Virus record (IMG/VR): IMGVR_UViG_2541047917_000011
Length of the DNA: 39,086 bases
Strand: one strand, 5' to 3'
From: a virus
Taxonomy: Duplodnaviria; Heunggongvirae; Uroviricota; Caudoviricetes
Of this stretch, positions 1-39,086 are shown piece after piece; positions within the stretch are counted from its first letter, which is position 1; each line of letters begins with the position of its first letter. A program made the position numbers and the translations under genes. Under the pieces are notes generated by a model. It was not told the origin of the DNA and did no database searches. It was given only the letters and a program-made list of their open reading frames with translations.

Positions 1-429
1 TTCTGATTGACTGTCCGTGGCGCTGCTCAGTTGTACGGTGCCTTTTGCCGTCAGTGAAGCCGCAGGCACTCCCGTTATCTGACTCCACGGGTGAGTGTGG
101 CTGGCAGGCGCCTTGCCGGCTGCCAGGTCGTATGCAGCCTTGACCGCTTTTGGTGTGGCGGCCAGCGTTTCAGAGGTGCTGTTGGTGGCACTGCTCAGTT
201 GGGTGAACCCCTTAGCTGTCAGTGTCGCGTCCGGGTGGTTACGGGAACGTACGTGTTCAGCCAGTGACTGTGCGGCTTCCTCCGTTTTCTTCTTCAGCCA
301 TTTCGTCCTGTTTGCCAGTTGCCGGGGGGCTCGATTTGATATCCCGTCTGCACCACCCAGAACCGGATCTGATGTCTCCAGTTGATAGATATTTTCTTCC
401 CACTTTTCTGTTTCATTCAGGTTTCCCAT
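1..429 (-). CDS. Tail fibre protein, N-terminal part; gene continues past the window start
   Basis: Minus-strand ATG at 429-427, two nt after the upstream gene stop (432-434); first codons read MGNLNETEKW, the conserved N-terminus of Mu S / P2 H-type tail fibres; no stop reached before position 1. Confidence 0.7.
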   Translation of the reverse strand, partial: MGNLNETEKWEENIYQLETSDPVLGGADGISNRAPRQLANRTKWLKKKTEEAAQSLAEHVRSRNHPDATLTAKGFTQLSSATNSTSETLAATPKAVKAAYDLAAGKAPASHTHPWSQITGVPAASLTAKGTVQLSSATDSQSE

Positions 430-431
430 AA

Positions 432-1010
432 TCAACTGCTCCCGTGGTTATAACTGCCATCATGGATGGCGGTATTGTTATAGCGAATGGCCACAGACTG
501 ATACTCCAGGCTGGCCAGATGGCAGCGGGCCGGTGCAAATGCAGCCAGCGTCTGACGCAGCATCGCGGCCTGATCGTTAGTAATGGGCTGTTTCAGAATA
601 ACGCGATAAACTGCCCAGGCGGCTGCATCTCCATGAACAAACAGTCCGTTATAGCTGCGATTGCCGTCGTAACTGAGACGACCTGTGCCTTCAATCAGAT
701 CCACTTCACCAAAGCCAAAACGGCGGATAACTTCCCGGATTGACCACGGCGTCCCTTTATACCGGTGCAGTTCGATGGCTGCTTTTATAAGCATGCGGCG
801 AACATCGTCCGATTCCGCCAGCTCCCAGCCATCGCCAGACAGTGAGAACTGCTCGCCCAGCCATGGCAGCGCAGAACTGTCGACGATATCGACGAGAAAG
901 ACCATCAGTACGCTCAGGTCGATGTTATCCAGCCGTCCTGCCAGTCTTCCCAGCGTCCTGAGACTGATATCACCCTCAAGCGGTGGCGGGAGTTGTAATG
1001 GCTCAGTCAT
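432..1010 (-). CDS. Baseplate protein, P2 gpI / Mu gp48-like family
   Basis: 192 aa ORF; sequence pattern and position between J-like protein and tail fibre; start overlaps upstream gene. Confidence 0.75.
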   Translation of the reverse strand: MTEPLQLPPPLEGDISLRTLGRLAGRLDNIDLSVLMVFLVDIVDSSALPWLGEQFSLSGDGWELAESDDVRRMLIKAAIELHRYKGTPWSIREVIRRFGFGEVDLIEGTGRLSYDGNRSYNGLFVHGDAAAWAVYRVILKQPITNDQAAMLRQTLAAFAPARCHLASLEYQSVAIRYNNTAIHDGSYNHGSS

Positions 1011-2106
1011 CAGACACTCCAGTCATGTTAAGAGTGATTGCCGTACAGTTTGCCCATTCGTTTTCTGCCACCACCCTCAGTGCCGGTGTCACCAGTTCAA
1101 CCTGGTACACCCCGGAAACGGACAATGCACTGATAATCTGGCTGGGGACAATATCACGCCCCAGCGTGGCGGCACGTGATGCCACCCAGTTCTGTATGGC
1201 GCTGTTAGCGGCATCTTTTACAGACCTGGCATCCTGATCACGATAGATCGTAATCCTGGCTTCAATGGTGTAATCCACCTTCACTGGTGTTTTAGCCCGC
1301 ACTGTATCAGTGAGTGGCCTGACTTTCTCATCAGAGCAGAAACTCTCTACCAGCGTGAGAACACCGCCGTCCGGCAGACCGGTACTGAGCAGCGGATACA
1401 GATCTACGGTTCCGGGAACCGGGGAAAGCACAGCAACATCGACAATGTTGGGATGGGCCTGCATGGCATGAAAGCGGTATGCGCCACGGCTTCCGGCATT
1501 GGTGAATGACTCCGGGGCCAGCCTGATACGCTCCCGGAGCCTGTCATCGTCTTCCTGTTCTGAACCGCCGGAACTGGTCGTCAGATTGCTCACCAGCAGG
1601 TCGACGTTATCAATCTCATCGAGTAACTGACTGACCTGCGCAGGTTGCCAGCCGTTACCAGCGGTACCGGGTTCGGTACAGGTGGACGTGACATTGACCA
1701 GCAGCAATCCGGCCTTCAGTACCACATCTGTATCGGTGGCAAAAATAACGCTGTCGGAAGCGCTGACGCGGGTGCCTGCCGGGATCAGCACATCAATGGC
1801 CAGTGCCTCATCTACGGAGAACTGGAGCGTGGTGGTGGCAGGCTGCGCGGCAAGACGGTATACACCAACCAGTTCACCGAGGTAATCAATCATCGGCTCA
1901 CGGGCAAAGGCGACCAGATTCTGCTTTGCTGCCTCCTGTACCGCAACCCTGACCAGCATTTCGCGATAGGCCCACAGATCAATCAGCAGACGTTCTGCCT
2001 GTGCCGGGTACAGCGTTTTGCCGGTATCCGCTTCATACTTCGCAATCATTTCTGCCGTGATTTTGTCGGCATCGCGTTCAATAAAATCGGGTTCTGTCAG
2101 CGCCAT
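1003..2106 (-). CDS. Baseplate J-like protein (Mu gp47 / P2 gpJ family)
   Basis: 367 aa ORF with J-family features; 8-nt and 10-nt overlaps with neighbours as in tail operons. Confidence 0.8.
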   Translation of the reverse strand: MALTEPDFIERDADKITAEMIAKYEADTGKTLYPAQAERLLIDLWAYREMLVRVAVQEAAKQNLVAFAREPMIDYLGELVGVYRLAAQPATTTLQFSVDEALAIDVLIPAGTRVSASDSVIFATDTDVVLKAGLLLVNVTSTCTEPGTAGNGWQPAQVSQLLDEIDNVDLLVSNLTTSSGGSEQEDDDRLRERIRLAPESFTNAGSRGAYRFHAMQAHPNIVDVAVLSPVPGTVDLYPLLSTGLPDGGVLTLVESFCSDEKVRPLTDTVRAKTPVKVDYTIEARITIYRDQDARSVKDAANSAIQNWVASRAATLGRDIVPSQIISALSVSGVYQVELVTPALRVVAENEWANCTAITLNMTGVSDD

Positions 2107-2444
2107 AGCAGCTCCTGAGTCCGGGTCTGTCCGTCTGAGCCTTTCCAGCTCACCCGGAGCGTAAGATGTTCGCCGTCGACGGCGGGTTTAACTGACATAA
2201 GCTGGCAGCGGGGCTCCCAGCGCCGGATGGCATCGACGGATTCGCGCACCACATGCGGAATGGCCCGGTCTACAGGCCAGTCGATATAAAGATGCAGATT
2301 GCTGCCGAACTCCGGGCGATGCGGGTCGCTGCCGCGGGGAGTCCGCAGGATAATTTGAATCGCCTGCCGGATATCATCCAGCCCCCGGACAATTTCGCCG
2401 GGAGCCTGCAGGGCTGGTTGCCAGAATACTGAGGTCGTTTTCAT
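2097..2444 (-). CDS. Baseplate wedge protein, GPW/gp25 family (Mu gp46-like)
   Basis: 115 aa, size and conserved position between spike V and J-like protein. Confidence 0.75.
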   Translation of the reverse strand: MKTTSVFWQPALQAPGEIVRGLDDIRQAIQIILRTPRGSDPHRPEFGSNLHLYIDWPVDRAIPHVVRESVDAIRRWEPRCQLMSVKPAVDGEHLTLRVSWKGSDGQTRTQELLWR

Positions 2445-2498
2445 GGGGGCAGTATTGCCCCCGTGCGGGAACGCTGATATTAAAGGCGTTTAAGAAGC

Positions 2499-3095
2499 TC
2501 AGTGGGAGTGGTGGCTGGAGTTTTCGCCATCAGACAGCATACTGCCCGTGGCATGGGCATTCCCTTTAATCTCGATATTGCCATGGATGGTCGCGGTAAC
2601 ACCTTTACCACCAGAACCCGCCATGCCTCCTTCGTAAATCAGCTTTCCCCTGACACGCAGATCTCCGGTAAGTTCGGTTTCCGGTGCGTCAATCGTGGCT
2701 TTCTGTGTTTTCAATACCACATCAGCACCACACTCAATGACAATATGCTCAATGCCGCCCCGGATGGTCAGAGTGTGCGTCTTCCGGTTGTAGCTGTACT
2801 CTGCACCATCAGCAAACCGGGTTCCCCGGATATTTTTGTCACTGAACGGTGGTTTATCGACGTCTGAATACACCGCGCCCAGAATAACACCATCCTCGCC
2901 GTTGGCATCGAGCAGCACCTCAACCTGCTCCCCCACGTCAGGGAGCCAGTAATCTTTGTTATCCTGGGTATTACGCTGCAGCACGTTAAGCCAGTTTGTG
3001 CGCAGGTTATCGCATTCAGGCAGACGAACGCGGGCCTGAACCCTGTCGGCATCAACGGCACTGACCGTACCGACCTGACGAGTGACACCAGTCAT
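2499..3095 (-). CDS. Baseplate central spike protein, gpV family (Mu gp45-like)
   Basis: 198 aa; N-terminal OB-like region, Gly-rich C-terminal region ending in a His cluster (HHSH) reminiscent of metal-binding spike tips. Confidence 0.75.
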   Translation of the reverse strand: MTGVTRQVGTVSAVDADRVQARVRLPECDNLRTNWLNVLQRNTQDNKDYWLPDVGEQVEVLLDANGEDGVILGAVYSDVDKPPFSDKNIRGTRFADGAEYSYNRKTHTLTIRGGIEHIVIECGADVVLKTQKATIDAPETELTGDLRVRGKLIYEGGMAGSGGKGVTATIHGNIEIKGNAHATGSMLSDGENSSHHSH

Positions 3096-4246
3096 TTTTT
3101 CTTCTCCTTAATCACCGTCGATGTACTGCCATCCGGGTGATAAACCGTGAGTTTCTGAGTTTTTTGTTTTTTCCCTCTTGTGACTGGCCCCCGTGCCACT
3201 TCCAGCTCTGTGGTGTAGCCGCTGTTACGGTCAAACGCATGGCGGGCAGTGGTTATGAGCCATGGCCCGGATAACTGCCCAAAACCCACCAGTTCAATTT
3301 TGTTGCCTGCTGTCAGTTGAGGTGTTCCCGTCAGCGTCAGGGAGCCGTTCTGCTGGTATTCGTTATGTCTGGCCAGTGCTGAATCCGCTTTAATCCGGGC
3401 ACTGTCCGGGTCGCTGACGCGGCTGTTAACTTTAAGTGAGTCAGCGCTGGTAACCTTACCACCTTTGAGCTTTTTGTCGCTTTCACGGGTACCACCATCA
3501 GCTTCGTGGACGATCAGTTTTTTACTGCTGCTTTTCTGGTGTTTTACCTTTGCAGATTTATAGACCCGGTTGATGGTGTCACGCAGGGAAAAGCGGGCCA
3601 CATCCTGCGGTTTTAACTGCCTGACCGTCTCCTGACTGCGCAGTGTGGCCAGATGAGAAAAAATCAGCTGGTCACTGACCACTTTCACTGCATAACCATA
3701 CTCGCTGGCCAGCCGGCGCAGAAAACCCACGTCGGTTTCAGCATACTGGGTCACCCGGTCGATTCTGATGGACTCAATGCTGCCCACCAGTTTCAGCCGG
3801 TGCTTTCTGGCAATCCGCCCCGCAACAGCTGCCAGCGTGGTGTTCTCAAAACCACGGCTGGATTTAGTCCGCAGAGCACTGTTAACCGAGGTGGCCACCC
3901 CACGGATAGAAACAACGGAAGCGGGCGAACTCACTTCGATCTCGTCTATAGAGAACGTACCGCAGGACAGCAGCTTCTCGCCCTGATAGCCCATTTTCAG
4001 CGTCAGCGTGTCACCCTTGCCCGGATACCACTTATCCAGCCAGCGGCCATCGGTGTCGTCCAGCTCCACCTCAATGGTATCGGACTCATTTTTGATGTTA
4101 TCGCTCCAGGTCACACGGGTGACATAAGGCGCGATATCAGAGGTGATGTTTTTCTGCAGATACCACAGAGTGAACACCGGTGTCAGCACATCGCTGACGC
4201 CGGTTAACGCTGATGTGACTTGCGCAGTGCTGTTTATCTCAGCCAT
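3092..4246 (-). CDS. Tail/baseplate hub protein, late control D family (Mu P / P2 gpD-like)
   Basis: 384 aa, basic C-terminus, position after tape measure-U-X as in P2/Mu tails. Confidence 0.75.
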   Translation of the reverse strand: MAEINSTAQVTSALTGVSDVLTPVFTLWYLQKNITSDIAPYVTRVTWSDNIKNESDTIEVELDDTDGRWLDKWYPGKGDTLTLKMGYQGEKLLSCGTFSIDEIEVSSPASVVSIRGVATSVNSALRTKSSRGFENTTLAAVAGRIARKHRLKLVGSIESIRIDRVTQYAETDVGFLRRLASEYGYAVKVVSDQLIFSHLATLRSQETVRQLKPQDVARFSLRDTINRVYKSAKVKHQKSSSKKLIVHEADGGTRESDKKLKGGKVTSADSLKVNSRVSDPDSARIKADSALARHNEYQQNGSLTLTGTPQLTAGNKIELVGFGQLSGPWLITTARHAFDRNSGYTTELEVARGPVTRGKKQKTQKLTVYHPDGSTSTVIKEKKK

Positions 4247-4449
4247 GGGGCAATATCCTCTTCTGTACGGGCTTCTTCAGTCTCAATCACCGGGATCAGT
4301 AACAACAGCCCGGAGGGCAGCACCGGCGTGATGGCCACGTGAGGATTGGCGGCAATAATCCGGGGATAGCCCAGCGGGTCACCGTAGTACTGCCATGCCA
4401 GCGAATCCCAGCGCTCTCCGTCACGGGTAACATGTTCAAGAAACATCAC
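4234..4449 (-). CDS. Tail protein X (LysM-like, P2 gpX family)
   Basis: 71 aa with the GD..D.I...YYG...I.AANP...LP.G pattern typical of gpX; overlaps both neighbours. Confidence 0.6.
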   Translation of the reverse strand: MMFLEHVTRDGERWDSLAWQYYGDPLGYPRIIAANPHVAITPVLPSGLLLLIPVIETEEARTEEDIAPWLR

Positions 4450-5330
4450 ACACTCCTCGTCAGTATTCTGGCGGCCATTGCACTTAATCCCGGAGACATG
4501 CGGTTGAATGCTGTGCCGGCGGCGTTAAGCTGCCCGGAAACGGTATCCAGAGCACCTGCAATATTTCTTTTGTCCACACCACTCAGCGCAGACTGTGCCT
4601 GCTGTACATACGTGGCTGCTTCGCTGGCTGTTCTGGCCAGACTGATGGCATCGGGCATGGATTCAGAGAGTGCGTTAAACGCCGGAACACTTTTCCCCAG
4701 AGCCCCGGAGATATTACCCAGTCCGCTCATCAGCCCCGGCACACGGGTCAGTGCGACAACGGGGTTATCCTTCATTTTCTGTGTCACCCGAACGGCGCTG
4801 ATAGTGGTCTGGAGTACAGACTGCGCCTGTTTCGCATAGTTGACGCCGTTGCGGATGAACTGCGCCACCCCTGAAGGTGAAGGAATGGCACCGGAGACCG
4901 CCCCGACACCCGGGAGCTTCGTGCGTATTGCCGGTGGTTGCAGAGGATTTTTCGGATCACCGGTGTATTCCCGGAGAGACACGGTGGCACTGACAGCCAG
5001 CACGTTACCGGTGCTGTCTGTCTGCTCGCTGGTTGCGGTCACATCGGTAATCACGAACCAGCCACGATAGTCACCGTTGCCGAAGACCAGCGCCAGTGCC
5101 TGATGGGCTTTCATGGCTGTTCGCAGTCTCGCCAGCTCCACATCGGGTACACAATAATGCTGATGGAAAACCAGAGTTATCTGGATTTCGTCCAGCCTGT
5201 CGCCGACGAACTGCAGGCCAGGCTTACCCCCGATGCGGGCATGCTCCGCATAATCGACGCCGAACGTGGCCTCGAAGCCGTCCCAGTAGGTAATCAGCTC
5301 AAACTCAATATCACCCAGTACGGCAAACAT
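4446..5330 (-). CDS. Tail protein, GpU / DNA-circularisation N-terminal domain family (Mu N-like)
   Basis: 294 aa directly downstream of the tape measure gene (stop/start overlap at 5330). Confidence 0.6.
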   Translation of the reverse strand: MFAVLGDIEFELITYWDGFEATFGVDYAEHARIGGKPGLQFVGDRLDEIQITLVFHQHYCVPDVELARLRTAMKAHQALALVFGNGDYRGWFVITDVTATSEQTDSTGNVLAVSATVSLREYTGDPKNPLQPPAIRTKLPGVGAVSGAIPSPSGVAQFIRNGVNYAKQAQSVLQTTISAVRVTQKMKDNPVVALTRVPGLMSGLGNISGALGKSVPAFNALSESMPDAISLARTASEAATYVQQAQSALSGVDKRNIAGALDTVSGQLNAAGTAFNRMSPGLSAMAARILTRSV

Positions 5331-8281
5331 CAGCGGTACTCCTTACGTTGTTTCTGAGCCAGCAGACGCTCCAGCATTTTTTCCAGCTCATGCAGGCTCA
5401 TATTCAGGGCGCCAGTCAGTCCGGCAGGCGCTGTGGTTTCCCTGCCATTGAGGAAAAACTGAGGATTAAAGCTGACCTGGATACCACCAGACGTTCCACC
5501 GCCGGTTGCAGCTGCACCACGGCCTGAATATCCGGCAGCCAGGATTTCAGGCGAGGGGATACGGGGAACATCCGGTGTCATCTCATTTGCCAGACGTTGC
5601 CCTGGTAAAATCGATGCCCGGGTGGAGAGCGGAATAGCGGGCATGGAAGACAAACTATTGATTACGGCTCCGATCGCATTTTTAGCAGACGACATAAACC
5701 CATTGATATCGGGCAACGGCATACTGAAGCGAACACCTGAAGTGTTATCCCGTATTTCTGGCCCCTGAATGCTCACGGGCATTTTGGGGAGCAGTTCACT
5801 GGCCATTCGCTGCCCGGCCAGAGCTGCAAGCGGAGTGGTCCGCTGCAGGCCAATGGCGGCCCCCTGCGCGATATTGTCACCAAAGCCCATAAACACGCGG
5901 CTCGGCGAATGAATGCCCAGCTTTTCGCTGAACCAGCCACTGATGCTGTCACCCATTCCGGTTACACTGGATTTGAGCGACTCCCATTTGTTTTTGATAC
6001 CGTTAATCAGACCGTCGACAAGATGGCCACCGAAGTCGGTGAACTTTGCCGGCAGATCAACACCAAGATATTTCAGCGCAGCTGCAAAGGCTTTATAGAG
6101 CAGACCTGCCGGCGACCAGTTAATCAGCAGCTTACCAGTTCCCGCGATACCGCCGTTAAAGGCTTCCTGAATGTCAGCCCAGCACTGTTTAAACCAGCTA
6201 CTGATGCTGTCACCCATTCCGGTTACACTGGATTTGAGCGACCCCCATTTGTTTTTGATACCGTTAATCAGACCGTCGATAAGATGGCCACCGAAGTCGG
6301 TGAACTTTGCCGGCAGAGCAACGCCGAAATATTTCAGCGCAGCCGCAAAGGCTTTATAGAGCAGGCCTGCCGGCGACCAGTTAATCAGCAACTTACCAAT
6401 TCCCACAATGCCGCCGTTAAAGGCTTCCTGAATGTCTGCCCAGCGCTGTTTAAACCAGCCACTGACTGCCCCCCAGTTGCGGTAGATAAGGTAAGCTGCT
6501 GCCGCGACAGCGGTGATAACGAGACCGATGGGATTCATCATCAGCGCACGTCCAATCCAGAGAACAGCACGTCCGGCGAGCATAATTCCGCGAACCAGCC
6601 CCCCGGAGAGCACGCCACTCAGTGTTCTGGCTCCTTTGGCGACGGCGCTAAATCCGGTCACCAGCCAGCGGAGCTTACCGCCTTGCCCCAGTGCGAGCGA
6701 CAGACGAAGCCAGTTGGCCCGAAGTAAAACAGCATTTTTCCAGACACTTACAAAGGGGGAAATAAGGAGATTCAGCCCCAGTTTGAGACCAACAGTCGCT
6801 ATCTTAATCGCAAGGAGCGCACTGATGAGCTTAAAAGCCCCACTGACAAATTGCGGGTGAGTCGCTACCCAGTGTTTTGCCCCCTGAATGAGTGGAAGCA
6901 GTTCCTGAGTCAGAGAAATAAAAGATGGAGCTAATTGATCGCCCAGCGTAATTGCCAGATCACGACTGCTGACCATAAGTGCTTTAGTGGCTTCAAGGGG
7001 AGATTTCAGCCGCTGATCATAAGCACTGGCAAGCAAATCGTTATCCGCAGCCCTGAGAGCACCGGCACGGATCTCTCGATATCTGTCCATGTTGGCCAGC
7101 ATCGGGCGGATAAATGCCATGACCTGCATATCCGCGAACATATCGCCCAGACCAAAGTTTTTCGCCAGAGCCTGAAGTGCCTCATCTCTTGCCGTATCAT
7201 TCTTTATTTTCATGGCTGATTTGAAGCCGGCCAGCGCTTCGGGGCTTTTGGCATTGAGGTAACGTTCTATAACACTCAACATCCCTTCAATCGGAGAGAT
7301 CCCCGCAGCTTTATAACTCGCAATAGATCCCTGCAAATCAATACCCAGATCAGCAAACTGTTTCTGAGTATCGCGGGCAAAAATTTTGGTAAGAAAGTTT
7401 TTAAAATTATTGGCTGCTTCGTCGGTGGAACCTGCACCGATTTTTGCTATCTGGAGACTGGCCCCGATTTCAGCAACAGCCTCTTTTCCACTGGCAATAC
7501 CCGCCATCATTGGGGCCAGGGACTGCATCCACTTGACCTGATCCGGGATTTCAAATGACCCCTGGTCACCGGCATAAGCCATAATATTCTGAACGGCACC
7601 AAAATCTCTGGCCGCACCTTTCAGGGAGTTTTGCCAGACTGCGGCCACTTTTGCCCAGTCCTGAGCAGACGTGCGTGTTGCCGTTGCCGCGCGGGCAATA
7701 TCCGGCATCAGAAAACCGATATCTGACACATTATCAATATTGTCGCTGATGAGTGAACCCACCGCCTCCTGCAGCTCATCCTGATACTGATTGTATTTAA
7801 GCGCCCAGCCTTTTATCTGTCCGGCAAGTGCATCCCGCGTTTTATTGTCATATTTTGCGGTGATCGACATATCAATCATTTTGTCCTGAAAAGACATGGA
7901 CTGCTGAACGGCAGGGGAAACCGTATGATAAACAGTCTGTGCCATGCCATACGCTTCAATCCCCTGACCATACAGCGCCATGCGGTTAGCTTTCAGCGCA
8001 TCACTGGTAGCGGATGCCGCTGACAGACGGCGCTGCTGGCGCTCAATTTGCTCCATGGTGCGGCTTACCCGCAGCAGCTCGCTGTTGAGATGCTGCATCC
8101 GGGAAGAACCCAGTTGACCATAACGTTCTGTTGCACGGGTTAAAGCGTTCTGACGTTCCTGCAGGCGGCGTGAGGTATCGCTCAGGGAATCAAGCGCACG
8201 GCGGGTACCGCTCATTGCAGAACGGAATGTGCTACCAATCATCCCGCCGATAACAACGCCGACTGAAAACTGTCCCGACAT
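5330..8281 (-). CDS. Tail tape measure protein
   Basis: 983 aa, coiled-coil N-terminal half, Gly/Ala-rich hydrophobic segments, internal tandem repeat; located between chaperone and U/X/D genes. Confidence 0.85.
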   Translation of the reverse strand: MSGQFSVGVVIGGMIGSTFRSAMSGTRRALDSLSDTSRRLQERQNALTRATERYGQLGSSRMQHLNSELLRVSRTMEQIERQQRRLSAASATSDALKANRMALYGQGIEAYGMAQTVYHTVSPAVQQSMSFQDKMIDMSITAKYDNKTRDALAGQIKGWALKYNQYQDELQEAVGSLISDNIDNVSDIGFLMPDIARAATATRTSAQDWAKVAAVWQNSLKGAARDFGAVQNIMAYAGDQGSFEIPDQVKWMQSLAPMMAGIASGKEAVAEIGASLQIAKIGAGSTDEAANNFKNFLTKIFARDTQKQFADLGIDLQGSIASYKAAGISPIEGMLSVIERYLNAKSPEALAGFKSAMKIKNDTARDEALQALAKNFGLGDMFADMQVMAFIRPMLANMDRYREIRAGALRAADNDLLASAYDQRLKSPLEATKALMVSSRDLAITLGDQLAPSFISLTQELLPLIQGAKHWVATHPQFVSGAFKLISALLAIKIATVGLKLGLNLLISPFVSVWKNAVLLRANWLRLSLALGQGGKLRWLVTGFSAVAKGARTLSGVLSGGLVRGIMLAGRAVLWIGRALMMNPIGLVITAVAAAAYLIYRNWGAVSGWFKQRWADIQEAFNGGIVGIGKLLINWSPAGLLYKAFAAALKYFGVALPAKFTDFGGHLIDGLINGIKNKWGSLKSSVTGMGDSISSWFKQCWADIQEAFNGGIAGTGKLLINWSPAGLLYKAFAAALKYLGVDLPAKFTDFGGHLVDGLINGIKNKWESLKSSVTGMGDSISGWFSEKLGIHSPSRVFMGFGDNIAQGAAIGLQRTTPLAALAGQRMASELLPKMPVSIQGPEIRDNTSGVRFSMPLPDINGFMSSAKNAIGAVINSLSSMPAIPLSTRASILPGQRLANEMTPDVPRIPSPEILAAGYSGRGAAATGGGTSGGIQVSFNPQFFLNGRETTAPAGLTGALNMSLHELEKMLERLLAQKQRKEYR
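5921..6465. repeat. Tandem duplication (period 261 bp, about 2.1 copies, ~90% identical) inside the tape measure gene
   Basis: Motif AACCAGC(C/T)ACTGA recurs at 5931, 6192 and 6453; encodes repeated ~87-aa unit WFKQ.WADIQEAFNGGI... Confidence 0.85.
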
Positions 8282-8356
8282 AGTGGTTAACCTCCGGGGA
8301 AGGTGAAAAGACGTGAGGGGATAACGCAGAACAGCCGCTACTGGCGGCTGTCTGTA

Positions 8357-8450
8357 CTATGATTTGTCGCCGTACTCGCTTTTTATTTGCTCTTCAGCCT
8401 GCTCCAGCCACATCTCCAGATCGTCAGTATCGAGGGCATCAATCTCCCCC
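8357..8450 (-). other. Putative frameshift extension of the tail chaperone (+1 frame ORF continuing to 8357; G5 slippery run at 8446-8450)
   Basis: The +1 frame is open from 8614 to 8357 and encodes an acidic protein-like tail ending ...DDLEMWLEQAEEQIKSEYGDKS; otherwise 157 nt non-coding gap before tape measure start. Confidence 0.4.
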
Positions 8451-8774
8451 GGCTGAAACCGGAACCATCTCGCCAGCAGCCCCTGCGCCTGCGTCAGCGC
8501 CCTGGTTGCTCTCACCCATCCCCGTGATGAGCTGAAATCGTTTCTGTAACTGCAGGTAATCAGCCAGATCCATATTGTCGAGATCTTCCGGGAGAAGACC
8601 AGTACTGCGGGCAATCAGCGGTTCGTCCCAGTCTGCCGGGTTTTTGCTGATTTTGCGCACCTGCTTCAGGTCTTTTACCGTCAGGCGTTTCAGTTCAACC
8701 AGCTCAATTCTGGTGCCTGCAGCAGTGGTGAAGGGATAAGACAATTTAAAAGTATCGGATGGGGTCTGTGACAT
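8439..8774 (-). CDS. Tail assembly chaperone (short form), candidate frameshift gene
   Basis: 111 aa ORF immediately upstream of the tape measure gene, AGGAG RBS 7 nt before ATG 8774, overlapping downstream ORF in another frame. Confidence 0.55.
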   Translation of the reverse strand: MSQTPSDTFKLSYPFTTAAGTRIELVELKRLTVKDLKQVRKISKNPADWDEPLIARSTGLLPEDLDNMDLADYLQLQKRFQLITGMGESNQGADAGAGAAGEMVPVSAGGD

Positions 8775-8871
8775 GATTGTGCTCCTGTGTAAGTTCAGGG
8801 CAGTATGTCGGGAGAAGCGCGTGACGGATATTAAAGGAGATTAAGAAGAAGGGGCCGGAGCCCCTGTGATG

Positions 8872-9153
8872 TCAGCAAGTGCGAAACCCCTTGCAGTTAC
8901 GCAGGAAAGCGATGAGAAGCGTCTTTCCCTCAGATTTGCCGATGCCGGAGAACCAGTGGTCGGGAGGCTCCCATGCTTCAATCAAATCCGCCAGTTTGCG
9001 GGCCTTTGAACGTGTGCAGTCAATCGGGTCATTGGTTTTACGGGTATTAAAAAGGGTTTCCACCCCCGGAATATCAAGGAGGGTAAACCACGTACCATTT
9101 GACATGCCCAGTGCCGCACATCGTCCTCCTTTATCCGTCAGTTCAACACTCAC
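8872..9153 (-). CDS. Hypothetical small tail-region protein
   Basis: 93 aa ORF starting 3 nt after tube gene stop; followed by hairpin 8851-8864. Confidence 0.3.
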   Translation of the reverse strand: MSVELTDKGGRCAALGMSNGTWFTLLDIPGVETLFNTRKTNDPIDCTRSKARKLADLIEAWEPPDHWFSGIGKSEGKTLLIAFLRNCKGFRTC

Positions 9154-9155
9154 CG

Positions 9156-9677
9156 TCAGCCCCCGATATTGATACGGTAGTCAGTCAGTTGATCAACACC
9201 GCCGACCCGGAAGATGTTGGCCAGATAGTCCAGTTGCAGCAGCTCTTCACCATCCAGTACCTGTCTGATATACGTGCAGGTGAAGCTACTGGAGAACTCG
9301 GCGTTCTCGTGCTGTTTGAACGTCCCCAGCGGGTTCTTCTTGAACATAATCGTCAGGAAGGTGACCAGCGGGATTTCGTCAATCAGCCCCTGCGAGCTGT
9401 AGCGCTGGACGCTGGAACGACACTGCAGTGCCAGCGACCTGTACGGGTTCGCGGCAGACAGCATCGCATCGCGGTAAAAGCTGTTCCATTTGATTTCGCC
9501 TTCCAGTTTGTCAAAACCAGCCGGGAGTTCCACCTTACCCACCATCCCCAGCGCCTTGTGTTCCTGCATAATCATGGAGACATCGGGGAGTTTAACTTCC
9601 TCAGCCCGTCCCAGCAGGTTAGTACCATCCAGATAGATGTTGGCATTCGTGATGCGGTTTATCTCAATCTTTGACAT
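9156..9677 (-). CDS. Tail tube protein (Mu M / P2 FII family)
   Basis: 173 aa, immediately after sheath gene (overlap at 9677). Confidence 0.8.
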   Translation of the reverse strand: MSKIEINRITNANIYLDGTNLLGRAEEVKLPDVSMIMQEHKALGMVGKVELPAGFDKLEGEIKWNSFYRDAMLSAANPYRSLALQCRSSVQRYSSQGLIDEIPLVTFLTIMFKKNPLGTFKQHENAEFSSSFTCTYIRQVLDGEELLQLDYLANIFRVGGVDQLTDYRINIGG

Positions 9678-11104
9678 CAGTTGCCCCCTTTCAGGGTTAA
9701 CAGGTATTCCGAGGTGATCTCAGTCTCAAACGTCAGTCGCTCCAGCGGCGGTGGTGGCGTATATTTGTAGCTCAGCAACAGGTGCCCGGCGGCCAGCTCC
9801 GTCTCCGGATTGCGGGCCGGATCAAACCAGCAACGGAAGCCCAGTACCGCACCATCACCAGTCATTTTGCGACCGTAGGCGTTGACCGACTCCGTCAGTG
9901 CATCAATCAGCGCCTGAGTAATCGGCATGTCGATGTACTGCTGGCTGAAATAACGAATGGACTCGTTGATCACATCACCGGTGCGGCGAACGTTCTCAAA
10001 GTTACGCATATGGGTGACCGTTGGCCATGCTGCCGTCCGGTTACCCCACAGACGAAGGCCGCTGCCGTAACTGCTGAATACCGTGGTGATCCCCTGTTCG
10101 TTAAGCAGGTTCACCTCACTCTGCGGGTCATCAATCATCGCGGACAGCTGGCGCTCCACGCCGGTGATCCCCAGAATCTCCTGATTGGAGGATGACCACC
10201 AGTAGCCCTTGTCCAGATCGACTCTGGCACGCAGACCTGCTGCACGCTGGCTGAGCGGCTCCAGACGCTCTGTGTTTGTCACCGGGTCATATACCTTCAC
10301 ATGCGGATAGCACAGACGGACGCGGTCGGAGCTGGTATTGAAGTTGATGGTGCCTTCCGGGCCACGACCTGCCAGAGCCTGTGCAAAGGTGGTACCGACA
10401 GGCGCATCAATGTAGGTTACCGCGCCCAGCTTCTCTGCCATGGCGATAAGCTCAACTGCGACACTCTTCTGGGTGCAGAACACCGGCGCAATCAGAATTT
10501 TGGCGAAATAGCCGTACAGGTTGAAGCTGTCGTTAAGCAGCTTCATGCCAGTTCGGTTTCCGGCGCTATTCACCCCGCCGATGATGTCCGCCGCAGTCAC
10601 CTTCGACGGGTCCGCGTACTCATAGCTCACCTTCACGCTGCCACCGGCCTCAATAGCCTTGCCCAGGTTCGTGAGCACACCCGCCTGCGCATCAACACGG
10701 TAGTCCGTGTTCGCCGTGTGGGTGGTGCTGCCTTCACTGTTTTTCACCACCACATTAGCGACAACCGGATGCGCCAGTCTGGCCTGCCCTGTCGATTTGT
10801 CAAAGGTAACCACCTCATCCTCGATCGCCGTTTTATGTTTCGCCGGGTCGAGGACGTTAATGACCAGAACGGTACCTGCACCATGGTCATAAATCGCATC
10901 CAGCGCCTGCGGAATGGTAAAGCCGGTGAACTGGCTGCCAAATGCCGCTGCGTCTTTCTCAGACAGGCACTGTACCAGCGTATTGACATCCCCCATCGGG
11001 GCGGTACCAATCAGGCCAATAACGGCAGATTTCACCGTTTTAACCGGGCGGGCTCCGTTTTCCACCTCAATGGTTTCGGGACCATGCAGATAGTTAGCTG
11101 CCAT
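9677..11104 (-). CDS. Contractile tail sheath protein (Mu L / P2 FI family)
   Basis: 475 aa ORF with sheath-family character, precedes tube gene. Confidence 0.85.
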   Translation of the reverse strand: MAANYLHGPETIEVENGARPVKTVKSAVIGLIGTAPMGDVNTLVQCLSEKDAAAFGSQFTGFTIPQALDAIYDHGAGTVLVINVLDPAKHKTAIEDEVVTFDKSTGQARLAHPVVANVVVKNSEGSTTHTANTDYRVDAQAGVLTNLGKAIEAGGSVKVSYEYADPSKVTAADIIGGVNSAGNRTGMKLLNDSFNLYGYFAKILIAPVFCTQKSVAVELIAMAEKLGAVTYIDAPVGTTFAQALAGRGPEGTINFNTSSDRVRLCYPHVKVYDPVTNTERLEPLSQRAAGLRARVDLDKGYWWSSSNQEILGITGVERQLSAMIDDPQSEVNLLNEQGITTVFSSYGSGLRLWGNRTAAWPTVTHMRNFENVRRTGDVINESIRYFSQQYIDMPITQALIDALTESVNAYGRKMTGDGAVLGFRCWFDPARNPETELAAGHLLLSYKYTPPPPLERLTFETEITSEYLLTLKGGN

Positions 11105-11348
11105 GGGTGTCCTCCGTTTTCACTTCGCTGTCACTGCTGCTTCTGCGCTTTGGTGACTGCACAGCCGGTGTGCCGGCGGGTTTAGTCTCTTCAGGTACCG
11201 GCGTCAGATGTTTCAGCGCCACCAGTACCTTCACGTAGTCATGCTCCTCCGGCAGGGAAACCGTCTTCCCCGGCCAGAGCAGGATTTCGGTTCCGTCCGA
11301 CAGCGTGACGCCGCTGGCCGGGCCGGAATAGCGGTATTCTTTCATCAC
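11094..11348 (-). CDS. Hypothetical small virion-module protein
   Basis: 84 aa ORF overlapping sheath start; conserved position in Mu-like late operons. Confidence 0.45.
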   Translation of the reverse strand: MMKEYRYSGPASGVTLSDGTEILLWPGKTVSLPEEHDYVKVLVALKHLTPVPEETKPAGTPAVQSPKRRSSSDSEVKTEDTHGS

Positions 11349-11809
11349 TCGCTTTCCTCATAGTTCACTTCGGTTAACAGCGGGCCGGACGGTAAATCGC
11401 TGTCTTCGATAAAGACGCTTTCAGTCGCGAAGTCGAGGGCGTACTGCCACAGCCCCCTGACTTCACCGATAAACACCTCGCGGGTCAGCCAGATACGGCG
11501 GCGGCAGCCGGGCGGGGTGTGGCCACCGAGAATGCGGCGGACAGCATCCAGGACATTAATCGCCCCTTTTTTACCGTTGAGCTGGCGGAAGACCACCGTG
11601 ACGCAGAGCTGGATAGTCTGAGACTGGATCACCGCACCGGTATCATCCGGCCTGTCAAAGCGCGAACCGGCATAGCTCAACAGCAACGCGCCAACCGGAT
11701 GGTTCAGGCGATATTCAGCCGGTTTCTCCGGGAAGTACTCCACCTGCAGTTGCGGCAGCTTCTCGCGTAACCGGGCCAGTACCGCATCAAGGACGGGCAG
11801 AACGTTCAT
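11345..11809 (-). CDS. Mu gp37-like virion protein (DUF1834-type)
   Basis: 154 aa, position between gp36-like and sheath genes. Confidence 0.55.
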   Translation of the reverse strand: MNVLPVLDAVLARLREKLPQLQVEYFPEKPAEYRLNHPVGALLLSYAGSRFDRPDDTGAVIQSQTIQLCVTVVFRQLNGKKGAINVLDAVRRILGGHTPPGCRRRIWLTREVFIGEVRGLWQYALDFATESVFIEDSDLPSGPLLTEVNYEESE

Positions 11810-12255
11810 CAGTATTTCTCCAGTAAACCGTCACGACCGCCGAAAGTGGCCGGGCGACTGCGTACACGAAACTCGCCAGGCTCAGGCACATCTTTCTGAG
11901 TGGACGGCAGCCCCAGCGTGAGCCTGTTATCACGTAACTCCCTGAGTTGCCGCAGCGCTTCTTTGTGGTCATCCTTCACCGTATCCGGGAGGTCACCTTC
12001 CGGGCGGCGGGCGTAGAGCCGGTAACGGACCAGCGTGATGGCAATGTCCCGCAGAACAGTCGGTATCTCTGCCAGTGGCAGGATATAGCGTCCGCGCAGA
12101 TGGGCATCAATCAGCTCGTCGGCATAGCGGATACAGCTGTCCACCACACGGGTATTCACTGTTGCAGGCGAGTCGAAGTCCATCTCTTCACTGGTGAGCT
12201 CGATAAGCGTCCGCTCCGGCACCTGCGCAAGCAAATCCTCCAGGGTGCAGTACAT
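11809..12255 (-). CDS. Mu gp36-like protein (DUF1320-type), probable head-tail joining
   Basis: ORF track gives 11809..12417; internal ATG at 12255 (MYCTLEDLL...) chosen because it abuts the stop of the upstream ORF at 12257. Confidence 0.55.
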   Translation of the reverse strand: MYCTLEDLLAQVPERTLIELTSEEMDFDSPATVNTRVVDSCIRYADELIDAHLRGRYILPLAEIPTVLRDIAITLVRYRLYARRPEGDLPDTVKDDHKEALRQLRELRDNRLTLGLPSTQKDVPEPGEFRVRSRPATFGGRDGLLEKY

Positions 12256-12256
12256 G

Positions 12257-12595
12257 TCACACCCCGCGCAGGATACGAATGACGTCGCCTTCACCCCCGG
12301 CTTCATCAAGTGCAATACCACAGGATTTACCGTCGCCGGACTGCGGCACGGCTCTGGCCTGAGCATCTGACTGAACAGCCACACCACGGCTGACAGCGGC
12401 CCCGGCCTCGACAGCAATAATGCCCAGAACGCTCACCGGCGTGCTGTCGCCGGTAACAGCATCCACTTCGGCAACCCCGAGCGCTGCGGCACCGGCTTTA
12501 CAGGGGGTATTATCTGCCCCGACAAAACGCTGCTGTGCCAGTGCTGCCCCTGCCGTTACGGTTGTGATCAGAATGACCTGCTGAGTGGTTCCCAT
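12257..12595 (-). CDS. Hypothetical Ala/Gly-rich head-associated protein
   Basis: 112 aa ORF between major capsid and gp36-like genes. Confidence 0.4.
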   Translation of the reverse strand: MGTTQQVILITTVTAGAALAQQRFVGADNTPCKAGAAALGVAEVDAVTGDSTPVSVLGIIAVEAGAAVSRGVAVQSDAQARAVPQSGDGKSCGIALDEAGGEGDVIRILRGV

Positions 12596-12604
12596 AACGC
12601 CTCC

Positions 12605-13558
12605 TTATTTACTGATACCGGTAATGAGATACCCGGCATCGCCACCAACCACGGCGACTTTGTAGATATCGGTATAACGGCAGTACTTCACCTTGCCACC
12701 GGCTCCGTCGTATTTGTCGGCAACAGGCATCCCCTTACGACGCAGGGTGTAGCCGAAGGACGGCTCGTTCTCGTCCGCGCTGTCCGCCCCCGGCTGCGGT
12801 TTGCCGACATAGTGCAGCATCAGATTGTCTCCCCAGATATCCGCCGGCACGCTGTTCTTATCCATTGCCGCTTTCATGGACGGCAGGGAGACCGGGGCAC
12901 CGATGACGATCTCTTCGATCTGAAAGAGGTCCTGCAGGATTTCTGTGGTGATGCGCTTGCGTTCGTTGGCTCCGATAGCGGCCTGAATCGCCGGGTGGAA
13001 CTTCAGCAGCGCCATCACGCCGGCCCCCATGGTCATCAGGTTAGGACGCAGCCCCGTGGCCGTACGGACCGCTTCCATACCGGCTTCAATCACCCCGATG
13101 GGGTCCCCCTTACCACCGGCCCAGCGATCACTGGCTGTCAGTTTTTTGACGTGCCCGGTACGGTAGACCTTTTCATCCTGAGCCAGACGGGCAGCGATAA
13201 GTTCACGGCGCAGGTTCACGCCATTCGTGGCGCGACGGATGGCCTTGCTCTCTTCGTTAAACATGGACTCCGCCTGCTCGCGATAGTCCACCGGCGCAGC
13301 CAGATCGTGTTCACCCAGCACCAGGTCCAGCGTGCCTGTTTTTTCACGGACCAGAACATTGCTGTCCGCCCCGACGGCACGCTCGGTGTCATATTCCACA
13401 AAGGCGGTTTTCCCGAAGGTCGGTACACGCACGCCTTCCTTGTCCGTCAGCACGACGGGGAAAATACGTTCGCCGATGAATGCGGCATTTTTATAGCCAC
13501 GGGCGATACTGGTCAGTACCGGATCAACGACACGTTTACCTTTTAAGTAATCAGACAT
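12605..13558 (-). CDS. Major head subunit (Mu T family)
   Basis: 317 aa ORF following protease/scaffold gene. Confidence 0.85.
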   Translation of the reverse strand: MSDYLKGKRVVDPVLTSIARGYKNAAFIGERIFPVVLTDKEGVRVPTFGKTAFVEYDTERAVGADSNVLVREKTGTLDLVLGEHDLAAPVDYREQAESMFNEESKAIRRATNGVNLRRELIAARLAQDEKVYRTGHVKKLTASDRWAGGKGDPIGVIEAGMEAVRTATGLRPNLMTMGAGVMALLKFHPAIQAAIGANERKRITTEILQDLFQIEEIVIGAPVSLPSMKAAMDKNSVPADIWGDNLMLHYVGKPQPGADSADENEPSFGYTLRRKGMPVADKYDGAGGKVKYCRYTDIYKVAVVGGDAGYLITGISK

Positions 13559-13572
13559 GCTCTCTCCTTAAA

Positions 13573-14688
13573 TTACAGGCAGCGTGCGACAGCAGCCTCA
13601 TAGCTGATGCCTTCTTTTTTGGACAGGGCCACTGCTTTCTGATGCAGGGCCAGACGCTCAGGATCGGCTTCCGCAAACTCTGCCACATCCACCTTCACCG
13701 TGTCGCCGACACGCTCTTTTGTGGCCTGTTCGGCGAAATTCATCACCGGCTCCCCGTCGGAGAGCAATGAACGAAAGGCGGTGGCCAGCGGTGTGCGGCT
13801 TTCCCCCTCAGCAAACTCCACCGGCTTGTCGCCACCGGCGACGGCATCCAGCAGGGCAACCACCACGGAGGAGGCGCGGGGAGCCAGACGGCCCTCTGCG
13901 ACCAGTTTTTCTGCAAAGGCCACATTGTCCTTATGCAGTTGCTCCTGTCTGACCTGTGCATCACGCGCATCGCGATCAGCAGCCTGCTGCTTCAGGCGGC
14001 GGTTCTCCTCCTGAAGGGCTTCAATCTCTTCTTTTGTCATCGATGATTCCTCGTTACTTGCGGAAGACGGCCCCGGGCCTGTCTCACTGAATTGTGCACC
14101 TGCTGCATCCTGCGACAGTGTGTCGCGGTACGCCTCTTCGCGCAGACTGTTGAGCTGCCATTCCGGCAGGACTTTTTCTGCCTCGTCCAGACTGAAGCGG
14201 GCGATCAGAAAATCGCGCAGCTTTCCCCACAGGGAGGCATTCGTGATGGCCTGCCAGTCGGCGAACTCCACCACACCTTCTTCCTGCTCACTGAAGGACA
14301 CCTGTTTCAGCCCCTTGACGGAAGGTGGCTGTGCCCCGAGAAAGCCCACATGGCGAAGGTAGAGCACGCCGGGCTTCGGATTGGACGGTGAATCCGGGAG
14401 GTAGAAAGAGGCGGACACTTTTTTGAATCGTCCGTCGGTGACCATCTCAGCAAACTGCGGGTCCAGCTGGGCAGGCTCTGCCATCAGATCGACGCCGCTG
14501 AGCGACAGGGCTTTCACCCAGCCCCACGCCGGGTCTTCCGTTCTGGGATGACCAATCACGAGTGGTGCTTCATGGACGGACGGGTCATAGGCTTTCACGC
14601 AGGCGGCAAGATCGTCTGGCGTGAACGGCAGTTTTTTGCCGTGCATATCGGTATGAGTACCGGCTTTAAAAATGTGAATGGCTGACAT
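13573..14688 (-). CDS. Head maturation protease / scaffold (Mu I family)
   Basis: 371 aa; N-terminal protease-like region, charged coiled-coil C-terminal half (EEIEALQEENRRLKQQAADRDARD). Confidence 0.8.
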   Translation of the reverse strand: MSAIHIFKAGTHTDMHGKKLPFTPDDLAACVKAYDPSVHEAPLVIGHPRTEDPAWGWVKALSLSGVDLMAEPAQLDPQFAEMVTDGRFKKVSASFYLPDSPSNPKPGVLYLRHVGFLGAQPPSVKGLKQVSFSEQEEGVVEFADWQAITNASLWGKLRDFLIARFSLDEAEKVLPEWQLNSLREEAYRDTLSQDAAGAQFSETGPGPSSASNEESSMTKEEIEALQEENRRLKQQAADRDARDAQVRQEQLHKDNVAFAEKLVAEGRLAPRASSVVVALLDAVAGGDKPVEFAEGESRTPLATAFRSLLSDGEPVMNFAEQATKERVGDTVKVDVAEFAEADPERLALHQKAVALSKKEGISYEAAVARCL

Positions 14689-14902
14689 TTTGCTGTCCCG
14701 CGTTATGTTGTCGGAGACAGTTTGTGAGAAATGCAGGCCCGGCGATTTTAATCTGCTTTAGAAAACATCAGGGGAGAAGGACAGGGAAAGCAATGCGGTG
14801 AACCGGAGGCGGTTATAAAACAGAGGCTGTAAAGCCTTTATAAAGGTAATACAGCCCCTCATTCGCTGGCAATGATAAATCACCCGCCTGAAGAGAGAAA
14901 AC

Positions 14903-15361
14903 TCAGCGACGGGCCGCTGATTCAAGATGGCGGACAATGGTATCGAGGATGGGGATTACCACTTCAGGCTGTAGTTCTCCATCCCCCGTCACCGGCAGGA
15001 ACGGGCGGGCCGGAAGTTCAACAGACTCATTACGCCCCGTTTTACCCCCGAACTGGTGAATGGCACCGTAAACAACGTTGGTCCCCACAACAGCCTGCCG
15101 GTCGTCATGGTCGGTTGATACTGACCCCATCAGACGCCCGGTATCCTGCAGTGTCTGCCCGTCACGTTCTTCCGCTGCCAGCGAGGGGATCCACCCCGGA
15201 CGCCCCTCATCAAGAAAGTTAAACTGTGTTTCCGCCAGCAGGGTTCCGGCGATTTTGCGCATCGCGGGCTCCAGGTCTGTGGCAGCAAGATCCAGCGCAC
15301 GGAGGCTCCGGCGCAGGGATTTATCGTTAATGGTGATACTGACCAGGTTATCGGAAGCCAT
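14903..15361 (-). CDS. Virion morphogenesis protein (Mu G family)
   Basis: 152 aa, position between F-like and I-like genes. Confidence 0.75.
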   Translation of the reverse strand: MASDNLVSITINDKSLRRSLRALDLAATDLEPAMRKIAGTLLAETQFNFLDEGRPGWIPSLAAEERDGQTLQDTGRLMGSVSTDHDDRQAVVGTNVVYGAIHQFGGKTGRNESVELPARPFLPVTGDGELQPEVVIPILDTIVRHLESAARR

Positions 15362-15363
15362 TG

Positions 15364-16212
15364 TTATCCTCTCAGTTCCTGTTGTGCCAGTGGCTGAAGC
15401 GTACCCTGATAGCGGGCCAGGTCGGGACGGTATGCTGCCCCCGGTGCATAAGACCAGCCGACGTCGGTGGTCACCTTCGTGGTGCCGGTATTAAAGGTGG
15501 CCACGTTCCGCATTTCGCCGGTTTTCTCTGAGACCAGTTTCAGTTCCTGGCCCATGGCAGAGCCGGAGCTGATAACCTTCAGGCCACGGGCACGTACATC
15601 CGCCGCACTCAGGGCAATCACACTACAGCGGCAGCGCCAGCCGTTCGGCGGGTAAAATGCCTGCCAGAACGGGTCATCCCAGCGCAGCACCAGACCATGC
15701 AGCGCCAGATGGCTCCTGCGGGTATGGCTGTCGTTGATGCCGGTATACATCCAGTACGGCCTGTCGTCGACGTTTTCCATCTGTTCCGCCCAACGACCGG
15801 CGCTGTAGAGTACGGACATATTGGTGCGAAAGATGGTATCGAGCCGCCACGGACTGCCCTGCTGAATGGTGACCGGCTTACCCGTTACCGGGTCAGTCGT
15901 GTCACGTGGTCCCCACCATCCCTTACGCTTCAGCACCGGCTCCAGCTCCTGCCGGAACCAGCGATCGGTTTTTCCTTCATCGACAGCCTGCTGCAGTGCC
16001 CCGCGAATATCTTCCAGGATATCCAGGCGGGTCACTTTAGCAACGGTAAAGGCGCGGGCATGGGCCTCCTGCCACATTTCTTCCCAGTCCCAGGTAATCT
16101 GATACCCTTTGGACTTCAGGTAACTGACTGCCCGCTTCGGGGGAAGCGTCATGCAGTACGCCAGTTCAGCCGTTGTCACGCTCATGCAGACGTCCCCGGA
16201 TATTTGCCACAA
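15364..16212 (-). CDS. Head morphogenesis protein (Mu F / gp30 family)
   Basis: 282 aa after portal gene; true start may be an internal Met (MSVTT, ~16185). Confidence 0.75.
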   Translation of the reverse strand: MWQISGDVCMSVTTAELAYCMTLPPKRAVSYLKSKGYQITWDWEEMWQEAHARAFTVAKVTRLDILEDIRGALQQAVDEGKTDRWFRQELEPVLKRKGWWGPRDTTDPVTGKPVTIQQGSPWRLDTIFRTNMSVLYSAGRWAEQMENVDDRPYWMYTGINDSHTRRSHLALHGLVLRWDDPFWQAFYPPNGWRCRCSVIALSAADVRARGLKVISSGSAMGQELKLVSEKTGEMRNVATFNTGTTKVTTDVGWSYAPGAAYRPDLARYQGTLQPLAQQELRG

Positions 16213-17662
16213 AGAGAATACGGGCCAGCCGTTCCTGCAGATCGTCCGTGTTCATCTGAGGGTAGAGCTCCGCCAGTTCGCCCAGCAGCTCAGTCGGGTT
16301 AACCCCGTTTTCGACCCGCTTAAACAGAGGTGCCAGGACGGGTTCCAGCGCGCCATTTAACACACCTCCGTTCATCAGAATGTCCAGCGCGTCGTCAAGC
16401 TGCTGCTGAGCCTGAATATCGGCATCAATCGCCTCGGCAAATGACAGCGGCAGCATGTTATTCTGGCGTTCCGACGGTGATGTCTCGTCAATATCGCCGT
16501 CCTGCAGTTGGTACTCACGCTTAAAGTATTGCGGGGTCAGACGCAGACCCGCCCGGGTGAGTTTTTCGTCGCGGGTGGCGCGGGTGTCATCAATGGTCTC
16601 CTGTTCCCACATGGCCCAGACCGGACACGGCACATCGCCGAAGTTCAGGGTGACCACCGTTCTGATAACCTGATTCACTGCTGCCTGAATGATGTCCGCA
16701 TCCGCATCGCGGATATCAGCCGTTACCTCCAGCCCGGCCTGTGCAGAGGCCTTGTTACTGTTCGCTTCCGTGGTCTGATTCTGACCAAGTAATGCAATGG
16801 AGATCTCACTGCGTGACAGTGTGATCAGCTCGCGGAATACCTCGCTGCTGTCCGCCTTACCATCCGCGGCTTTGAGTTCGATGCTGCTGTCATCGGGGAT
16901 GGTGGCCACCGCGTCCTCCACCATCTGCTCCATGGAGTCCAGCAGTTTTTCAATCTCTGCATCATTTGCACCCCTCGGGTGCTTACCGATCACCCACGGG
17001 GAGCCAAACTTTTCGGCAAAGCGGAGCCAGAATTTCATCCCGCCTTTCTTGAAGGCGACCGGCCAGAAGCACATGGACAGGTCCGGGAAACCGTAAGGAT
17101 TGTCATACGAGGCATCCTGTGCCGGCACCACGAATTTTGACGGTGACAGCAGCTCACCCTCCACACCCGCATCACGCGCCCGGAAGCGCAGGCAGTTGTC
17201 CGTATCAAACTGAAACCACTCAGGCGGTTTGCCGACAATATCCGTCACTGCCCACGCCCTGACCGAACGGCCCCACATGATTTCACAGGGCTGATACCCG
17301 TAGAGCACGGCATCACTCATCTCACCGATGATGCGGGACAGATCCAGATCGTCGAGCATGTCGCGGATGAAACGGAAGACCCGGGCAGAAGCGTGACCGC
17401 GCTCCAGTCCACGCTCCAGTGATTTGAGCGCTGCTTTACGTCTGCGGATACAGCCCCCAACCAGCGGGTCGGTGCGCAGTTCGCGGTAGATACGGATATC
17501 CCGTCCCTGAGCCTTGAGAATGGGATCAGGATTGGGCAGATACATGCCCAGTCCGTAAAAGTCGATCGCGCGGCTGCGGGAGGCAATCTGCGCGGTCAGT
17601 GATTTCTGAGGCTCAGAAAAAGCAACAAATTCATCGGGTGAAACCCAGATACCCCTCGCCAT
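16166..17662 (-). CDS. Portal protein (Mu gp29, DUF935 family)
   Basis: 498 aa ORF directly after terminase large subunit (overlap at 17662). Confidence 0.8.
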   Translation of the reverse strand: MARGIWVSPDEFVAFSEPQKSLTAQIASRSRAIDFYGLGMYLPNPDPILKAQGRDIRIYRELRTDPLVGGCIRRRKAALKSLERGLERGHASARVFRFIRDMLDDLDLSRIIGEMSDAVLYGYQPCEIMWGRSVRAWAVTDIVGKPPEWFQFDTDNCLRFRARDAGVEGELLSPSKFVVPAQDASYDNPYGFPDLSMCFWPVAFKKGGMKFWLRFAEKFGSPWVIGKHPRGANDAEIEKLLDSMEQMVEDAVATIPDDSSIELKAADGKADSSEVFRELITLSRSEISIALLGQNQTTEANSNKASAQAGLEVTADIRDADADIIQAAVNQVIRTVVTLNFGDVPCPVWAMWEQETIDDTRATRDEKLTRAGLRLTPQYFKREYQLQDGDIDETSPSERQNNMLPLSFAEAIDADIQAQQQLDDALDILMNGGVLNGALEPVLAPLFKRVENGVNPTELLGELAELYPQMNTDDLQERLARILFVANIRGRLHERDNG

Positions 17663-19257
17663 CAGAATCCCTCCAGCATACGGGCCGCCTGACGACGACG
17701 GCGTGAGCTTGCCTTCACCGGCCCTTTGTTAATTTCACGGCTGGCGAAATACGCCAGCGCCAGTGCGATGGCTGAATCCCCGTGGCGTTTACCACCGTCA
17801 GCCTTTGCTTTTGAGCGTTGCTCCGGTACGCGGGGGACACCGTTCACCACCTGAACGGCCCGCAGGTCATCCAGTGTGTCTTCATCCTTTGGTAAGTCCA
17901 CCAGGTTACCGTCTTCCAGTGCAGCTTTGACCGGAGGCATATGCTCCCGGTACCAGCCTTCGGTTGGCATCACCTGCTGAACCCGGCCGGAGCCGTAGCG
18001 CTGCATGGCGTATTCAGCCAGATAGGCACCATTACCACGGGCATCAAACGCTGCACCCAGCAGACCGGGCAGGCCATCCATCAGATACCAGGTGATTTGC
18101 TCCTGCTGTCTGAACGGCACGTTACGCAGCTCCAGTACGAATGGCACGCGTCGTACCAGGTTCTTCTCCTGCAGCAGGGGATAGTCCACCGACAAATCAC
18201 CGCTACGGCCAAAGTCGCGCCCCAGGAAAGAGCGGGCATCAGTGGGGAGTGCCTCCAGCAAGGGTTTCAGATACTCATCAAGCCAGTCCTGCGTCTCGCG
18301 GAAGCGAACCTCATCAGACAGCAGTTCATAACCTTCCTTGCAGGTCAGACGCAATACCGGCGTATCAGCGGACATGCGGGACTCTATCAGGGCACGGGAC
18401 AGCCAGGCACCGCCACCGTTGGCCGGAATACAGTCAAGCTCTTCGGATGCGCCGGCACCGTAGAATTTGTACACCGATGCCATCCAGGCCTGCTCGGATG
18501 CCTCCGACCATTCCTTCCCGGTGCGCAGACAGACGCGCCGGAACAGCCCCTCAGATACGGCTTCCCGGAAAGTGATGCGATGTATGCTGCCTCCCTGACG
18601 TCCGGCACGGATATCCCCGATAAGCGTATTGAACGGATTGTCGTCACCGTCATGGGTGGAGATAACGCGTACCTTTCCCCCCCAGATAAGCATCGCCAGC
18701 GCCGCTTTCAGCAGTTCGTCCAGTTGCTCATGGAACGCCGCTTCGTCGATAACAATAATACCCTGACGGCCACGCAGGTTAGACGGGCGGCTGGAGAGCG
18801 CAACAATACGAAAGCCGGAGTCAGGAAATTTGATGGTGTAAGTCCTGATGTGTTTGTCGTCGTCGTCCTCTTCCCAGAATCCTTCTTCAATTTCACTGGC
18901 CGCATAGTTGAATGCCCGTGCCCACATCGCACACGCCTGAATGTATTCGACGGTCATGTCCTGGTTATAAGCGATGTAATACACATTCATCCCGCCTGCT
19001 GGCGCAGAAGAGGCGGCGCTCAGTACGTTATCGGATGCCTCAGCCCATGTAATACCGGTACGACGGCTCTTTTCTATCACCTTAAGCGGAGAGGTGTCTG
19101 CCACCCAGCGCTGCTGGTAAGGCAACAGAACGGGAGGAGCATCCAGCGCCGAGGTATCAGGCAAAACGGGAGCAAGGTTATTCCTCCCGTCCATGGGACT
19201 CATCCCTTCGGGGCCACCGCCAGCGGCGTTTAAAATCACTCCGGATGATTTTGTCAT
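17662..19257 (-). CDS. Terminase large subunit (Mu gp28 family)
   Basis: 531 aa; nuclease/ATPase-like motifs; follows small-subunit-like gene with 4-nt overlap. Confidence 0.85.
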   Translation of the reverse strand: MTKSSGVILNAAGGGPEGMSPMDGRNNLAPVLPDTSALDAPPVLLPYQQRWVADTSPLKVIEKSRRTGITWAEASDNVLSAASSAPAGGMNVYYIAYNQDMTVEYIQACAMWARAFNYAASEIEEGFWEEDDDDKHIRTYTIKFPDSGFRIVALSSRPSNLRGRQGIIVIDEAAFHEQLDELLKAALAMLIWGGKVRVISTHDGDDNPFNTLIGDIRAGRQGGSIHRITFREAVSEGLFRRVCLRTGKEWSEASEQAWMASVYKFYGAGASEELDCIPANGGGAWLSRALIESRMSADTPVLRLTCKEGYELLSDEVRFRETQDWLDEYLKPLLEALPTDARSFLGRDFGRSGDLSVDYPLLQEKNLVRRVPFVLELRNVPFRQQEQITWYLMDGLPGLLGAAFDARGNGAYLAEYAMQRYGSGRVQQVMPTEGWYREHMPPVKAALEDGNLVDLPKDEDTLDDLRAVQVVNGVPRVPEQRSKAKADGGKRHGDSAIALALAYFASREINKGPVKASSRRRRQAARMLEGF

Positions 19258-19799
19258 GTGGCAATCCCCAGAATCTCGCGACGAAGCGCCTGTACTGCGT
19301 CGCTTGACAGTCCCCCCTTACGGGCAATTTTCTCGGCGTTGCTGGCTGCCTGCTGCGCTCTGGCCCGTACTTCAGACTGGAACTTTTTGAGGTTGACGGA
19401 CGCGCGGGACAGCGTAGCCACATTCTTCGCCACCTTCGACAGCAGGGCCACGCGTTCTTTAGGATCGACTTCGCCTTCTTCCGCCTCCTGCAACTGGACA
19501 ATACTCTCGAACAGCTCGGTCTGAATAAGGGCTATCACAGCCTCCGAACGCGCATCCTGATCGTCTGCTGCGCCTTCGGTCAGCATGCGGGCCGCTTCTG
19601 TTGCCGCACGGATAGCACCATAGCGGCGCTCAATCTTCTGTCCATAGCGATGGATAGCGGATTTGCTGATGACGTACCCCCGCTCACGCAGCAGGGACTC
19701 CAGCTCGTTATACCCGCTGAAGCCGGATTCAGTCAGCGCCCGTTCAAGCCAGCGGCGCACATCTTCCGGCAGCTTTTCTATTGTGCTGCGTCTGGCCAT
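19254..19799 (-). CDS. Terminase small subunit-like protein (Mu gp27, DUF3486 type)
   Basis: 181 aa, N-terminal HTH-like, coiled-coil C-terminus, precedes TerL. Confidence 0.65.
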   Translation of the reverse strand: MARRSTIEKLPEDVRRWLERALTESGFSGYNELESLLRERGYVISKSAIHRYGQKIERRYGAIRAATEAARMLTEGAADDQDARSEAVIALIQTELFESIVQLQEAEEGEVDPKERVALLSKVAKNVATLSRASVNLKKFQSEVRARAQQAASNAEKIARKGGLSSDAVQALRREILGIAT

Positions 19800-20110
19800 T
19801 ATTCACTCCAGTACTTTTCCGGGCGGGCAATACCCGGACCACATTCCACGGTGTATTCCACCAGGTCTACGCCGAGGCGGGTCAGGTCAGCAAACCAGTC
19901 GCCAGAAGGTTTTTTCTCCAGATCAACCATTTTACGGTCAGCCAGATAATCCAGTTCGCGGCGCAGTTCCAGCGGTGTGGTGTCCGGGTAGATGGCACGG
20001 GACACATCCAGCAGCAGCGTCTCGCTGGCGGTGTAAGGGCGGGTCTTGTTCAGGGCAACCAGCAGACTCCAGCGCAGGGATTCGCGGCGTACCCGGGTAA
20101 TATCGACCAT
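19799..20110 (-). CDS. Hypothetical protein (Mu gp26 position)
   Basis: 103 aa ORF, stop/start overlaps. Confidence 0.45.
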   Translation of the reverse strand: MVDITRVRRESLRWSLLVALNKTRPYTASETLLLDVSRAIYPDTTPLELRRELDYLADRKMVDLEKKPSGDWFADLTRLGVDLVEYTVECGPGIARPEKYWSE

Positions 20111-20436
20111 TATTGACCTCCGGTATTGCGGTACTGCTGTACCACTTCCAGTTTGTTATAAAGCGCGTCCAGTTTGGCCTCAATGACTGTCTGGCCACGG
20201 ATATAATCCTCTCGACGGACATAATTCAGCGGTAAATCCGCTTTAAATCGCATAAATTCTTTTTCCAGCTCGCCCCAGTTGGAGGCGGATTGTTGCAGGG
20301 CCTGTTCAAGGGAGGCGAATCGTGCCGCCTGGCGTTCTTCTGTTTTACTGAACAACCATTTGGCGAGCCCTCCCACAAACCCCATGAAGGTGAGCAGAAA
20401 ACTCACCACCGTCCAGAATTCAACCTGCAGTGTCAT
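20110..20436 (-). CDS. Small membrane protein (Mu gp25 position)
   Basis: 108 aa, N-terminal transmembrane helix then coiled coil. Confidence 0.45.
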   Translation of the reverse strand: MTLQVEFWTVVSFLLTFMGFVGGLAKWLFSKTEERQAARFASLEQALQQSASNWGELEKEFMRFKADLPLNYVRREDYIRGQTVIEAKLDALYNKLEVVQQYRNTGGQ

Positions 20437-21083
20437 TTCTGTAATCCTTCCCGTTCATCCAGTAACGCGTTTATCTGGTTCCGCCAGCGACGACATTGTC
20501 CTGCGTTGTCGATGATGTTGGCGAGAACGTCACGCTGGGAGACACCCGAATCGCGTAACCGGGTGTCAGTGGTTTCAGGTTGCCCGGTCGCTGTGCCAGA
20601 GCGGGTGCCAGCGGCGGCAACTGAGTCTGAATGACCGGTGTCGACGGATGCGTTGTCATATCCGAGTGCGGCGTTGTACTGGCGCACGAAACCGCGAGTA
20701 AACACGCACTCAATGGGATGGCTCTTACCTTTTTCATCAATCCAGCGCTGTGTGGCATCGTTAATTTGCCCCTGTAGTTGTTTATTCCGGCTCTCCAGTT
20801 GAGCAATCTGCTCAAGATAACCGGCTTCAGCCCGCTGCCCGGCGGCCACCTGCTCCTGATACCGTCTGGCCCAGGCCCGCAGCGCAGCATTCTCAAGCGT
20901 TGCCTGCTCCGTTTTGTACGCGTCAAATGCTGACTGCAACTGACTGAGCGCGGTATCACCGTCACGCTTTGCAGAGTCATGACCACTTCTGTATCCCATG
21001 GCATACAGGCCGACCAGAAAGGCATTGATAAGAATGGCCAGCAGAATGCCGCGCCACGGCAGCTTTTTAACCAGATGCCACAC
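20433..21083 (-). CDS. i-spanin (Rz-like): N-terminal TM helix plus coiled-coil periplasmic domain
   Basis: ORF track start 21185 overlaps the endolysin; GTG at 21083 is preceded by GGGGAGG and gives a protein starting VWHLVKKLPWRGILLAILINAFLVGLYA. Confidence 0.55.
   Translation of the reverse strand: MWHLVKKLPWRGILLAILINAFLVGLYAMGYRSGHDSAKRDGDTALSQLQSAFDAYKTEQATLENAALRAWARRYQEQVAAGQRAEAGYLEQIAQLESRNKQLQGQINDATQRWIDEKGKSHPIECVFTRGFVRQYNAALGYDNASVDTGHSDSVAAAGTRSGTATGQPETTDTRLRDSGVSQRDVLANIIDNAGQCRRWRNQINALLDEREGLQK
20471..20737 (-). CDS. o-spanin lipoprotein (Rz1-like) embedded in +1 frame of the i-spanin gene
   Basis: Internal ATG at 20737 gives MKKVRAIPLSACLLAVSC... (signal peptide with lipobox-like LAVSC) followed by Pro-rich mature region. 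Confidence 0.55.
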   Translation of the reverse strand: MKKVRAIPLSACLLAVSCASTTPHSDMTTHPSTPVIQTQLPPLAPALAQRPGNLKPLTPGYAIRVSPSVTFSPTSSTTQDNVVAGGTR

Positions 21084-21807
21084 AACTGCTGCCTCCCCAT
21101 GTGAGATATCGCGGTGCCAGTTCGCGCAGGATGCGCTGCGGATAATGGCGGTTCTCCCGCCAGCTGGCCGCATTGCGTCCGGCATTCACCGTGGCGACAT
21201 GTCCGAACCAGCGGGTGCTGTCCAGACCTTTCTGTGATGCAAGCCGCCTGTCCCGTTGTACCCAGCCCAGACCACCGTTATAGCCCGACAGTGTCATGGC
21301 CATACGCTCGCAGTCACTGGCGGCGCTGACACGCTGCCACAGCCAGCGGTCATAGCTGACCAGCGCCCGGATAGCCCATGCCGGATTAAACGGCTCACGA
21401 CTGCTCAGCATCGGTATCAACTGGCTTATCCAGTCGGCAGTGGCAGGCATGAACTGCGCCAGTCCCTGAGCGCCAGCCGGCGAGATCGCATCAGGTCGCC
21501 AGCCGCTTTCCTGATGCAGTTGCGCGGCGAAATCGGCCACCGGCGCAGACAGTCCCCATTCAAGCCGGGCATTACGGATCACATCATCGCGATACTGCAG
21601 CGCAGCCTGCGGAGGTTGTGCTGCGCATGCCTGGCTAAAAAAGCCGCCACACCAGAGCAACATTGCGACAAAGAATACCCATGCCATATGAACCAGAAAG
21701 GTCCCGGCGCGAACTGACAGGCGTTCGGTTCTGATGAAGACCCGAAAGGCTTCGAAAGCCAGTTTCAGGGACATGCATACAATCCAGGTGATCTGCGGCC
21801 AGTTCAT
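21067..21807 (-). CDS. Endolysin, lytic transglycosylase (SLT domain) with N-terminal hydrophobic signal/SAR-like segment
   Basis: ESGWRPDAISPAGAQGLAQFMP motif; start 21807 lies 2 nt after the holin-like stop; alternative start ATG 21687 (MAWVFFVAMLLW...). Confidence 0.8.
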   Translation of the reverse strand: MNWPQITWIVCMSLKLAFEAFRVFIRTERLSVRAGTFLVHMAWVFFVAMLLWCGGFFSQACAAQPPQAALQYRDDVIRNARLEWGLSAPVADFAAQLHQESGWRPDAISPAGAQGLAQFMPATADWISQLIPMLSSREPFNPAWAIRALVSYDRWLWQRVSAASDCERMAMTLSGYNGGLGWVQRDRRLASQKGLDSTRWFGHVATVNAGRNAASWRENRHYPQRILRELAPRYLTWGGSSCVASG

Positions 21808-21809
21808 GA

Positions 21810-22160
21810 TTAAAGCCCCATCGCAACAGCCAGGCAGACCGCTGCAACAATCAGTGCACGGCGGATTAACGCAGCAGAAAACACCAGGTGAAGGCCGGTC
21901 TGTACCGGGAAACGCCCTTCAGCCATCAGCCTGTCGTCATGTTTCAGGTACTGACCGGGACGGGCTTTGGGGAAGAGCGAACGGTCAAGCCAGTAACCCA
22001 GCACTGCTGCCAGCGTGATGAGTGCCAGCTTGTAGATCACAACAGGCAGCTGCTGTGGTGAGACCAGAGCGATGGTGCCCAGCAACAGCACTGAGGTCAG
22101 CAGCCAGCCGCTGAGGCGAGGTTTTTTAACAGGGGGAATGAATTTTTTCAGGTTTTTCAT
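21810..22160 (-). CDS. Putative holin / lysis membrane protein
   Basis: About 116 aa with 2-3 predicted TM helices; ATG 22160 preceded by AAGGAGA; first gene of lysis cassette. Confidence 0.45.
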   Translation of the reverse strand: MKNLKKFIPPVKKPRLSGWLLTSVLLLGTIALVSPQQLPVVIYKLALITLAAVLGYWLDRSLFPKARPGQYLKHDDRLMAEGRFPVQTGLHLVFSAALIRRALIVAAVCLAVAMGL

Positions 22161-22290
22161 GTGTGTCTCCTTATCTGGTGGAGACAGCATCACAAATACA
22201 GGGCGCGAAGGATTTTAAAGCGCGTTAAGAGAGCCGGGGATACGGGATGTGCAGGATAAACGATGAATTATTCACAGAGGAGAATACGAT

Positions 22291-22767
22291 ATGACGCACA
22301 CACTGAATCCGGTCATCACTGTCACTGTGTCCGGTCCTGTGGGCAGCGGTAAAAGTTACGTACTGGCGCGGATAGAAGAGATGGTGAAACAGGAACTCGG
22401 AAACAGCGTCATTGTCGATGCTGCTGACGTGGAGAATGAGCGCCGTATGAATGGCGAAGATCTGACGACCTGGCAGAAGCCACGGGGTGGCACAGTGATC
22501 AGGCTGGAGGAATACACGGGACAGGGCCTGTTGTCATACGGCGAGGAGCGTATCTGTCGGACGAATGAGCTGCTGGATGTTATATGCCCCACGGGCCGGC
22601 AACCCTGGATACTGCCCGATGCACTGCATGCCACCATTGCGGCACTGATGACAGTTTACGATCAGGAGCTGCTCATGAAGGAGTTACGTAAACTCACCGG
22701 TCAGCCAACAGAATGTTGTTCGTCTCCGAAGTACGGCAAACAGGAAAACGCCCCGGATAATCCTTAA
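22291..22767 (+). CDS. Small P-loop NTPase / nucleotide-kinase-like protein of unknown function
   Basis: 158 aa; Walker A GPVGSGKS near N-terminus, candidate Walker B VIVDAAD; AGGAG RBS; only plus-strand gene amid minus-strand genes. Confidence 0.6.
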   Translation: MTHTLNPVITVTVSGPVGSGKSYVLARIEEMVKQELGNSVIVDAADVENERRMNGEDLTTWQKPRGGTVIRLEEYTGQGLLSYGEERICRTNELLDVICPTGRQPWILPDALHATIAALMTVYDQELLMKELRKLTGQPTECCSSPKYGKQENAPDNP

Positions 22768-22786
22768 GATACCTCCTGAACAGAAA

Positions 22787-22802
22787 CAGCCCTGAAGGGC
22801 TG
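22787..22802. terminator. Hairpin between convergent genes (P-loop gene and accessory operon)
   Basis: CAGCCC-tgaa-GGGCTG perfect stem; T-rich on minus strand and A-rich on plus strand. Confidence 0.45.
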
Positions 22803-22804
22803 CA

Positions 22805-23395
22805 CTAAAAAAAGAAGTGTATTATTGCCCAAACAGCTATAACGATGATTCCCAGCCCAAGAGCCGATTCTAACTTATCTTTGGCAGTCATTTTTACTGT
22901 TGTAGCGGGCGCAGGTAAGTCTTGCTGCTGTGGATTTTCTGTTAGTTGTTTACGAGAAGAAACATCGCCCCTGTTAGTTTGCTTCATGTTGATTACAGAT
23001 GCGTTATGGGCATTATCAGCAGCAATTGACTGAAGTTTTACAAAAGTTTTTGAATCTGTTTTAGCCAGAAGTAACCTATTTCCCGTAAACATTGCCTTAA
23101 AAGTGATAGTTTTTTTCGTCTTGTCCGCCGCACCAAGCAAACCTCCAATGACCAACCCTGCACCACCAAAGATTAATCCACCAAGCAAACCTGCGCCTGC
23201 CGCCTTACCTATACGGCTTTCCTCTTCACTATCCGCAAGTTCAATCGATAAAAGCTCTTCTTTCAGATTTAATACAATATTTTCAGGAAAGCCTTGTTTT
23301 GGTTTTTTGGCAAACACGATGGTACCGAACCCCATGCTTGCCCACCCTTTAGGAAAACTTCCTGCGATAACCTGAATCCCTGCCATGTTCATCAC
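22805..23395 (-). CDS. Membrane protein with glycine-zipper segment, unknown function
   Basis: 196 aa; GAGLLGGLIFGGAGLVIGGLLGA glycine zipper and C-terminal TM (LGLGIIVIAVWAIIHFFF); AT-rich. Confidence 0.5.
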   Translation of the reverse strand: MMNMAGIQVIAGSFPKGWASMGFGTIVFAKKPKQGFPENIVLNLKEELLSIELADSEEESRIGKAAGAGLLGGLIFGGAGLVIGGLLGAADKTKKTITFKAMFTGNRLLLAKTDSKTFVKLQSIAADNAHNASVINMKQTNRGDVSSRKQLTENPQQQDLPAPATTVKMTAKDKLESALGLGIIVIAVWAIIHFFF

Positions 23396-23476
23396 CTTTT
23401 ACATTAAAATTTCAGAACGCAGCATGATGCCGCCTTTGTCTTTTTTCTGATCCCATGGTAATTCAGCTGTTATTTT

Positions 23477-24463
23477 CTATTTAAGAATAAAACGGTATTT
23501 ACTGTCAGGAGTGCTTTGCTGATCAAGTAGCAGTGAACGACATGGAGCAGTCAAAACCCGAGCATAACTACCATCAGGGCTTATGTTAATGTAACAAACC
23601 TTGCCCTTAACACTATAATTTTCGGGGACGGATGCCTTTGCTGATACAGTAAATTTAAGGGTATGCCAGCCCGTTTTTTGCTTGTAGCTTGAAACCGAAT
23701 GGAAATCATCTGAGTACTTATTTAACCCTGGAAACATGCTGCGCAGTGCGGGGATGGAATCTTCTATTATTTTATCGTTGGTTTTAATGTTAAAAACGCT
23801 GGTTTCAGTAGAAGCTACTGCTTTGGCATTTCCCCATTTACCAGCGAACACAATCATTCCCACGAAAAATATTGCTACAAGAACTAACACTCCCCCCAAC
23901 ACTACTACATGAGGCTTCCGGCTTCTGGTTGGTACAGTTGCGACTGATTTTGCACCGCTTTCCGATGGAGGTGATAGAGTTTTACTCTCATCACGAATAT
24001 TCAGCAGATCATCAAAATAACCAAACACAGCCTGCAACTGCTCTTTGTCTAGGCCTTTAAGATGGGTTGTACCGAAATGCTTCAGACAGTATCTGTCACG
24101 GTCAAGACGATACCCAGGGTCAGTAAGCGCCATTATTTTGCTGACCAGAAGATTACAGTCCTTCATATTCTGGATCTGTTGTGCATATCTCTGAAGGATC
24201 TCAACCGCACCATGATAATCAGCCGCAGTCATTTCATTAACTGTTTTGGTATTAAGTTTCGTGTGGATCGTCATCCATAGCTCGCGCTTACTTTCCCCCA
24301 GATCAACCAATTCATCCATCAATCTGTGTAAATCGCGTTTTTGCAGCAACGAAATTGGTTGCTGGGCCGAAGGAAGTATGTCAGCAGAATAGTTATGAAT
24401 GGTAACATCACCGCTGACAACGTTACCCACATCCCCGTTAACTGTTTGCTTCTCTTTACTCAT
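23477..24463 (-). CDS. Single-pass membrane protein, unknown function, translationally coupled to repressor
   Basis: 328 aa; start ATG overlaps repressor stop (ATGA); N-terminal cytoplasmic domain, TM helix (VVVLGGVLVLVAIFFVGMIVFAG), C-terminal extracytoplasmic domain. Confidence 0.55.
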   Translation of the reverse strand: MSKEKQTVNGDVGNVVSGDVTIHNYSADILPSAQQPISLLQKRDLHRLMDELVDLGESKRELWMTIHTKLNTKTVNEMTAADYHGAVEILQRYAQQIQNMKDCNLLVSKIMALTDPGYRLDRDRYCLKHFGTTHLKGLDKEQLQAVFGYFDDLLNIRDESKTLSPPSESGAKSVATVPTRSRKPHVVVLGGVLVLVAIFFVGMIVFAGKWGNAKAVASTETSVFNIKTNDKIIEDSIPALRSMFPGLNKYSDDFHSVSSYKQKTGWHTLKFTVSAKASVPENYSVKGKVCYINISPDGSYARVLTAPCRSLLLDQQSTPDSKYRFILK

Positions 24464-24885
24464 CTTCTCTTGGTATTTTTGTTCATTATTCCACCTGTTC
24501 CTATGGTTACGTTACCTTTGATAACATTCCCCAGAACATCTCCATGAATAACCTGTTCCGCCCGTTCTCTGGAGGAGCCAGTAGTCAAGGCCGACAAAAC
24601 TGAACCTTTGACCTGTAATGGTGCCTGCCGGTAGTGCTGCAGTAACTCCATTTCATCACGTGATAAAGTTATACCTGATGACTCCCCGGTAAGAATGAAC
24701 TGTACATTGGCCCCAATTCTTGCAAAGGCTGCAAGTAACTCACCTCCGGGAACAGCAACCCCTCGTTCATATTTCCCCCACATTTCTCTTGAAACGCCAC
24801 AAAGGGCTGCTACTTCAGCCTGCTTGAGTGATAACCGCGAACGCTCAGCTTTGAACCGCGACGCGCAAAGAGAATCAAAATTCAC
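24460..24885 (-). CDS. Prophage repressor, XRE-family HTH
   Basis: HTH_XRE pattern (RLSLKQAEVAALCGVSREMWGKYERG); GTG 24885 with GAGG RBS preferred over ATG 24921, which would bury the early promoter inside the gene. Confidence 0.65.
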   Translation of the reverse strand: MNFDSLCASRFKAERSRLSLKQAEVAALCGVSREMWGKYERGVAVPGGELLAAFARIGANVQFILTGESSGITLSRDEMELLQHYRQAPLQVKGSVLSALTTGSSRERAEQVIHGDVLGNVIKGNVTIGTGGIMNKNTKRR

Positions 24886-24895
24886 ATAAACCTCA

Positions 24896-24924
24896 TTGAC
24901 AATGAGAACAATAGTTCTCATAAT
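24896..24924 (+). promoter_or_regulatory. Early promoter: -35 TTGACA (24896-24901), 17-bp spacer, -10 CATAAT (24919-24924), with 20-bp palindromic operator ATGAGAAC-AATA-GTTCTCAT (24902-24921) in the spacer
   Basis: Read directly from sequence; sits 48 bp upstream of the ner-like ATG and between divergent repressor and early genes. Confidence 0.55.
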
Positions 24925-24971
24925 CTATCACATATAAAACAAACATCATTGCATCAACAAAGGAGACAACA

Positions 24972-25160
24972 ATGACTTCCGAACAAGTTAAAAATCTCTT
25001 CCGTCAGCGTGGTATCACGTTTACCCGCTGGGCCGAAGAACACGGCTACAGCCGCAATGAGGTCTATCGTGTTCTCAATGGACAGACCAAAGCTCGTTAC
25101 GGCAAAGCCCATGAAATTGCCGTAAAACTGGGATTAAAACCCACGTCAAATGCGGCATAA
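24972..25160 (+). CDS. Small DNA-binding regulator at the Ner/Cro position
   Basis: 62 aa basic HTH-like protein; AGGAGA RBS; first gene of the early operon. Confidence 0.6.
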   Translation: MTSEQVKNLFRQRGITFTRWAEEHGYSRNEVYRVLNGQTKARYGKAHEIAVKLGLKPTSNAA

Positions 25161-25212
25161 ATTTTCCACATATGCAACAGGTTATCACATATTGCAAAAA
25201 TGGAAATGTGAC

Positions 25213-25521
25213 ATGAGTAAAGTAAATATTTCCAGTTCTGGGACCCGCATCCTACGTGTACTCAAAGCTCTACGCGGTCATGCTCTGAACGGTGTTTCTA
25301 ACGGTGAACTGGCATCAGCCCTGGGGGAGTCCCCGGCGAATATCAATCGAGCACTTAATACCCTTATTGAAGAGGGACTGGCCATGAAATTAGAGAACGG
25401 ACGTTTCGCACCGGGAATCCAGTTACTACAGATCGCCATGGCTCACAGTCACGAGATGGCGCGTGCACAGGATCGTATTAACGAAATCAACCAACGAGTT
25501 ATTTCAGGTAGTCGTTTGTAA
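25213..25521 (+). CDS. IclR-type winged-helix HTH protein (DNA-binding domain only)
   Basis: TRILRVLKALRGH...NGELASALGESPANINRALNTLIEEGL resembles IclR N-terminal domains; start chosen at internal ATG 25213. Confidence 0.5.
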   Translation: MSKVNISSSGTRILRVLKALRGHALNGVSNGELASALGESPANINRALNTLIEEGLAMKLENGRFAPGIQLLQIAMAHSHEMARAQDRINEINQRVISGSRL

Positions 25522-25531
25522 GGAGTAATCA

Positions 25532-26446
25532 ATGGGACGCACCAAATCACCCGTTAACACTGAACTGAATGTTGAGGTTCCGCTGTCAGATAACATCAAT
25601 GTCAATTTGAACGCTATGACACAGCATCGCATGGAAATTATGCAGCAGTTTGGTGATGGACTGCCTTATGAACGTGATCGCATTGTTCACGAAGCACGTT
25701 TTTATATGGCGCAGAGTGCTGAATCTATGCTGGAAGCGGGTAAGCGGCTGATCATCTTAAAAGAAAATGAGCCACACGGTGATTTTACAAACATTTTAGA
25801 AAATGAACTCGGACTTGCACCACAAGTTGCTCGCCGCATGATGCAAGCCAGTATGAAGTTTTTGGGAGAAGGTGATGAGCCAACAAAACGCTCAACGTTG
25901 AGCGTTTTGGGGAAAGCCAAACTGTACGACCTGATGGTTCTGGATAATGAAGAACTTGATGAATTGGCCGACGGCGGCACAGTTGCCGGCCTGACGCTTG
26001 ACGACGTTGATCGCATGTCAGTACGTGAATTGCGTCAGGCCCTGCGCGAAGCGCGCGAAACCAACGCAGCACAACAGCGCGTACTCGCCGACAAAAATGA
26101 AAAAATAGATTCACTCTCCACCAGACTGGAGAAGAAATCCCGTATTCAGCCGCCTGAGCCTGATGAGGAGGTTAAGAAGCTGCGGGCGGAAGTAACAGCA
26201 TTAGCGGTTGAGGCGGAATCTGCTATCGCCGTCCGACTGTCCAGCGCTTTTGAGACGCTGTGCGCATATTGTGCTGAAAACATGATTGATACCCCCAGAG
26301 ACTTCATGGCAGGCCTGGTCTGTCAACTGGAAAGCACAGCGCGTAGCCTGCGCTCCACATTTGACCTGCCGGACGAGCCAACAGGCAATGCAGCGCCTTC
26401 ATGGCTGACTGAGCCGACGCCACAGATTAACGGGCTGGAGGCATAA
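25532..26446 (+). CDS. Hypothetical early protein (coiled-coil rich)
   Basis: 304 aa ORF immediately upstream of transposase. Confidence 0.5.
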   Translation: MGRTKSPVNTELNVEVPLSDNINVNLNAMTQHRMEIMQQFGDGLPYERDRIVHEARFYMAQSAESMLEAGKRLIILKENEPHGDFTNILENELGLAPQVARRMMQASMKFLGEGDEPTKRSTLSVLGKAKLYDLMVLDNEELDELADGGTVAGLTLDDVDRMSVRELRQALREARETNAAQQRVLADKNEKIDSLSTRLEKKSRIQPPEPDEEVKKLRAEVTALAVEAESAIAVRLSSAFETLCAYCAENMIDTPRDFMAGLVCQLESTARSLRSTFDLPDEPTGNAAPSWLTEPTPQINGLEA

Positions 26447-26449
26447 CCA

Positions 26450-28219
26450 ATGAATGCTGCCCTGACTGAACGACTGGTTTATGTCGCCCGCGCGGCACGT
26501 GACGCGGGGCATGGTAAACGCGGTGCAATATACGACGCTGCCTGTGCTGAACTTGGCATGTCCCGCGCCACTCTGCTGCGCAGGCTGAAGGAGGTCTCTG
26601 TGACTGATAAACGCAAAAAACGCGCCGATGCCGGGCGCAGCGCCCTGACCCGCGACGAAGCCGCGCTGATATCTGCCACACTGCGTGAGGCCACCCGCAA
26701 GAACGGTAAGCGTCTCTATTCCATCGCAGATGCAGTGGAAACCCTGCGGGCTAACGGCTTTATCACCGCAGGCAGAACAGATGAAACCACCAGTGAGTTT
26801 TTCCCGTTGTCTGAAGATGCCATCAGCCGTGCTCTGCGTAACTATGGCCTGCACCCGGAACAACTGGATGCCCCTGCACCACATACCGAAGTGGCCAGTC
26901 TGCATCCCAATCATGTCTGGCAGATTGACGCCTCACTCTGCACGCTTTACTACCTGAGCAATGGACATAAAGGGCTGCAGGTGATGGACAGCGCGAAGTT
27001 CTACAAGAACAAGCCCGCTAACCTTGCCCGTATCGCCAGTGACCGTGTGTGGAGTTACGAGATTACCGACCATGCCAGCGGCTGGATTTACGTTGAGTAT
27101 GTGACGGGCGCGGAATCAGGTGAGAACCTGTGTTCTGTGCTTATCAACGCCATGCAGGAGCGTGGCGGCGCAGACGTGCTGCACGGCGTGCCGAAAATAC
27201 TCTATCTCGACCCCGGCTCGGCAAACACCGCGGGTATGACGAAAAACATGTGCCGCTCACTGGGCATCGACCTGATAGCGCACAAGCCGCATAACGCCCG
27301 CGCCACCGGACAGGTGGAAAAGGCGCGTGACATTATCGAACGCAAGCTGGAGCCGGGTCTGAAGTTCCGGCCGGTTCACAGTCTGGAAGAACTCAACGCG
27401 CTGGCCGCGAAATGGCGCAGCCACTTTAACGCCACGGCTGTTCACAGCCGCCACGGTAAAACCCGCACGGATATCTGGCTGAAGATTACTGCTGAGCAGC
27501 TGAAAAAAGCGCCTTCCGTTGAGGTATGTCGTGAACTGGCTGTGGCGGCACCAGAACTCCGCAAAGTCACGCCAAAACTTCGTGTCTCGTTCCGGGGCAC
27601 TGAATTTGACGTATCAACGGTACCGGGCGTACTGGTTGGTGAAAAACTGATGATTACCCGTAACCCATGGCGCAGCGATGTGGCACAGGTGGTTCTGACC
27701 GGTGAGGACGGCCACGAGACGTTCTTCCTGGTCGAAGAGGTCAGAAAGAACGAGTTTGGCTTTGCTGAAGGCGCGGCGGTATTTGGCGAAAGTTACAAAG
27801 CCCTGCCGGAAACCCCGGCACAGATGGCGGCAAAAGAAACCGAAGCGCTGGTTACCGGTACAGACAACGCCGCAGATGCAGCCGCCGCACGCAAGGCGAA
27901 GGCGCTGCCGTTCGGCGGGCGGCTTGACCCGTATAAACATATCGACGACACCACACTTCCGGCCTATATGCCGAAGCGTGGTCAGGCCTCTGACGTACGC
28001 GGGCCGCGCACTGAACAACGTCCCATGACTCATGTGGAGGCCGCGAAAGCCCTGCGCGATAAGTTCAGCGCCGACGGCCTTACCTGGACGCCGGAACATT
28101 ACCGCCAGTTAACGGCACAGTACCCGGACGGCGTACCGGAAGCCGCACTGGATGAAGTCATGGCCACGCTGACCACACCGGCCCGCAGCAGTGTTATCAG
28201 CATTGTTAACGGCAACTGA
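26450..28219 (+). CDS. DDE transposase, rve (integrase catalytic core) family; not MuA-like
   Basis: 589 aa; N-terminal HTH, catalytic-core-like WQID ... YLDPGSAN ... E spacing. Confidence 0.85.
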   Translation: MNAALTERLVYVARAARDAGHGKRGAIYDAACAELGMSRATLLRRLKEVSVTDKRKKRADAGRSALTRDEAALISATLREATRKNGKRLYSIADAVETLRANGFITAGRTDETTSEFFPLSEDAISRALRNYGLHPEQLDAPAPHTEVASLHPNHVWQIDASLCTLYYLSNGHKGLQVMDSAKFYKNKPANLARIASDRVWSYEITDHASGWIYVEYVTGAESGENLCSVLINAMQERGGADVLHGVPKILYLDPGSANTAGMTKNMCRSLGIDLIAHKPHNARATGQVEKARDIIERKLEPGLKFRPVHSLEELNALAAKWRSHFNATAVHSRHGKTRTDIWLKITAEQLKKAPSVEVCRELAVAAPELRKVTPKLRVSFRGTEFDVSTVPGVLVGEKLMITRNPWRSDVAQVVLTGEDGHETFFLVEEVRKNEFGFAEGAAVFGESYKALPETPAQMAAKETEALVTGTDNAADAAAARKAKALPFGGRLDPYKHIDDTTLPAYMPKRGQASDVRGPRTEQRPMTHVEAAKALRDKFSADGLTWTPEHYRQLTAQYPDGVPEAALDEVMATLTTPARSSVISIVNGN

Positions 28220-28229
28220 GGAGGGAAAC

Positions 28230-29396
28230 ATGCTGGTACTGAAGCAGCAACTGAAAGAGGCCCGTATTCCACAGGCGGTGGTGGCGAGAGCTGTCGATGT
28301 TTCTGAGGCCACGCTGGCCCAGATTGTGAATCATAACGCGTGGCCCCGCACCAGCCCCGGAGAAGTGCGCCGGCGTCTTGCGTCCTGGCTGGAAAGTCAG
28401 GGGATTGATACAACGAAGAGTTTTGATGCTGTACAGGGCGCGGCCACGCCCCGTACAGCGGGTACCACAGATAAAACGAGCCTCAGTGAGGAAGAGAATA
28501 TGTTACTCAAAAAACAGGTGTTATTTCCAGCAACCAAAAAAGCGTTTGGTCTTTTCCGTGACCCGTTCGCCGACGAAGCCATGCAGGGTTCTGATGATGT
28601 GTTCACCACCCCGGACATTCGCTACGTGCGTGAGGCGCTGTACCAGACAGCCCGTCATGGTGGGTTTATGGCCGTCATCGGTGAGTCCGGTGCGGGTAAA
28701 TCCACGCTGCGCCGCGACCTGACTGAACGTATCAACCGCGAGAATGCGCCGGTAATTGTTATCGAGCCATACATCATCGCTATGGAAGACAACGATGTGA
28801 AAGGGAAAACCCTGAAGGCAGCAGCTATTGCCGAAGCCATTATCAGTACCATCGCACCACTGGAAAGCATCAGACGCAGTCAGGACGCCCGTTTTCGCCA
28901 GTTGCATCGCGTCCTGAAAGACAGCAGCCAGGCGGGGTTCAGCCACGTTCTGGTGATTGAGGAGGCCCACAGTCTGCCCATTCCGACACTGAAACACCTC
29001 AAACGCTTTTTTGAGCTGGAGTCCGGTTTCAAAAAACTGCTGTCCATCGTGCTGATTGGCCAGCCGGAACTGGCGACAAAACTGTCTGAACGCAATATGG
29101 AAGTCCGTGAAGTCGTTCAGCGCTGTGAGGTGGTCGAACTTCTGCCTCTGGACAATAACCTTGAAGAATTTCTGACGTTCAAACTGCAACGGGCCGGTAA
29201 ACAGCTGACGGACATTATGGACGCCGGTGCAGTGGATGCCATACGTGCCCGCCTGAGCAATCCGGGAAGTCACCGTAAAAATATGGTCAGCCTGCTGTAT
29301 CCGCTGGCCGTCAGTAACCTGGTAATAGCCGCCATGAATCTGGCCGCTGAAATCGGGGTTCCACAGGTCAACGCTGACGTTGTCAAAGGGGTTTAA
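28230..29396 (+). CDS. Transposition ATPase, MuB-like AAA+ target-DNA activator
   Basis: N-terminal HTH, Walker A GESGAGKST, Walker B-like VLVIEEAH; GGAGGG RBS before ATG 28230; directly follows transposase. Confidence 0.75.
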   Translation: MLVLKQQLKEARIPQAVVARAVDVSEATLAQIVNHNAWPRTSPGEVRRRLASWLESQGIDTTKSFDAVQGAATPRTAGTTDKTSLSEEENMLLKKQVLFPATKKAFGLFRDPFADEAMQGSDDVFTTPDIRYVREALYQTARHGGFMAVIGESGAGKSTLRRDLTERINRENAPVIVIEPYIIAMEDNDVKGKTLKAAAIAEAIISTIAPLESIRRSQDARFRQLHRVLKDSSQAGFSHVLVIEEAHSLPIPTLKHLKRFFELESGFKKLLSIVLIGQPELATKLSERNMEVREVVQRCEVVELLPLDNNLEEFLTFKLQRAGKQLTDIMDAGAVDAIRARLSNPGSHRKNMVSLLYPLAVSNLVIAAMNLAAEIGVPQVNADVVKGV

Positions 29397-29398
29397 TA

Positions 29399-29668
29399 AT
29401 GAAATCCACCACAGGTATCAACCAGCAAATCAGCAAAGTGCAGTCAGCCATTATGGCGCTTAAGGCGACGAACACGGATGTACAAAGCATCACCATCAGG
29501 GGTAACAAACCTGTCATCCGCGTTTCCCGGAGTGCGCATTGCATGCGCATGCTTGAGCAGGGAAAGGCCTGTTATCTGTATACCGGACATGACCACAGGG
29601 GATATTTCCGTCAGGGCGTTTTCGAACTGCACGGCTGTCGCGTCGTGTGGCCGGAATCTTTGTGGTAA
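29399..29668 (+). CDS. Hypothetical early protein
   Basis: 89 aa ORF 3 nt after the B gene. Confidence 0.45.
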   Translation: MKSTTGINQQISKVQSAIMALKATNTDVQSITIRGNKPVIRVSRSAHCMRMLEQGKACYLYTGHDHRGYFRQGVFELHGCRVVWPESLW

Positions 29669-29695
29669 TCAGCACAACTGGAGAAATCATAAAAA

Positions 29696-30226
29696 ATGGC
29701 AAAAAGTACAAAAGGTGCAAAACGTATCAAGGCCGCAGCAGCACTCTGGGTGCCGGGGACACGTGAAGAGGTCATTGAGGGAATCAGACTACTCGGTGAC
29801 GCACAACGTGAACTGGTCAGGGCTGAAACAGAAATGAATGACGCCATTGGCGATATCACCGCACGTTATGCCCCGCTCACCGAGAGCCTGAAAAAACGCA
29901 TGGCCGAACTGCAGTCCGGTATTCAGACATGGTGTGAGGCACACCGTGATGAACTGACCGGCAACGGGAAGGTGAAGTTCGCTAACCTCACCACCGGCGA
30001 GGTGCAGTGGCGAAACCGTCCGCCATCAGTCAGTATCCGTGGGGCGGATAATGTTATTGAATTACTGAGACGTCTGGGGCTTGAGCGCTTTATTCGTGTA
30101 AAAGAGGAAATAAATAAAGACGCTATCCTGAATGAAAAAGAGGCCGTGAAAAATATTCCCGGTATTTCCATTAAAAGCGACATTGAGGATTTTTCAATAA
30201 TTCCTTTTGAGCAGGATGTGCAGTAA
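29696..30226 (+). CDS. gam: Host-nuclease inhibitor Gam (Mu Gam / Ku-like)
   Basis: 176 aa, family-typical sequence and position after A/B. Confidence 0.8.
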   Translation: MAKSTKGAKRIKAAAALWVPGTREEVIEGIRLLGDAQRELVRAETEMNDAIGDITARYAPLTESLKKRMAELQSGIQTWCEAHRDELTGNGKVKFANLTTGEVQWRNRPPSVSIRGADNVIELLRRLGLERFIRVKEEINKDAILNEKEAVKNIPGISIKSDIEDFSIIPFEQDVQ

Positions 30227-30323
30227 ACACACCACGTTAATTATTTAATAAAAACATTTTCTTTTTTATTCCGACGTCAGCGCCGCGGGCTTCTGCACGC
30301 CGGAAACAGAGGAGAATTAAATC

Positions 30324-30518
30324 ATGATATTTAAATGTATTCAGTGCGAGAGGGATATAACAGCCCTGCGTTTTCACAGCGCCATCGCCGTGATGTCCGG
30401 TAAATACCACATCCCTGCGGTACGCGTCACCCTGGTCTGCCCGTACTGCAGCCAGCATTTTTCGGCAGACGTGCCCGTCATGGAATTCTCCCGCCCTGAC
30501 AGGGAGGACTCGCAATGA
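30324..30518 (+). CDS. Small CxxC...CxxC zinc-ribbon-like protein
   Basis: 64 aa with two Cys pairs (CIQC ... CPYC); GAGGAG RBS. Confidence 0.4.
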   Translation: MIFKCIQCERDITALRFHSAIAVMSGKYHIPAVRVTLVCPYCSQHFSADVPVMEFSRPDREDSQ

Positions 30519-30787
30519 TTACCCCACAGGAAGCACGACAGCGCACCCGAACCCTTGTTGAACACTATGTCAACGAGTGTGAATGCCGCGACCTCACCGA
30601 TGTGAAGCACGTCCTGACGGCGCTAATCAGCATGACCGCTCAAGCCATTGTGGCGACCAACGGAAAGGCGGCTGCCCTGCAGGTACTGGTGAACACACTA
30701 ACCCACACGGCAGCGCATGAGGTGCCGTACCGGATGGAAACCACTGCAGAAGGCGGCCTGCACATCACCGTCAGCCGGAAGCACTGA
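30515..30787 (+). CDS. Hypothetical early protein
   Basis: 90 aa ORF, 4-nt overlap with upstream gene. Confidence 0.4.
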   Translation: MITPQEARQRTRTLVEHYVNECECRDLTDVKHVLTALISMTAQAIVATNGKAAALQVLVNTLTHTAAHEVPYRMETTAEGGLHITVSRKH

Positions 30788-30796
30788 GGGCGCGGC

Positions 30797-31093
30797 ATGA
30801 CACGGAACACCATACTCACCCGCACCGCCCTCTACCGTCTGGCCCTGCAGCGTTTCGGGCCGGACGCACAGGCCCTGAAACTGACAGAAGAGGCCGCTGA
30901 ACTGGCGGCCAGTGCTGCCCGCAATCTGAACGGACAGGGCAGCGAAAGCGACCTCGCGGCAGAGCTGGCAGACGTGGAAATCATGACAGAGCAATTGCGC
31001 CTTCAGGGGATGGACCGGCTGATTGACTTCCACAAACAGAAAAAACTGGAACGTCTGGCTGCACGACTGGGCGTGATTTACACGAACGAGTAA
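30797..31093 (+). CDS. MazG-like nucleotide pyrophosphohydrolase domain protein
   Basis: 98 aa with EEAAELA and AELADVEIM motifs typical of all-alpha NTP-PPase (MazG) fold. Confidence 0.5.
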   Translation: MTRNTILTRTALYRLALQRFGPDAQALKLTEEAAELAASAARNLNGQGSESDLAAELADVEIMTEQLRLQGMDRLIDFHKQKKLERLAARLGVIYTNE

Positions 31094-31107
31094 CCGGGAG
31101 GCATTCA

Positions 31108-31323
31108 ATGGCTGACATACTCAGGGAAATCACCGCATGGATACTGATTCTTACTGGCCTGGCGACATGCCTCAGTGCGGGGGCAGCCCTGGCTGCCCTG
31201 CTGATGCACATAACAACACAGTGGTTATGGGAAAAGCTTAAAGCAGCATACAGCCTGAAAGAGCTGTCCGACGCTGTCCGGGCATGGAAACGGCAGAAAA
31301 ATACCGGAGATACAGAACAATGA
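31108..31323 (+). CDS. Small membrane protein
   Basis: 71 aa, one hydrophobic helix. Confidence 0.35.
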   Translation: MADILREITAWILILTGLATCLSAGAALAALLMHITTQWLWEKLKAAYSLKELSDAVRAWKRQKNTGDTEQ

Positions 31324-32003
31324 CAGACCAGAATAAACACATTGAGAAACTGAAAAAGTTGCTGGCGCTGGCCGCATCCGGCAACCCGCACGAGGCCGCT
31401 CTGGCACTGCGCCGAGCCCGTAAACTGATGGATGTTCACGGCATCACACATTCCGACATTGCTATGAGTGATATTGATGAAACCATCAGTCACTACTGGC
31501 CGACAGGCAGTCTCCGTCCACCGCGCTACATGCTGGGCCTGATGAACATCATCCGCGAGGTATTTGGTGTTAACTCCATCATTCACCCCGGCACGCATCC
31601 GTCTGTGGGGTTCTACGGCAACCGGGAACGTGCGGCACTGGCTGCATACACCTGGGAAGTGCTGGCCCGTCAGCTGAAAAAGGCGCGTCAGCAGTATATC
31701 AGTGCACAGAACAAAAGAATAAAAACCGCCACCCGCACCAGCCGTGGAGACCAGTTTGCCGAAGGCTGGGTGCTGGCCGTTATCAGTGAAATACAGTCCT
31801 TTGCCCTGACCGATGATGAGCGTGAACTGATGCAGCAGTGGCTGGAACATAAATACCCGCAGACGCAAACCACCAGGGCGCGTAAACCGGGAAGAAGCCG
31901 CAATGGCGACGCCTCGCGCTATGCGGGGTTTCGTGAAGGGCAGAACGTCAGACTGCACCGCCCGGTCAGTGGGCAGGAACAACAGAAACTGGAGGCCAGA
32001 TGA
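31320..32003 (+). CDS. Hypothetical early protein
   Basis: Start chosen at ATG 31320 overlapping upstream stop (ATGA). Confidence 0.45.
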   Translation: MTDQNKHIEKLKKLLALAASGNPHEAALALRRARKLMDVHGITHSDIAMSDIDETISHYWPTGSLRPPRYMLGLMNIIREVFGVNSIIHPGTHPSVGFYGNRERAALAAYTWEVLARQLKKARQQYISAQNKRIKTATRTSRGDQFAEGWVLAVISEIQSFALTDDERELMQQWLEHKYPQTQTTRARKPGRSRNGDASRYAGFREGQNVRLHRPVSGQEQQKLEAR

Positions 32004-32219
32004 TTACGCTATCAGGTAAAAGCCGGAAATTAAAAGCCTGCCGAATATCTGCCAGATACCTTTTTGCCCGCGCCTTTTTTAAGAACGTCAGGCCGGGGAT
32101 CACAATTGGTGTTATTGCCGGACGCGAACAGGTTGAAAAATACATGTCAGGTGCATGGTGGAATAACGACCCTGTCATTGCTGCCCGTAATATTCATATC
32201 GAATGGGGAGGTATTCAGA

Positions 32220-32426
32220 ATGACTACTGAAACCATTGTCTGTTTTCTTTTCTGGTATATGTACGCAGGATCATGCAGCGCAAGACTTCATCGTTCCCTG
32301 GGCTATGGCAGGCACTACGACACCGCGCATTACATCCTGTACATGACCGCCGTCATGTTGTTCTGGCCAGTCACCCTGCCAGCTGCAACCGACATTGTTG
32401 CCGACAGACTGAAAAAAAGGAGATGA
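32220..32426 (+). CDS. Small membrane protein
   Basis: 68 aa, GGGGAGG RBS before ATG 32220, two hydrophobic helices. Confidence 0.35.
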   Translation: MTTETIVCFLFWYMYAGSCSARLHRSLGYGRHYDTAHYILYMTAVMLFWPVTLPAATDIVADRLKKRR

Positions 32427-32427
32427 T

Positions 32428-32877
32428 ATGCAGAAAAAACGCCTGATACAGCTTATCCATATTGCCCGTAATGAACTGGGTATGGATGAAGACACCTACC
32501 GCCAGATGTTACAGGGGCTGACCGGTAAAGCCTCAACCAAAGGAATGGATACCACACAACTAAACTGCGTGCTGGAATCCATGAAAAAGAAAGGCTTTCG
32601 CGTTAAACCAGCCAGAAAAGCCAGCTCCGGTTTACCGCTGGATAACCATCCGCAGTCCAGGAAAATTCGTGCGCTATGGCTTGAAATGGCTGCTGCCGGC
32701 ATTGTTCGTGACCGTTCAGAAAATGCATTAGCGAGGTGGATCAAGCGGGAAACGGGCATCAGCGCCCTGCGCTGGCTCAGTACTGAACAGGCAAGCAGTG
32801 TTATTGAGAAACTGAAGAAGTGGCAGCGCAGAGCTGCGGGAGTCAAACATGAGCGACCTGAATCAGTTTCGAAGTAA
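32428..32877 (+). CDS. GemA-like regulatory protein (Mu gp16, DUF1018 type)
   Basis: 149 aa, family-typical sequence and position just before Mor. Confidence 0.7.
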   Translation: MQKKRLIQLIHIARNELGMDEDTYRQMLQGLTGKASTKGMDTTQLNCVLESMKKKGFRVKPARKASSGLPLDNHPQSRKIRALWLEMAAAGIVRDRSENALARWIKRETGISALRWLSTEQASSVIEKLKKWQRRAAGVKHERPESVSK

Positions 32878-33238
32878 GGGGCCGGAACTCCTGGTGGAAC
32901 TGGCACAGCATACCTCTGAGACCGTTCGCGAGATTATTGATATTGAGCCCGAAGTTGCCGACCAGATTGGTCAGGCCGTCGCGAACCGAATGATGCAGGT
33001 CTGGGGCGGGCAAAACGTTTATTTCCCGATGGGCATGGTATGGAAGGTCAGTCAGCGCGACCGGGAAATCTTCAGGGAGTTTAACGGACGCAACCACCAC
33101 GAACTGGCCCGCAAATTTGGTGTTTCGCTTCAGTGGGTCTACAGCGTGGTTAAGCGGGTAAGAAAAGAAGAACTGGATCGGATGCAGGGCAAGCTATTTG
33201 CTGATGAACCCGATGCAGATACGGAGAAAAAAGAGTAA
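32849..33238 (+). CDS. mor: Mor/C-family transcriptional activator
   Basis: 129 aa with the C-terminal HTH typical of Mu Mor/C; last gene of the early arm. Confidence 0.75.
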   Translation: MSDLNQFRSKGPELLVELAQHTSETVREIIDIEPEVADQIGQAVANRMMQVWGGQNVYFPMGMVWKVSQRDREIFREFNGRNHHELARKFGVSLQWVYSVVKRVRKEELDRMQGKLFADEPDADTEKKE

Positions 33239-33267
33239 TATCTGCAATCAGGCTGGCGCGAGTTCTG

Positions 33268-33324
<57 letters not shown>

Positions 33325-33325
33325 A

Positions 33326-33705
<380 letters not shown>

Positions 33706-33893
33706 AAGTCGTTCCCTCAGGAAGAAGTGATGAGTGACATTTTTCACAGCATCCAAACAATTCTATTTCATCGTTAGCCCTTGTCCTGTAAGGCAATTGC
33801 CTTAACACGCCCGCTATTCATCCTGCCGAACGTAACCGAACGCGCCGGATACATGAGCGGGGTTATCGAGTCGTTAGATCGAGGTATCCGGTT

Positions 33894-35099
33894 TTGAGCA
33901 AGACACCACTGACAGCAAAGGCCATAGACGCCGCACAACCAAAGGACAAGCAATACAAACTCACCGATTCACTGACGCCCGGCCTGTTTTTGCTGGTGCA
34001 TCCCAACGGATCAAAGTATTGGCGATTCAGGTTCTGGATGGACAAAAAAGAGTATTTGCAGGCTATTGGAGTGTACCCGCTAATCAGCCTCAAGGAAGCC
34101 CGTAAACGCGCTACAGAGAGCCGATCTCTGATTGCTAATGGAATTAATCCAGTGGAAGAAGCACGCAAGGAAAAAGCCATTGATGCGCTCAACATGGCGG
34201 CAGGTTTTAAGACGGTAGCGGAGGACTGGCTGGCTACCAGGGTCAGCGGGTGGTCAGAGTCCTACACGAAACAGGTTAGATCGGCACTGGAAAAAGATGT
34301 TTACCCCGTGCTGGGGAAGCGGTCAATTGTCGATATAACGGCCCGTGACGTGCTGGCATTGCTTCAGAAGAAAGAGCGTACCGCACCGGAACAAGCCAGG
34401 AAGCTACGCCAGCGTATCGGGGAGATCTTCAAATTTGCCGTTATCACCGAACTGGTTAACCGAAATCCGGTTGCAGATCTGGACTCGGCCCTGAAAGCCC
34501 GCCGACCAGGTCACAATGCATGGCTGCAAATTAGTGAAATTCCGCCCTTCTACAAAGCCCTTGAGAGAGCCGGGAGCGTTCAGATTCAGACGGCAATACG
34601 TTTGCTTATATTAACGGCATTAAGGACCGCAGAACTGCGTTTAATGCGCTGGGAATGGGTAGATCTGGAGTCAGCAACAATCACCCTACCCGCTGAAGTC
34701 ATGAAGGCCCGCCGACCGCACGTAGTCCCGTTATCCCGGCAGGCGGTCGAGCTATTACAGGACCAGTTTACCCGCAGCGGATACAGTGCTTTCGTCTTTC
34801 CGGGTCGATTCATGGATAAGCCATTGTCAGCCAGTGCGATACTGAAGGCGCTTGAGAGGATCGGCTATAAAGCCCTTGTCACTGGTCACGGATGGCGCAC
34901 AACATTCAGCACCGCACTTAACGAGTCCGGCAGGTACTCACCAGACTGGATCGAGATACAACTGGCCCACGTTCCAAAGGGAATCAGGGGAGTTTACAAT
35001 CAGGCGGCCTACCTGAAGCAACGACGAGCAATGATGCAATCGTACGCGGACGCCATTGATTCAATACTGGCTGGTGACGGCAATCCGCTGGAACCGTGA
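33894..35099 (+). CDS. intZ: Tyrosine site-specific integrase, P4 family
   Basis: 401 aa; N-terminal DUF4102-like arm domain, C-terminal HxxR and catalytic Tyr; TTG start; symbol assigned from genomic context, not from a search. Confidence 0.85.
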   Translation: MSKTPLTAKAIDAAQPKDKQYKLTDSLTPGLFLLVHPNGSKYWRFRFWMDKKEYLQAIGVYPLISLKEARKRATESRSLIANGINPVEEARKEKAIDALNMAAGFKTVAEDWLATRVSGWSESYTKQVRSALEKDVYPVLGKRSIVDITARDVLALLQKKERTAPEQARKLRQRIGEIFKFAVITELVNRNPVADLDSALKARRPGHNAWLQISEIPPFYKALERAGSVQIQTAIRLLILTALRTAELRLMRWEWVDLESATITLPAEVMKARRPHVVPLSRQAVELLQDQFTRSGYSAFVFPGRFMDKPLSASAILKALERIGYKALVTGHGWRTTFSTALNESGRYSPDWIEIQLAHVPKGIRGVYNQAAYLKQRRAMMQSYADAIDSILAGDGNPLEP

Positions 35100-35345
35100 A
35101 CTATAAGGCCGGATTCGTCCGGCTTTTCTTTCGCCTTACTGGTATAAAAGGTTAACAGGTTACACAACCTATCACTATTTTATCCTGTTATCCTTTTATA
35201 CAGCTATACCAATAAAATCAATGATTAAGCCAAGTTTGTAATAAAAAATCCGGGGATCGAAAATAGGATCAACGCAACAAAAAGCCCGGAAGGCCGCTAA
35301 CCAATCCGGGCGATATGGGAAACAAGTAAAAAGGAGAAATCCCAC

Positions 35346-36119
35346 ATGAATATTTTACCAACCGCCTACGCCCCACGGCAAGGCGAATCACTCGGTAAAC
35401 ACAGCCTTCAGAAAATCGACGCGATCCCGGAAGAAGTACGGAGCGCCATTGATGATGGCCTGAATGATATCCGCTTTAATGGTTATCGCTGGGAATGCAA
35501 CGCCAAAACAGGCTGGGCGCGTGTATCACCGATTTCATCACCTGCCGATGCAGAACCTGAATCACCAGAACAAAGCCAGGCAAACGCCCGCGCTGACTTC
35601 CTGGCGTTACAAGGTGAGTATTTATCAGTCACGCAGGAAACTAAAAGCGAGAAGAAATCAGCTACTGATATCGTGAACGAGCTACGCAGTAAGGCCGCTA
35701 AAACTTCGCAGACAGCACCACAGCAGGAAGCGCCGGAAGAACCGGAACAAGCGGAAGCCATGCAGGATAAAGAGACACAATACCAAACGGAAGAAAAAGG
35801 AATTTATTGCAGCTATGTCTGTTTGGGTGCGGCACGTAAGGCATTTGTCAGAAGTGGTTGCGAGAATAAAGCTAAAGCTACAGCCTGGAGCGTATTATCC
35901 AGCATTGCATCAGCAGCAAGAAAGCAGAATGATGGATCTTATGTATCTGAAGTTTGCCAGGCAAAAATAGCTGATGAATGGGGCATGAATCGCCGCACCG
36001 TAATTCGCCAGATGAAAATCCTGGTTGAGTTAGGACTCATTGAGCCATACGGGGAATATGTTATTGGTCAGCACGCAAGAAAATACAGAATGCTTTTTCA
36101 GGTCGAGAACGCAAGATAA
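35346..36119 (+). CDS. Winged-helix DNA-binding protein, candidate iteron-binding replication initiator
   Basis: 257 aa, acidic linker, C-terminal HTH (IADEWGMNRRTVIRQMKILVELGLIE); four iterons begin 65 bp downstream. Confidence 0.45.
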   Translation: MNILPTAYAPRQGESLGKHSLQKIDAIPEEVRSAIDDGLNDIRFNGYRWECNAKTGWARVSPISSPADAEPESPEQSQANARADFLALQGEYLSVTQETKSEKKSATDIVNELRSKAAKTSQTAPQQEAPEEPEQAEAMQDKETQYQTEEKGIYCSYVCLGAARKAFVRSGCENKAKATAWSVLSSIASAARKQNDGSYVSEVCQAKIADEWGMNRRTVIRQMKILVELGLIEPYGEYVIGQHARKYRMLFQVENAR

Positions 36120-36137
36120 CGACTAAAACGCATCAGT

Positions 36138-36167
36138 GGGTCACCTAAAATTGTGGCCCTTTTTATT
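36138..36167 (+). terminator. Intrinsic terminator after rep-like gene
   Basis: Stem GGGTCAC / GTGGCCC (one G-U pair), 8-nt loop, followed by TTTTTATT. Confidence 0.5.
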
Positions 36168-36183
36168 ACTTAAACCATCAACA

Positions 36184-36293
36184 GACGTGTGACATTTGGG
36201 ACACAGGTACGTGTGACATTTGGGATACAGGTCAGAGGGTGACGTGTGACATTTGGGATACAGGTCAGGCCATGACGTGTGACATTTGGGGCA
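36184..36293. repeat. Four direct iterons ACGTGTGACATTTGGG(A/G)YAC..., spacing 24/33/33 bp
   Basis: Core TGTGACATTTGGG found at 36188, 36212, 36245 and 36278. Confidence 0.8.
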
Positions 36294-37201
36294 CACATAG
36301 TATGAGATCTGTATATTCCTTTTTTCTTTTTAAGAGAAAGTAAGAGGCGCGCATTTTAAATGAACACAAACAAGCAACAAGCCCAGCGGACCTTCGGAAG
36401 ACTTCGAGCAATCGCCAGCTCAAAAGACGGTCTGGCAGTGATGGTTATCATCGACAGCTTTCTGAGCTACCGCACAGACACACAGCAGCAGTAAGCAAAC
36501 CGAATGGAAAGCAAAGCGCAAAAAACTCACTCACTGTAAAGCCGATGGGTTTTATCGCGTATACAGACCAGACAGGAAACAGCAGCAAAGCAGCGTATAG
36601 CCAGGTGCAGACAGTACCATCACACGACGCACAGCAGGCTGAGGTGACCACTCAAGCAAGTTTATCCCCGCCGCCGACCACCGCAAACCATCCTGATAGT
36701 GCCAAATTCGAACGGAGTGCTACCTTAAACGCGATTAACACACATAAGCGCTACACTTGCTTACCTGAAAACTTCACAGCGTCACAGCGCGTTTTAGACA
36801 CGTTAAAATCGATGCGATTTCATTAATTTTTCAGCCATCCAGAAATCGGCTTCATATCAAGCCGATTCATCAGCGCGGCGTCCTGCATTGCAGGTTATCG
36901 AAAGAATCAATAACTTTCGCCAATGGCGAAAGTTAAACAATCAATAAAGTCCAGAGTTGGACTATTCACCCAAATTTGGGGCAATGAAATCACACAGATC
37001 CTGCCAGGCTATTCCATCCACCACACAGAACGCTGAGATCTGATATTACCGCCGCACCATTCCACGCCAGACGAATCAAAACAGGCTTACCCTTCCAAGT
37101 GGATAGCTAAAAATTAAGGCTGTCAGAATGCGTTATATTGCGTTTAAACGGCATCGAATTTTAATGTGCGCAATGGTGCCAGATTACAGGCAAAAAAAAT
37201 C

Positions 37202-37230
37202 CCGCCGGAGAAAGCGGGGAAGTGAAATGA
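37202..37230 (-). terminator. Strong rho-independent terminator on minus strand
   Basis: Minus strand reads CCCGC-tttctccg-GCGGG followed by eight T. Confidence 0.6.
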
Positions 37231-37452
37231 ATCGTTGTAGTTATAGATCACATTTTGAGTAAGGGTAACCAGCCCTTGAGTAATATTATCCCTGCATTAC
37301 GTGAGATGCGCAATTATTTTTTGCTAATTAAAAGTTTTGTAAACATTACAGAATCTCCCCTTTCACTATATGGTAAAAGATGTGAAACAGGGACAGGAGG
37401 AATATAATATTAAGTATCAACAGTAATGTTGGCCTTTAATTTTATTCAGGGC

Positions 37453-37495
37453 GCGGTGAGGGTTTTCTCCATATTTTCCTCACCGCTACTTTTTG
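37453..37495 (+). terminator. Hairpin plus T-tract immediately upstream of alpA RBS
   Basis: Perfect 9-bp stem GCGGTGAGG / CCTCACCGC with 16-nt loop, then TACTTTTT. Confidence 0.45.
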
Positions 37496-37505
37496 AGGTG
37501 AGAAC

Positions 37506-37697
37506 ATGAATGATAGCGAATTAATGACGGTTAACGAGGTAGCAGCTTTATTCGGCGTTACCCGTCGGACAATATTCCGGTGGATGAACAAGATTAAAGG
37601 CTGGCCCGTCCCGGTCAGTCCGATTGGCTCAAGAATTAAGTTTATCCGATCTGAGATTTTGGAATTCTATAAAAACAAAGGCGCTCGCCACCAATGA
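37506..37697 (+). CDS. alpA: AlpA-family phage/island transcriptional regulator (excisionase-like HTH)
   Basis: 63 aa; MTVNEVAALFGVTRRTIFRWM motif typical of AlpA; GAGGTGA RBS. Confidence 0.75.
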   Translation: MNDSELMTVNEVAALFGVTRRTIFRWMNKIKGWPVPVSPIGSRIKFIRSEILEFYKNKGARHQ

Positions 37698-37773
37698 AAA
37701 CAGCTACTGAGATTATCAAATAACCTATTGATTTAAAAAGCTAGCTACCGCAATTTCTGAAGGAATAGGCAGC

Positions 37774-38100
37774 ATGAAAATCAAAGCAAACACAATTAAA
37801 GAAATAACATCAATCAAAATAAAAGGAGCAGATGCCATGCATTCATTAGACAGTTATTTTCAGCGCACGACAGCCCCTAAATCAGCCGCCCAGGAACGCC
37901 GTGAGGAATTCCAGGAAAAAGTGATGCGTTCTGCTGATTATATTGCGGACAAGTTCGTGGAAACGGTTCGGCCACTTGTTGATGAAGTAGCTGATAAACT
38001 TCAGTCTGAAATGCCGGAAGACATGGAAGGCACTGCAAAGGCGCGACTCCTTTTTGAATTAAGTCGTCGTTTCGGCGTGTCAATAAGCACTTTTAAATAA
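37774..38100 (+). CDS. Hypothetical island protein
   Basis: 108 aa ORF, AT-rich. Confidence 0.35.
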   Translation: MKIKANTIKEITSIKIKGADAMHSLDSYFQRTTAPKSAAQERREEFQEKVMRSADYIADKFVETVRPLVDEVADKLQSEMPEDMEGTAKARLLFELSRRFGVSISTFK

Positions 38101-38117
38101 TCGGAGGAGGAAAGACA

Positions 38118-38660
38118 ATGGACGCATTTGATGTACTGACAAACAAAGGCGATGAACTGGTAGCACAGCGTGATAAAACCGCCAACGAAGGGGAACGCGC
38201 ACTGTTAAATAAGCAGATTAAAGCGATCCGTATGGCCCAGTTTAAATTAATCAGCAATGAAGTTATCGAAATAATTAAACCGCAGATCCCACAAATCGTT
38301 GCTGACGCTATTAAAGCCGCCGGACTGGAGAAACGCATTGCCGGGCTGAAAACGAACGCAGAGAAAATGGAGATGCACAAACAGAGCGGTGCTCCGACTA
38401 CGGATGAGTACTTCTCACCGGATGCTGAGTTTATGGCGCAGGTTGAGGAACGTCTGGGTAGCTGTCTCACCGAGGAACAGCGTCGCTATTTTGATGGAGT
38501 GGATAGTTCGGCAGGTATTGACCTGAACTCGTATTTCGGTCGTGAAATTGAGCATTTTGATGCCGCCCCGTCTATGCCGGAGCCAGAACCAGAAATGGCC
38601 GCCGATCCTGAAGCTGAGCAACGGAAACGCGTATTCAATGCGATAGGGATTCGGTACTGA
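38118..38660 (+). CDS. Hypothetical island protein (acidic, coiled-coil)
   Basis: 180 aa ORF with GGAGGA RBS. Confidence 0.45.
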   Translation: MDAFDVLTNKGDELVAQRDKTANEGERALLNKQIKAIRMAQFKLISNEVIEIIKPQIPQIVADAIKAAGLEKRIAGLKTNAEKMEMHKQSGAPTTDEYFSPDAEFMAQVEERLGSCLTEEQRRYFDGVDSSAGIDLNSYFGREIEHFDAAPSMPEPEPEMAADPEAEQRKRVFNAIGIRY

Positions 38661-38711
38661 TCGGATAAAAGAAAGCCGGGAATTACCCCGGCTGACTTAA
38701 CAATGTGACCA

Positions 38712-39086
38712 ATGAACAAATCGGACAAGACAAACAGGATAAGCAGTCTCGAAACAATGTTCGGGAACTATATTAGCACAAGTCCGGAGAAAATCATCAT
38801 GTTGGCACTACGCATCATGCAGGGCATCGCTAAGACCCTCGCAGAACATGTCTTAGACCTGAAACATTCGCCACTGAGCAAACAGGCCATGAAGCGCCAA
38901 ACGCTTCGTCTGTGGGCTGAATATTCGCTTGGAACTATCAATAAAATCATCGATATGAAATCGGGGCCGAGCAACCAGAGCGCGGAGGAAATGGAGTTCA
39001 TCAGGCGTTTAATTCTCATTCGCAGAGACATTCATAGCCAGTTACACAGCGTGGGAATCGATATTAATGATGGGACGGGCGATTAA
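38712..39086 (+). CDS. Hypothetical island protein
   Basis: 124 aa ORF ending with TAA at the window end. Confidence 0.4.
   Translation: MNKSDKTNRISSLETMFGNYISTSPEKIIMLALRIMQGIAKTLAEHVLDLKHSPLSKQAMKRQTLRLWAEYSLGTINKIIDMKSGPSNQSAEEMEFIRRLILIRRDIHSQLHSVGIDINDGTGD

Follow-up and report, generated by a model that had tools for sequence, protein, structure and literature searches.

A BcepMu-type transposable prophage with an rve-family transposase and divergent early and late arms in Escherichia coli eutB

Results

An early operon that runs away from the late genes

Positions 1-33400 of the 39,086-nt stretch analysed here (the window; IMG/VR record IMGVR_UViG_2541047917_000011) are, we are highly confident, most of a ~37.6-kb BcepMu-type transposable temperate myophage that transposed into E. 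coli eutB at codon ~120, with 24972-33238 as its early operon (Table 1). This reading is carried by gene content, order and strands, by homology to BcepMu, B3 and PhiKM, by an exact right terminus, by the TG...CA ends and 6-bp target duplications of near-identical copies, and by many independent insertion sites in E. coli. Position 24972 is the ATG of a 62-aa helix-turn-helix (HTH) gene in the position of ner, and a Mor-family gene ends with its stop codon at 33238. Every gene between them, from the Ner-like HTH to Mor, lies on the + strand. The - strand carries the repressor and, between 22193 and the left edge of the window, the genes for lysis, head and tail. Because the early genes all point one way and the repressor and late genes the other, the divergent layout described in an earlier note, in which the early arm runs away from the late arm with the repressor between them, is real.

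Table 1 Features of the prophage and its insertion site, in window coordinates.
Feature	Position	Strand	Evidence and remarks
Late arm	1-22193	-	Pfam; tblastn 31-76% identity to BcepMu gp21-gp51, same order; Eco889 PGAP annotation agrees
Baseplate	432-5330	-	
Candidate late promoter	2476-2493	-	Upstream of gpW/J/I/tail-fibre genes
Tape measure	5330-8281	-	
Candidate late promoter	8827-8844	-	Upstream of tail-assembly and tape-measure genes
Tail tube	9156-9677	-	
Tail sheath	9677-11104	-	76% identity to BcepMu
Candidate late promoter	14744-14760	-	Upstream of protease/scaffold gene, position of Mu PI promoter; same motif upstream of BcepMu gp32
Mu G-like	14903-15361	-	Followed by protease/scaffold and major capsid
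Mu F-like	15364-16212	-	Phage_Mu_F
Portal	16166-17662	-	Portal_Mu
TerL	17662-19257	-	49% identity to Mu TerL
TerS	19254-19799	-	Matches Mu gp27 (Phage_Mu_Gp27)
SLT endolysin	21067-21807	-	Followed by spanin-like and membrane genes
Holin	21810-22160/22193	-	
Candidate Mor-dependent late promoter	22211-22228	-	TTAACGCGCTTTAAAATC; upstream of lysis genes
Low-GC cargo (moron) region, variable	22291-24463	both	GC 0.42-0.44 vs 0.55-0.60 in rest of prophage
Cargo gene, 158 aa, P-loop-like	22291-22767	+	
Cargo gene, ~193-aa Gly-rich membrane protein	22805-23386	-	
Cargo gene, 328 aa	23477-24463	-	Start overlaps stop of repressor gene
Repressor, cI/Cro-type HTH	24460-24921	-	Pfam HTH_31/HTH_3; 38.5% identity to BcepMu gp17 (annotated cro/cI repressor); transcribed away from early operon
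Candidate early promoter	24896-24924	+	TTGACA, 17-nt spacer, CATAAT; 11/12 matches; promoter scan
Candidate operator	24904-24919		Perfect palindrome GAGAAC-aata-GTTCTC within early-promoter spacer; inverted repeat
Ner-position small HTH, first early-operon gene	24972-25160	+	45% identity to BcepMu gp16
Winged-helix (IclR-type HTH) regulator	25213-25521	+	Pfam HTH_IclR; phrog_1368 transcriptional regulator; 33% identity to BcepMu gp12
DUF3102 protein, BcepMu gp10 homologue	25532-26446	+	Pfam DUF3102; 41% identity to gp10; directly upstream of transposase
DDE transposase, rve family, 589 aa	26450-28219	+	Only Pfam match rve, 35.8 bits vs cut-off 32.6
AAA+ (AAA_22/ExeA-type) transposition ATPase, MuB position	28230-29396	+	Pfam AAA_22, 72.9 bits; phrog_296 'DNA transposition protein'
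Gam, shields DNA ends from host nucleases	29696-30226	+	Pfam Phage_Mu_Gam 1e-40; 62% identity to Mu Gam; no BcepMu counterpart
Small early genes, including DUF2786/DUF7168 protein (31320-32003)	30324-32426	+	Pfam; PGAP gene models in Eco889
GemA	32428-32877	+	Pfam GemA 8e-41; 44% identity to BcepMu gp02, 36% to Mu GemA
Mor/C-family transcription activator, last early-operon gene	32849-33238	+	Pfam Mor 1e-43; 54% identity to BcepMu gp01
Prophage terminus	33356-33400	+	Ends ...TCA at 33400; two inverted G(A/C)GATAWWT copies, 33356-33366 and 33379-33389
Host eutB 5' fragment, about 120 codons, cut by insertion	33401-33756	-	Pfam EutB, profile positions 1-91 of 435

The likeness to BcepMu that had been guessed from the arrangement was fully borne out: the window and BcepMu (NC_005882) are collinear gene for gene, 34 of the 48 window ORFs matching in order (tblastn), and the literature on BcepMu gives the same features (PMC2771037). 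In BcepMu and phiE255 (genus Bcepmuvirus), as in the window, one strand carries a run from Mor and GemA through B, the transposase, gp10 and the regulator to the Ner-like gene. The repressor, lysis genes, Mu-like head and P2-like tail of BcepMu are on the opposite strand, and its record annotates two divergent clusters. Both elements also have TG...CA termini, the same end-repeat motif and spacing, a single Mor/C activator and the candidate late-promoter motif. Nucleotide similarity to BcepMu is nonetheless patchy (about 10.4 kb at 64-70% identity), which makes membership in Bcepmuvirus doubtful despite the label of PhiKM (PQ738613), filed under that genus in GenBank. The E. coli element further differs from BcepMu in its middle early and cargo genes, in having a Mu-type Gam, and in its lack of the acyltransferase gp53. 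Complete E. coli copies carry a Mu-type Gin invertase and an invertible tail-fibre segment, whereas BcepMu reportedly lacks a system for tail-fibre inversion (PMC2771037).

The element and the prophage of E. coli Eco889 are essentially one phage, with DNA identity of 99.75-99.94% across window 1-33405. Outside the immunity and cargo region PhiKM matches the window at 98.6-99.6% identity; inside that region it has another repressor and a cargo block that includes a Dam methylase. Close relatives also include Phi06_2974 B (KM389306), Klebsiella phage KP12 (OM835952) and prophages of many other strains. More distantly, Pseudomonas B3 and its relatives (JBD25, JBD67 and others) have a homologous transposase (56-57% identity), and B3-type records place its gene on the reverse strand, about 5-8 kb in from the left end of the genome, the same layout as in the window. 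B3 itself is a siphovirus and has other structural genes.

It is exceedingly improbable that the divergent layout is an assembly chimera of the early and late regions of two elements, a possibility raised in the earlier note. GC content does drop sharply (to 0.42-0.47) at 23000-26000, between the arms, and PhiKM departs from the window exactly at the low-GC block. The same junctions are, however, unbroken at 99.9% identity in the closed Eco889 chromosome, so the layout is not chimeric, and they are also found in many other complete genomes. BcepMu is collinear across the junction as well, through the repressor, Ner-like gene, regulator, gp10 homologue and transposase. The low-GC block itself holds cargo and immunity genes and differs from one relative to the next, as expected for morons: it has no match in BcepMu, and PhiKM has different genes at the same position. 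Its three cargo genes are assigned to PHROGs of unknown function, with no Pfam matches and no significant PADLOC matches.

The transposase and its ATPase partner

The transposase is of rve type and not MuA-like, in agreement with the earlier note. MuA matched the Pfam domains DDE_2, HTH_Tnp_Mu_1, HTH_Tnp_Mu_2 and Mu-transpos_C, and none of the four was found in the window protein. Comparison of the two proteins gave E = 0.47 in BLASTP and a probability of 0.2% in hhalign, and tblastn of MuA or MuB against the window returned nothing at E<=0.1. Identity is 68% to BcepMu gp09, 57% to the B3 transposase and 99.2% to that of PhiKM. A putative catalytic triad of D160, D254 and E290, the last two separated by 35 residues, is invariant across 21 homologues; in an alignment to foamy-virus integrase, D254 and E290 pair with its catalytic D and E. 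The triad of MuA (D269, D336, E392) has D-x55-E spacing, in contrast to DD(35)E in the window transposase. The adjacent ATPase has a Walker A motif (GESGAGKST), an N-terminal HTH-like segment and 59% identity to BcepMu gp08; its BLASTP comparison with MuB was not significant, and the Phage-MuB_C domain is absent. In PHROGs, whose families capture remote homology, the transposase and MuA both belong to phrog_310, and the ATPase and MuB both to phrog_296. The distinction between rve and MuA is a family-level difference within one DDE superfamily.

In its rve core, DD(35)E spacing and adjacent AAA_22-type ATPase, the window system resembles other rve transposases with an AAA+ partner, namely Tn552, TnsB with TnsC of Tn7/CAST, and IstA with IstB of IS21. 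It differs from these in being the replication engine of a 37.6-kb phage. The relation to Tn552 is taken from the literature rather than from a comparison made here (PMC2771037, PMC2628397). Sequence similarity of the transposase to solved structures is marginal (E of at least 0.005). An AlphaFold model has pLDDT below 50 over residues 152-365, the catalytic core, and a fold search with this low-confidence model placed IstA and ShCAST TnsB above retroviral integrases; MuA was not among the 50 matches listed.

These comparisons bear on whether the element could belong to the canonical Mu family (Muvirus), with A and B proteins that have merely diverged and an early-region inversion specific to this contig. 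Mu (NC_000929) does resemble it in many respects: both pair a DDE transposase with an AAA+ protein, encode Gam, GemA and Mor, have TG...CA termini, duplicate a short target sequence and share the Mu-type terminase (including TerS gp27), portal, F and G. Gam is 62% identical to its Mu counterpart, Gin of the complete Eco889 copy is 76% identical to Mu Gin, and the shared PHROGs families point the same way. Against this, the MuA Pfam domains, among them its enhancer-binding domain, and the MuB C-terminal domain are missing, and neither the A proteins nor the B proteins show significant similarity in pairwise and profile comparisons. Neither Mu c nor Mu ner has a homologue here; the repressor is of another family, and the element has one Mor/C activator where Mu has two, a 6-bp rather than a 5-bp target duplication, and tail genes that are not those of Mu. 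In Mu every gene from ner through gin is read in one direction and the c repressor alone is opposed, whereas the early arm of the window is inverted relative to the late genes. This inverted layout is common to BcepMu, PhiKM and the Eco889 prophage, and B3-type records have the transposase near one end on the reverse strand; the inversion is therefore ancestral and not local. We consider a Muvirus assignment very improbable and rejected it on domain, similarity, tail, duplication and layout tests.

Late genes and control regions

The earlier description of the late genes as Mu-type holds for the head and packaging module and fails for the tail. Only TerL, portal, F and G of the late arm matched Mu by tblastn, and the tail genes gave no match beyond a weak one to baseplate J/gp47. 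In the BcepMu, PhiKM and PGAP records the tail genes carry P2-type names (FI, FII, U, X, D, V, W, J, I, H), and the tail is contractile. The tail-fibre gene runs past the left edge of the window.

The candidate early promoter has a candidate operator in its spacer; both roles are predicted from sequence. The Ner-position protein matches HTH_31 with E=4e-5 at 24.2 bits, below the 27-bit Pfam cut-off. For the winged-helix regulator that follows, the start codon was taken from the PGAP annotation of Eco889. The small early genes at 30324-32426 had no tblastn match in BcepMu or Mu. Mor is about 30% identical to Mu Mor and Mu C alike, and the Mor/C family has a single locus in the window and in the complete Eco889 copy. 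The pattern T[TA]AA-N4-7-WTTAAWAKM, which was set after the sites were seen, occurs four times against 0.1 expected by chance. Each of the four copies lies between genes and on the late strand, and the motif is also present upstream of the BcepMu holin gene.

Ends, insertion site and spread

Prophages inserted elsewhere, at five other sites, are homologous to the window exactly up to 33400 and no further; six different flanks define the terminus. In the Eco889 copy and in BcepMu the end motif recurs at both ends, again at nt 12-20 and 35-43, and its copies may be transposase-binding sites. The earlier note had suggested looking for the left end and the target duplication; near-identical complete copies have TG...CA termini and 6-bp duplications (3/3), and the window itself holds only the end at 33400. 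Duplications of 6 bp match those reported for B3 (PMC8705779), whose transposase is 57% identical. CTCAGC at 33401-33406 is expected to be one copy of the duplication. Uninterrupted eutB of ECONIH4 reads ...ATCG/CTCAGCAC..., and the matching left end outside the window would read TGATGCGCC... The completeness, second end and target duplication of the eutB copy are presumed from its near-identical counterparts, the left (tail-fibre and gin) end lying outside the window.

The eutB insertion is absent from all 5426 complete genomes and is therefore recent; in Eco889 the prophage sits in irp2, and in other genomes in hycE and further sites. The transposase family is found across Enterobacterales. 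That this BcepMu-type prophage is a defective, immobile remnant and not an active phage seems unlikely. Only one end is visible in the window, and the tape-measure gene of Eco889 is split in its PGAP annotation. Yet the homologous ORFs of the window are all full length, including an uninterrupted 983-aa tape-measure gene, and, besides the recent arrival in eutB, near-identical copies, flanked by clean 6-bp duplications, occupy six or more different sites and reach three copies per genome. The related PhiKM and Phi06_2974 B are, moreover, deposited as phage records.

Discussion

The gene complement suggests how this BcepMu-type phage may work. The cI-type repressor, which would be co-expressed with the cargo genes that follow it, would keep a strong sigma-70 early promoter silent in the lysogen through the palindromic operator between the -35 and -10 hexamers of that promoter. 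On induction, the early operon would yield the Ner-position HTH protein and the winged-helix regulator. The DD(35)E transposase would then bind paired G(A/C)GATAWWT sites in both ends, and the MuB-like AAA+ ATPase would capture target DNA and hand it to the transposase. The genome would be amplified by replicative transposition with a 6-bp stagger, its DNA ends protected by Gam. Mor, encoded last in the operon, is predicted to switch on the opposite-strand late operons directly, since it is the only Mor/C-family member in the element; the four candidate promoters with a TTAA-N-TTTAAWATC motif are its likely targets. The Mu-type terminase would finally package integrated copies by headful, with host DNA attached.

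The earlier note had taken the element to mark a distinct lineage. It is distinct from Mu, as proposed, and it is not new: the lineage is already described and very common. The BcepMu phage type has been on record since 2004 (Summer et al. 2004, as cited in PMC2771037), and a search of 5426 complete E. coli genomes found the transposase-B module in 640. With its type so long described and near-identical copies in about 12% of complete E. coli genomes, this prophage is an ordinary one.

A divergent element collinear with BcepMu

The ORF map and Pfam assignments bear out, in coordinates as in layout, the divergent early and late arms that the earlier note had described. Minus-strand genes run from the left window edge to 22193, and are followed by a mixed block (22291-24921) and a plus-strand run (24972-33238). 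Regulators, transposase and small genes form one cluster and lysis, head and tail genes the other, with lysogeny control between them, an arrangement collinear with BcepMu gp01-gp51. Gene-by-gene tblastn comparisons of 48 window ORFs with BcepMu and Mu showed collinearity with BcepMu along the whole element, in keeping with the "BcepMu-style" guess made from the sequence, and the literature description agrees. In the account of BcepMu by Lavigne et al. 2009 (PMC2771037, summarising Summer et al. 2004), lysogeny control lies at the interface, followed by the lysis cassette; TerL is related to that of Mu and the tail to that of P2, and the ends are CA dinucleotides.

Coordinates of features of the prophage, its eutB flank and the adjoining island (window positions)
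Feature	Position	Strand	Basis or remark
Direct repeats in tail-fibre gene	1-224		
Late motif upstream of gpW	2493-2476	-	T[TA]AA-N4-7-WTTAAWAKM
Direct repeats in tape-measure gene	5931-6483		
Late motif upstream of tail-assembly genes	8844-8827	-	T[TA]AA-N4-7-WTTAAWAKM
Late motif upstream of protease/scaffold gene	14760-14744	-	T[TA]AA-N4-7-WTTAAWAKM
Late motif upstream of lysis genes	22228-22211	-	T[TA]AA-N4-7-WTTAAWAKM
Late arm, in order: holin, SLT endolysin, Mu gp27-type TerS, TerL, Mu-type portal, Mu F, Mu G-like, contractile tail		-	Pfam
Three-gene cargo block	22291-24463		GC 0.42-0.44
N-terminus of protein next to repressor	24390-24463	-	
Repressor C-terminus	24460-24530	-	
HTH_3/HTH_31 repressor	24460-24921	-	Pfam
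Candidate early promoter	24896-24924		TTGACA, 17-nt spacer, CATAAT
Small HTH protein	24972-25160	+	Pfam
IclR-type winged-helix regulator	25213-25521	+	Pfam
DUF3102 protein	25532-26446	+	Pfam
Transposase, 589 aa, sole domain rve	26450-28219	+	Pfam, 35.8 bits vs cut-off 32.6
AAA_22 ATPase (B)	28230-29396	+	Pfam
Gam	29696-30226	+	Pfam
DUF2786/DUF7168 protein, between Gam and GemA		+	Pfam
GemA	32428-32877	+	Pfam
Mor	32849-33238	+	Pfam
Inverted repeat after Mor stop	33246-33290		16 nt, imperfect, T-rich loop
G(A/C)GATAWWT copies	33379-33389, 33356-33366		
EutB N-terminus ORF	33394-33756	-	Pfam EutB, profile positions 1-91 of 435
Flanking hexamer CTCAGC	33401-33406		
eutB-adjoining island	33894-39086		
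P4-type tyrosine integrase gene	33894-35099		
AlpA-like HTH gene	37506-37697		

Identities to BcepMu in these comparisons are 68% for the transposase, 59% for its AAA+ transposition ATPase partner B, 44% for GemA, 54% for Mor and 31-76% across the lysis, head and tail genes; those for the repressor, the Ner-position HTH protein, the regulator and the gp10 homologue are 38%, 45%, 33% and 41%. Matches to Mu are confined to TerL (49%), portal (27%), F (48%), G, a weak baseplate J, Gam (62%), GemA and Mor. The late genes had been called Mu-type. This holds for the terminase and head module, which is Mu-related, and fails for the tail genes, which match not Mu but BcepMu genes annotated P2 FI/FII/U/X/D/V/W/J/I, an assignment made via the BcepMu annotation. 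The joining of a Mu-related terminase and head module to a P2-related tail module is thus a further BcepMu-like trait. The Mu G-like virion morphogenesis protein of the late arm is the Pfam Phage_tail_S match. Internal direct repeats occur in the tail-fibre gene and in the tape-measure gene (~290-bp units at 92% identity); tape-measure repeat number differs between the window and Eco889, where PGAP calls this gene a pseudogene.

Relatives, abundance and separation from Mu

The transposase was compared by tblastn with those of other phages: it shares 99.2% identity with Escherichia phage PhiKM and 93.7% with Phi06_2974 B, 68-69% with BcepMu, phiE255 and further phages of Burkholderia and Ralstonia, 56-57% with B3-type phages of Pseudomonas, and 39-43% with phages of Stenotrophomonas and cyanobacteria. 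Related proteins with 70-94% identity come from Salmonella, Klebsiella, Enterobacter, Serratia, Yersinia, Citrobacter, Dickeya, Pectobacterium and further genera. The transposase-B module is present in 640 of 5426 complete E. coli genomes (about 12%), O25b:H4-ST131 genomes among them, and in 470 at an identity of at least 99%; some genomes hold it in up to three places. Window 1-33405 aligns with a 37,566-bp complete prophage in irp2 of E. coli Eco889 at 99.75-99.94% DNA identity. An assembly chimera of two elements was considered and rejected.

GenBank taxonomy places PhiKM in Bcepmuvirus. ICTV practice sets a genus at ~70% nucleotide identity over the full genome. The E. coli element shows only patchy nucleotide similarity to BcepMu, with about 10.4 kb of 33.4 kb aligned by blastn at 64-70% identity, and falls outside a strict Bcepmuvirus definition; judged by nucleotide comparison, its similarity to BcepMu is below genus level by the usual criterion, despite the PhiKM label. 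It also differs from BcepMu in its middle early genes and in carrying a Mu-type Gam. A further difference lies beyond the left window edge: complete E. coli copies carry at the prophage end a serine recombinase (37444-38016 in the Eco889 locus) that is 76% identical to Mu Gin and adjoins an inverted tail-fibre and assembly gene set, whereas BcepMu is stated to lack a tail-fibre inversion system (PMC2771037). Gin and the inverted tail-fibre set constitute a Mu-like host-range switch.

These Mu-like parts do not make the element a Muvirus proper. In Mu, early and late genes are co-directional, the target duplication is 5 bp long, and Mor and C are encoded separately; the window element has divergent arms, 6-bp duplications (in near-identical copies), a single Mor/C locus and no MuA or MuB domains, and canonical Mu was accordingly rejected.

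The transposase and its ATPase partner

The earlier note had described the transposase as an rve enzyme rather than a MuA-like one, and this description survived comparison. Its only Pfam match is rve, its identity to BcepMu gp09 is 68%, and comparisons with MuA are non-significant. In Pfam searches MuA scores DDE_2, HTH_Tnp_Mu_1, HTH_Tnp_Mu_2 and Mu-transpos_C, and MuB scores Phage-MuB_C; none of these was found in the window transposase or B. BLASTP gave E=0.47 for transposase against MuA and E=2.6 for B against MuB, and hhalign of a 21-member transposase family profile with MuA returned a probability of 0.2%, the two not being alignable at that depth. As tblastn queries, MuA, MuB, Mu c and Mu ner found no credible match in the window or the full Eco889 copy. 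Judged at the level of sequence family, then, the transposase is not MuA-like; nor does it fall within MuA proper, which together with a chimeric assembly had been named as the outcome that would overturn the earlier reading.

All 21 homologues keep D160, D254 and E290 unchanged. In an alignment with foamy-virus integrase, the last two of these residues fall on its catalytic D and E; from this we read a DD(35)E spacing as in rve enzymes, and the protein combines a D, D, E triad, ~35 residues from second D to E, with an rve score above the gathering cut-off. In MuA the triad is formed by D269, D336 and E392, and 55 residues separate the second D from the E.

The contrast between rve and MuA should nonetheless not be overstated, since remote-homology clusters, a published structural result and the poor quality of our own core model all bear on it. 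PHROGs, whose families are such clusters, places MuA and the window transposase in phrog_310, and MuB and the window ATPase in phrog_296. The window transposase enters the phrog_310 profile at position 129, and therefore lacks a counterpart of the MuA N-terminal enhancer-binding domain. AlphaFold predictions for other transposable-prophage transposases show a MuA-like architecture minus this domain (PMC8705779). Our AlphaFold model, built on a 21-sequence alignment (67-94% identity), is confident in the N-terminal helical domains, a beta-barrel (369-430) and the C-terminal helices, with pLDDT below 50 in the catalytic core. Foldseek with this low-confidence model ranked IS21 IstA and ShCAST TnsB on top, followed by retroviral integrases, at TM-scores of about 0.1, and MuA was not among the 50 matches listed. 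This ranking is weakly compatible with an rve-type enzyme working with an AAA+ partner. Sequence searches of the transposase and B against solved structures gave marginal matches to retroviral integrase cores and generic P-loop proteins, and retrieved neither MuA nor TnsB. According to PMC2771037 and PMC2628397, which cite Summer et al. 2004, the BcepMu transposase is unrelated to MuA and a distant member of the Tn552-IS1604 family. A Tn552-like transposon with cargo was likewise considered as a reading of the element and rejected.

Prophage ends, target duplication and the eutB insertion

Prophages at five other loci in complete E. coli genomes (a glutathionylspermidine-synthase-like gene, upstream of dadA, an outer-membrane transport gene, irp2 and hycE) were compared with the window. 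Prophage-matching sequence reaches ...AAGTCTAATCA and ends at 33400, after which the host genes differ; undisrupted eutB reads ...ATCG|CTCAGCAC... at the junction. From the stop in phage homology and the intact eutB sequence, we place the terminus (...TCA) at 33400, within eutB, which is cut near codon 120. A 9-bp overlap of eutB and phage-end homology might be taken for microhomology; we rejected this reading in favor of BLAST extension across one mismatch and similar target sequences.

The left window edge falls within the tail-fibre gene, and so the second end lies outside the window. The search for a left end and target-site duplication, proposed in the earlier note, was run on near-identical complete copies, and yielded TG...CA ends and 6-bp repeats. 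The Eco889 prophage begins TGATTAGAC... at its Mor end (the right end) and finishes ...GCGGCGCATCA at its gin end (the left); the near-identical complete copies have TGAT...ATCA ends. Perfect 6-bp direct repeats flank all three complete copies (CCTGAG in Eco889, GCTGAT in NCTC9022, GCTGCG in MINF_1A), and near-identical copies occupy six or more different chromosomal sites. TG...CA termini, scattered host sites and a short target duplication are BcepMu-like traits, seen here at one end in the window and otherwise in near-identical copies. TG...CA termini are typical of BcepMu-related prophages with an rve core (PMC2628397), and target duplications are reported to be 6 bp in B3 and five in Mu (PMC8705779). 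The left end of the present copy would be expected to read ...GCGGCGCATCA, then CTCAGC, then the remaining eutB ...GGTTTCATCG.

The motif G(A/C)GATAWWT lies at nt 12-20 and 35-43 from the terminus at both ends of the E. coli element and of BcepMu, and we infer putative transposase-binding sites. Hexamers flanking the Mor end at six independent sites, the one in the window included, are CTCAGC, CGCAGC, GTTCAG, TTTAGC, CTCAGG and ATCAGC; this small sample (n=6) suggests a target preference of N-T-Y-A-G-S.

The 33400/33401 eutB junction was found in none of 5426 complete E. coli genomes, which argues that the insertion is private to this strain, and it looks recent. The eutB gene, which encodes the large subunit of ethanolamine ammonia-lyase, is left in the window as a minus-strand fragment at 33401-33756. 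Ethanolamine use has probably been lost, and the downstream eut genes are probably also disrupted. Directly after the Mor stop, the imperfect inverted repeat may be a terminator that limits early-operon read-through into host DNA. Right of the eutB fragment, and separate from the early operon, is a small island with a P4-type tyrosine integrase gene, an AlpA-like HTH gene and other small genes; we take its position to resemble that of CPZ-55 in E. coli K-12.

Candidate regulatory sites

A near-consensus candidate sigma-70 promoter directed towards the early operon contains, within its spacer, the perfect palindrome GAGAAC-aata-GTTCTC, a candidate repressor operator. The element has no Mor/C-family gene other than Mor, which closes the early operon. 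Comparison of intergenic gaps yielded the motif T[TA]AA-N4-7-WTTAAWAKM, whose four copies are all late-strand and intergenic, with none elsewhere on either strand; block shuffles predict 0.1, a descriptive statistic only, as the pattern was defined after the sites were seen. In BcepMu this motif likewise precedes the holin gene and gp32. Because of this positional specificity and conservation, the four sites are good candidates for Mor-dependent late promoters. A repeat search upstream of the lysis genes found no Mor-binding dyad. In such a scheme, Mor from one genome end would switch on opposite-strand operons starting 11 kb away.

A cargo block beside the repressor

Between the repressor and the lysis genes lies the low-GC cargo block. 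Its 328-aa gene overlaps the stop codon of the repressor gene, and lysogens for that reason probably express it. PHROGs places each of the three genes in a family of unknown function; Pfam gave no assignment and a PADLOC scan no significant match. PhiKM carries other genes at this position, including a Dam methylase, and the block differs from BcepMu as well; it may be a slot for exclusion or defence genes. A short repeat-like motif, GDV-GNV-G-VTI, is shared by the repressor, at its C-terminus (HGDVLGNVIKGNVTIGTGG), and the adjacent protein, at its N-terminus (NGDVGNVVSGDVTIHNY).

Discussion

A BcepMu-type phage that pairs an rve transposase with divergent arms is already known, having been described in 2004, and is very common. 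PMC2771037 notes related prophages in many other bacteria; BcepMu/E255-type regions already appear in prophage-finder outputs from uropathogenic E. coli and Salmonella (PMC10955171, PMC13017927), and inducible human-gut prophages include Bcepmuvirus phages. With the type routinely flagged and this very phage present in about 12% of complete E. coli genomes, the element has little importance as a discovery.

For the Enterobacterales lineage as a whole, we regard as evenly balanced the proposal that it forms a mosaic at genus level, separate from the Bcepmuviruses of Burkholderia. In such a mosaic the backbone would be that of BcepMu, while Gam would derive from Mu, as would the invertible Gin tail-fibre cassette of complete copies; the four late promoters (TTAA-N-TTTAAWATC) would all depend on one Mor-type activator, 6-bp duplications would be biased (N-T-Y-A-G-S), and an exchangeable low-GC cargo slot, transcribed together with the repressor, could hold uncharacterised exclusion or defence genes. 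The value of these data is at the level of annotation: the exact boundary at 33400, the private eutB disruption, the 6-bp duplication, the end sites, the candidate late promoters and the swappable cargo slot. To clinical E. coli lineages the element may matter as an active insertional mutagen.

Follow-up and report, generated by a model that had tools for sequence, protein, structure and literature searches.

A BcepMu-like early accessory gene block in an Escherichia coli prophage, including a predicted MazG-type pyrophosphohydrolase

We analysed a block of seven genes in a 39,086-nucleotide stretch of DNA (the window), and found that, as an accessory early region, it is unremarkable: it belongs to a known kind and has been annotated before. 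The explanation that best accounts for the data, and one that we hold to be probable, is that this is a BcepMu-like early accessory block that includes a likely active MazG-type enzyme, encoded by orf3, which would condition the nucleotide pool. The window holds a transposable E. coli prophage of the Bcepmuvirus (BcepMu-like) type, which is a common kind. The prophage shares 99.5% identity with PhiKM, an isolated Escherichia phage that belongs to the genus Bcepmuvirus, and is inserted here within eutB. The early block was found in 629 of 5426 complete E. coli genomes, that is, about one in nine, at differing chromosomal sites. Nothing in the block was surprising. Its genes already carried annotation, and the MazG-like label repeats those given by PGAP and IMG. 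The genes of the region and their neighbours are as follows.

26450-28219: rve transposase
28191-29396: AAA_22 ATPase (MuB-like)
29696-30226, + strand: gam, host-nuclease inhibitor (Pfam Phage_Mu_Gam, E=9.9e-41; Gam in the PhiKM and RefSeq annotation); upstream boundary of the cluster
30227-30323, + strand: AT-rich spacer of 97 nt between gam and orf1
30324-30518, + strand: orf1, 64 aa, zinc-ribbon-like, CxxC...CxxC (phrog_3401, E=1.6e-40; pN/pS 0.05-0.29)
30515-30787, + strand: orf2, 90 aa, soluble (phrog_3691, E=7e-55; pN/pS 0.34-0.66)
30797-31093, + strand: orf3, 98 aa, predicted divergent NTP pyrophosphohydrolase of the (all-alpha) MazG clan (phrog_2245, E=2.8e-34)
31108-31323, + strand: orf4, 71 aa, predicted single-pass membrane protein (phrog_3958, E=1.7e-41; KD19 maximum 2.02)
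31320-32003, + strand: orf5, 227 aa, DUF2786+DUF7168, larger and more widely conserved than the other genes of the block
32000-32230, + strand: orf6, 76 aa, basic (phrog_3681, E=6.5e-55)
32220-32426, + strand: orf7, 68 aa, two hydrophobic segments (phrog_6436, E=1.2e-44; KD19 maximum 1.52)
32428-32877, + strand: gemA (Pfam GemA, E=8.3e-41); downstream boundary of the cluster
32849-33238, + strand: mor, late-transcription activator (Pfam Mor, E=1.3e-43), the last gene before the prophage end
33394-33756: truncated host eutB, after mor and the prophage end

The seven genes share their strand with the transposase, the MuB-like ATPase, gam, gemA and mor. The location of the block, on the + strand between gam and gemA/mor in a phage that also encodes a DDE transposase and a MuB-like ATPase, is that of a Mu-type early region. 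A first-pass annotation had already placed the cluster in the early region between gam and gemA, and the Pfam matches for Gam, GemA and Mor bear this out. That annotation counted six short ORFs; we found seven, in line with the seven + strand CDS of the PGAP/RefSeq annotation, and the gene that had been left out is orf5, which is not short. The cluster had also been taken to begin at 30237, which is not the start of a gene and corresponds to the end of an antisense shadow ORF. The tight packing of overlapping genes that had been described was readily seen, with ATGA overlaps at orf1/orf2, orf4/orf5 and orf5/orf6, an 11-nt overlap at orf6/orf7, and gaps of 9, 14 and 1 nt elsewhere.

The PhiKM GenBank record puts a - strand CDS over orf1, and long antisense ORFs are present in the region. 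Some or all of the ORFs could, on this account, be chance frames in GC-rich DNA, or the true coding strand could be the opposite one. However, pN/pS for the + frames of orf1, orf3 and orf5 was 0.05-0.29, whereas the antisense ORFs showed values of 0.64-2.8, mostly >1, with stops present in homologues. In addition, all seven ORFs have an ATG start preceded by a Shine-Dalgarno-like sequence, all seven are + strand CDS in RefSeq, and the profile searches that had been proposed as a check, when run, matched each of the seven full-length to a PHROG family (E 1e-34 to 1e-77). We therefore regard the reading of the ORFs as chance or antisense frames as scarcely credible. Purifying selection acts on most of the cluster genes, but not on the antisense frames. 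Three antisense candidates were rejected individually: 30237-30515, which is the PhiKM-annotated CDS over orf1 (pN/pS 1.0-2.8, with stops in homologues), and 30698-31108 (136 aa) and 30981-31982 (333 aa), both on pN/pS and stops in homologues.

The spacer upstream of orf1 could form a hairpin in which a U-tract pairs with the Shine-Dalgarno sequence of orf1, and the support for its RNA fold was marginal (z=-2.28; 6 of 200 shuffled sequences folded equally well). An Rfam search gave no match at E<=1 in the region, and a scan for promoters and terminators found nothing above the level of shuffled sequences. By analogy with Mu, and from the way the genes are arranged, the seven are probably co-transcribed from the early promoter and translationally coupled, and their proteins would appear within the first few minutes of the lytic cycle. 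The region is best explained as the distal part of the early operon, and matches the ‘semi-essential early region’ of phage Mu.

The resemblance to the Mu region (B/kil/gam to gemA/mor) includes position, strand and the flanking homologues of Gam, GemA and Mor, and, as in Mu and Mu-like early regions generally, the block consists of numerous small genes set close together, which differ from one relative to the next. Unlike the Mu region, it belongs to an element of the BcepMu type (Bcepmuvirus), with late genes oriented towards the early ones, and none of the seven proteins was found in Mu by tblastn (E<=1e-3); the only Escherichia matches in that search were to PhiKM and Phi06_2974 B. Conservation of the ORFs in related phages follows a mosaic pattern. 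Three genes, orf1, orf3 and orf7, recur in all enterobacterial relatives compared, and orf5 is shared by Mu-like phages from many Proteobacteria; the presence of orf2, orf4 and orf6 varies from relative to relative.

We then looked for the family to which orf3 belongs. Its PHROG family, phrog_2245, is named ‘nucleoside triphosphate pyrophosphohydrolase’, and orf3 also matched phrog_4856 and phrog_1992. Against Pfam, the best match was to PRA-PH at 14.5 bits (cut-off 21.3; E=0.047), with no match to MazG or MazG-like, and against NCBIfam it was to hisI at 14.3 bits (cut-off 42.7). A single-sequence phmmer search and a near-homologue profile detected no MazG among PDB sequences. As these direct searches failed, the assignment was made transitively, through distant family members. 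The near-homologue profile recruits 10,760 representatives, and 70 distant homologues (31-54% identity) were compared with the Pfam families MazG (PF03819), MazG-like (PF12643) and PRA-PH (PF01503). At E<=0.1, matches to MazG were seen for 37 of the 70, to PRA-PH for 14 and to MazG-like for seven, falling to six, one and two, respectively, at E<=1e-3; every other Pfam family had three matches or fewer.

An acidic metal-binding motif of the form EExxE...ExxD, its two halves on separate helices, is found in orf3 (E31-E32-x-x-E35 and E56-x-x-D59). No variation was seen at E31, E32, E56 or D59 among 22 near homologues. Among the 70 distant ones E31 and D59 never vary, while conservation at E32, E35 and E56 is 90% or more; E35 is close to invariant across homologues down to 31% identity. 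The family profile matched the Bacillus MazG structure 5ie9 in the PDB (E=0.0078), aligned on the acidic motifs, and iMazG was also aligned on the motifs. An AF2 model of orf3 was all-alpha (pLDDT 78), with a single unbroken helix at residues 50-91 where MazG proteins have two. Foldseek searches with this model returned nothing at E<=0.001; the top matches, which were not significant (E 0.16-1, TM 0.4-0.5), were to DCTPP1, iMazG, MazG and HisE, and the matches were enriched in this superfamily. In comparison with single-domain MazG-type enzymes (iMazG, 2q5z/2q73, from an integron; Bacillus MazG, 5ie9; YpjD, 2gta; DCTPP1, 7mu5; HisE/PRA-PH), orf3 is similar in length (∼95-100 aa), in the all-helical build of its AF2 model and in its acidic motif, but differs in falling below all curated cut-offs and in matching the solved structures weakly (profile E 0.008-0.3; Foldseek E>0.1).

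The MazG-like label of the first-pass annotation is therefore supported by sequence at the superfamily level only. It stands on phrog_2245, the motif, the transitive Pfam matches and the PGAP and IMG names, which agree independently with a MazG-type assignment, and does not extend to the curated families, whose cut-offs were missed; HMM searches did support it, yet indirectly. In addition, an unrelated Mu-like prophage carries a homologue of orf3 immediately before its gemA and mor genes. The scores below every curated family threshold, and the lack of any significant match, in sequence or in fold, to a MazG of known structure, would also suit a protein that is not an enzyme at all, but a small helical regulator or binding partner with an acidic motif that resembles that of MazG by descent or chance. 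Helices rich in E, A and L can draw spurious profile matches, and designed helical proteins were indeed among the PDB matches of the orf3 profile. Against this, the motif residues are retained in homologues down to 31% identity, the enrichment of MazG-clan Pfam matches in distant members is strong and specific, which argues for a retained active site, and orf3 is under strong purifying selection (pN/pS 0.08-0.22). A non-enzymatic orf3 is accordingly, in our view, quite improbable.

From the modelled fold, the motif and the family of orf3 we infer an activity, a substrate and a role. The likeliest reading is that the protein is an active, Mg2+-dependent NTP pyrophosphohydrolase of the all-alpha kind, with metal binding proposed to occur through E31, E32, E35, E56 and D59. 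Acting on a linear nucleotide, either a (d)NTP or an alarmone, it would hydrolyse the phosphoanhydride bond between the alpha and beta phosphates to yield NMP and PPi, and in doing so would prepare the nucleotide pool of the host for replication of the phage. Both (p)ppGpp and (d)NTPs are plausible substrates. MazG enzymes cleave phosphoanhydride bonds, and cyclic (oligo)nucleotide signals lack such bonds; cyclic nucleotides are therefore chemically unlikely as substrates of orf3, and the suggestion in the first-pass annotation that a MazG-like enzyme might act on them found no support.

The same annotation had proposed that early regions of this kind commonly serve in host takeover and anti-defence. 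Taken further, the block might chiefly disarm host immunity, with orf3 destroying a nucleotide that acts as a signal or effector, such as (p)ppGpp or a linear nucleotide made by a defence system, and so blocking abortive infection. A precedent exists in Atd1, a MazG-like enzyme of Pectobacterium phage PcCB7V, which depletes (p)ppGpp and protects against the toxicity of TIR-STING and retron-TIR (bioRxiv 10.1101/2022.06.09.495361). Like Atd1, orf3 is a predicted phage-encoded minimal MazG catalytic domain and a plausible, putative (p)ppGpp hydrolase that would act early in infection; unlike Atd1, it is found in a temperate transposable phage, and not beside a phage nucleotidyltransferase. Three further points favour the anti-defence reading: anti-CRISPRs are known among the small accessory ORFs of Mu-like phages from Pseudomonas (PMC4378225), the neighbouring Gam is a nuclease inhibitor, and the block is mosaic and fast-changing, as is often the case for counter-defence loci.

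However, PADLOC returned nothing for any of the seven proteins, and no gene of the cluster matched a characterised anti-defence protein, leaving the proposal unsupported. A tblastn search with the consensus of the orf3 family gave 50 phage records, none of them from a Pectobacterium phage, and no link to Atd1. The chemistry of cyclic signals, discussed above, also counts against a role in defence. Moreover, the same small NTP-PPase family is found in phages of Clostridium, Bifidobacterium and haloarchaea, which fits a general role in the nucleotide pool. Taken together, these results make it unlikely that the block is chiefly an anti-defence island, while a role of orf3 itself in countering host defence is a plausible conjecture. 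Since the prophage is so frequent in E. coli and the nearly identical PhiKM has been isolated, its early accessory genes are well suited to work on the function of small MazG-type enzymes in phages, the candidate roles being alarmone removal, dNTP sanitation and counter-defence.

In orf5, both Pfam domains pass their gathering thresholds, DUF7168 with 90.4 bits (threshold 25.5) and DUF2786 with 42.9 bits (threshold 23.9). DUF2786/DUF7168 proteins (phrog_421) are encoded by Mu-like phages that infect Pseudomonas, Ralstonia, Shewanella and other hosts; one of them is gp17 of Pseudomonas phage JBD24, which is 36% identical to orf5 and also located between gam and gemA. A conserved motif covers residues 131-150 of orf5 and includes the invariant K135, T138, R142 and D144. 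Sequence and profile searches of the PDB, and Foldseek, gave no match to orf5. A KH domain was considered as its core, and the beta-alpha-alpha-beta-beta-alpha fold with a GXXG loop between two helices was not found. A literature search on DUF2786 and DUF7168 returned incidental mentions only, and no functional study. The block also offers a route to a first function for this family, which is conserved in Mu-like phages.

A joint reading of the block as a three-part module for counter-defence and host takeover may also be framed, and we consider it rather unlikely. In such a module orf3, possibly together with the zinc-ribbon protein orf1, could remove an alarmone or a linear nucleotide made by a defence system, so that abortive infection does not follow; the small membrane proteins could act on envelope or superinfection functions; and orf5 could be an unrecognised KH-like, nucleic-acid-binding early factor common to Mu-like phages across Proteobacteria.

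Of the remaining genes, orf1 carries the IMG name RPC12/RpoP-like and gave no zinc-ribbon family above threshold in Pfam. Its earlier description as zinc-ribbon-like nevertheless agrees with the retention of C5/C8 and C39/C42 at 55% identity in Phi06_2974 B and KP12. The presence of orf2 is variable, with 44% identity in Phi06_2974 B and no copy in KP12. The reverse holds for orf6, which is 77% identical in KP12 and missing from Phi06_2974 B; its pN/pS was 0.21 in comparison with KP12, but ∼1 within E. coli, a value that speaks against the preferred explanation although it is based on few changes. Two small membrane proteins had been noted earlier, and of these orf4 is a clear case (KD19 2.0) and orf7 a borderline one (1.5). 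An indel between copies accounts for orf4, which is absent from two E. coli copies (L006 and L007), Phi06_2974 B and KP12.

A literature search by RefSeq accession returned only an incidental entry in a Tn-seq table (WP_001295929, from a colicin screen). Finally, orf7 always lies directly upstream of gemA, with 38-47% identity in all five enterobacterial relatives compared, and its identity stays within this range even in copies whose flanks are at least 95% identical.

The window comes from an E. coli chromosome and carries a transposable prophage; its interval 29600-33300 matched Escherichia phage PhiKM (PQ738613, genus Bcepmuvirus) over the full length at 99.5% identity. Late genes for holin, tail and baseplate lie on the - strand, opposed to the early genes, as is likewise found in BcepMu-type genomes. 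Gam, GemA and Mor each matched Pfam with E near 1e-40.

Landmarks around the gam-gemA block
Upstream of the block, + strand, HTH regulator
Upstream of the block, + strand, DUF3102 protein
26450-28219, + strand, DDE (rve) transposase, upstream of the block
28191-29396, + strand, AAA_22 MuB-like ATPase, upstream of the block
29696-30226, Gam
32428-32877, GemA
32849-33238, Mor
33394-33756, - strand, EutB remnant (host gene), first ~91 profile positions only
33894-35099, P4-type integrase, after the EutB remnant

The prophage end lies close behind mor, and since only the start of EutB is left beyond this end, the element inserted into eutB. Elsewhere among E. coli genomes it adjoins ycaL/cmk or sufC or lies at other sites, as expected from transposition. 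The gam slot is filled by a DUF3164 protein in Klebsiella phage KP12 (L004 1810-2421; Pfam 3e-80) and in an unrelated Mu-like prophage (L009 3673-4293); this protein may stand in for Gam functionally.

The early arm of the prophage has seven real, conserved genes between gam and gemA, all in one orientation and tightly coupled. The first-pass annotation had described six short early ORFs at 30237-32426; the early-gene cluster stands, but the number does not, one large gene (orf5) having been overlooked, and 30237 is the boundary of a shadow ORF. The conservation of the ORFs in related phages was borne out.

Genes of the block
30324-30518, + strand, orf1, 64 aa
30515-30787, + strand, orf2, 90 aa
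30797-31093, + strand, orf3, 98 aa
31108-31323, + strand, orf4, 71 aa
31320-32003, + strand, orf5, 227 aa
32000-32230, + strand, orf6, 76 aa
32220-32426, + strand, orf7, 68 aa

Every one of the seven has an ATG start codon with a GGAG-type Shine-Dalgarno sequence in front of it, and the junctions between the gam-gemA genes comprise three ATGA overlaps, one 11-nt overlap, and gaps of 9, 14 and 1 nt. RefSeq/PGAP annotates exactly these seven CDS, PHROG families match each protein over its full length (E from 1e-34 to 1e-77), and the exact protein sequences are already public, each on 1000 or more contigs. Calculation of pN/pS against diverged copies of the block gave 0.05-0.29 for orf1, 0.08-0.22 for orf3, 0.09-0.29 for orf5 and 0.34-0.66 for orf2, while orf6 gave 0.21 against KP12 and about 1 within E. 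coli, where changes are few. These substitution patterns show the + frames to be under purifying selection. Long antisense ORFs, with ratios of 0.64-2.8, mostly >1, and stop codons in homologues, were rejected as shadow ORFs. Among them, the - strand CDS deposited over orf1 in the PhiKM GenBank record (window 30237-30515; L001 6638-6859) showed a pN/pS of 1.0-2.8 compared to 0.05-0.14 for orf1 itself, and is probably a mis-call.

A 97-nt spacer (30227-30323) precedes orf1. In its predicted RNA fold, a U-rich tract (about 30255-30265) pairs with the orf1 Shine-Dalgarno region; the signal is marginal (z=-2.28; 6 of 200 shuffles fold as well). Within the block, sigma-70-like promoters and intrinsic terminators did not exceed shuffle expectation and no Rfam match was seen. 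This fits read-through from the early promoter, and orf1-orf7 would be co-transcribed early.

Direct searches with orf3 were weak, the best Pfam match being PRA-PH at 14.5 bits (cut-off 21.3) and the NCBIfam match hisI at 14.3 bits (cut-off 42.7); neither phmmer with orf3 nor a profile of 22 near homologues found MazG among PDB sequences. Indirect tests, however, converged. The protein matched phrog_2245, 'nucleoside triphosphate pyrophosphohydrolase', at 2.8e-34, with weaker matches to two further NTP-PPase/MazG PHROGs, and the newer PGAP annotation and IMG name it NTP pyrophosphohydrolase or NTP pyrophosphatase. An exhaustive profile search with the orf3 family recovered 10,760 representatives (E<=1e-3). 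Among 70 sampled distant relatives (31-54% identity), Pfam matches at E<=0.1 were to MazG in 37, PRA-PH in 14 and MazG-like in 7 (6, 1 and 2, respectively, at E<=1e-3), and any other family had at most three. In these relatives and in the enterobacterial homologues alike, the acidic motif E31-E32-x-x-E35 ... E56-x-x-D59 is fully or almost fully conserved, and orf3 keeps this metal-binding motif intact. A wider profile reached Bacillus MazG 5ie9 (E=0.0078) and integron iMazG (0.045-0.086) with the motifs superimposed, and also aligned, motif on motif, with YpjD and S. solfataricus MazG. The AF2 model is all-helical (pLDDT 78), and its top Foldseek matches, all with E>0.1, were DCTPP1, iMazG, MazG, HisE-type enzymes and archaeal pyrophosphatases; in the model a single helix runs unbroken at the place where MazG has two. 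From these tests taken together, orf3 probably belongs to the all-alpha NTP-PPase (MazG) superfamily, within a divergent small-protein branch, and the original MazG-like call holds. An orf3 allele, WP_001295929.1 (as in L002; 98% identical to that of the window, two residues differing), is listed under 'hypothetical protein' among the hits, with a logFC of -1.96, of a study that screened transposon insertions in uropathogenic E. coli exposed to colicin together with EDTA (PMC6351738).

We infer that orf3 would act on a linear nucleotide, cutting its alpha-beta phosphoanhydride bond and releasing NMP and PPi, and this action may condition the nucleotide pool for replicative transposition. MazG enzymes have precedents both for (d)NTP house-cleaning and for the removal of (p)ppGpp. 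Established MazG biochemistry requires a pyrophosphate bond, which cyclic nucleotide second messengers do not contain; they would therefore be poor substrates, and the earlier suggestion of cyclic-nucleotide hydrolysis is not supported. An anti-defence role had also been proposed for the block. A phage example of (p)ppGpp removal is Atd1, the MazG-like protein of Pectobacterium phage PcCB7V, which gives protection from the toxicity of TIR-STING and retron-TIR (bioRxiv 10.1101/2022.06.09.495361). This argues for such a role by analogy, but PADLOC gave no match for the block proteins, and we consider the role unlikely.

A search with the orf3 family consensus identified 50 phage records, many annotated as NTP-PPase, with hosts including Clostridium, Bifidobacterium, Cellulophaga, Vibrio, Xanthomonas and Halobacterium; metagenomic members sit among series of small phage genes that overlap one another. 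A homologue with 59% identity lies directly upstream of gemA and mor in an unrelated Mu-like prophage, with the other small genes all different. A modest new point is that this small NTP-PPase recurs just in front of gemA in Mu-like elements that are unrelated.

The orf1 product, named RPC12/RpoP-like in IMG, has two CxxC pairs that are kept at 55% identity. In KP12 (L004 2501-2982) the zinc-ribbon and MazG-like genes are direct neighbours overlapping by ATGA, with orf2 absent between them, and in database protein P0036 (166 aa) an orf1-like zinc ribbon is fused to a MazG-like domain. The P0036 fusion could be a frameshift artefact, since its C-terminus is aberrant. These arrangements may hint that the two proteins cooperate.

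Block content is mosaic. The predicted protein of orf4 clearly spans the membrane once, and the gene is an insertion/deletion (window 31080-31323; L006/L007 2061-2366) missing from some E. coli copies, in which orf3 is 101 aa long and the final six codons of orf4 (TGDTEQ) form its end. This shows that recombination has taken place at both junctions of orf4 (orf3/orf4 and orf4/orf5). For orf2 and orf6, each absent from one of two related phages, no informative database match was obtained. The orf7 protein has two hydrophobic segments. In all enterobacterial relatives examined its gene immediately precedes gemA, yet its alleles diverge sharply, sharing 38-47% identity even in copies with flanks at least 95% identical. 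In the prophage copies L006-L008 (about 3263-3699) the allele is 38-40% identical, with neighbours at least 95% identical in nucleotides; similarity ends at about window 32262, which marks an abrupt mosaic break shortly before gemA.

The only wide-reaching gene of the block is orf5, with DUF2786 and DUF7168 both above Pfam thresholds. It was found in 182 phage records, chiefly of Mu-like phages that infect Ralstonia and Pseudomonas, with others from Shewanella, Pasteurella, Curvibacter and Komagataeibacter; its counterpart in the Pseudomonas phage JBD24, gp17, likewise lies between gam and gemA. A literature search found no published function for DUF2786/DUF7168 proteins. The protein is basic (35 K+R versus 23 D+E), and residues 131-150 form a strongly conserved motif, NKRIKxxTKTxRGDxFAEGW, with K135, T138, R142, D144, F146 and W150 invariant. 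The AF2 model is confident (pLDDT 84.8), and Foldseek gave no match to the PDB. The KH GXXG loop is absent. A KH-like, nucleic-acid-binding core is a lead and not a classification.

The block is the BcepMu-type counterpart of the Mu semi-essential early region, and Pseudomonas Mu-like phages show the same pattern of conserved and variable small genes (PMC4378225). All of it fits known kinds; annotation of the block already exists in hundreds of genomes, with its one recognisable enzyme rightly labelled. What is modestly new is the quantified, transitive basis for placing orf3 in the MazG clan, and the KH-like fold lead for DUF7168.

A low-GC island (22291-24921; GC 0.42-0.47 versus about 0.55-0.59 elsewhere) adjoins an HTH repressor-like gene.

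Island features
22291-22767, + strand, ORF of 158 aa, PHROG family of unknown function
22805-23395, - strand, ORF of 196 aa, PHROG family of unknown function
23477-24463, - strand, ORF of 328 aa, PHROG family of unknown function
24460-24921, - strand, HTH repressor-like gene

The three ORFs, for which Pfam and PADLOC gave no match, may be cargo expressed during lysogeny.

Follow-up and report, generated by a model that had tools for sequence, protein, structure and literature searches.

The window (i.e., the whole stretch of DNA that was analysed, 39,086 nucleotides in length) contains an island located at the eutB|intZ (CPZ-55) site of the E. coli eut operon. Between the start of eutB and the integrase gene lies a candidate att core for the attL side (ACATTTTTCAC, 33737–33747). 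In the reference copy L001 this 11-mer has a second occurrence, immediately ahead of eutA where the island ends (positions 12341 and 22502). The assignment, a short match whose attR partner lies outside the window, is tentative. The integrase (33894–35099, + strand; 401 amino acids) is an IntZ-type tyrosine integrase, which matches Arm-DNA-bind_3, Phage_int_M and Phage_integrase with E values of 1e-22 to 1e-29 and is annotated as intZ in 99.9%-identical genomes. It is followed by the gene for a putative replication initiator of the YffL family, an intrinsic terminator, four direct repeats, AT-rich DNA and a conserved non-coding block. Further downstream, the first gene of a rightward operon (37506–37697, + strand) encodes an AlpA/excisionase-like HTH_17 protein of 63 amino acids (HTH_17, 36 bits; PHROG 66 “excisionase and transcriptional regulator”, 1.7e-9). 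An integrase together with AlpA, a unidirectional organisation and a specific att site, as seen in Gram-negative PICIs, are all present. The spacer between the integrase and initiator genes holds a 21-nt inverted repeat (35142–35201; 90% complementary) with promoter-like hexamers at 35152–35181; it is present independently of the type of iteron and is thus not the initiator's own operator.

The putative initiator gene (35346–36119, + strand) begins with an ATG preceded by AGGAG and encodes 257 amino acids. The protein has a constant N-terminal part (encoded by approximately 35346–35767), with conserved short motifs and an acidic linker, and a variable C-terminal winged-helix DNA-binding domain (encoded by approximately 35790–36119). 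Comparison with relatives by blastn places a mosaic boundary between these two parts at about 35767. The AlphaFold2 model has a confident winged helix at residues ~150–250 (pLDDT 85–91), the remainder being of low confidence, and there is one winged helix only, without a WH1–WH2 tandem. The window protein scores 24.0 bits against Pfam HTH_36 (PF13730), just under the gathering cut-off of 25 bits, and residues 183–238 also match HTH_Crp_2, HTH_5 and HTH_24. Relatives are above the HTH_36 cut-off (P0031, 39.4; P0040, 36.0; P0026, 28.6; P0010, 25.2), so membership of HTH_36 holds at the level of the family. PHROG profiles of replication initiators, O-like and DnaD-like proteins are matched by 15–17 of the 19 family members (best E 6e-10), and the O-like families 391, 678 and 345 by 14–15 of the 19 (best E 1e-7), the window protein's own O-like matches being weak (E 8e-4 to 0.02). 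These weak but consistent profile matches suggest homology between the winged helix and its counterpart in phage initiators. The initial annotation had looked towards initiators of the RepA/PriCT type. This did not hold in a profile check: Pfam gave no match of the window protein to RepA_N (PF06970), RepA_C or PriCT, nor to Rep_3 at E≤1, and by these profiles the protein is outside the RepA/Rep_3, RepA_N and PICI Pri-Rep families. A primase, a helicase or a PriCT domain was found neither in the island nor in its full-length relatives, and no helicase-loader-like (P-like) gene was found in the island.

The terminator of the initiator gene (36138–36164, + strand) consists of a 7-bp stem, an 8-nt loop (GGGTCAC-N8-GTGGCCC) and a T run, and a hairpin with a T run is found at the same place in every variant. 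The first of the four direct repeats, all on the + strand, starts 66 bp past the stop codon. Iteron 1 (ACGTGTGACATTTGGGACACAGGT, 36185–36208), iteron 2 (36209–36232), iteron 3 (36242–36265) and iteron 4 (36275–36298), whose 3′ half has diverged (GGGGCACACAT, three mismatches), share the core GTGTGACATTTGGGAYACAGG and are spaced 24/33/33. A search allowing up to three mismatches found the iteron pattern at only those four sites in the 39 kb, and at none in 100 shuffles. The gene for a winged-helix protein, the terminator and the four 24-bp iterons with their spacing, as initially annotated, were thus all confirmed. Beyond that annotation, each repeat has partial internal dyad symmetry, a version of the array with five copies exists in other strains, and an AT-rich stretch with a GC content of 0.32 (36299–36360), including GATC and short TAAGAG repeats, lies directly 3′ of the repeats as a candidate unwinding region. 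With up to three mismatches, neither iteron-like sequence upstream of the initiator gene (as in autoregulation) nor inverted half-iterons at its promoter were found. Sites for the integrase arm or for Xis were considered as an identity for the repeats, and rejected because the candidate att core is some 2.4 kb away from them.

Just before the first repeat is a degenerate remnant of a DnaA box (CCATCAACA, 36175–36183, + strand), with three mismatches to TTATCCACA, at the position that is homologous to that of the boxes in relatives; TTWTNCACA has no match near the window repeats. On the other side, a near-invariant non-coding block (36389–36520, beginning with GACCTTCGGAAGACTTCGAGCAATCGCCAGC) always follows the origin region and is common to all chromosomal iteron types, to K-12 and to the 11-kb episome L034. 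It may be part of the origin or of packaging. An RNA was rejected, as the folding z was close to 0 for either strand and Rfam gave no significant match; a peptide was rejected as well, the reading frame not being conserved.

The order of gene, terminator, 2–7 repeats of 18–24 bp and AT-rich DNA was found in every relative examined, i.e., types A, A2, B, C and D, K-12 yffL (with four repeats of 23 bp) and the episomes. In the other variants, the DNA after the repeats has a GC content of 0.30–0.33, often with tandem repeats of 11–14 bp, the exception being K-12 (0.45). At the position of the DnaA box, L018, L016 and L007 have boxes with one mismatch. The repeat sequence differs from one variant of the C-terminal DNA-binding domain to the next. 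The window protein and P0004 have the recognition helix RRTVIRQM and the repeat GTGTGACATTTGGGAYACAGG, whereas in P0006 (type A2) the helix reads SRTVSRQT and the repeat is ACCCCTGACACCAGAAACAGGGGT; here every copy has changed in concert, and flanks and geometry are near-identical. The natural chimera P0009 joins a window-type N-terminus to a type C domain and carries type C repeats; thus, the repeats follow the C-terminal domain and not the N-terminus. The variable part can be seen as a cassette, from about 35767 to 36388 in window numbering, between conserved flanks. In at least eight independent sequence types all copies have changed in concert with the architecture kept. Thus, the anatomy is conserved across the family, and the DNA-binding domain and the repeats co-vary.

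A tblastn search with the window protein, YffL and P0031 gave no match in phages, and in plasmids only 8-kb episomes and one Klebsiella plasmid, whose copy of YffL is 100% identical and seems to be K-12 DNA that was captured. Relatives were also absent from motif-based scans that covered IMG/VR and one genome per species, and no family members were found in IMG/VR or the phage collection. Family members are present on circular E. coli episomes of 8.0, 8.6–8.8 and 11.2 kb. NZ_CP062859 and NZ_CP062904, both of 8009 bp, are circular permutations of one another, and their sole two perfect DnaA boxes flank seven repeats and AT-rich DNA. L031 (8.8 kb) and L032 (8.6 kb) have terminal overlaps of 30 and 27 bp, respectively, and a single perfect DnaA box at +52, followed by the repeats, a layout shared by L034 (11.2 kb). 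Perfect TTATCCACA is found at the homologous position in the episomes L002, L031/L032 and L034. In L002 and L031, no replication protein apart from the family member was found. The episomes also encode a distinct repressor-like protein (231 or 270 amino acids), and the 8–9-kb lineages a serine recombinase, none being called in L034. The N-termini of the episomal and island proteins differ, and it is therefore only as regards the DNA-binding domain and the layout of the origin that the evidence from the episomes carries over in full.

The relatives of the island encode an integrase, AlpA, HNH, a small terminase and a homologue of a tape-measure protein, a satellite-like set of genes. Full-length islands and the 11.2-kb episome encode a small terminase, an HNH nuclease and a tape-measure-like protein of their own; all that the 8–9-kb episomes have of this set is a short terminase-like ORF, without a tape measure. 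In the window's island the terminase, HNH and tape-measure genes are missing, and in their place are a gadC-like gene, a glutamate racemase gene and IS1. Since packaging genes have been lost and cargo gained, the module here may be vestigial. The initial annotation had suggested that the neighbouring Mu-like prophage could act as a helper. This was rejected: the prophage is an unrelated insertion into eutB, its position is strain-specific, and the tape measure of the full-length relatives resembles those of mEp013/mEp021-type siphoviruses, without similarity to that of the Mu-like prophage. The suggestion of a satellite/PICI-like or integrative-plasmid element fared better in part, with the satellite-like genes of the relatives and the circular episomes in its favour and the absence of pri-rep against it.

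Taken together, the gene, terminator and repeats appear to behave as a cognate module of protein and binding sites with origin-like anatomy, which supports the iteron-origin signature that had been proposed. We consider it likely that the gene and repeats constitute an iteron-type initiator/origin module of an uncharacterised family that includes K-12 yffL, and that 35346–36360 is probably the module for vegetative replication of an integrative element of the CPZ-55 type, or else an inherited copy of such a module. The C-terminal winged helix of the 257-amino-acid protein would bind the four downstream repeats, probably as dimers, because the repeats are semi-palindromic. The resulting nucleoprotein array would open the adjoining AT-rich DNA, and the constant N-terminal part would recruit the helicase and primase, the protein itself having neither activity. 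The outcome would be amplification of the circle that is excised by IntZ and AlpA. For the window copy, with its degenerate DnaA box in a decayed, cargo-carrying island, replication activity is putative. Two reports count against the replication reading: excision of CPZ-55 in K-12 is below 1e-5 (PMC3105296), and mobilome sequencing detected no extrachromosomal circular DNA of K-12 CPZ-55 (bioRxiv 10.1101/2024.07.17.603846).

The fold of the protein is closest to that of transcription factors, its gene sits between int and alpA, semi-palindromic sites at a spacing of 23–24 bp resemble operator arrays, and a mosaic cassette within conserved flanks is also typical of immunity regions. Thus, the winged-helix protein could be the master transcriptional regulator of the island, the repeats being operators for rightward transcription towards alpA and the cassettes being similar to lambdoid immunity cassettes. 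We regard this as unlikely, given that the repeats lie behind the initiator gene's own terminator, that no promoter-like site was called on them and that 1.2 kb separate them from the next conserved gene. Moreover, the episomal arrays are flanked by perfect DnaA boxes and by AT-rich DNA with short tandem repeats, for which operators have no need; the episomes have the separate repressor-like protein and no other candidate for a replicon; and the PHROG matches are to initiators rather than repressors.

Arrays of direct repeats to which a small DNA-binding protein binds typically occur at partition centromeres and at cosB/pac sites. The repeats could accordingly be a centromere-like partition site for the excised circle, or a packaging site at which the bound protein marks the circle for the terminase (a pac/cos accessory), in keeping with the small terminase that the elements encode. 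This seems very improbable, as no relative has a ParA/ParM-type NTPase, the small terminase is a separate protein of the Sf6 type that is absent from the window's island although the module has been retained there, and the DnaA boxes and AT-rich region point to an origin. That the repeats arose by chance or by a recent, functionless tandem duplication has nothing in its favour but the small size of the array, and is effectively refuted by the comparative data: no matches are expected by chance, and the concerted change of all copies with retention of the architecture recurs in the eight or more independent types.

A wider proposal can be made, which we put forward tentatively and hold to be possible rather than probable. 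The YffL-type initiator with its swappable iteron cassette may be the hallmark of a family of phage satellites in E. coli that has not been described before, and CPZ-55 in K-12 would be a remnant of this family. The family would exist in an integrated form at eut (with a tyrosine integrase) and as circular episomes of 8–11 kb, the island N-terminus serving replication that depends on a helper (a siphovirus of the mEp013/mEp021 type), and the episome N-terminus, together with DnaA boxes, serving autonomous maintenance. In the literature searched, neither CPZ-55 nor yffL is described as having a function in replication, and in 2025 yffL still counted as a hypothetical gene (PMC12356324). The module reading thus offers a testable function for an uncharacterised family of proteins that includes E. 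coli K-12 yffL, and predicts that the four 23-bp repeats beside yffL in MG1655 are likely to be YffL binding sites. It would also supply small E. coli episomes, listed in PLSDB with no replicon type, with a proposed one, and suggests that the eut-site islands are, or descend from, satellite-like replicative elements. The natural pairs of domain and repeats, one of which differs by a few residues of the recognition helix, are a ready-made system for studying the specificity of winged helices and the incompatibility of origins.

The logic of the proposed module resembles that of three known systems: SGI1 rep–oriV, PLE RepA and lambda O/ori-lambda. SGI1 replicates only after excision, triggered by its helper, and has int, rep (S003), a rho-independent terminator and the origin directly downstream (PMC7433901). 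Four iterons, AT-rich flanks and a DnaA box make up its origin (PMC7433901); the DnaA box is lacking in the window copy. The number of repeats, their spacing (22–24 and 33 bp) and their place directly 3′ of rep match both SGI1 oriV (PMC7433901) and PICI origins (PMC6092414). However, SGI1 Rep is a plasmid initiator of the RepA_C type, whereas the window protein has a single C-terminal winged helix of the HTH_36 type and no RepA_C, and SGI1 relies on a conjugative plasmid, not on a phage, as its helper. [quoted passage not shown] PLE RepA depends on functions of the helper phage (PMC7145576), and the YffL-family module would depend on helper or host. The window protein differs in having no RepA_N match in Pfam, a reversed order of domains and a different host, and the chromosomal eut islands have a different type of integrase from PLE. 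Gram-negative PICIs, e.g. EcCICFT073, share int and alpA, unidirectional transcription, a specific integration site and an origin (iterons and AT-rich DNA) directly 3′ of the initiator gene (PMC6092414). Unlike them, the window's island lacks the Pri-Rep primase/helicase, the defining gene of PICIs, and has its initiator upstream rather than downstream of alpA. The tape-measure homologue of the full-length relatives is a tail gene, and tail genes are “forbidden” in the PICI model of SatelliteFinder (PMC10085698). Neither the eut site nor yffL is mentioned in the PICI paper (PMC6092414).

Iteron plasmids (pSC101, R6K, F, RK2) also have direct repeats spaced by about 22 bp, an AT-rich region and a rep gene adjoining the origin. 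Their DnaA boxes have a counterpart in the episomal relatives but not in the window copy, their Rep_3 initiators have a WH1–WH2 pair where the window protein has one winged helix and no Rep_3, and their operator at the rep promoter has no equivalent among inverted half-iterons in the window. Lambda O is a winged-helix initiator without enzymatic activity, which recruits the helicase via a second domain. It differs from the window protein, which has a C-terminal binding domain and an origin downstream of gene and terminator, in that its binding domain is N-terminal and its origin lies within gene O, and lambda has the P helicase loader, of which the island has no counterpart. In both, however, four semi-palindromic repeats lie beside an AT-rich region, and relatives differ from each other in the DNA-binding domain and, along with it, in the repeats, but keep the other domain constant.

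The putative initiator gene of the window (35346-36119, + strand) encodes a protein of 257 amino acids and is preceded by a good Shine-Dalgarno sequence. Downstream of the gene lie a terminator-like hairpin plus T run (36138-36164) and four direct repeats starting at 36185, 36209, 36242 and 36275, i.e., with a spacing of 24/33/33; the winged-helix gene, terminator and repeats described in the initial annotation are thus all confirmed. Three of the repeats are almost perfect and the fourth has diverged. Their core, GTGTGACATTTGGGAYACAGG, occurs with up to three mismatches at these four places only in the whole 39-kb window, 100 shuffles gave no matches, and chance repeats were excluded. The 60 bp directly 3′ of the repeats are AT-rich (GC 0.32, compared with ~0.46 locally). 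The only recognisable domain of the protein is its C-terminal winged helix (HTH_36, 24.0 bits against a cut-off of 25). AlphaFold2 predicts residues ~150-250 with pLDDT 85-91, a small β domain at residues 20-62 with moderate confidence, and a disordered acidic middle region. Between int and the initiator gene (35142-35201) there is a 21-nt inverted repeat, 90% complementary, around promoter-like hexamers; its presence is uncorrelated with the type of repeat.

Close homologues of the window protein were found in E. coli only. In the family alignment, five parts follow one another: the conserved N-terminal peptide MNILPTAYAxRQGE, an insert of ~80 amino acids that is optional, a conserved helix (KSEKKSAxDIVNELRSKAAAK), an acidic linker (PQQEAPEEPE), and a C-terminal winged helix, of which there are several quite different versions. 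Between 15 and 17 of the 19 family members match PHROG profiles of replication initiators, O-like or DnaD-like proteins (best E 6e-10). At the DNA level the mosaic boundary is sharp: 35210-35767 and 36388-36831 are conserved in relatives, and the segment between them (35767-36388), from the DNA-binding domain through terminator and repeats to the AT-rich DNA, is exchanged as a unit.

Each type of domain has its own repeat array in the identical position. Type A (the window and protein P0004) has four copies of GTGTGACATTTGGGAYACAGG spaced 24/33/33; type A2 (P0006) has five copies of ACCCCTGACACCAGAAACAGGGGT with the same core geometry; type B (P0010) has five to seven copies of AACTCGTTATCATTCTGAGCACG with spacings of 40 and 22; type C (P0031) has three copies of CCCCCACCAAATTTGGGCTAC spaced 23 bp; and type D (P0026) has two copies of AGACCCCCACCAAAAATTGGCTAC. 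The initial annotation had made its proposal depend on repeats occurring in homologous islands, and they are present at the equivalent position in each type. Each the closest relative of the other, P0004 and P0006 have loci that are nearly unchanged in terminator, flanks and spacing; P0004 has the recognition helix RRTVIRQM and repeats as in the window, whereas P0006 has the recognition helix SRTVSRQT and a new repeat, in which identical positions are altered in every copy. A chimera, P0009, combines a window-type N-terminus with a type C domain, and its repeats are those of type C. Taken as natural experiments, these two comparisons argue strongly, if indirectly, for binding of the repeats by the winged helix. 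A semi-palindromic form is common among the repeats (ACCCCTG...CAGGGGT, CCAAATTTGG, AACTCGT...ACGAGTT), which suggests binding as a dimer. Copy number is polymorphic: strain ETEC1731 and the A2 loci have a fifth upstream copy, set off by a 20-bp AT-rich spacer (44/24/33/33; loci L036 3428-3582 of ETEC1731, L016 and L017).

The family is also found on small circular episomes. In a tblastn search of plasmids, two E. coli strains were found to carry a “plasmid” of 8,009 bp (NZ_CP062859 and NZ_CP062904), whose records are circularly permuted relative to each other. This episome (L002) encodes AlpA, a serine recombinase and an XRE-like protein, together with a short ORF resembling the Sf6 terminase and a homologue that is 43% identical over the C-terminal half. 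Behind the homologue, a terminator is followed by TTATCCACA, seven repeats of 22 bp each, AT-rich DNA containing a GATC, a GC-rich block and TGTGGATAA; the molecule has no perfect DnaA boxes other than TTATCCACA and TGTGGATAA. An exhaustive profile search added further members, all on contigs of 8-11 kb. Two of these, L031 (8,763 bp) and L032 (8,611 bp), come from different samples, have terminal overlaps of 30 and 27 bp, and are mutually permuted; in each, the one perfect DnaA box is 52 bp past the stop codon, and beyond it come 18-bp repeats, then AT-rich DNA in which AACTACATA is repeated, then a GC-rich block. L034 (11,159 bp) has the same layout. Common to the 8.0, 8.6-8.8 and 11.2 kb episomes are AlpA, the terminase-like ORF and the YffL-family gene; the serine recombinase is found in the 8-9-kb episomes and an HNH nuclease in the L032 and L034 lineages. 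A scan of the L002 and L031 proteins found none that is replication-like besides the family member, which matches PHROG “replication initiation O-like” (3.8e-6); the other L034 proteins were covered by precomputed Pfam matches only. The two deposited records have no replicon type in PLSDB, and these episomes appear to form an unclassified replicon group.

Two further features of the episomes were observed. L002 has a second repeat system (4690-5590) of 12-bp units, GATGTAAC(A/G)G(C/T)C, with five units inside the XRE-like gene, three just after it and further copies upstream; these are probably operators of the XRE-like regulator. A non-coding stretch, GCAGGAGGGAG.CGGCGCT...GCGGGTATCTCTGTTCGGCCCGGTC, ~150-300 bp beyond the origin, is common to L002 (~1360-1450 in its permuted copy, L019), L031 and L034; the window lacks it, and no Rfam family matches it.

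An immunity-type repressor with its operators is the serious alternative, being compatible with both the fold and the cassette structure. It is the episomal relatives that decide between the readings. A repressor would leave unexplained the DnaA boxes and the AT-rich repeat region, the position of the repeats behind a terminator, where there is no promoter call, and the absence of any other replicon in the episomes, and L002 and L031 each encode a separate repressor-like protein. For a role in partition or packaging, the partner genes are missing. In the best reading, the window gene and its repeats are very probably an initiator-plus-iteron origin module, in which the winged helix would bind the repeats, the adjoining AT-rich DNA would be opened, and the constant N-terminal part would recruit enzymatic activities that the initiator itself lacks.

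The island copies differ from the episomes in two respects: the N-termini of their proteins are different, and at the position of the DnaA boxes they have degenerate boxes only (TTATCAACA, TTATCCATA; CCATCAACA in the window). Thus, replication of the islands may be conditional on another factor, or the island copies may equally be decaying. K-12 has a positional counterpart and distant homologue of the window gene, yffL of MG1655 (213 aa), which shares the central helix, acidic linker and C-terminal winged helix. Downstream of yffL lie a terminator, four direct repeats of 23 bp, GGTGGGTCAAAAGTTGCCGTTA (4951-5046 of the K-12 locus L020; NC_000913.3 about 2,560,950-2,561,045), and a short AT-rich tandem repeat; the array has no feature annotation in the RefSeq record. 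We found no paper giving yffL a function, and as late as 2025 it was given as hypothetical. Excision of CPZ-55 in K-12 is below 1e-5 (PMC3105296), and published mobilome sequencing contained no circular CPZ-55 DNA; these data fit both conditionality and decay. A 100% identical copy of K-12 yffL on a 111-kb Klebsiella pneumoniae conjugative plasmid (NZ_KY751926.1 87969-88607) probably represents chromosomal DNA of K-12 that was captured or mis-assembled.

The island occupies the CPZ-55 site of E. coli, at the eutB|intZ junction. Of 5,426 complete E. coli genomes, 64 have at least 80% of 33300-39086 at 99.7-99.9% identity; the variable cassette by itself (35760-36390) occurs in 82 genomes, chromosomal in every case. 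Besides intZ and the initiator gene, the reference island (L001; ~10 kb, eutB to eutA) contains genes for an AlpA-like protein, a gadC-like antiporter and glutamate racemase, a decarboxylase pseudogene, a few small ORFs and IS1. This island type has therefore lost the HNH nuclease, Sf6-type small terminase and tape-measure homologue (730-788 aa) encoded by fuller relatives of ~10-12 kb (L018 9743-16360; equivalents in L004, L005, L007 and L034). The tape measures of full-length relatives share 40-48% identity with their counterparts in phage mEp013 and Salmonella siphoviruses (L018 up to 48%, mEp013). Just beyond the cassette, a non-coding block of ~130 bp (36389-36520; GACCTTCGGAAGACTTCGAGCAATCGCCAGC...CAGCAGCAGTAAGCAAACCGAAGGGAAGGCAAAGC) is nearly invariant, whatever the iteron type, and more conserved than the adjoining coding DNA, with counterparts in K-12 (L020 5318-5380) and L034. 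The annotated 44-aa ORF within it is broken by indels, and RNA-fold and Rfam signals are absent; it may be a packaging or regulatory site, or else form part of the origin. Just upstream of alpA, a region conserved among relatives (37190-37345) has a strong minus-strand terminator-like hairpin (37218-37201), then T8, ~100 nt downstream of a promoter-like site (37343-37316, minus strand), and is a candidate for a small divergent or antisense RNA; its match to GcvB is weak (E 0.38) and not significant.

The interpretation in the initial annotation is supported in part; the neighbouring Mu-type transposable prophage, which it had suggested as a possible helper, is not supported in that role. Its early genes (transposase, MuB-like, Gam, GemA, Mor) occupy ~25.5-33.2 kb on the + strand, with the late genes to the left on the - strand, and its end cuts eutB to about 103 codons at 33396/33397. 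In this region (33240-33400), the prophage terminates inside eutB with ...TCTAATCA. This arrangement recurs in one public assembly (GCA_000460835.1), whereas eutB is intact at nine other places and in all 25 genome matches listed; the tape measures of the full-length relatives have no similarity to the Mu-like one in the window. The prophage is an unrelated neighbour.

Among known systems, the layout of the module matches that of SGI1, in which int, rep, a terminator, four iterons with a DnaA box, and AT-rich DNA serve replication after helper-triggered excision (PMC7433901). Its position agrees with the rule for PICIs that the origin is found directly 3′ of the initiator gene (PMC6092414); PICI membership itself, suggested by the initial annotation, did not hold, and the full-length relatives, satellite-sized but with a tape measure of their own, fall outside the published definitions of P4, PICI, cfPICI and PLE. 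The logic is that of lambda O and of PLE RepA, an initiator without enzymatic activity that has semi-palindromic iterons (PMC7145576). The comparison with RepA, PriCT and satellite initiators proposed at the outset failed for Rep_3, RepA_N, RepA_C and Pri-Rep alike; the YffL type is therefore an uncharacterised initiator family, in a module that is itself of a known kind.
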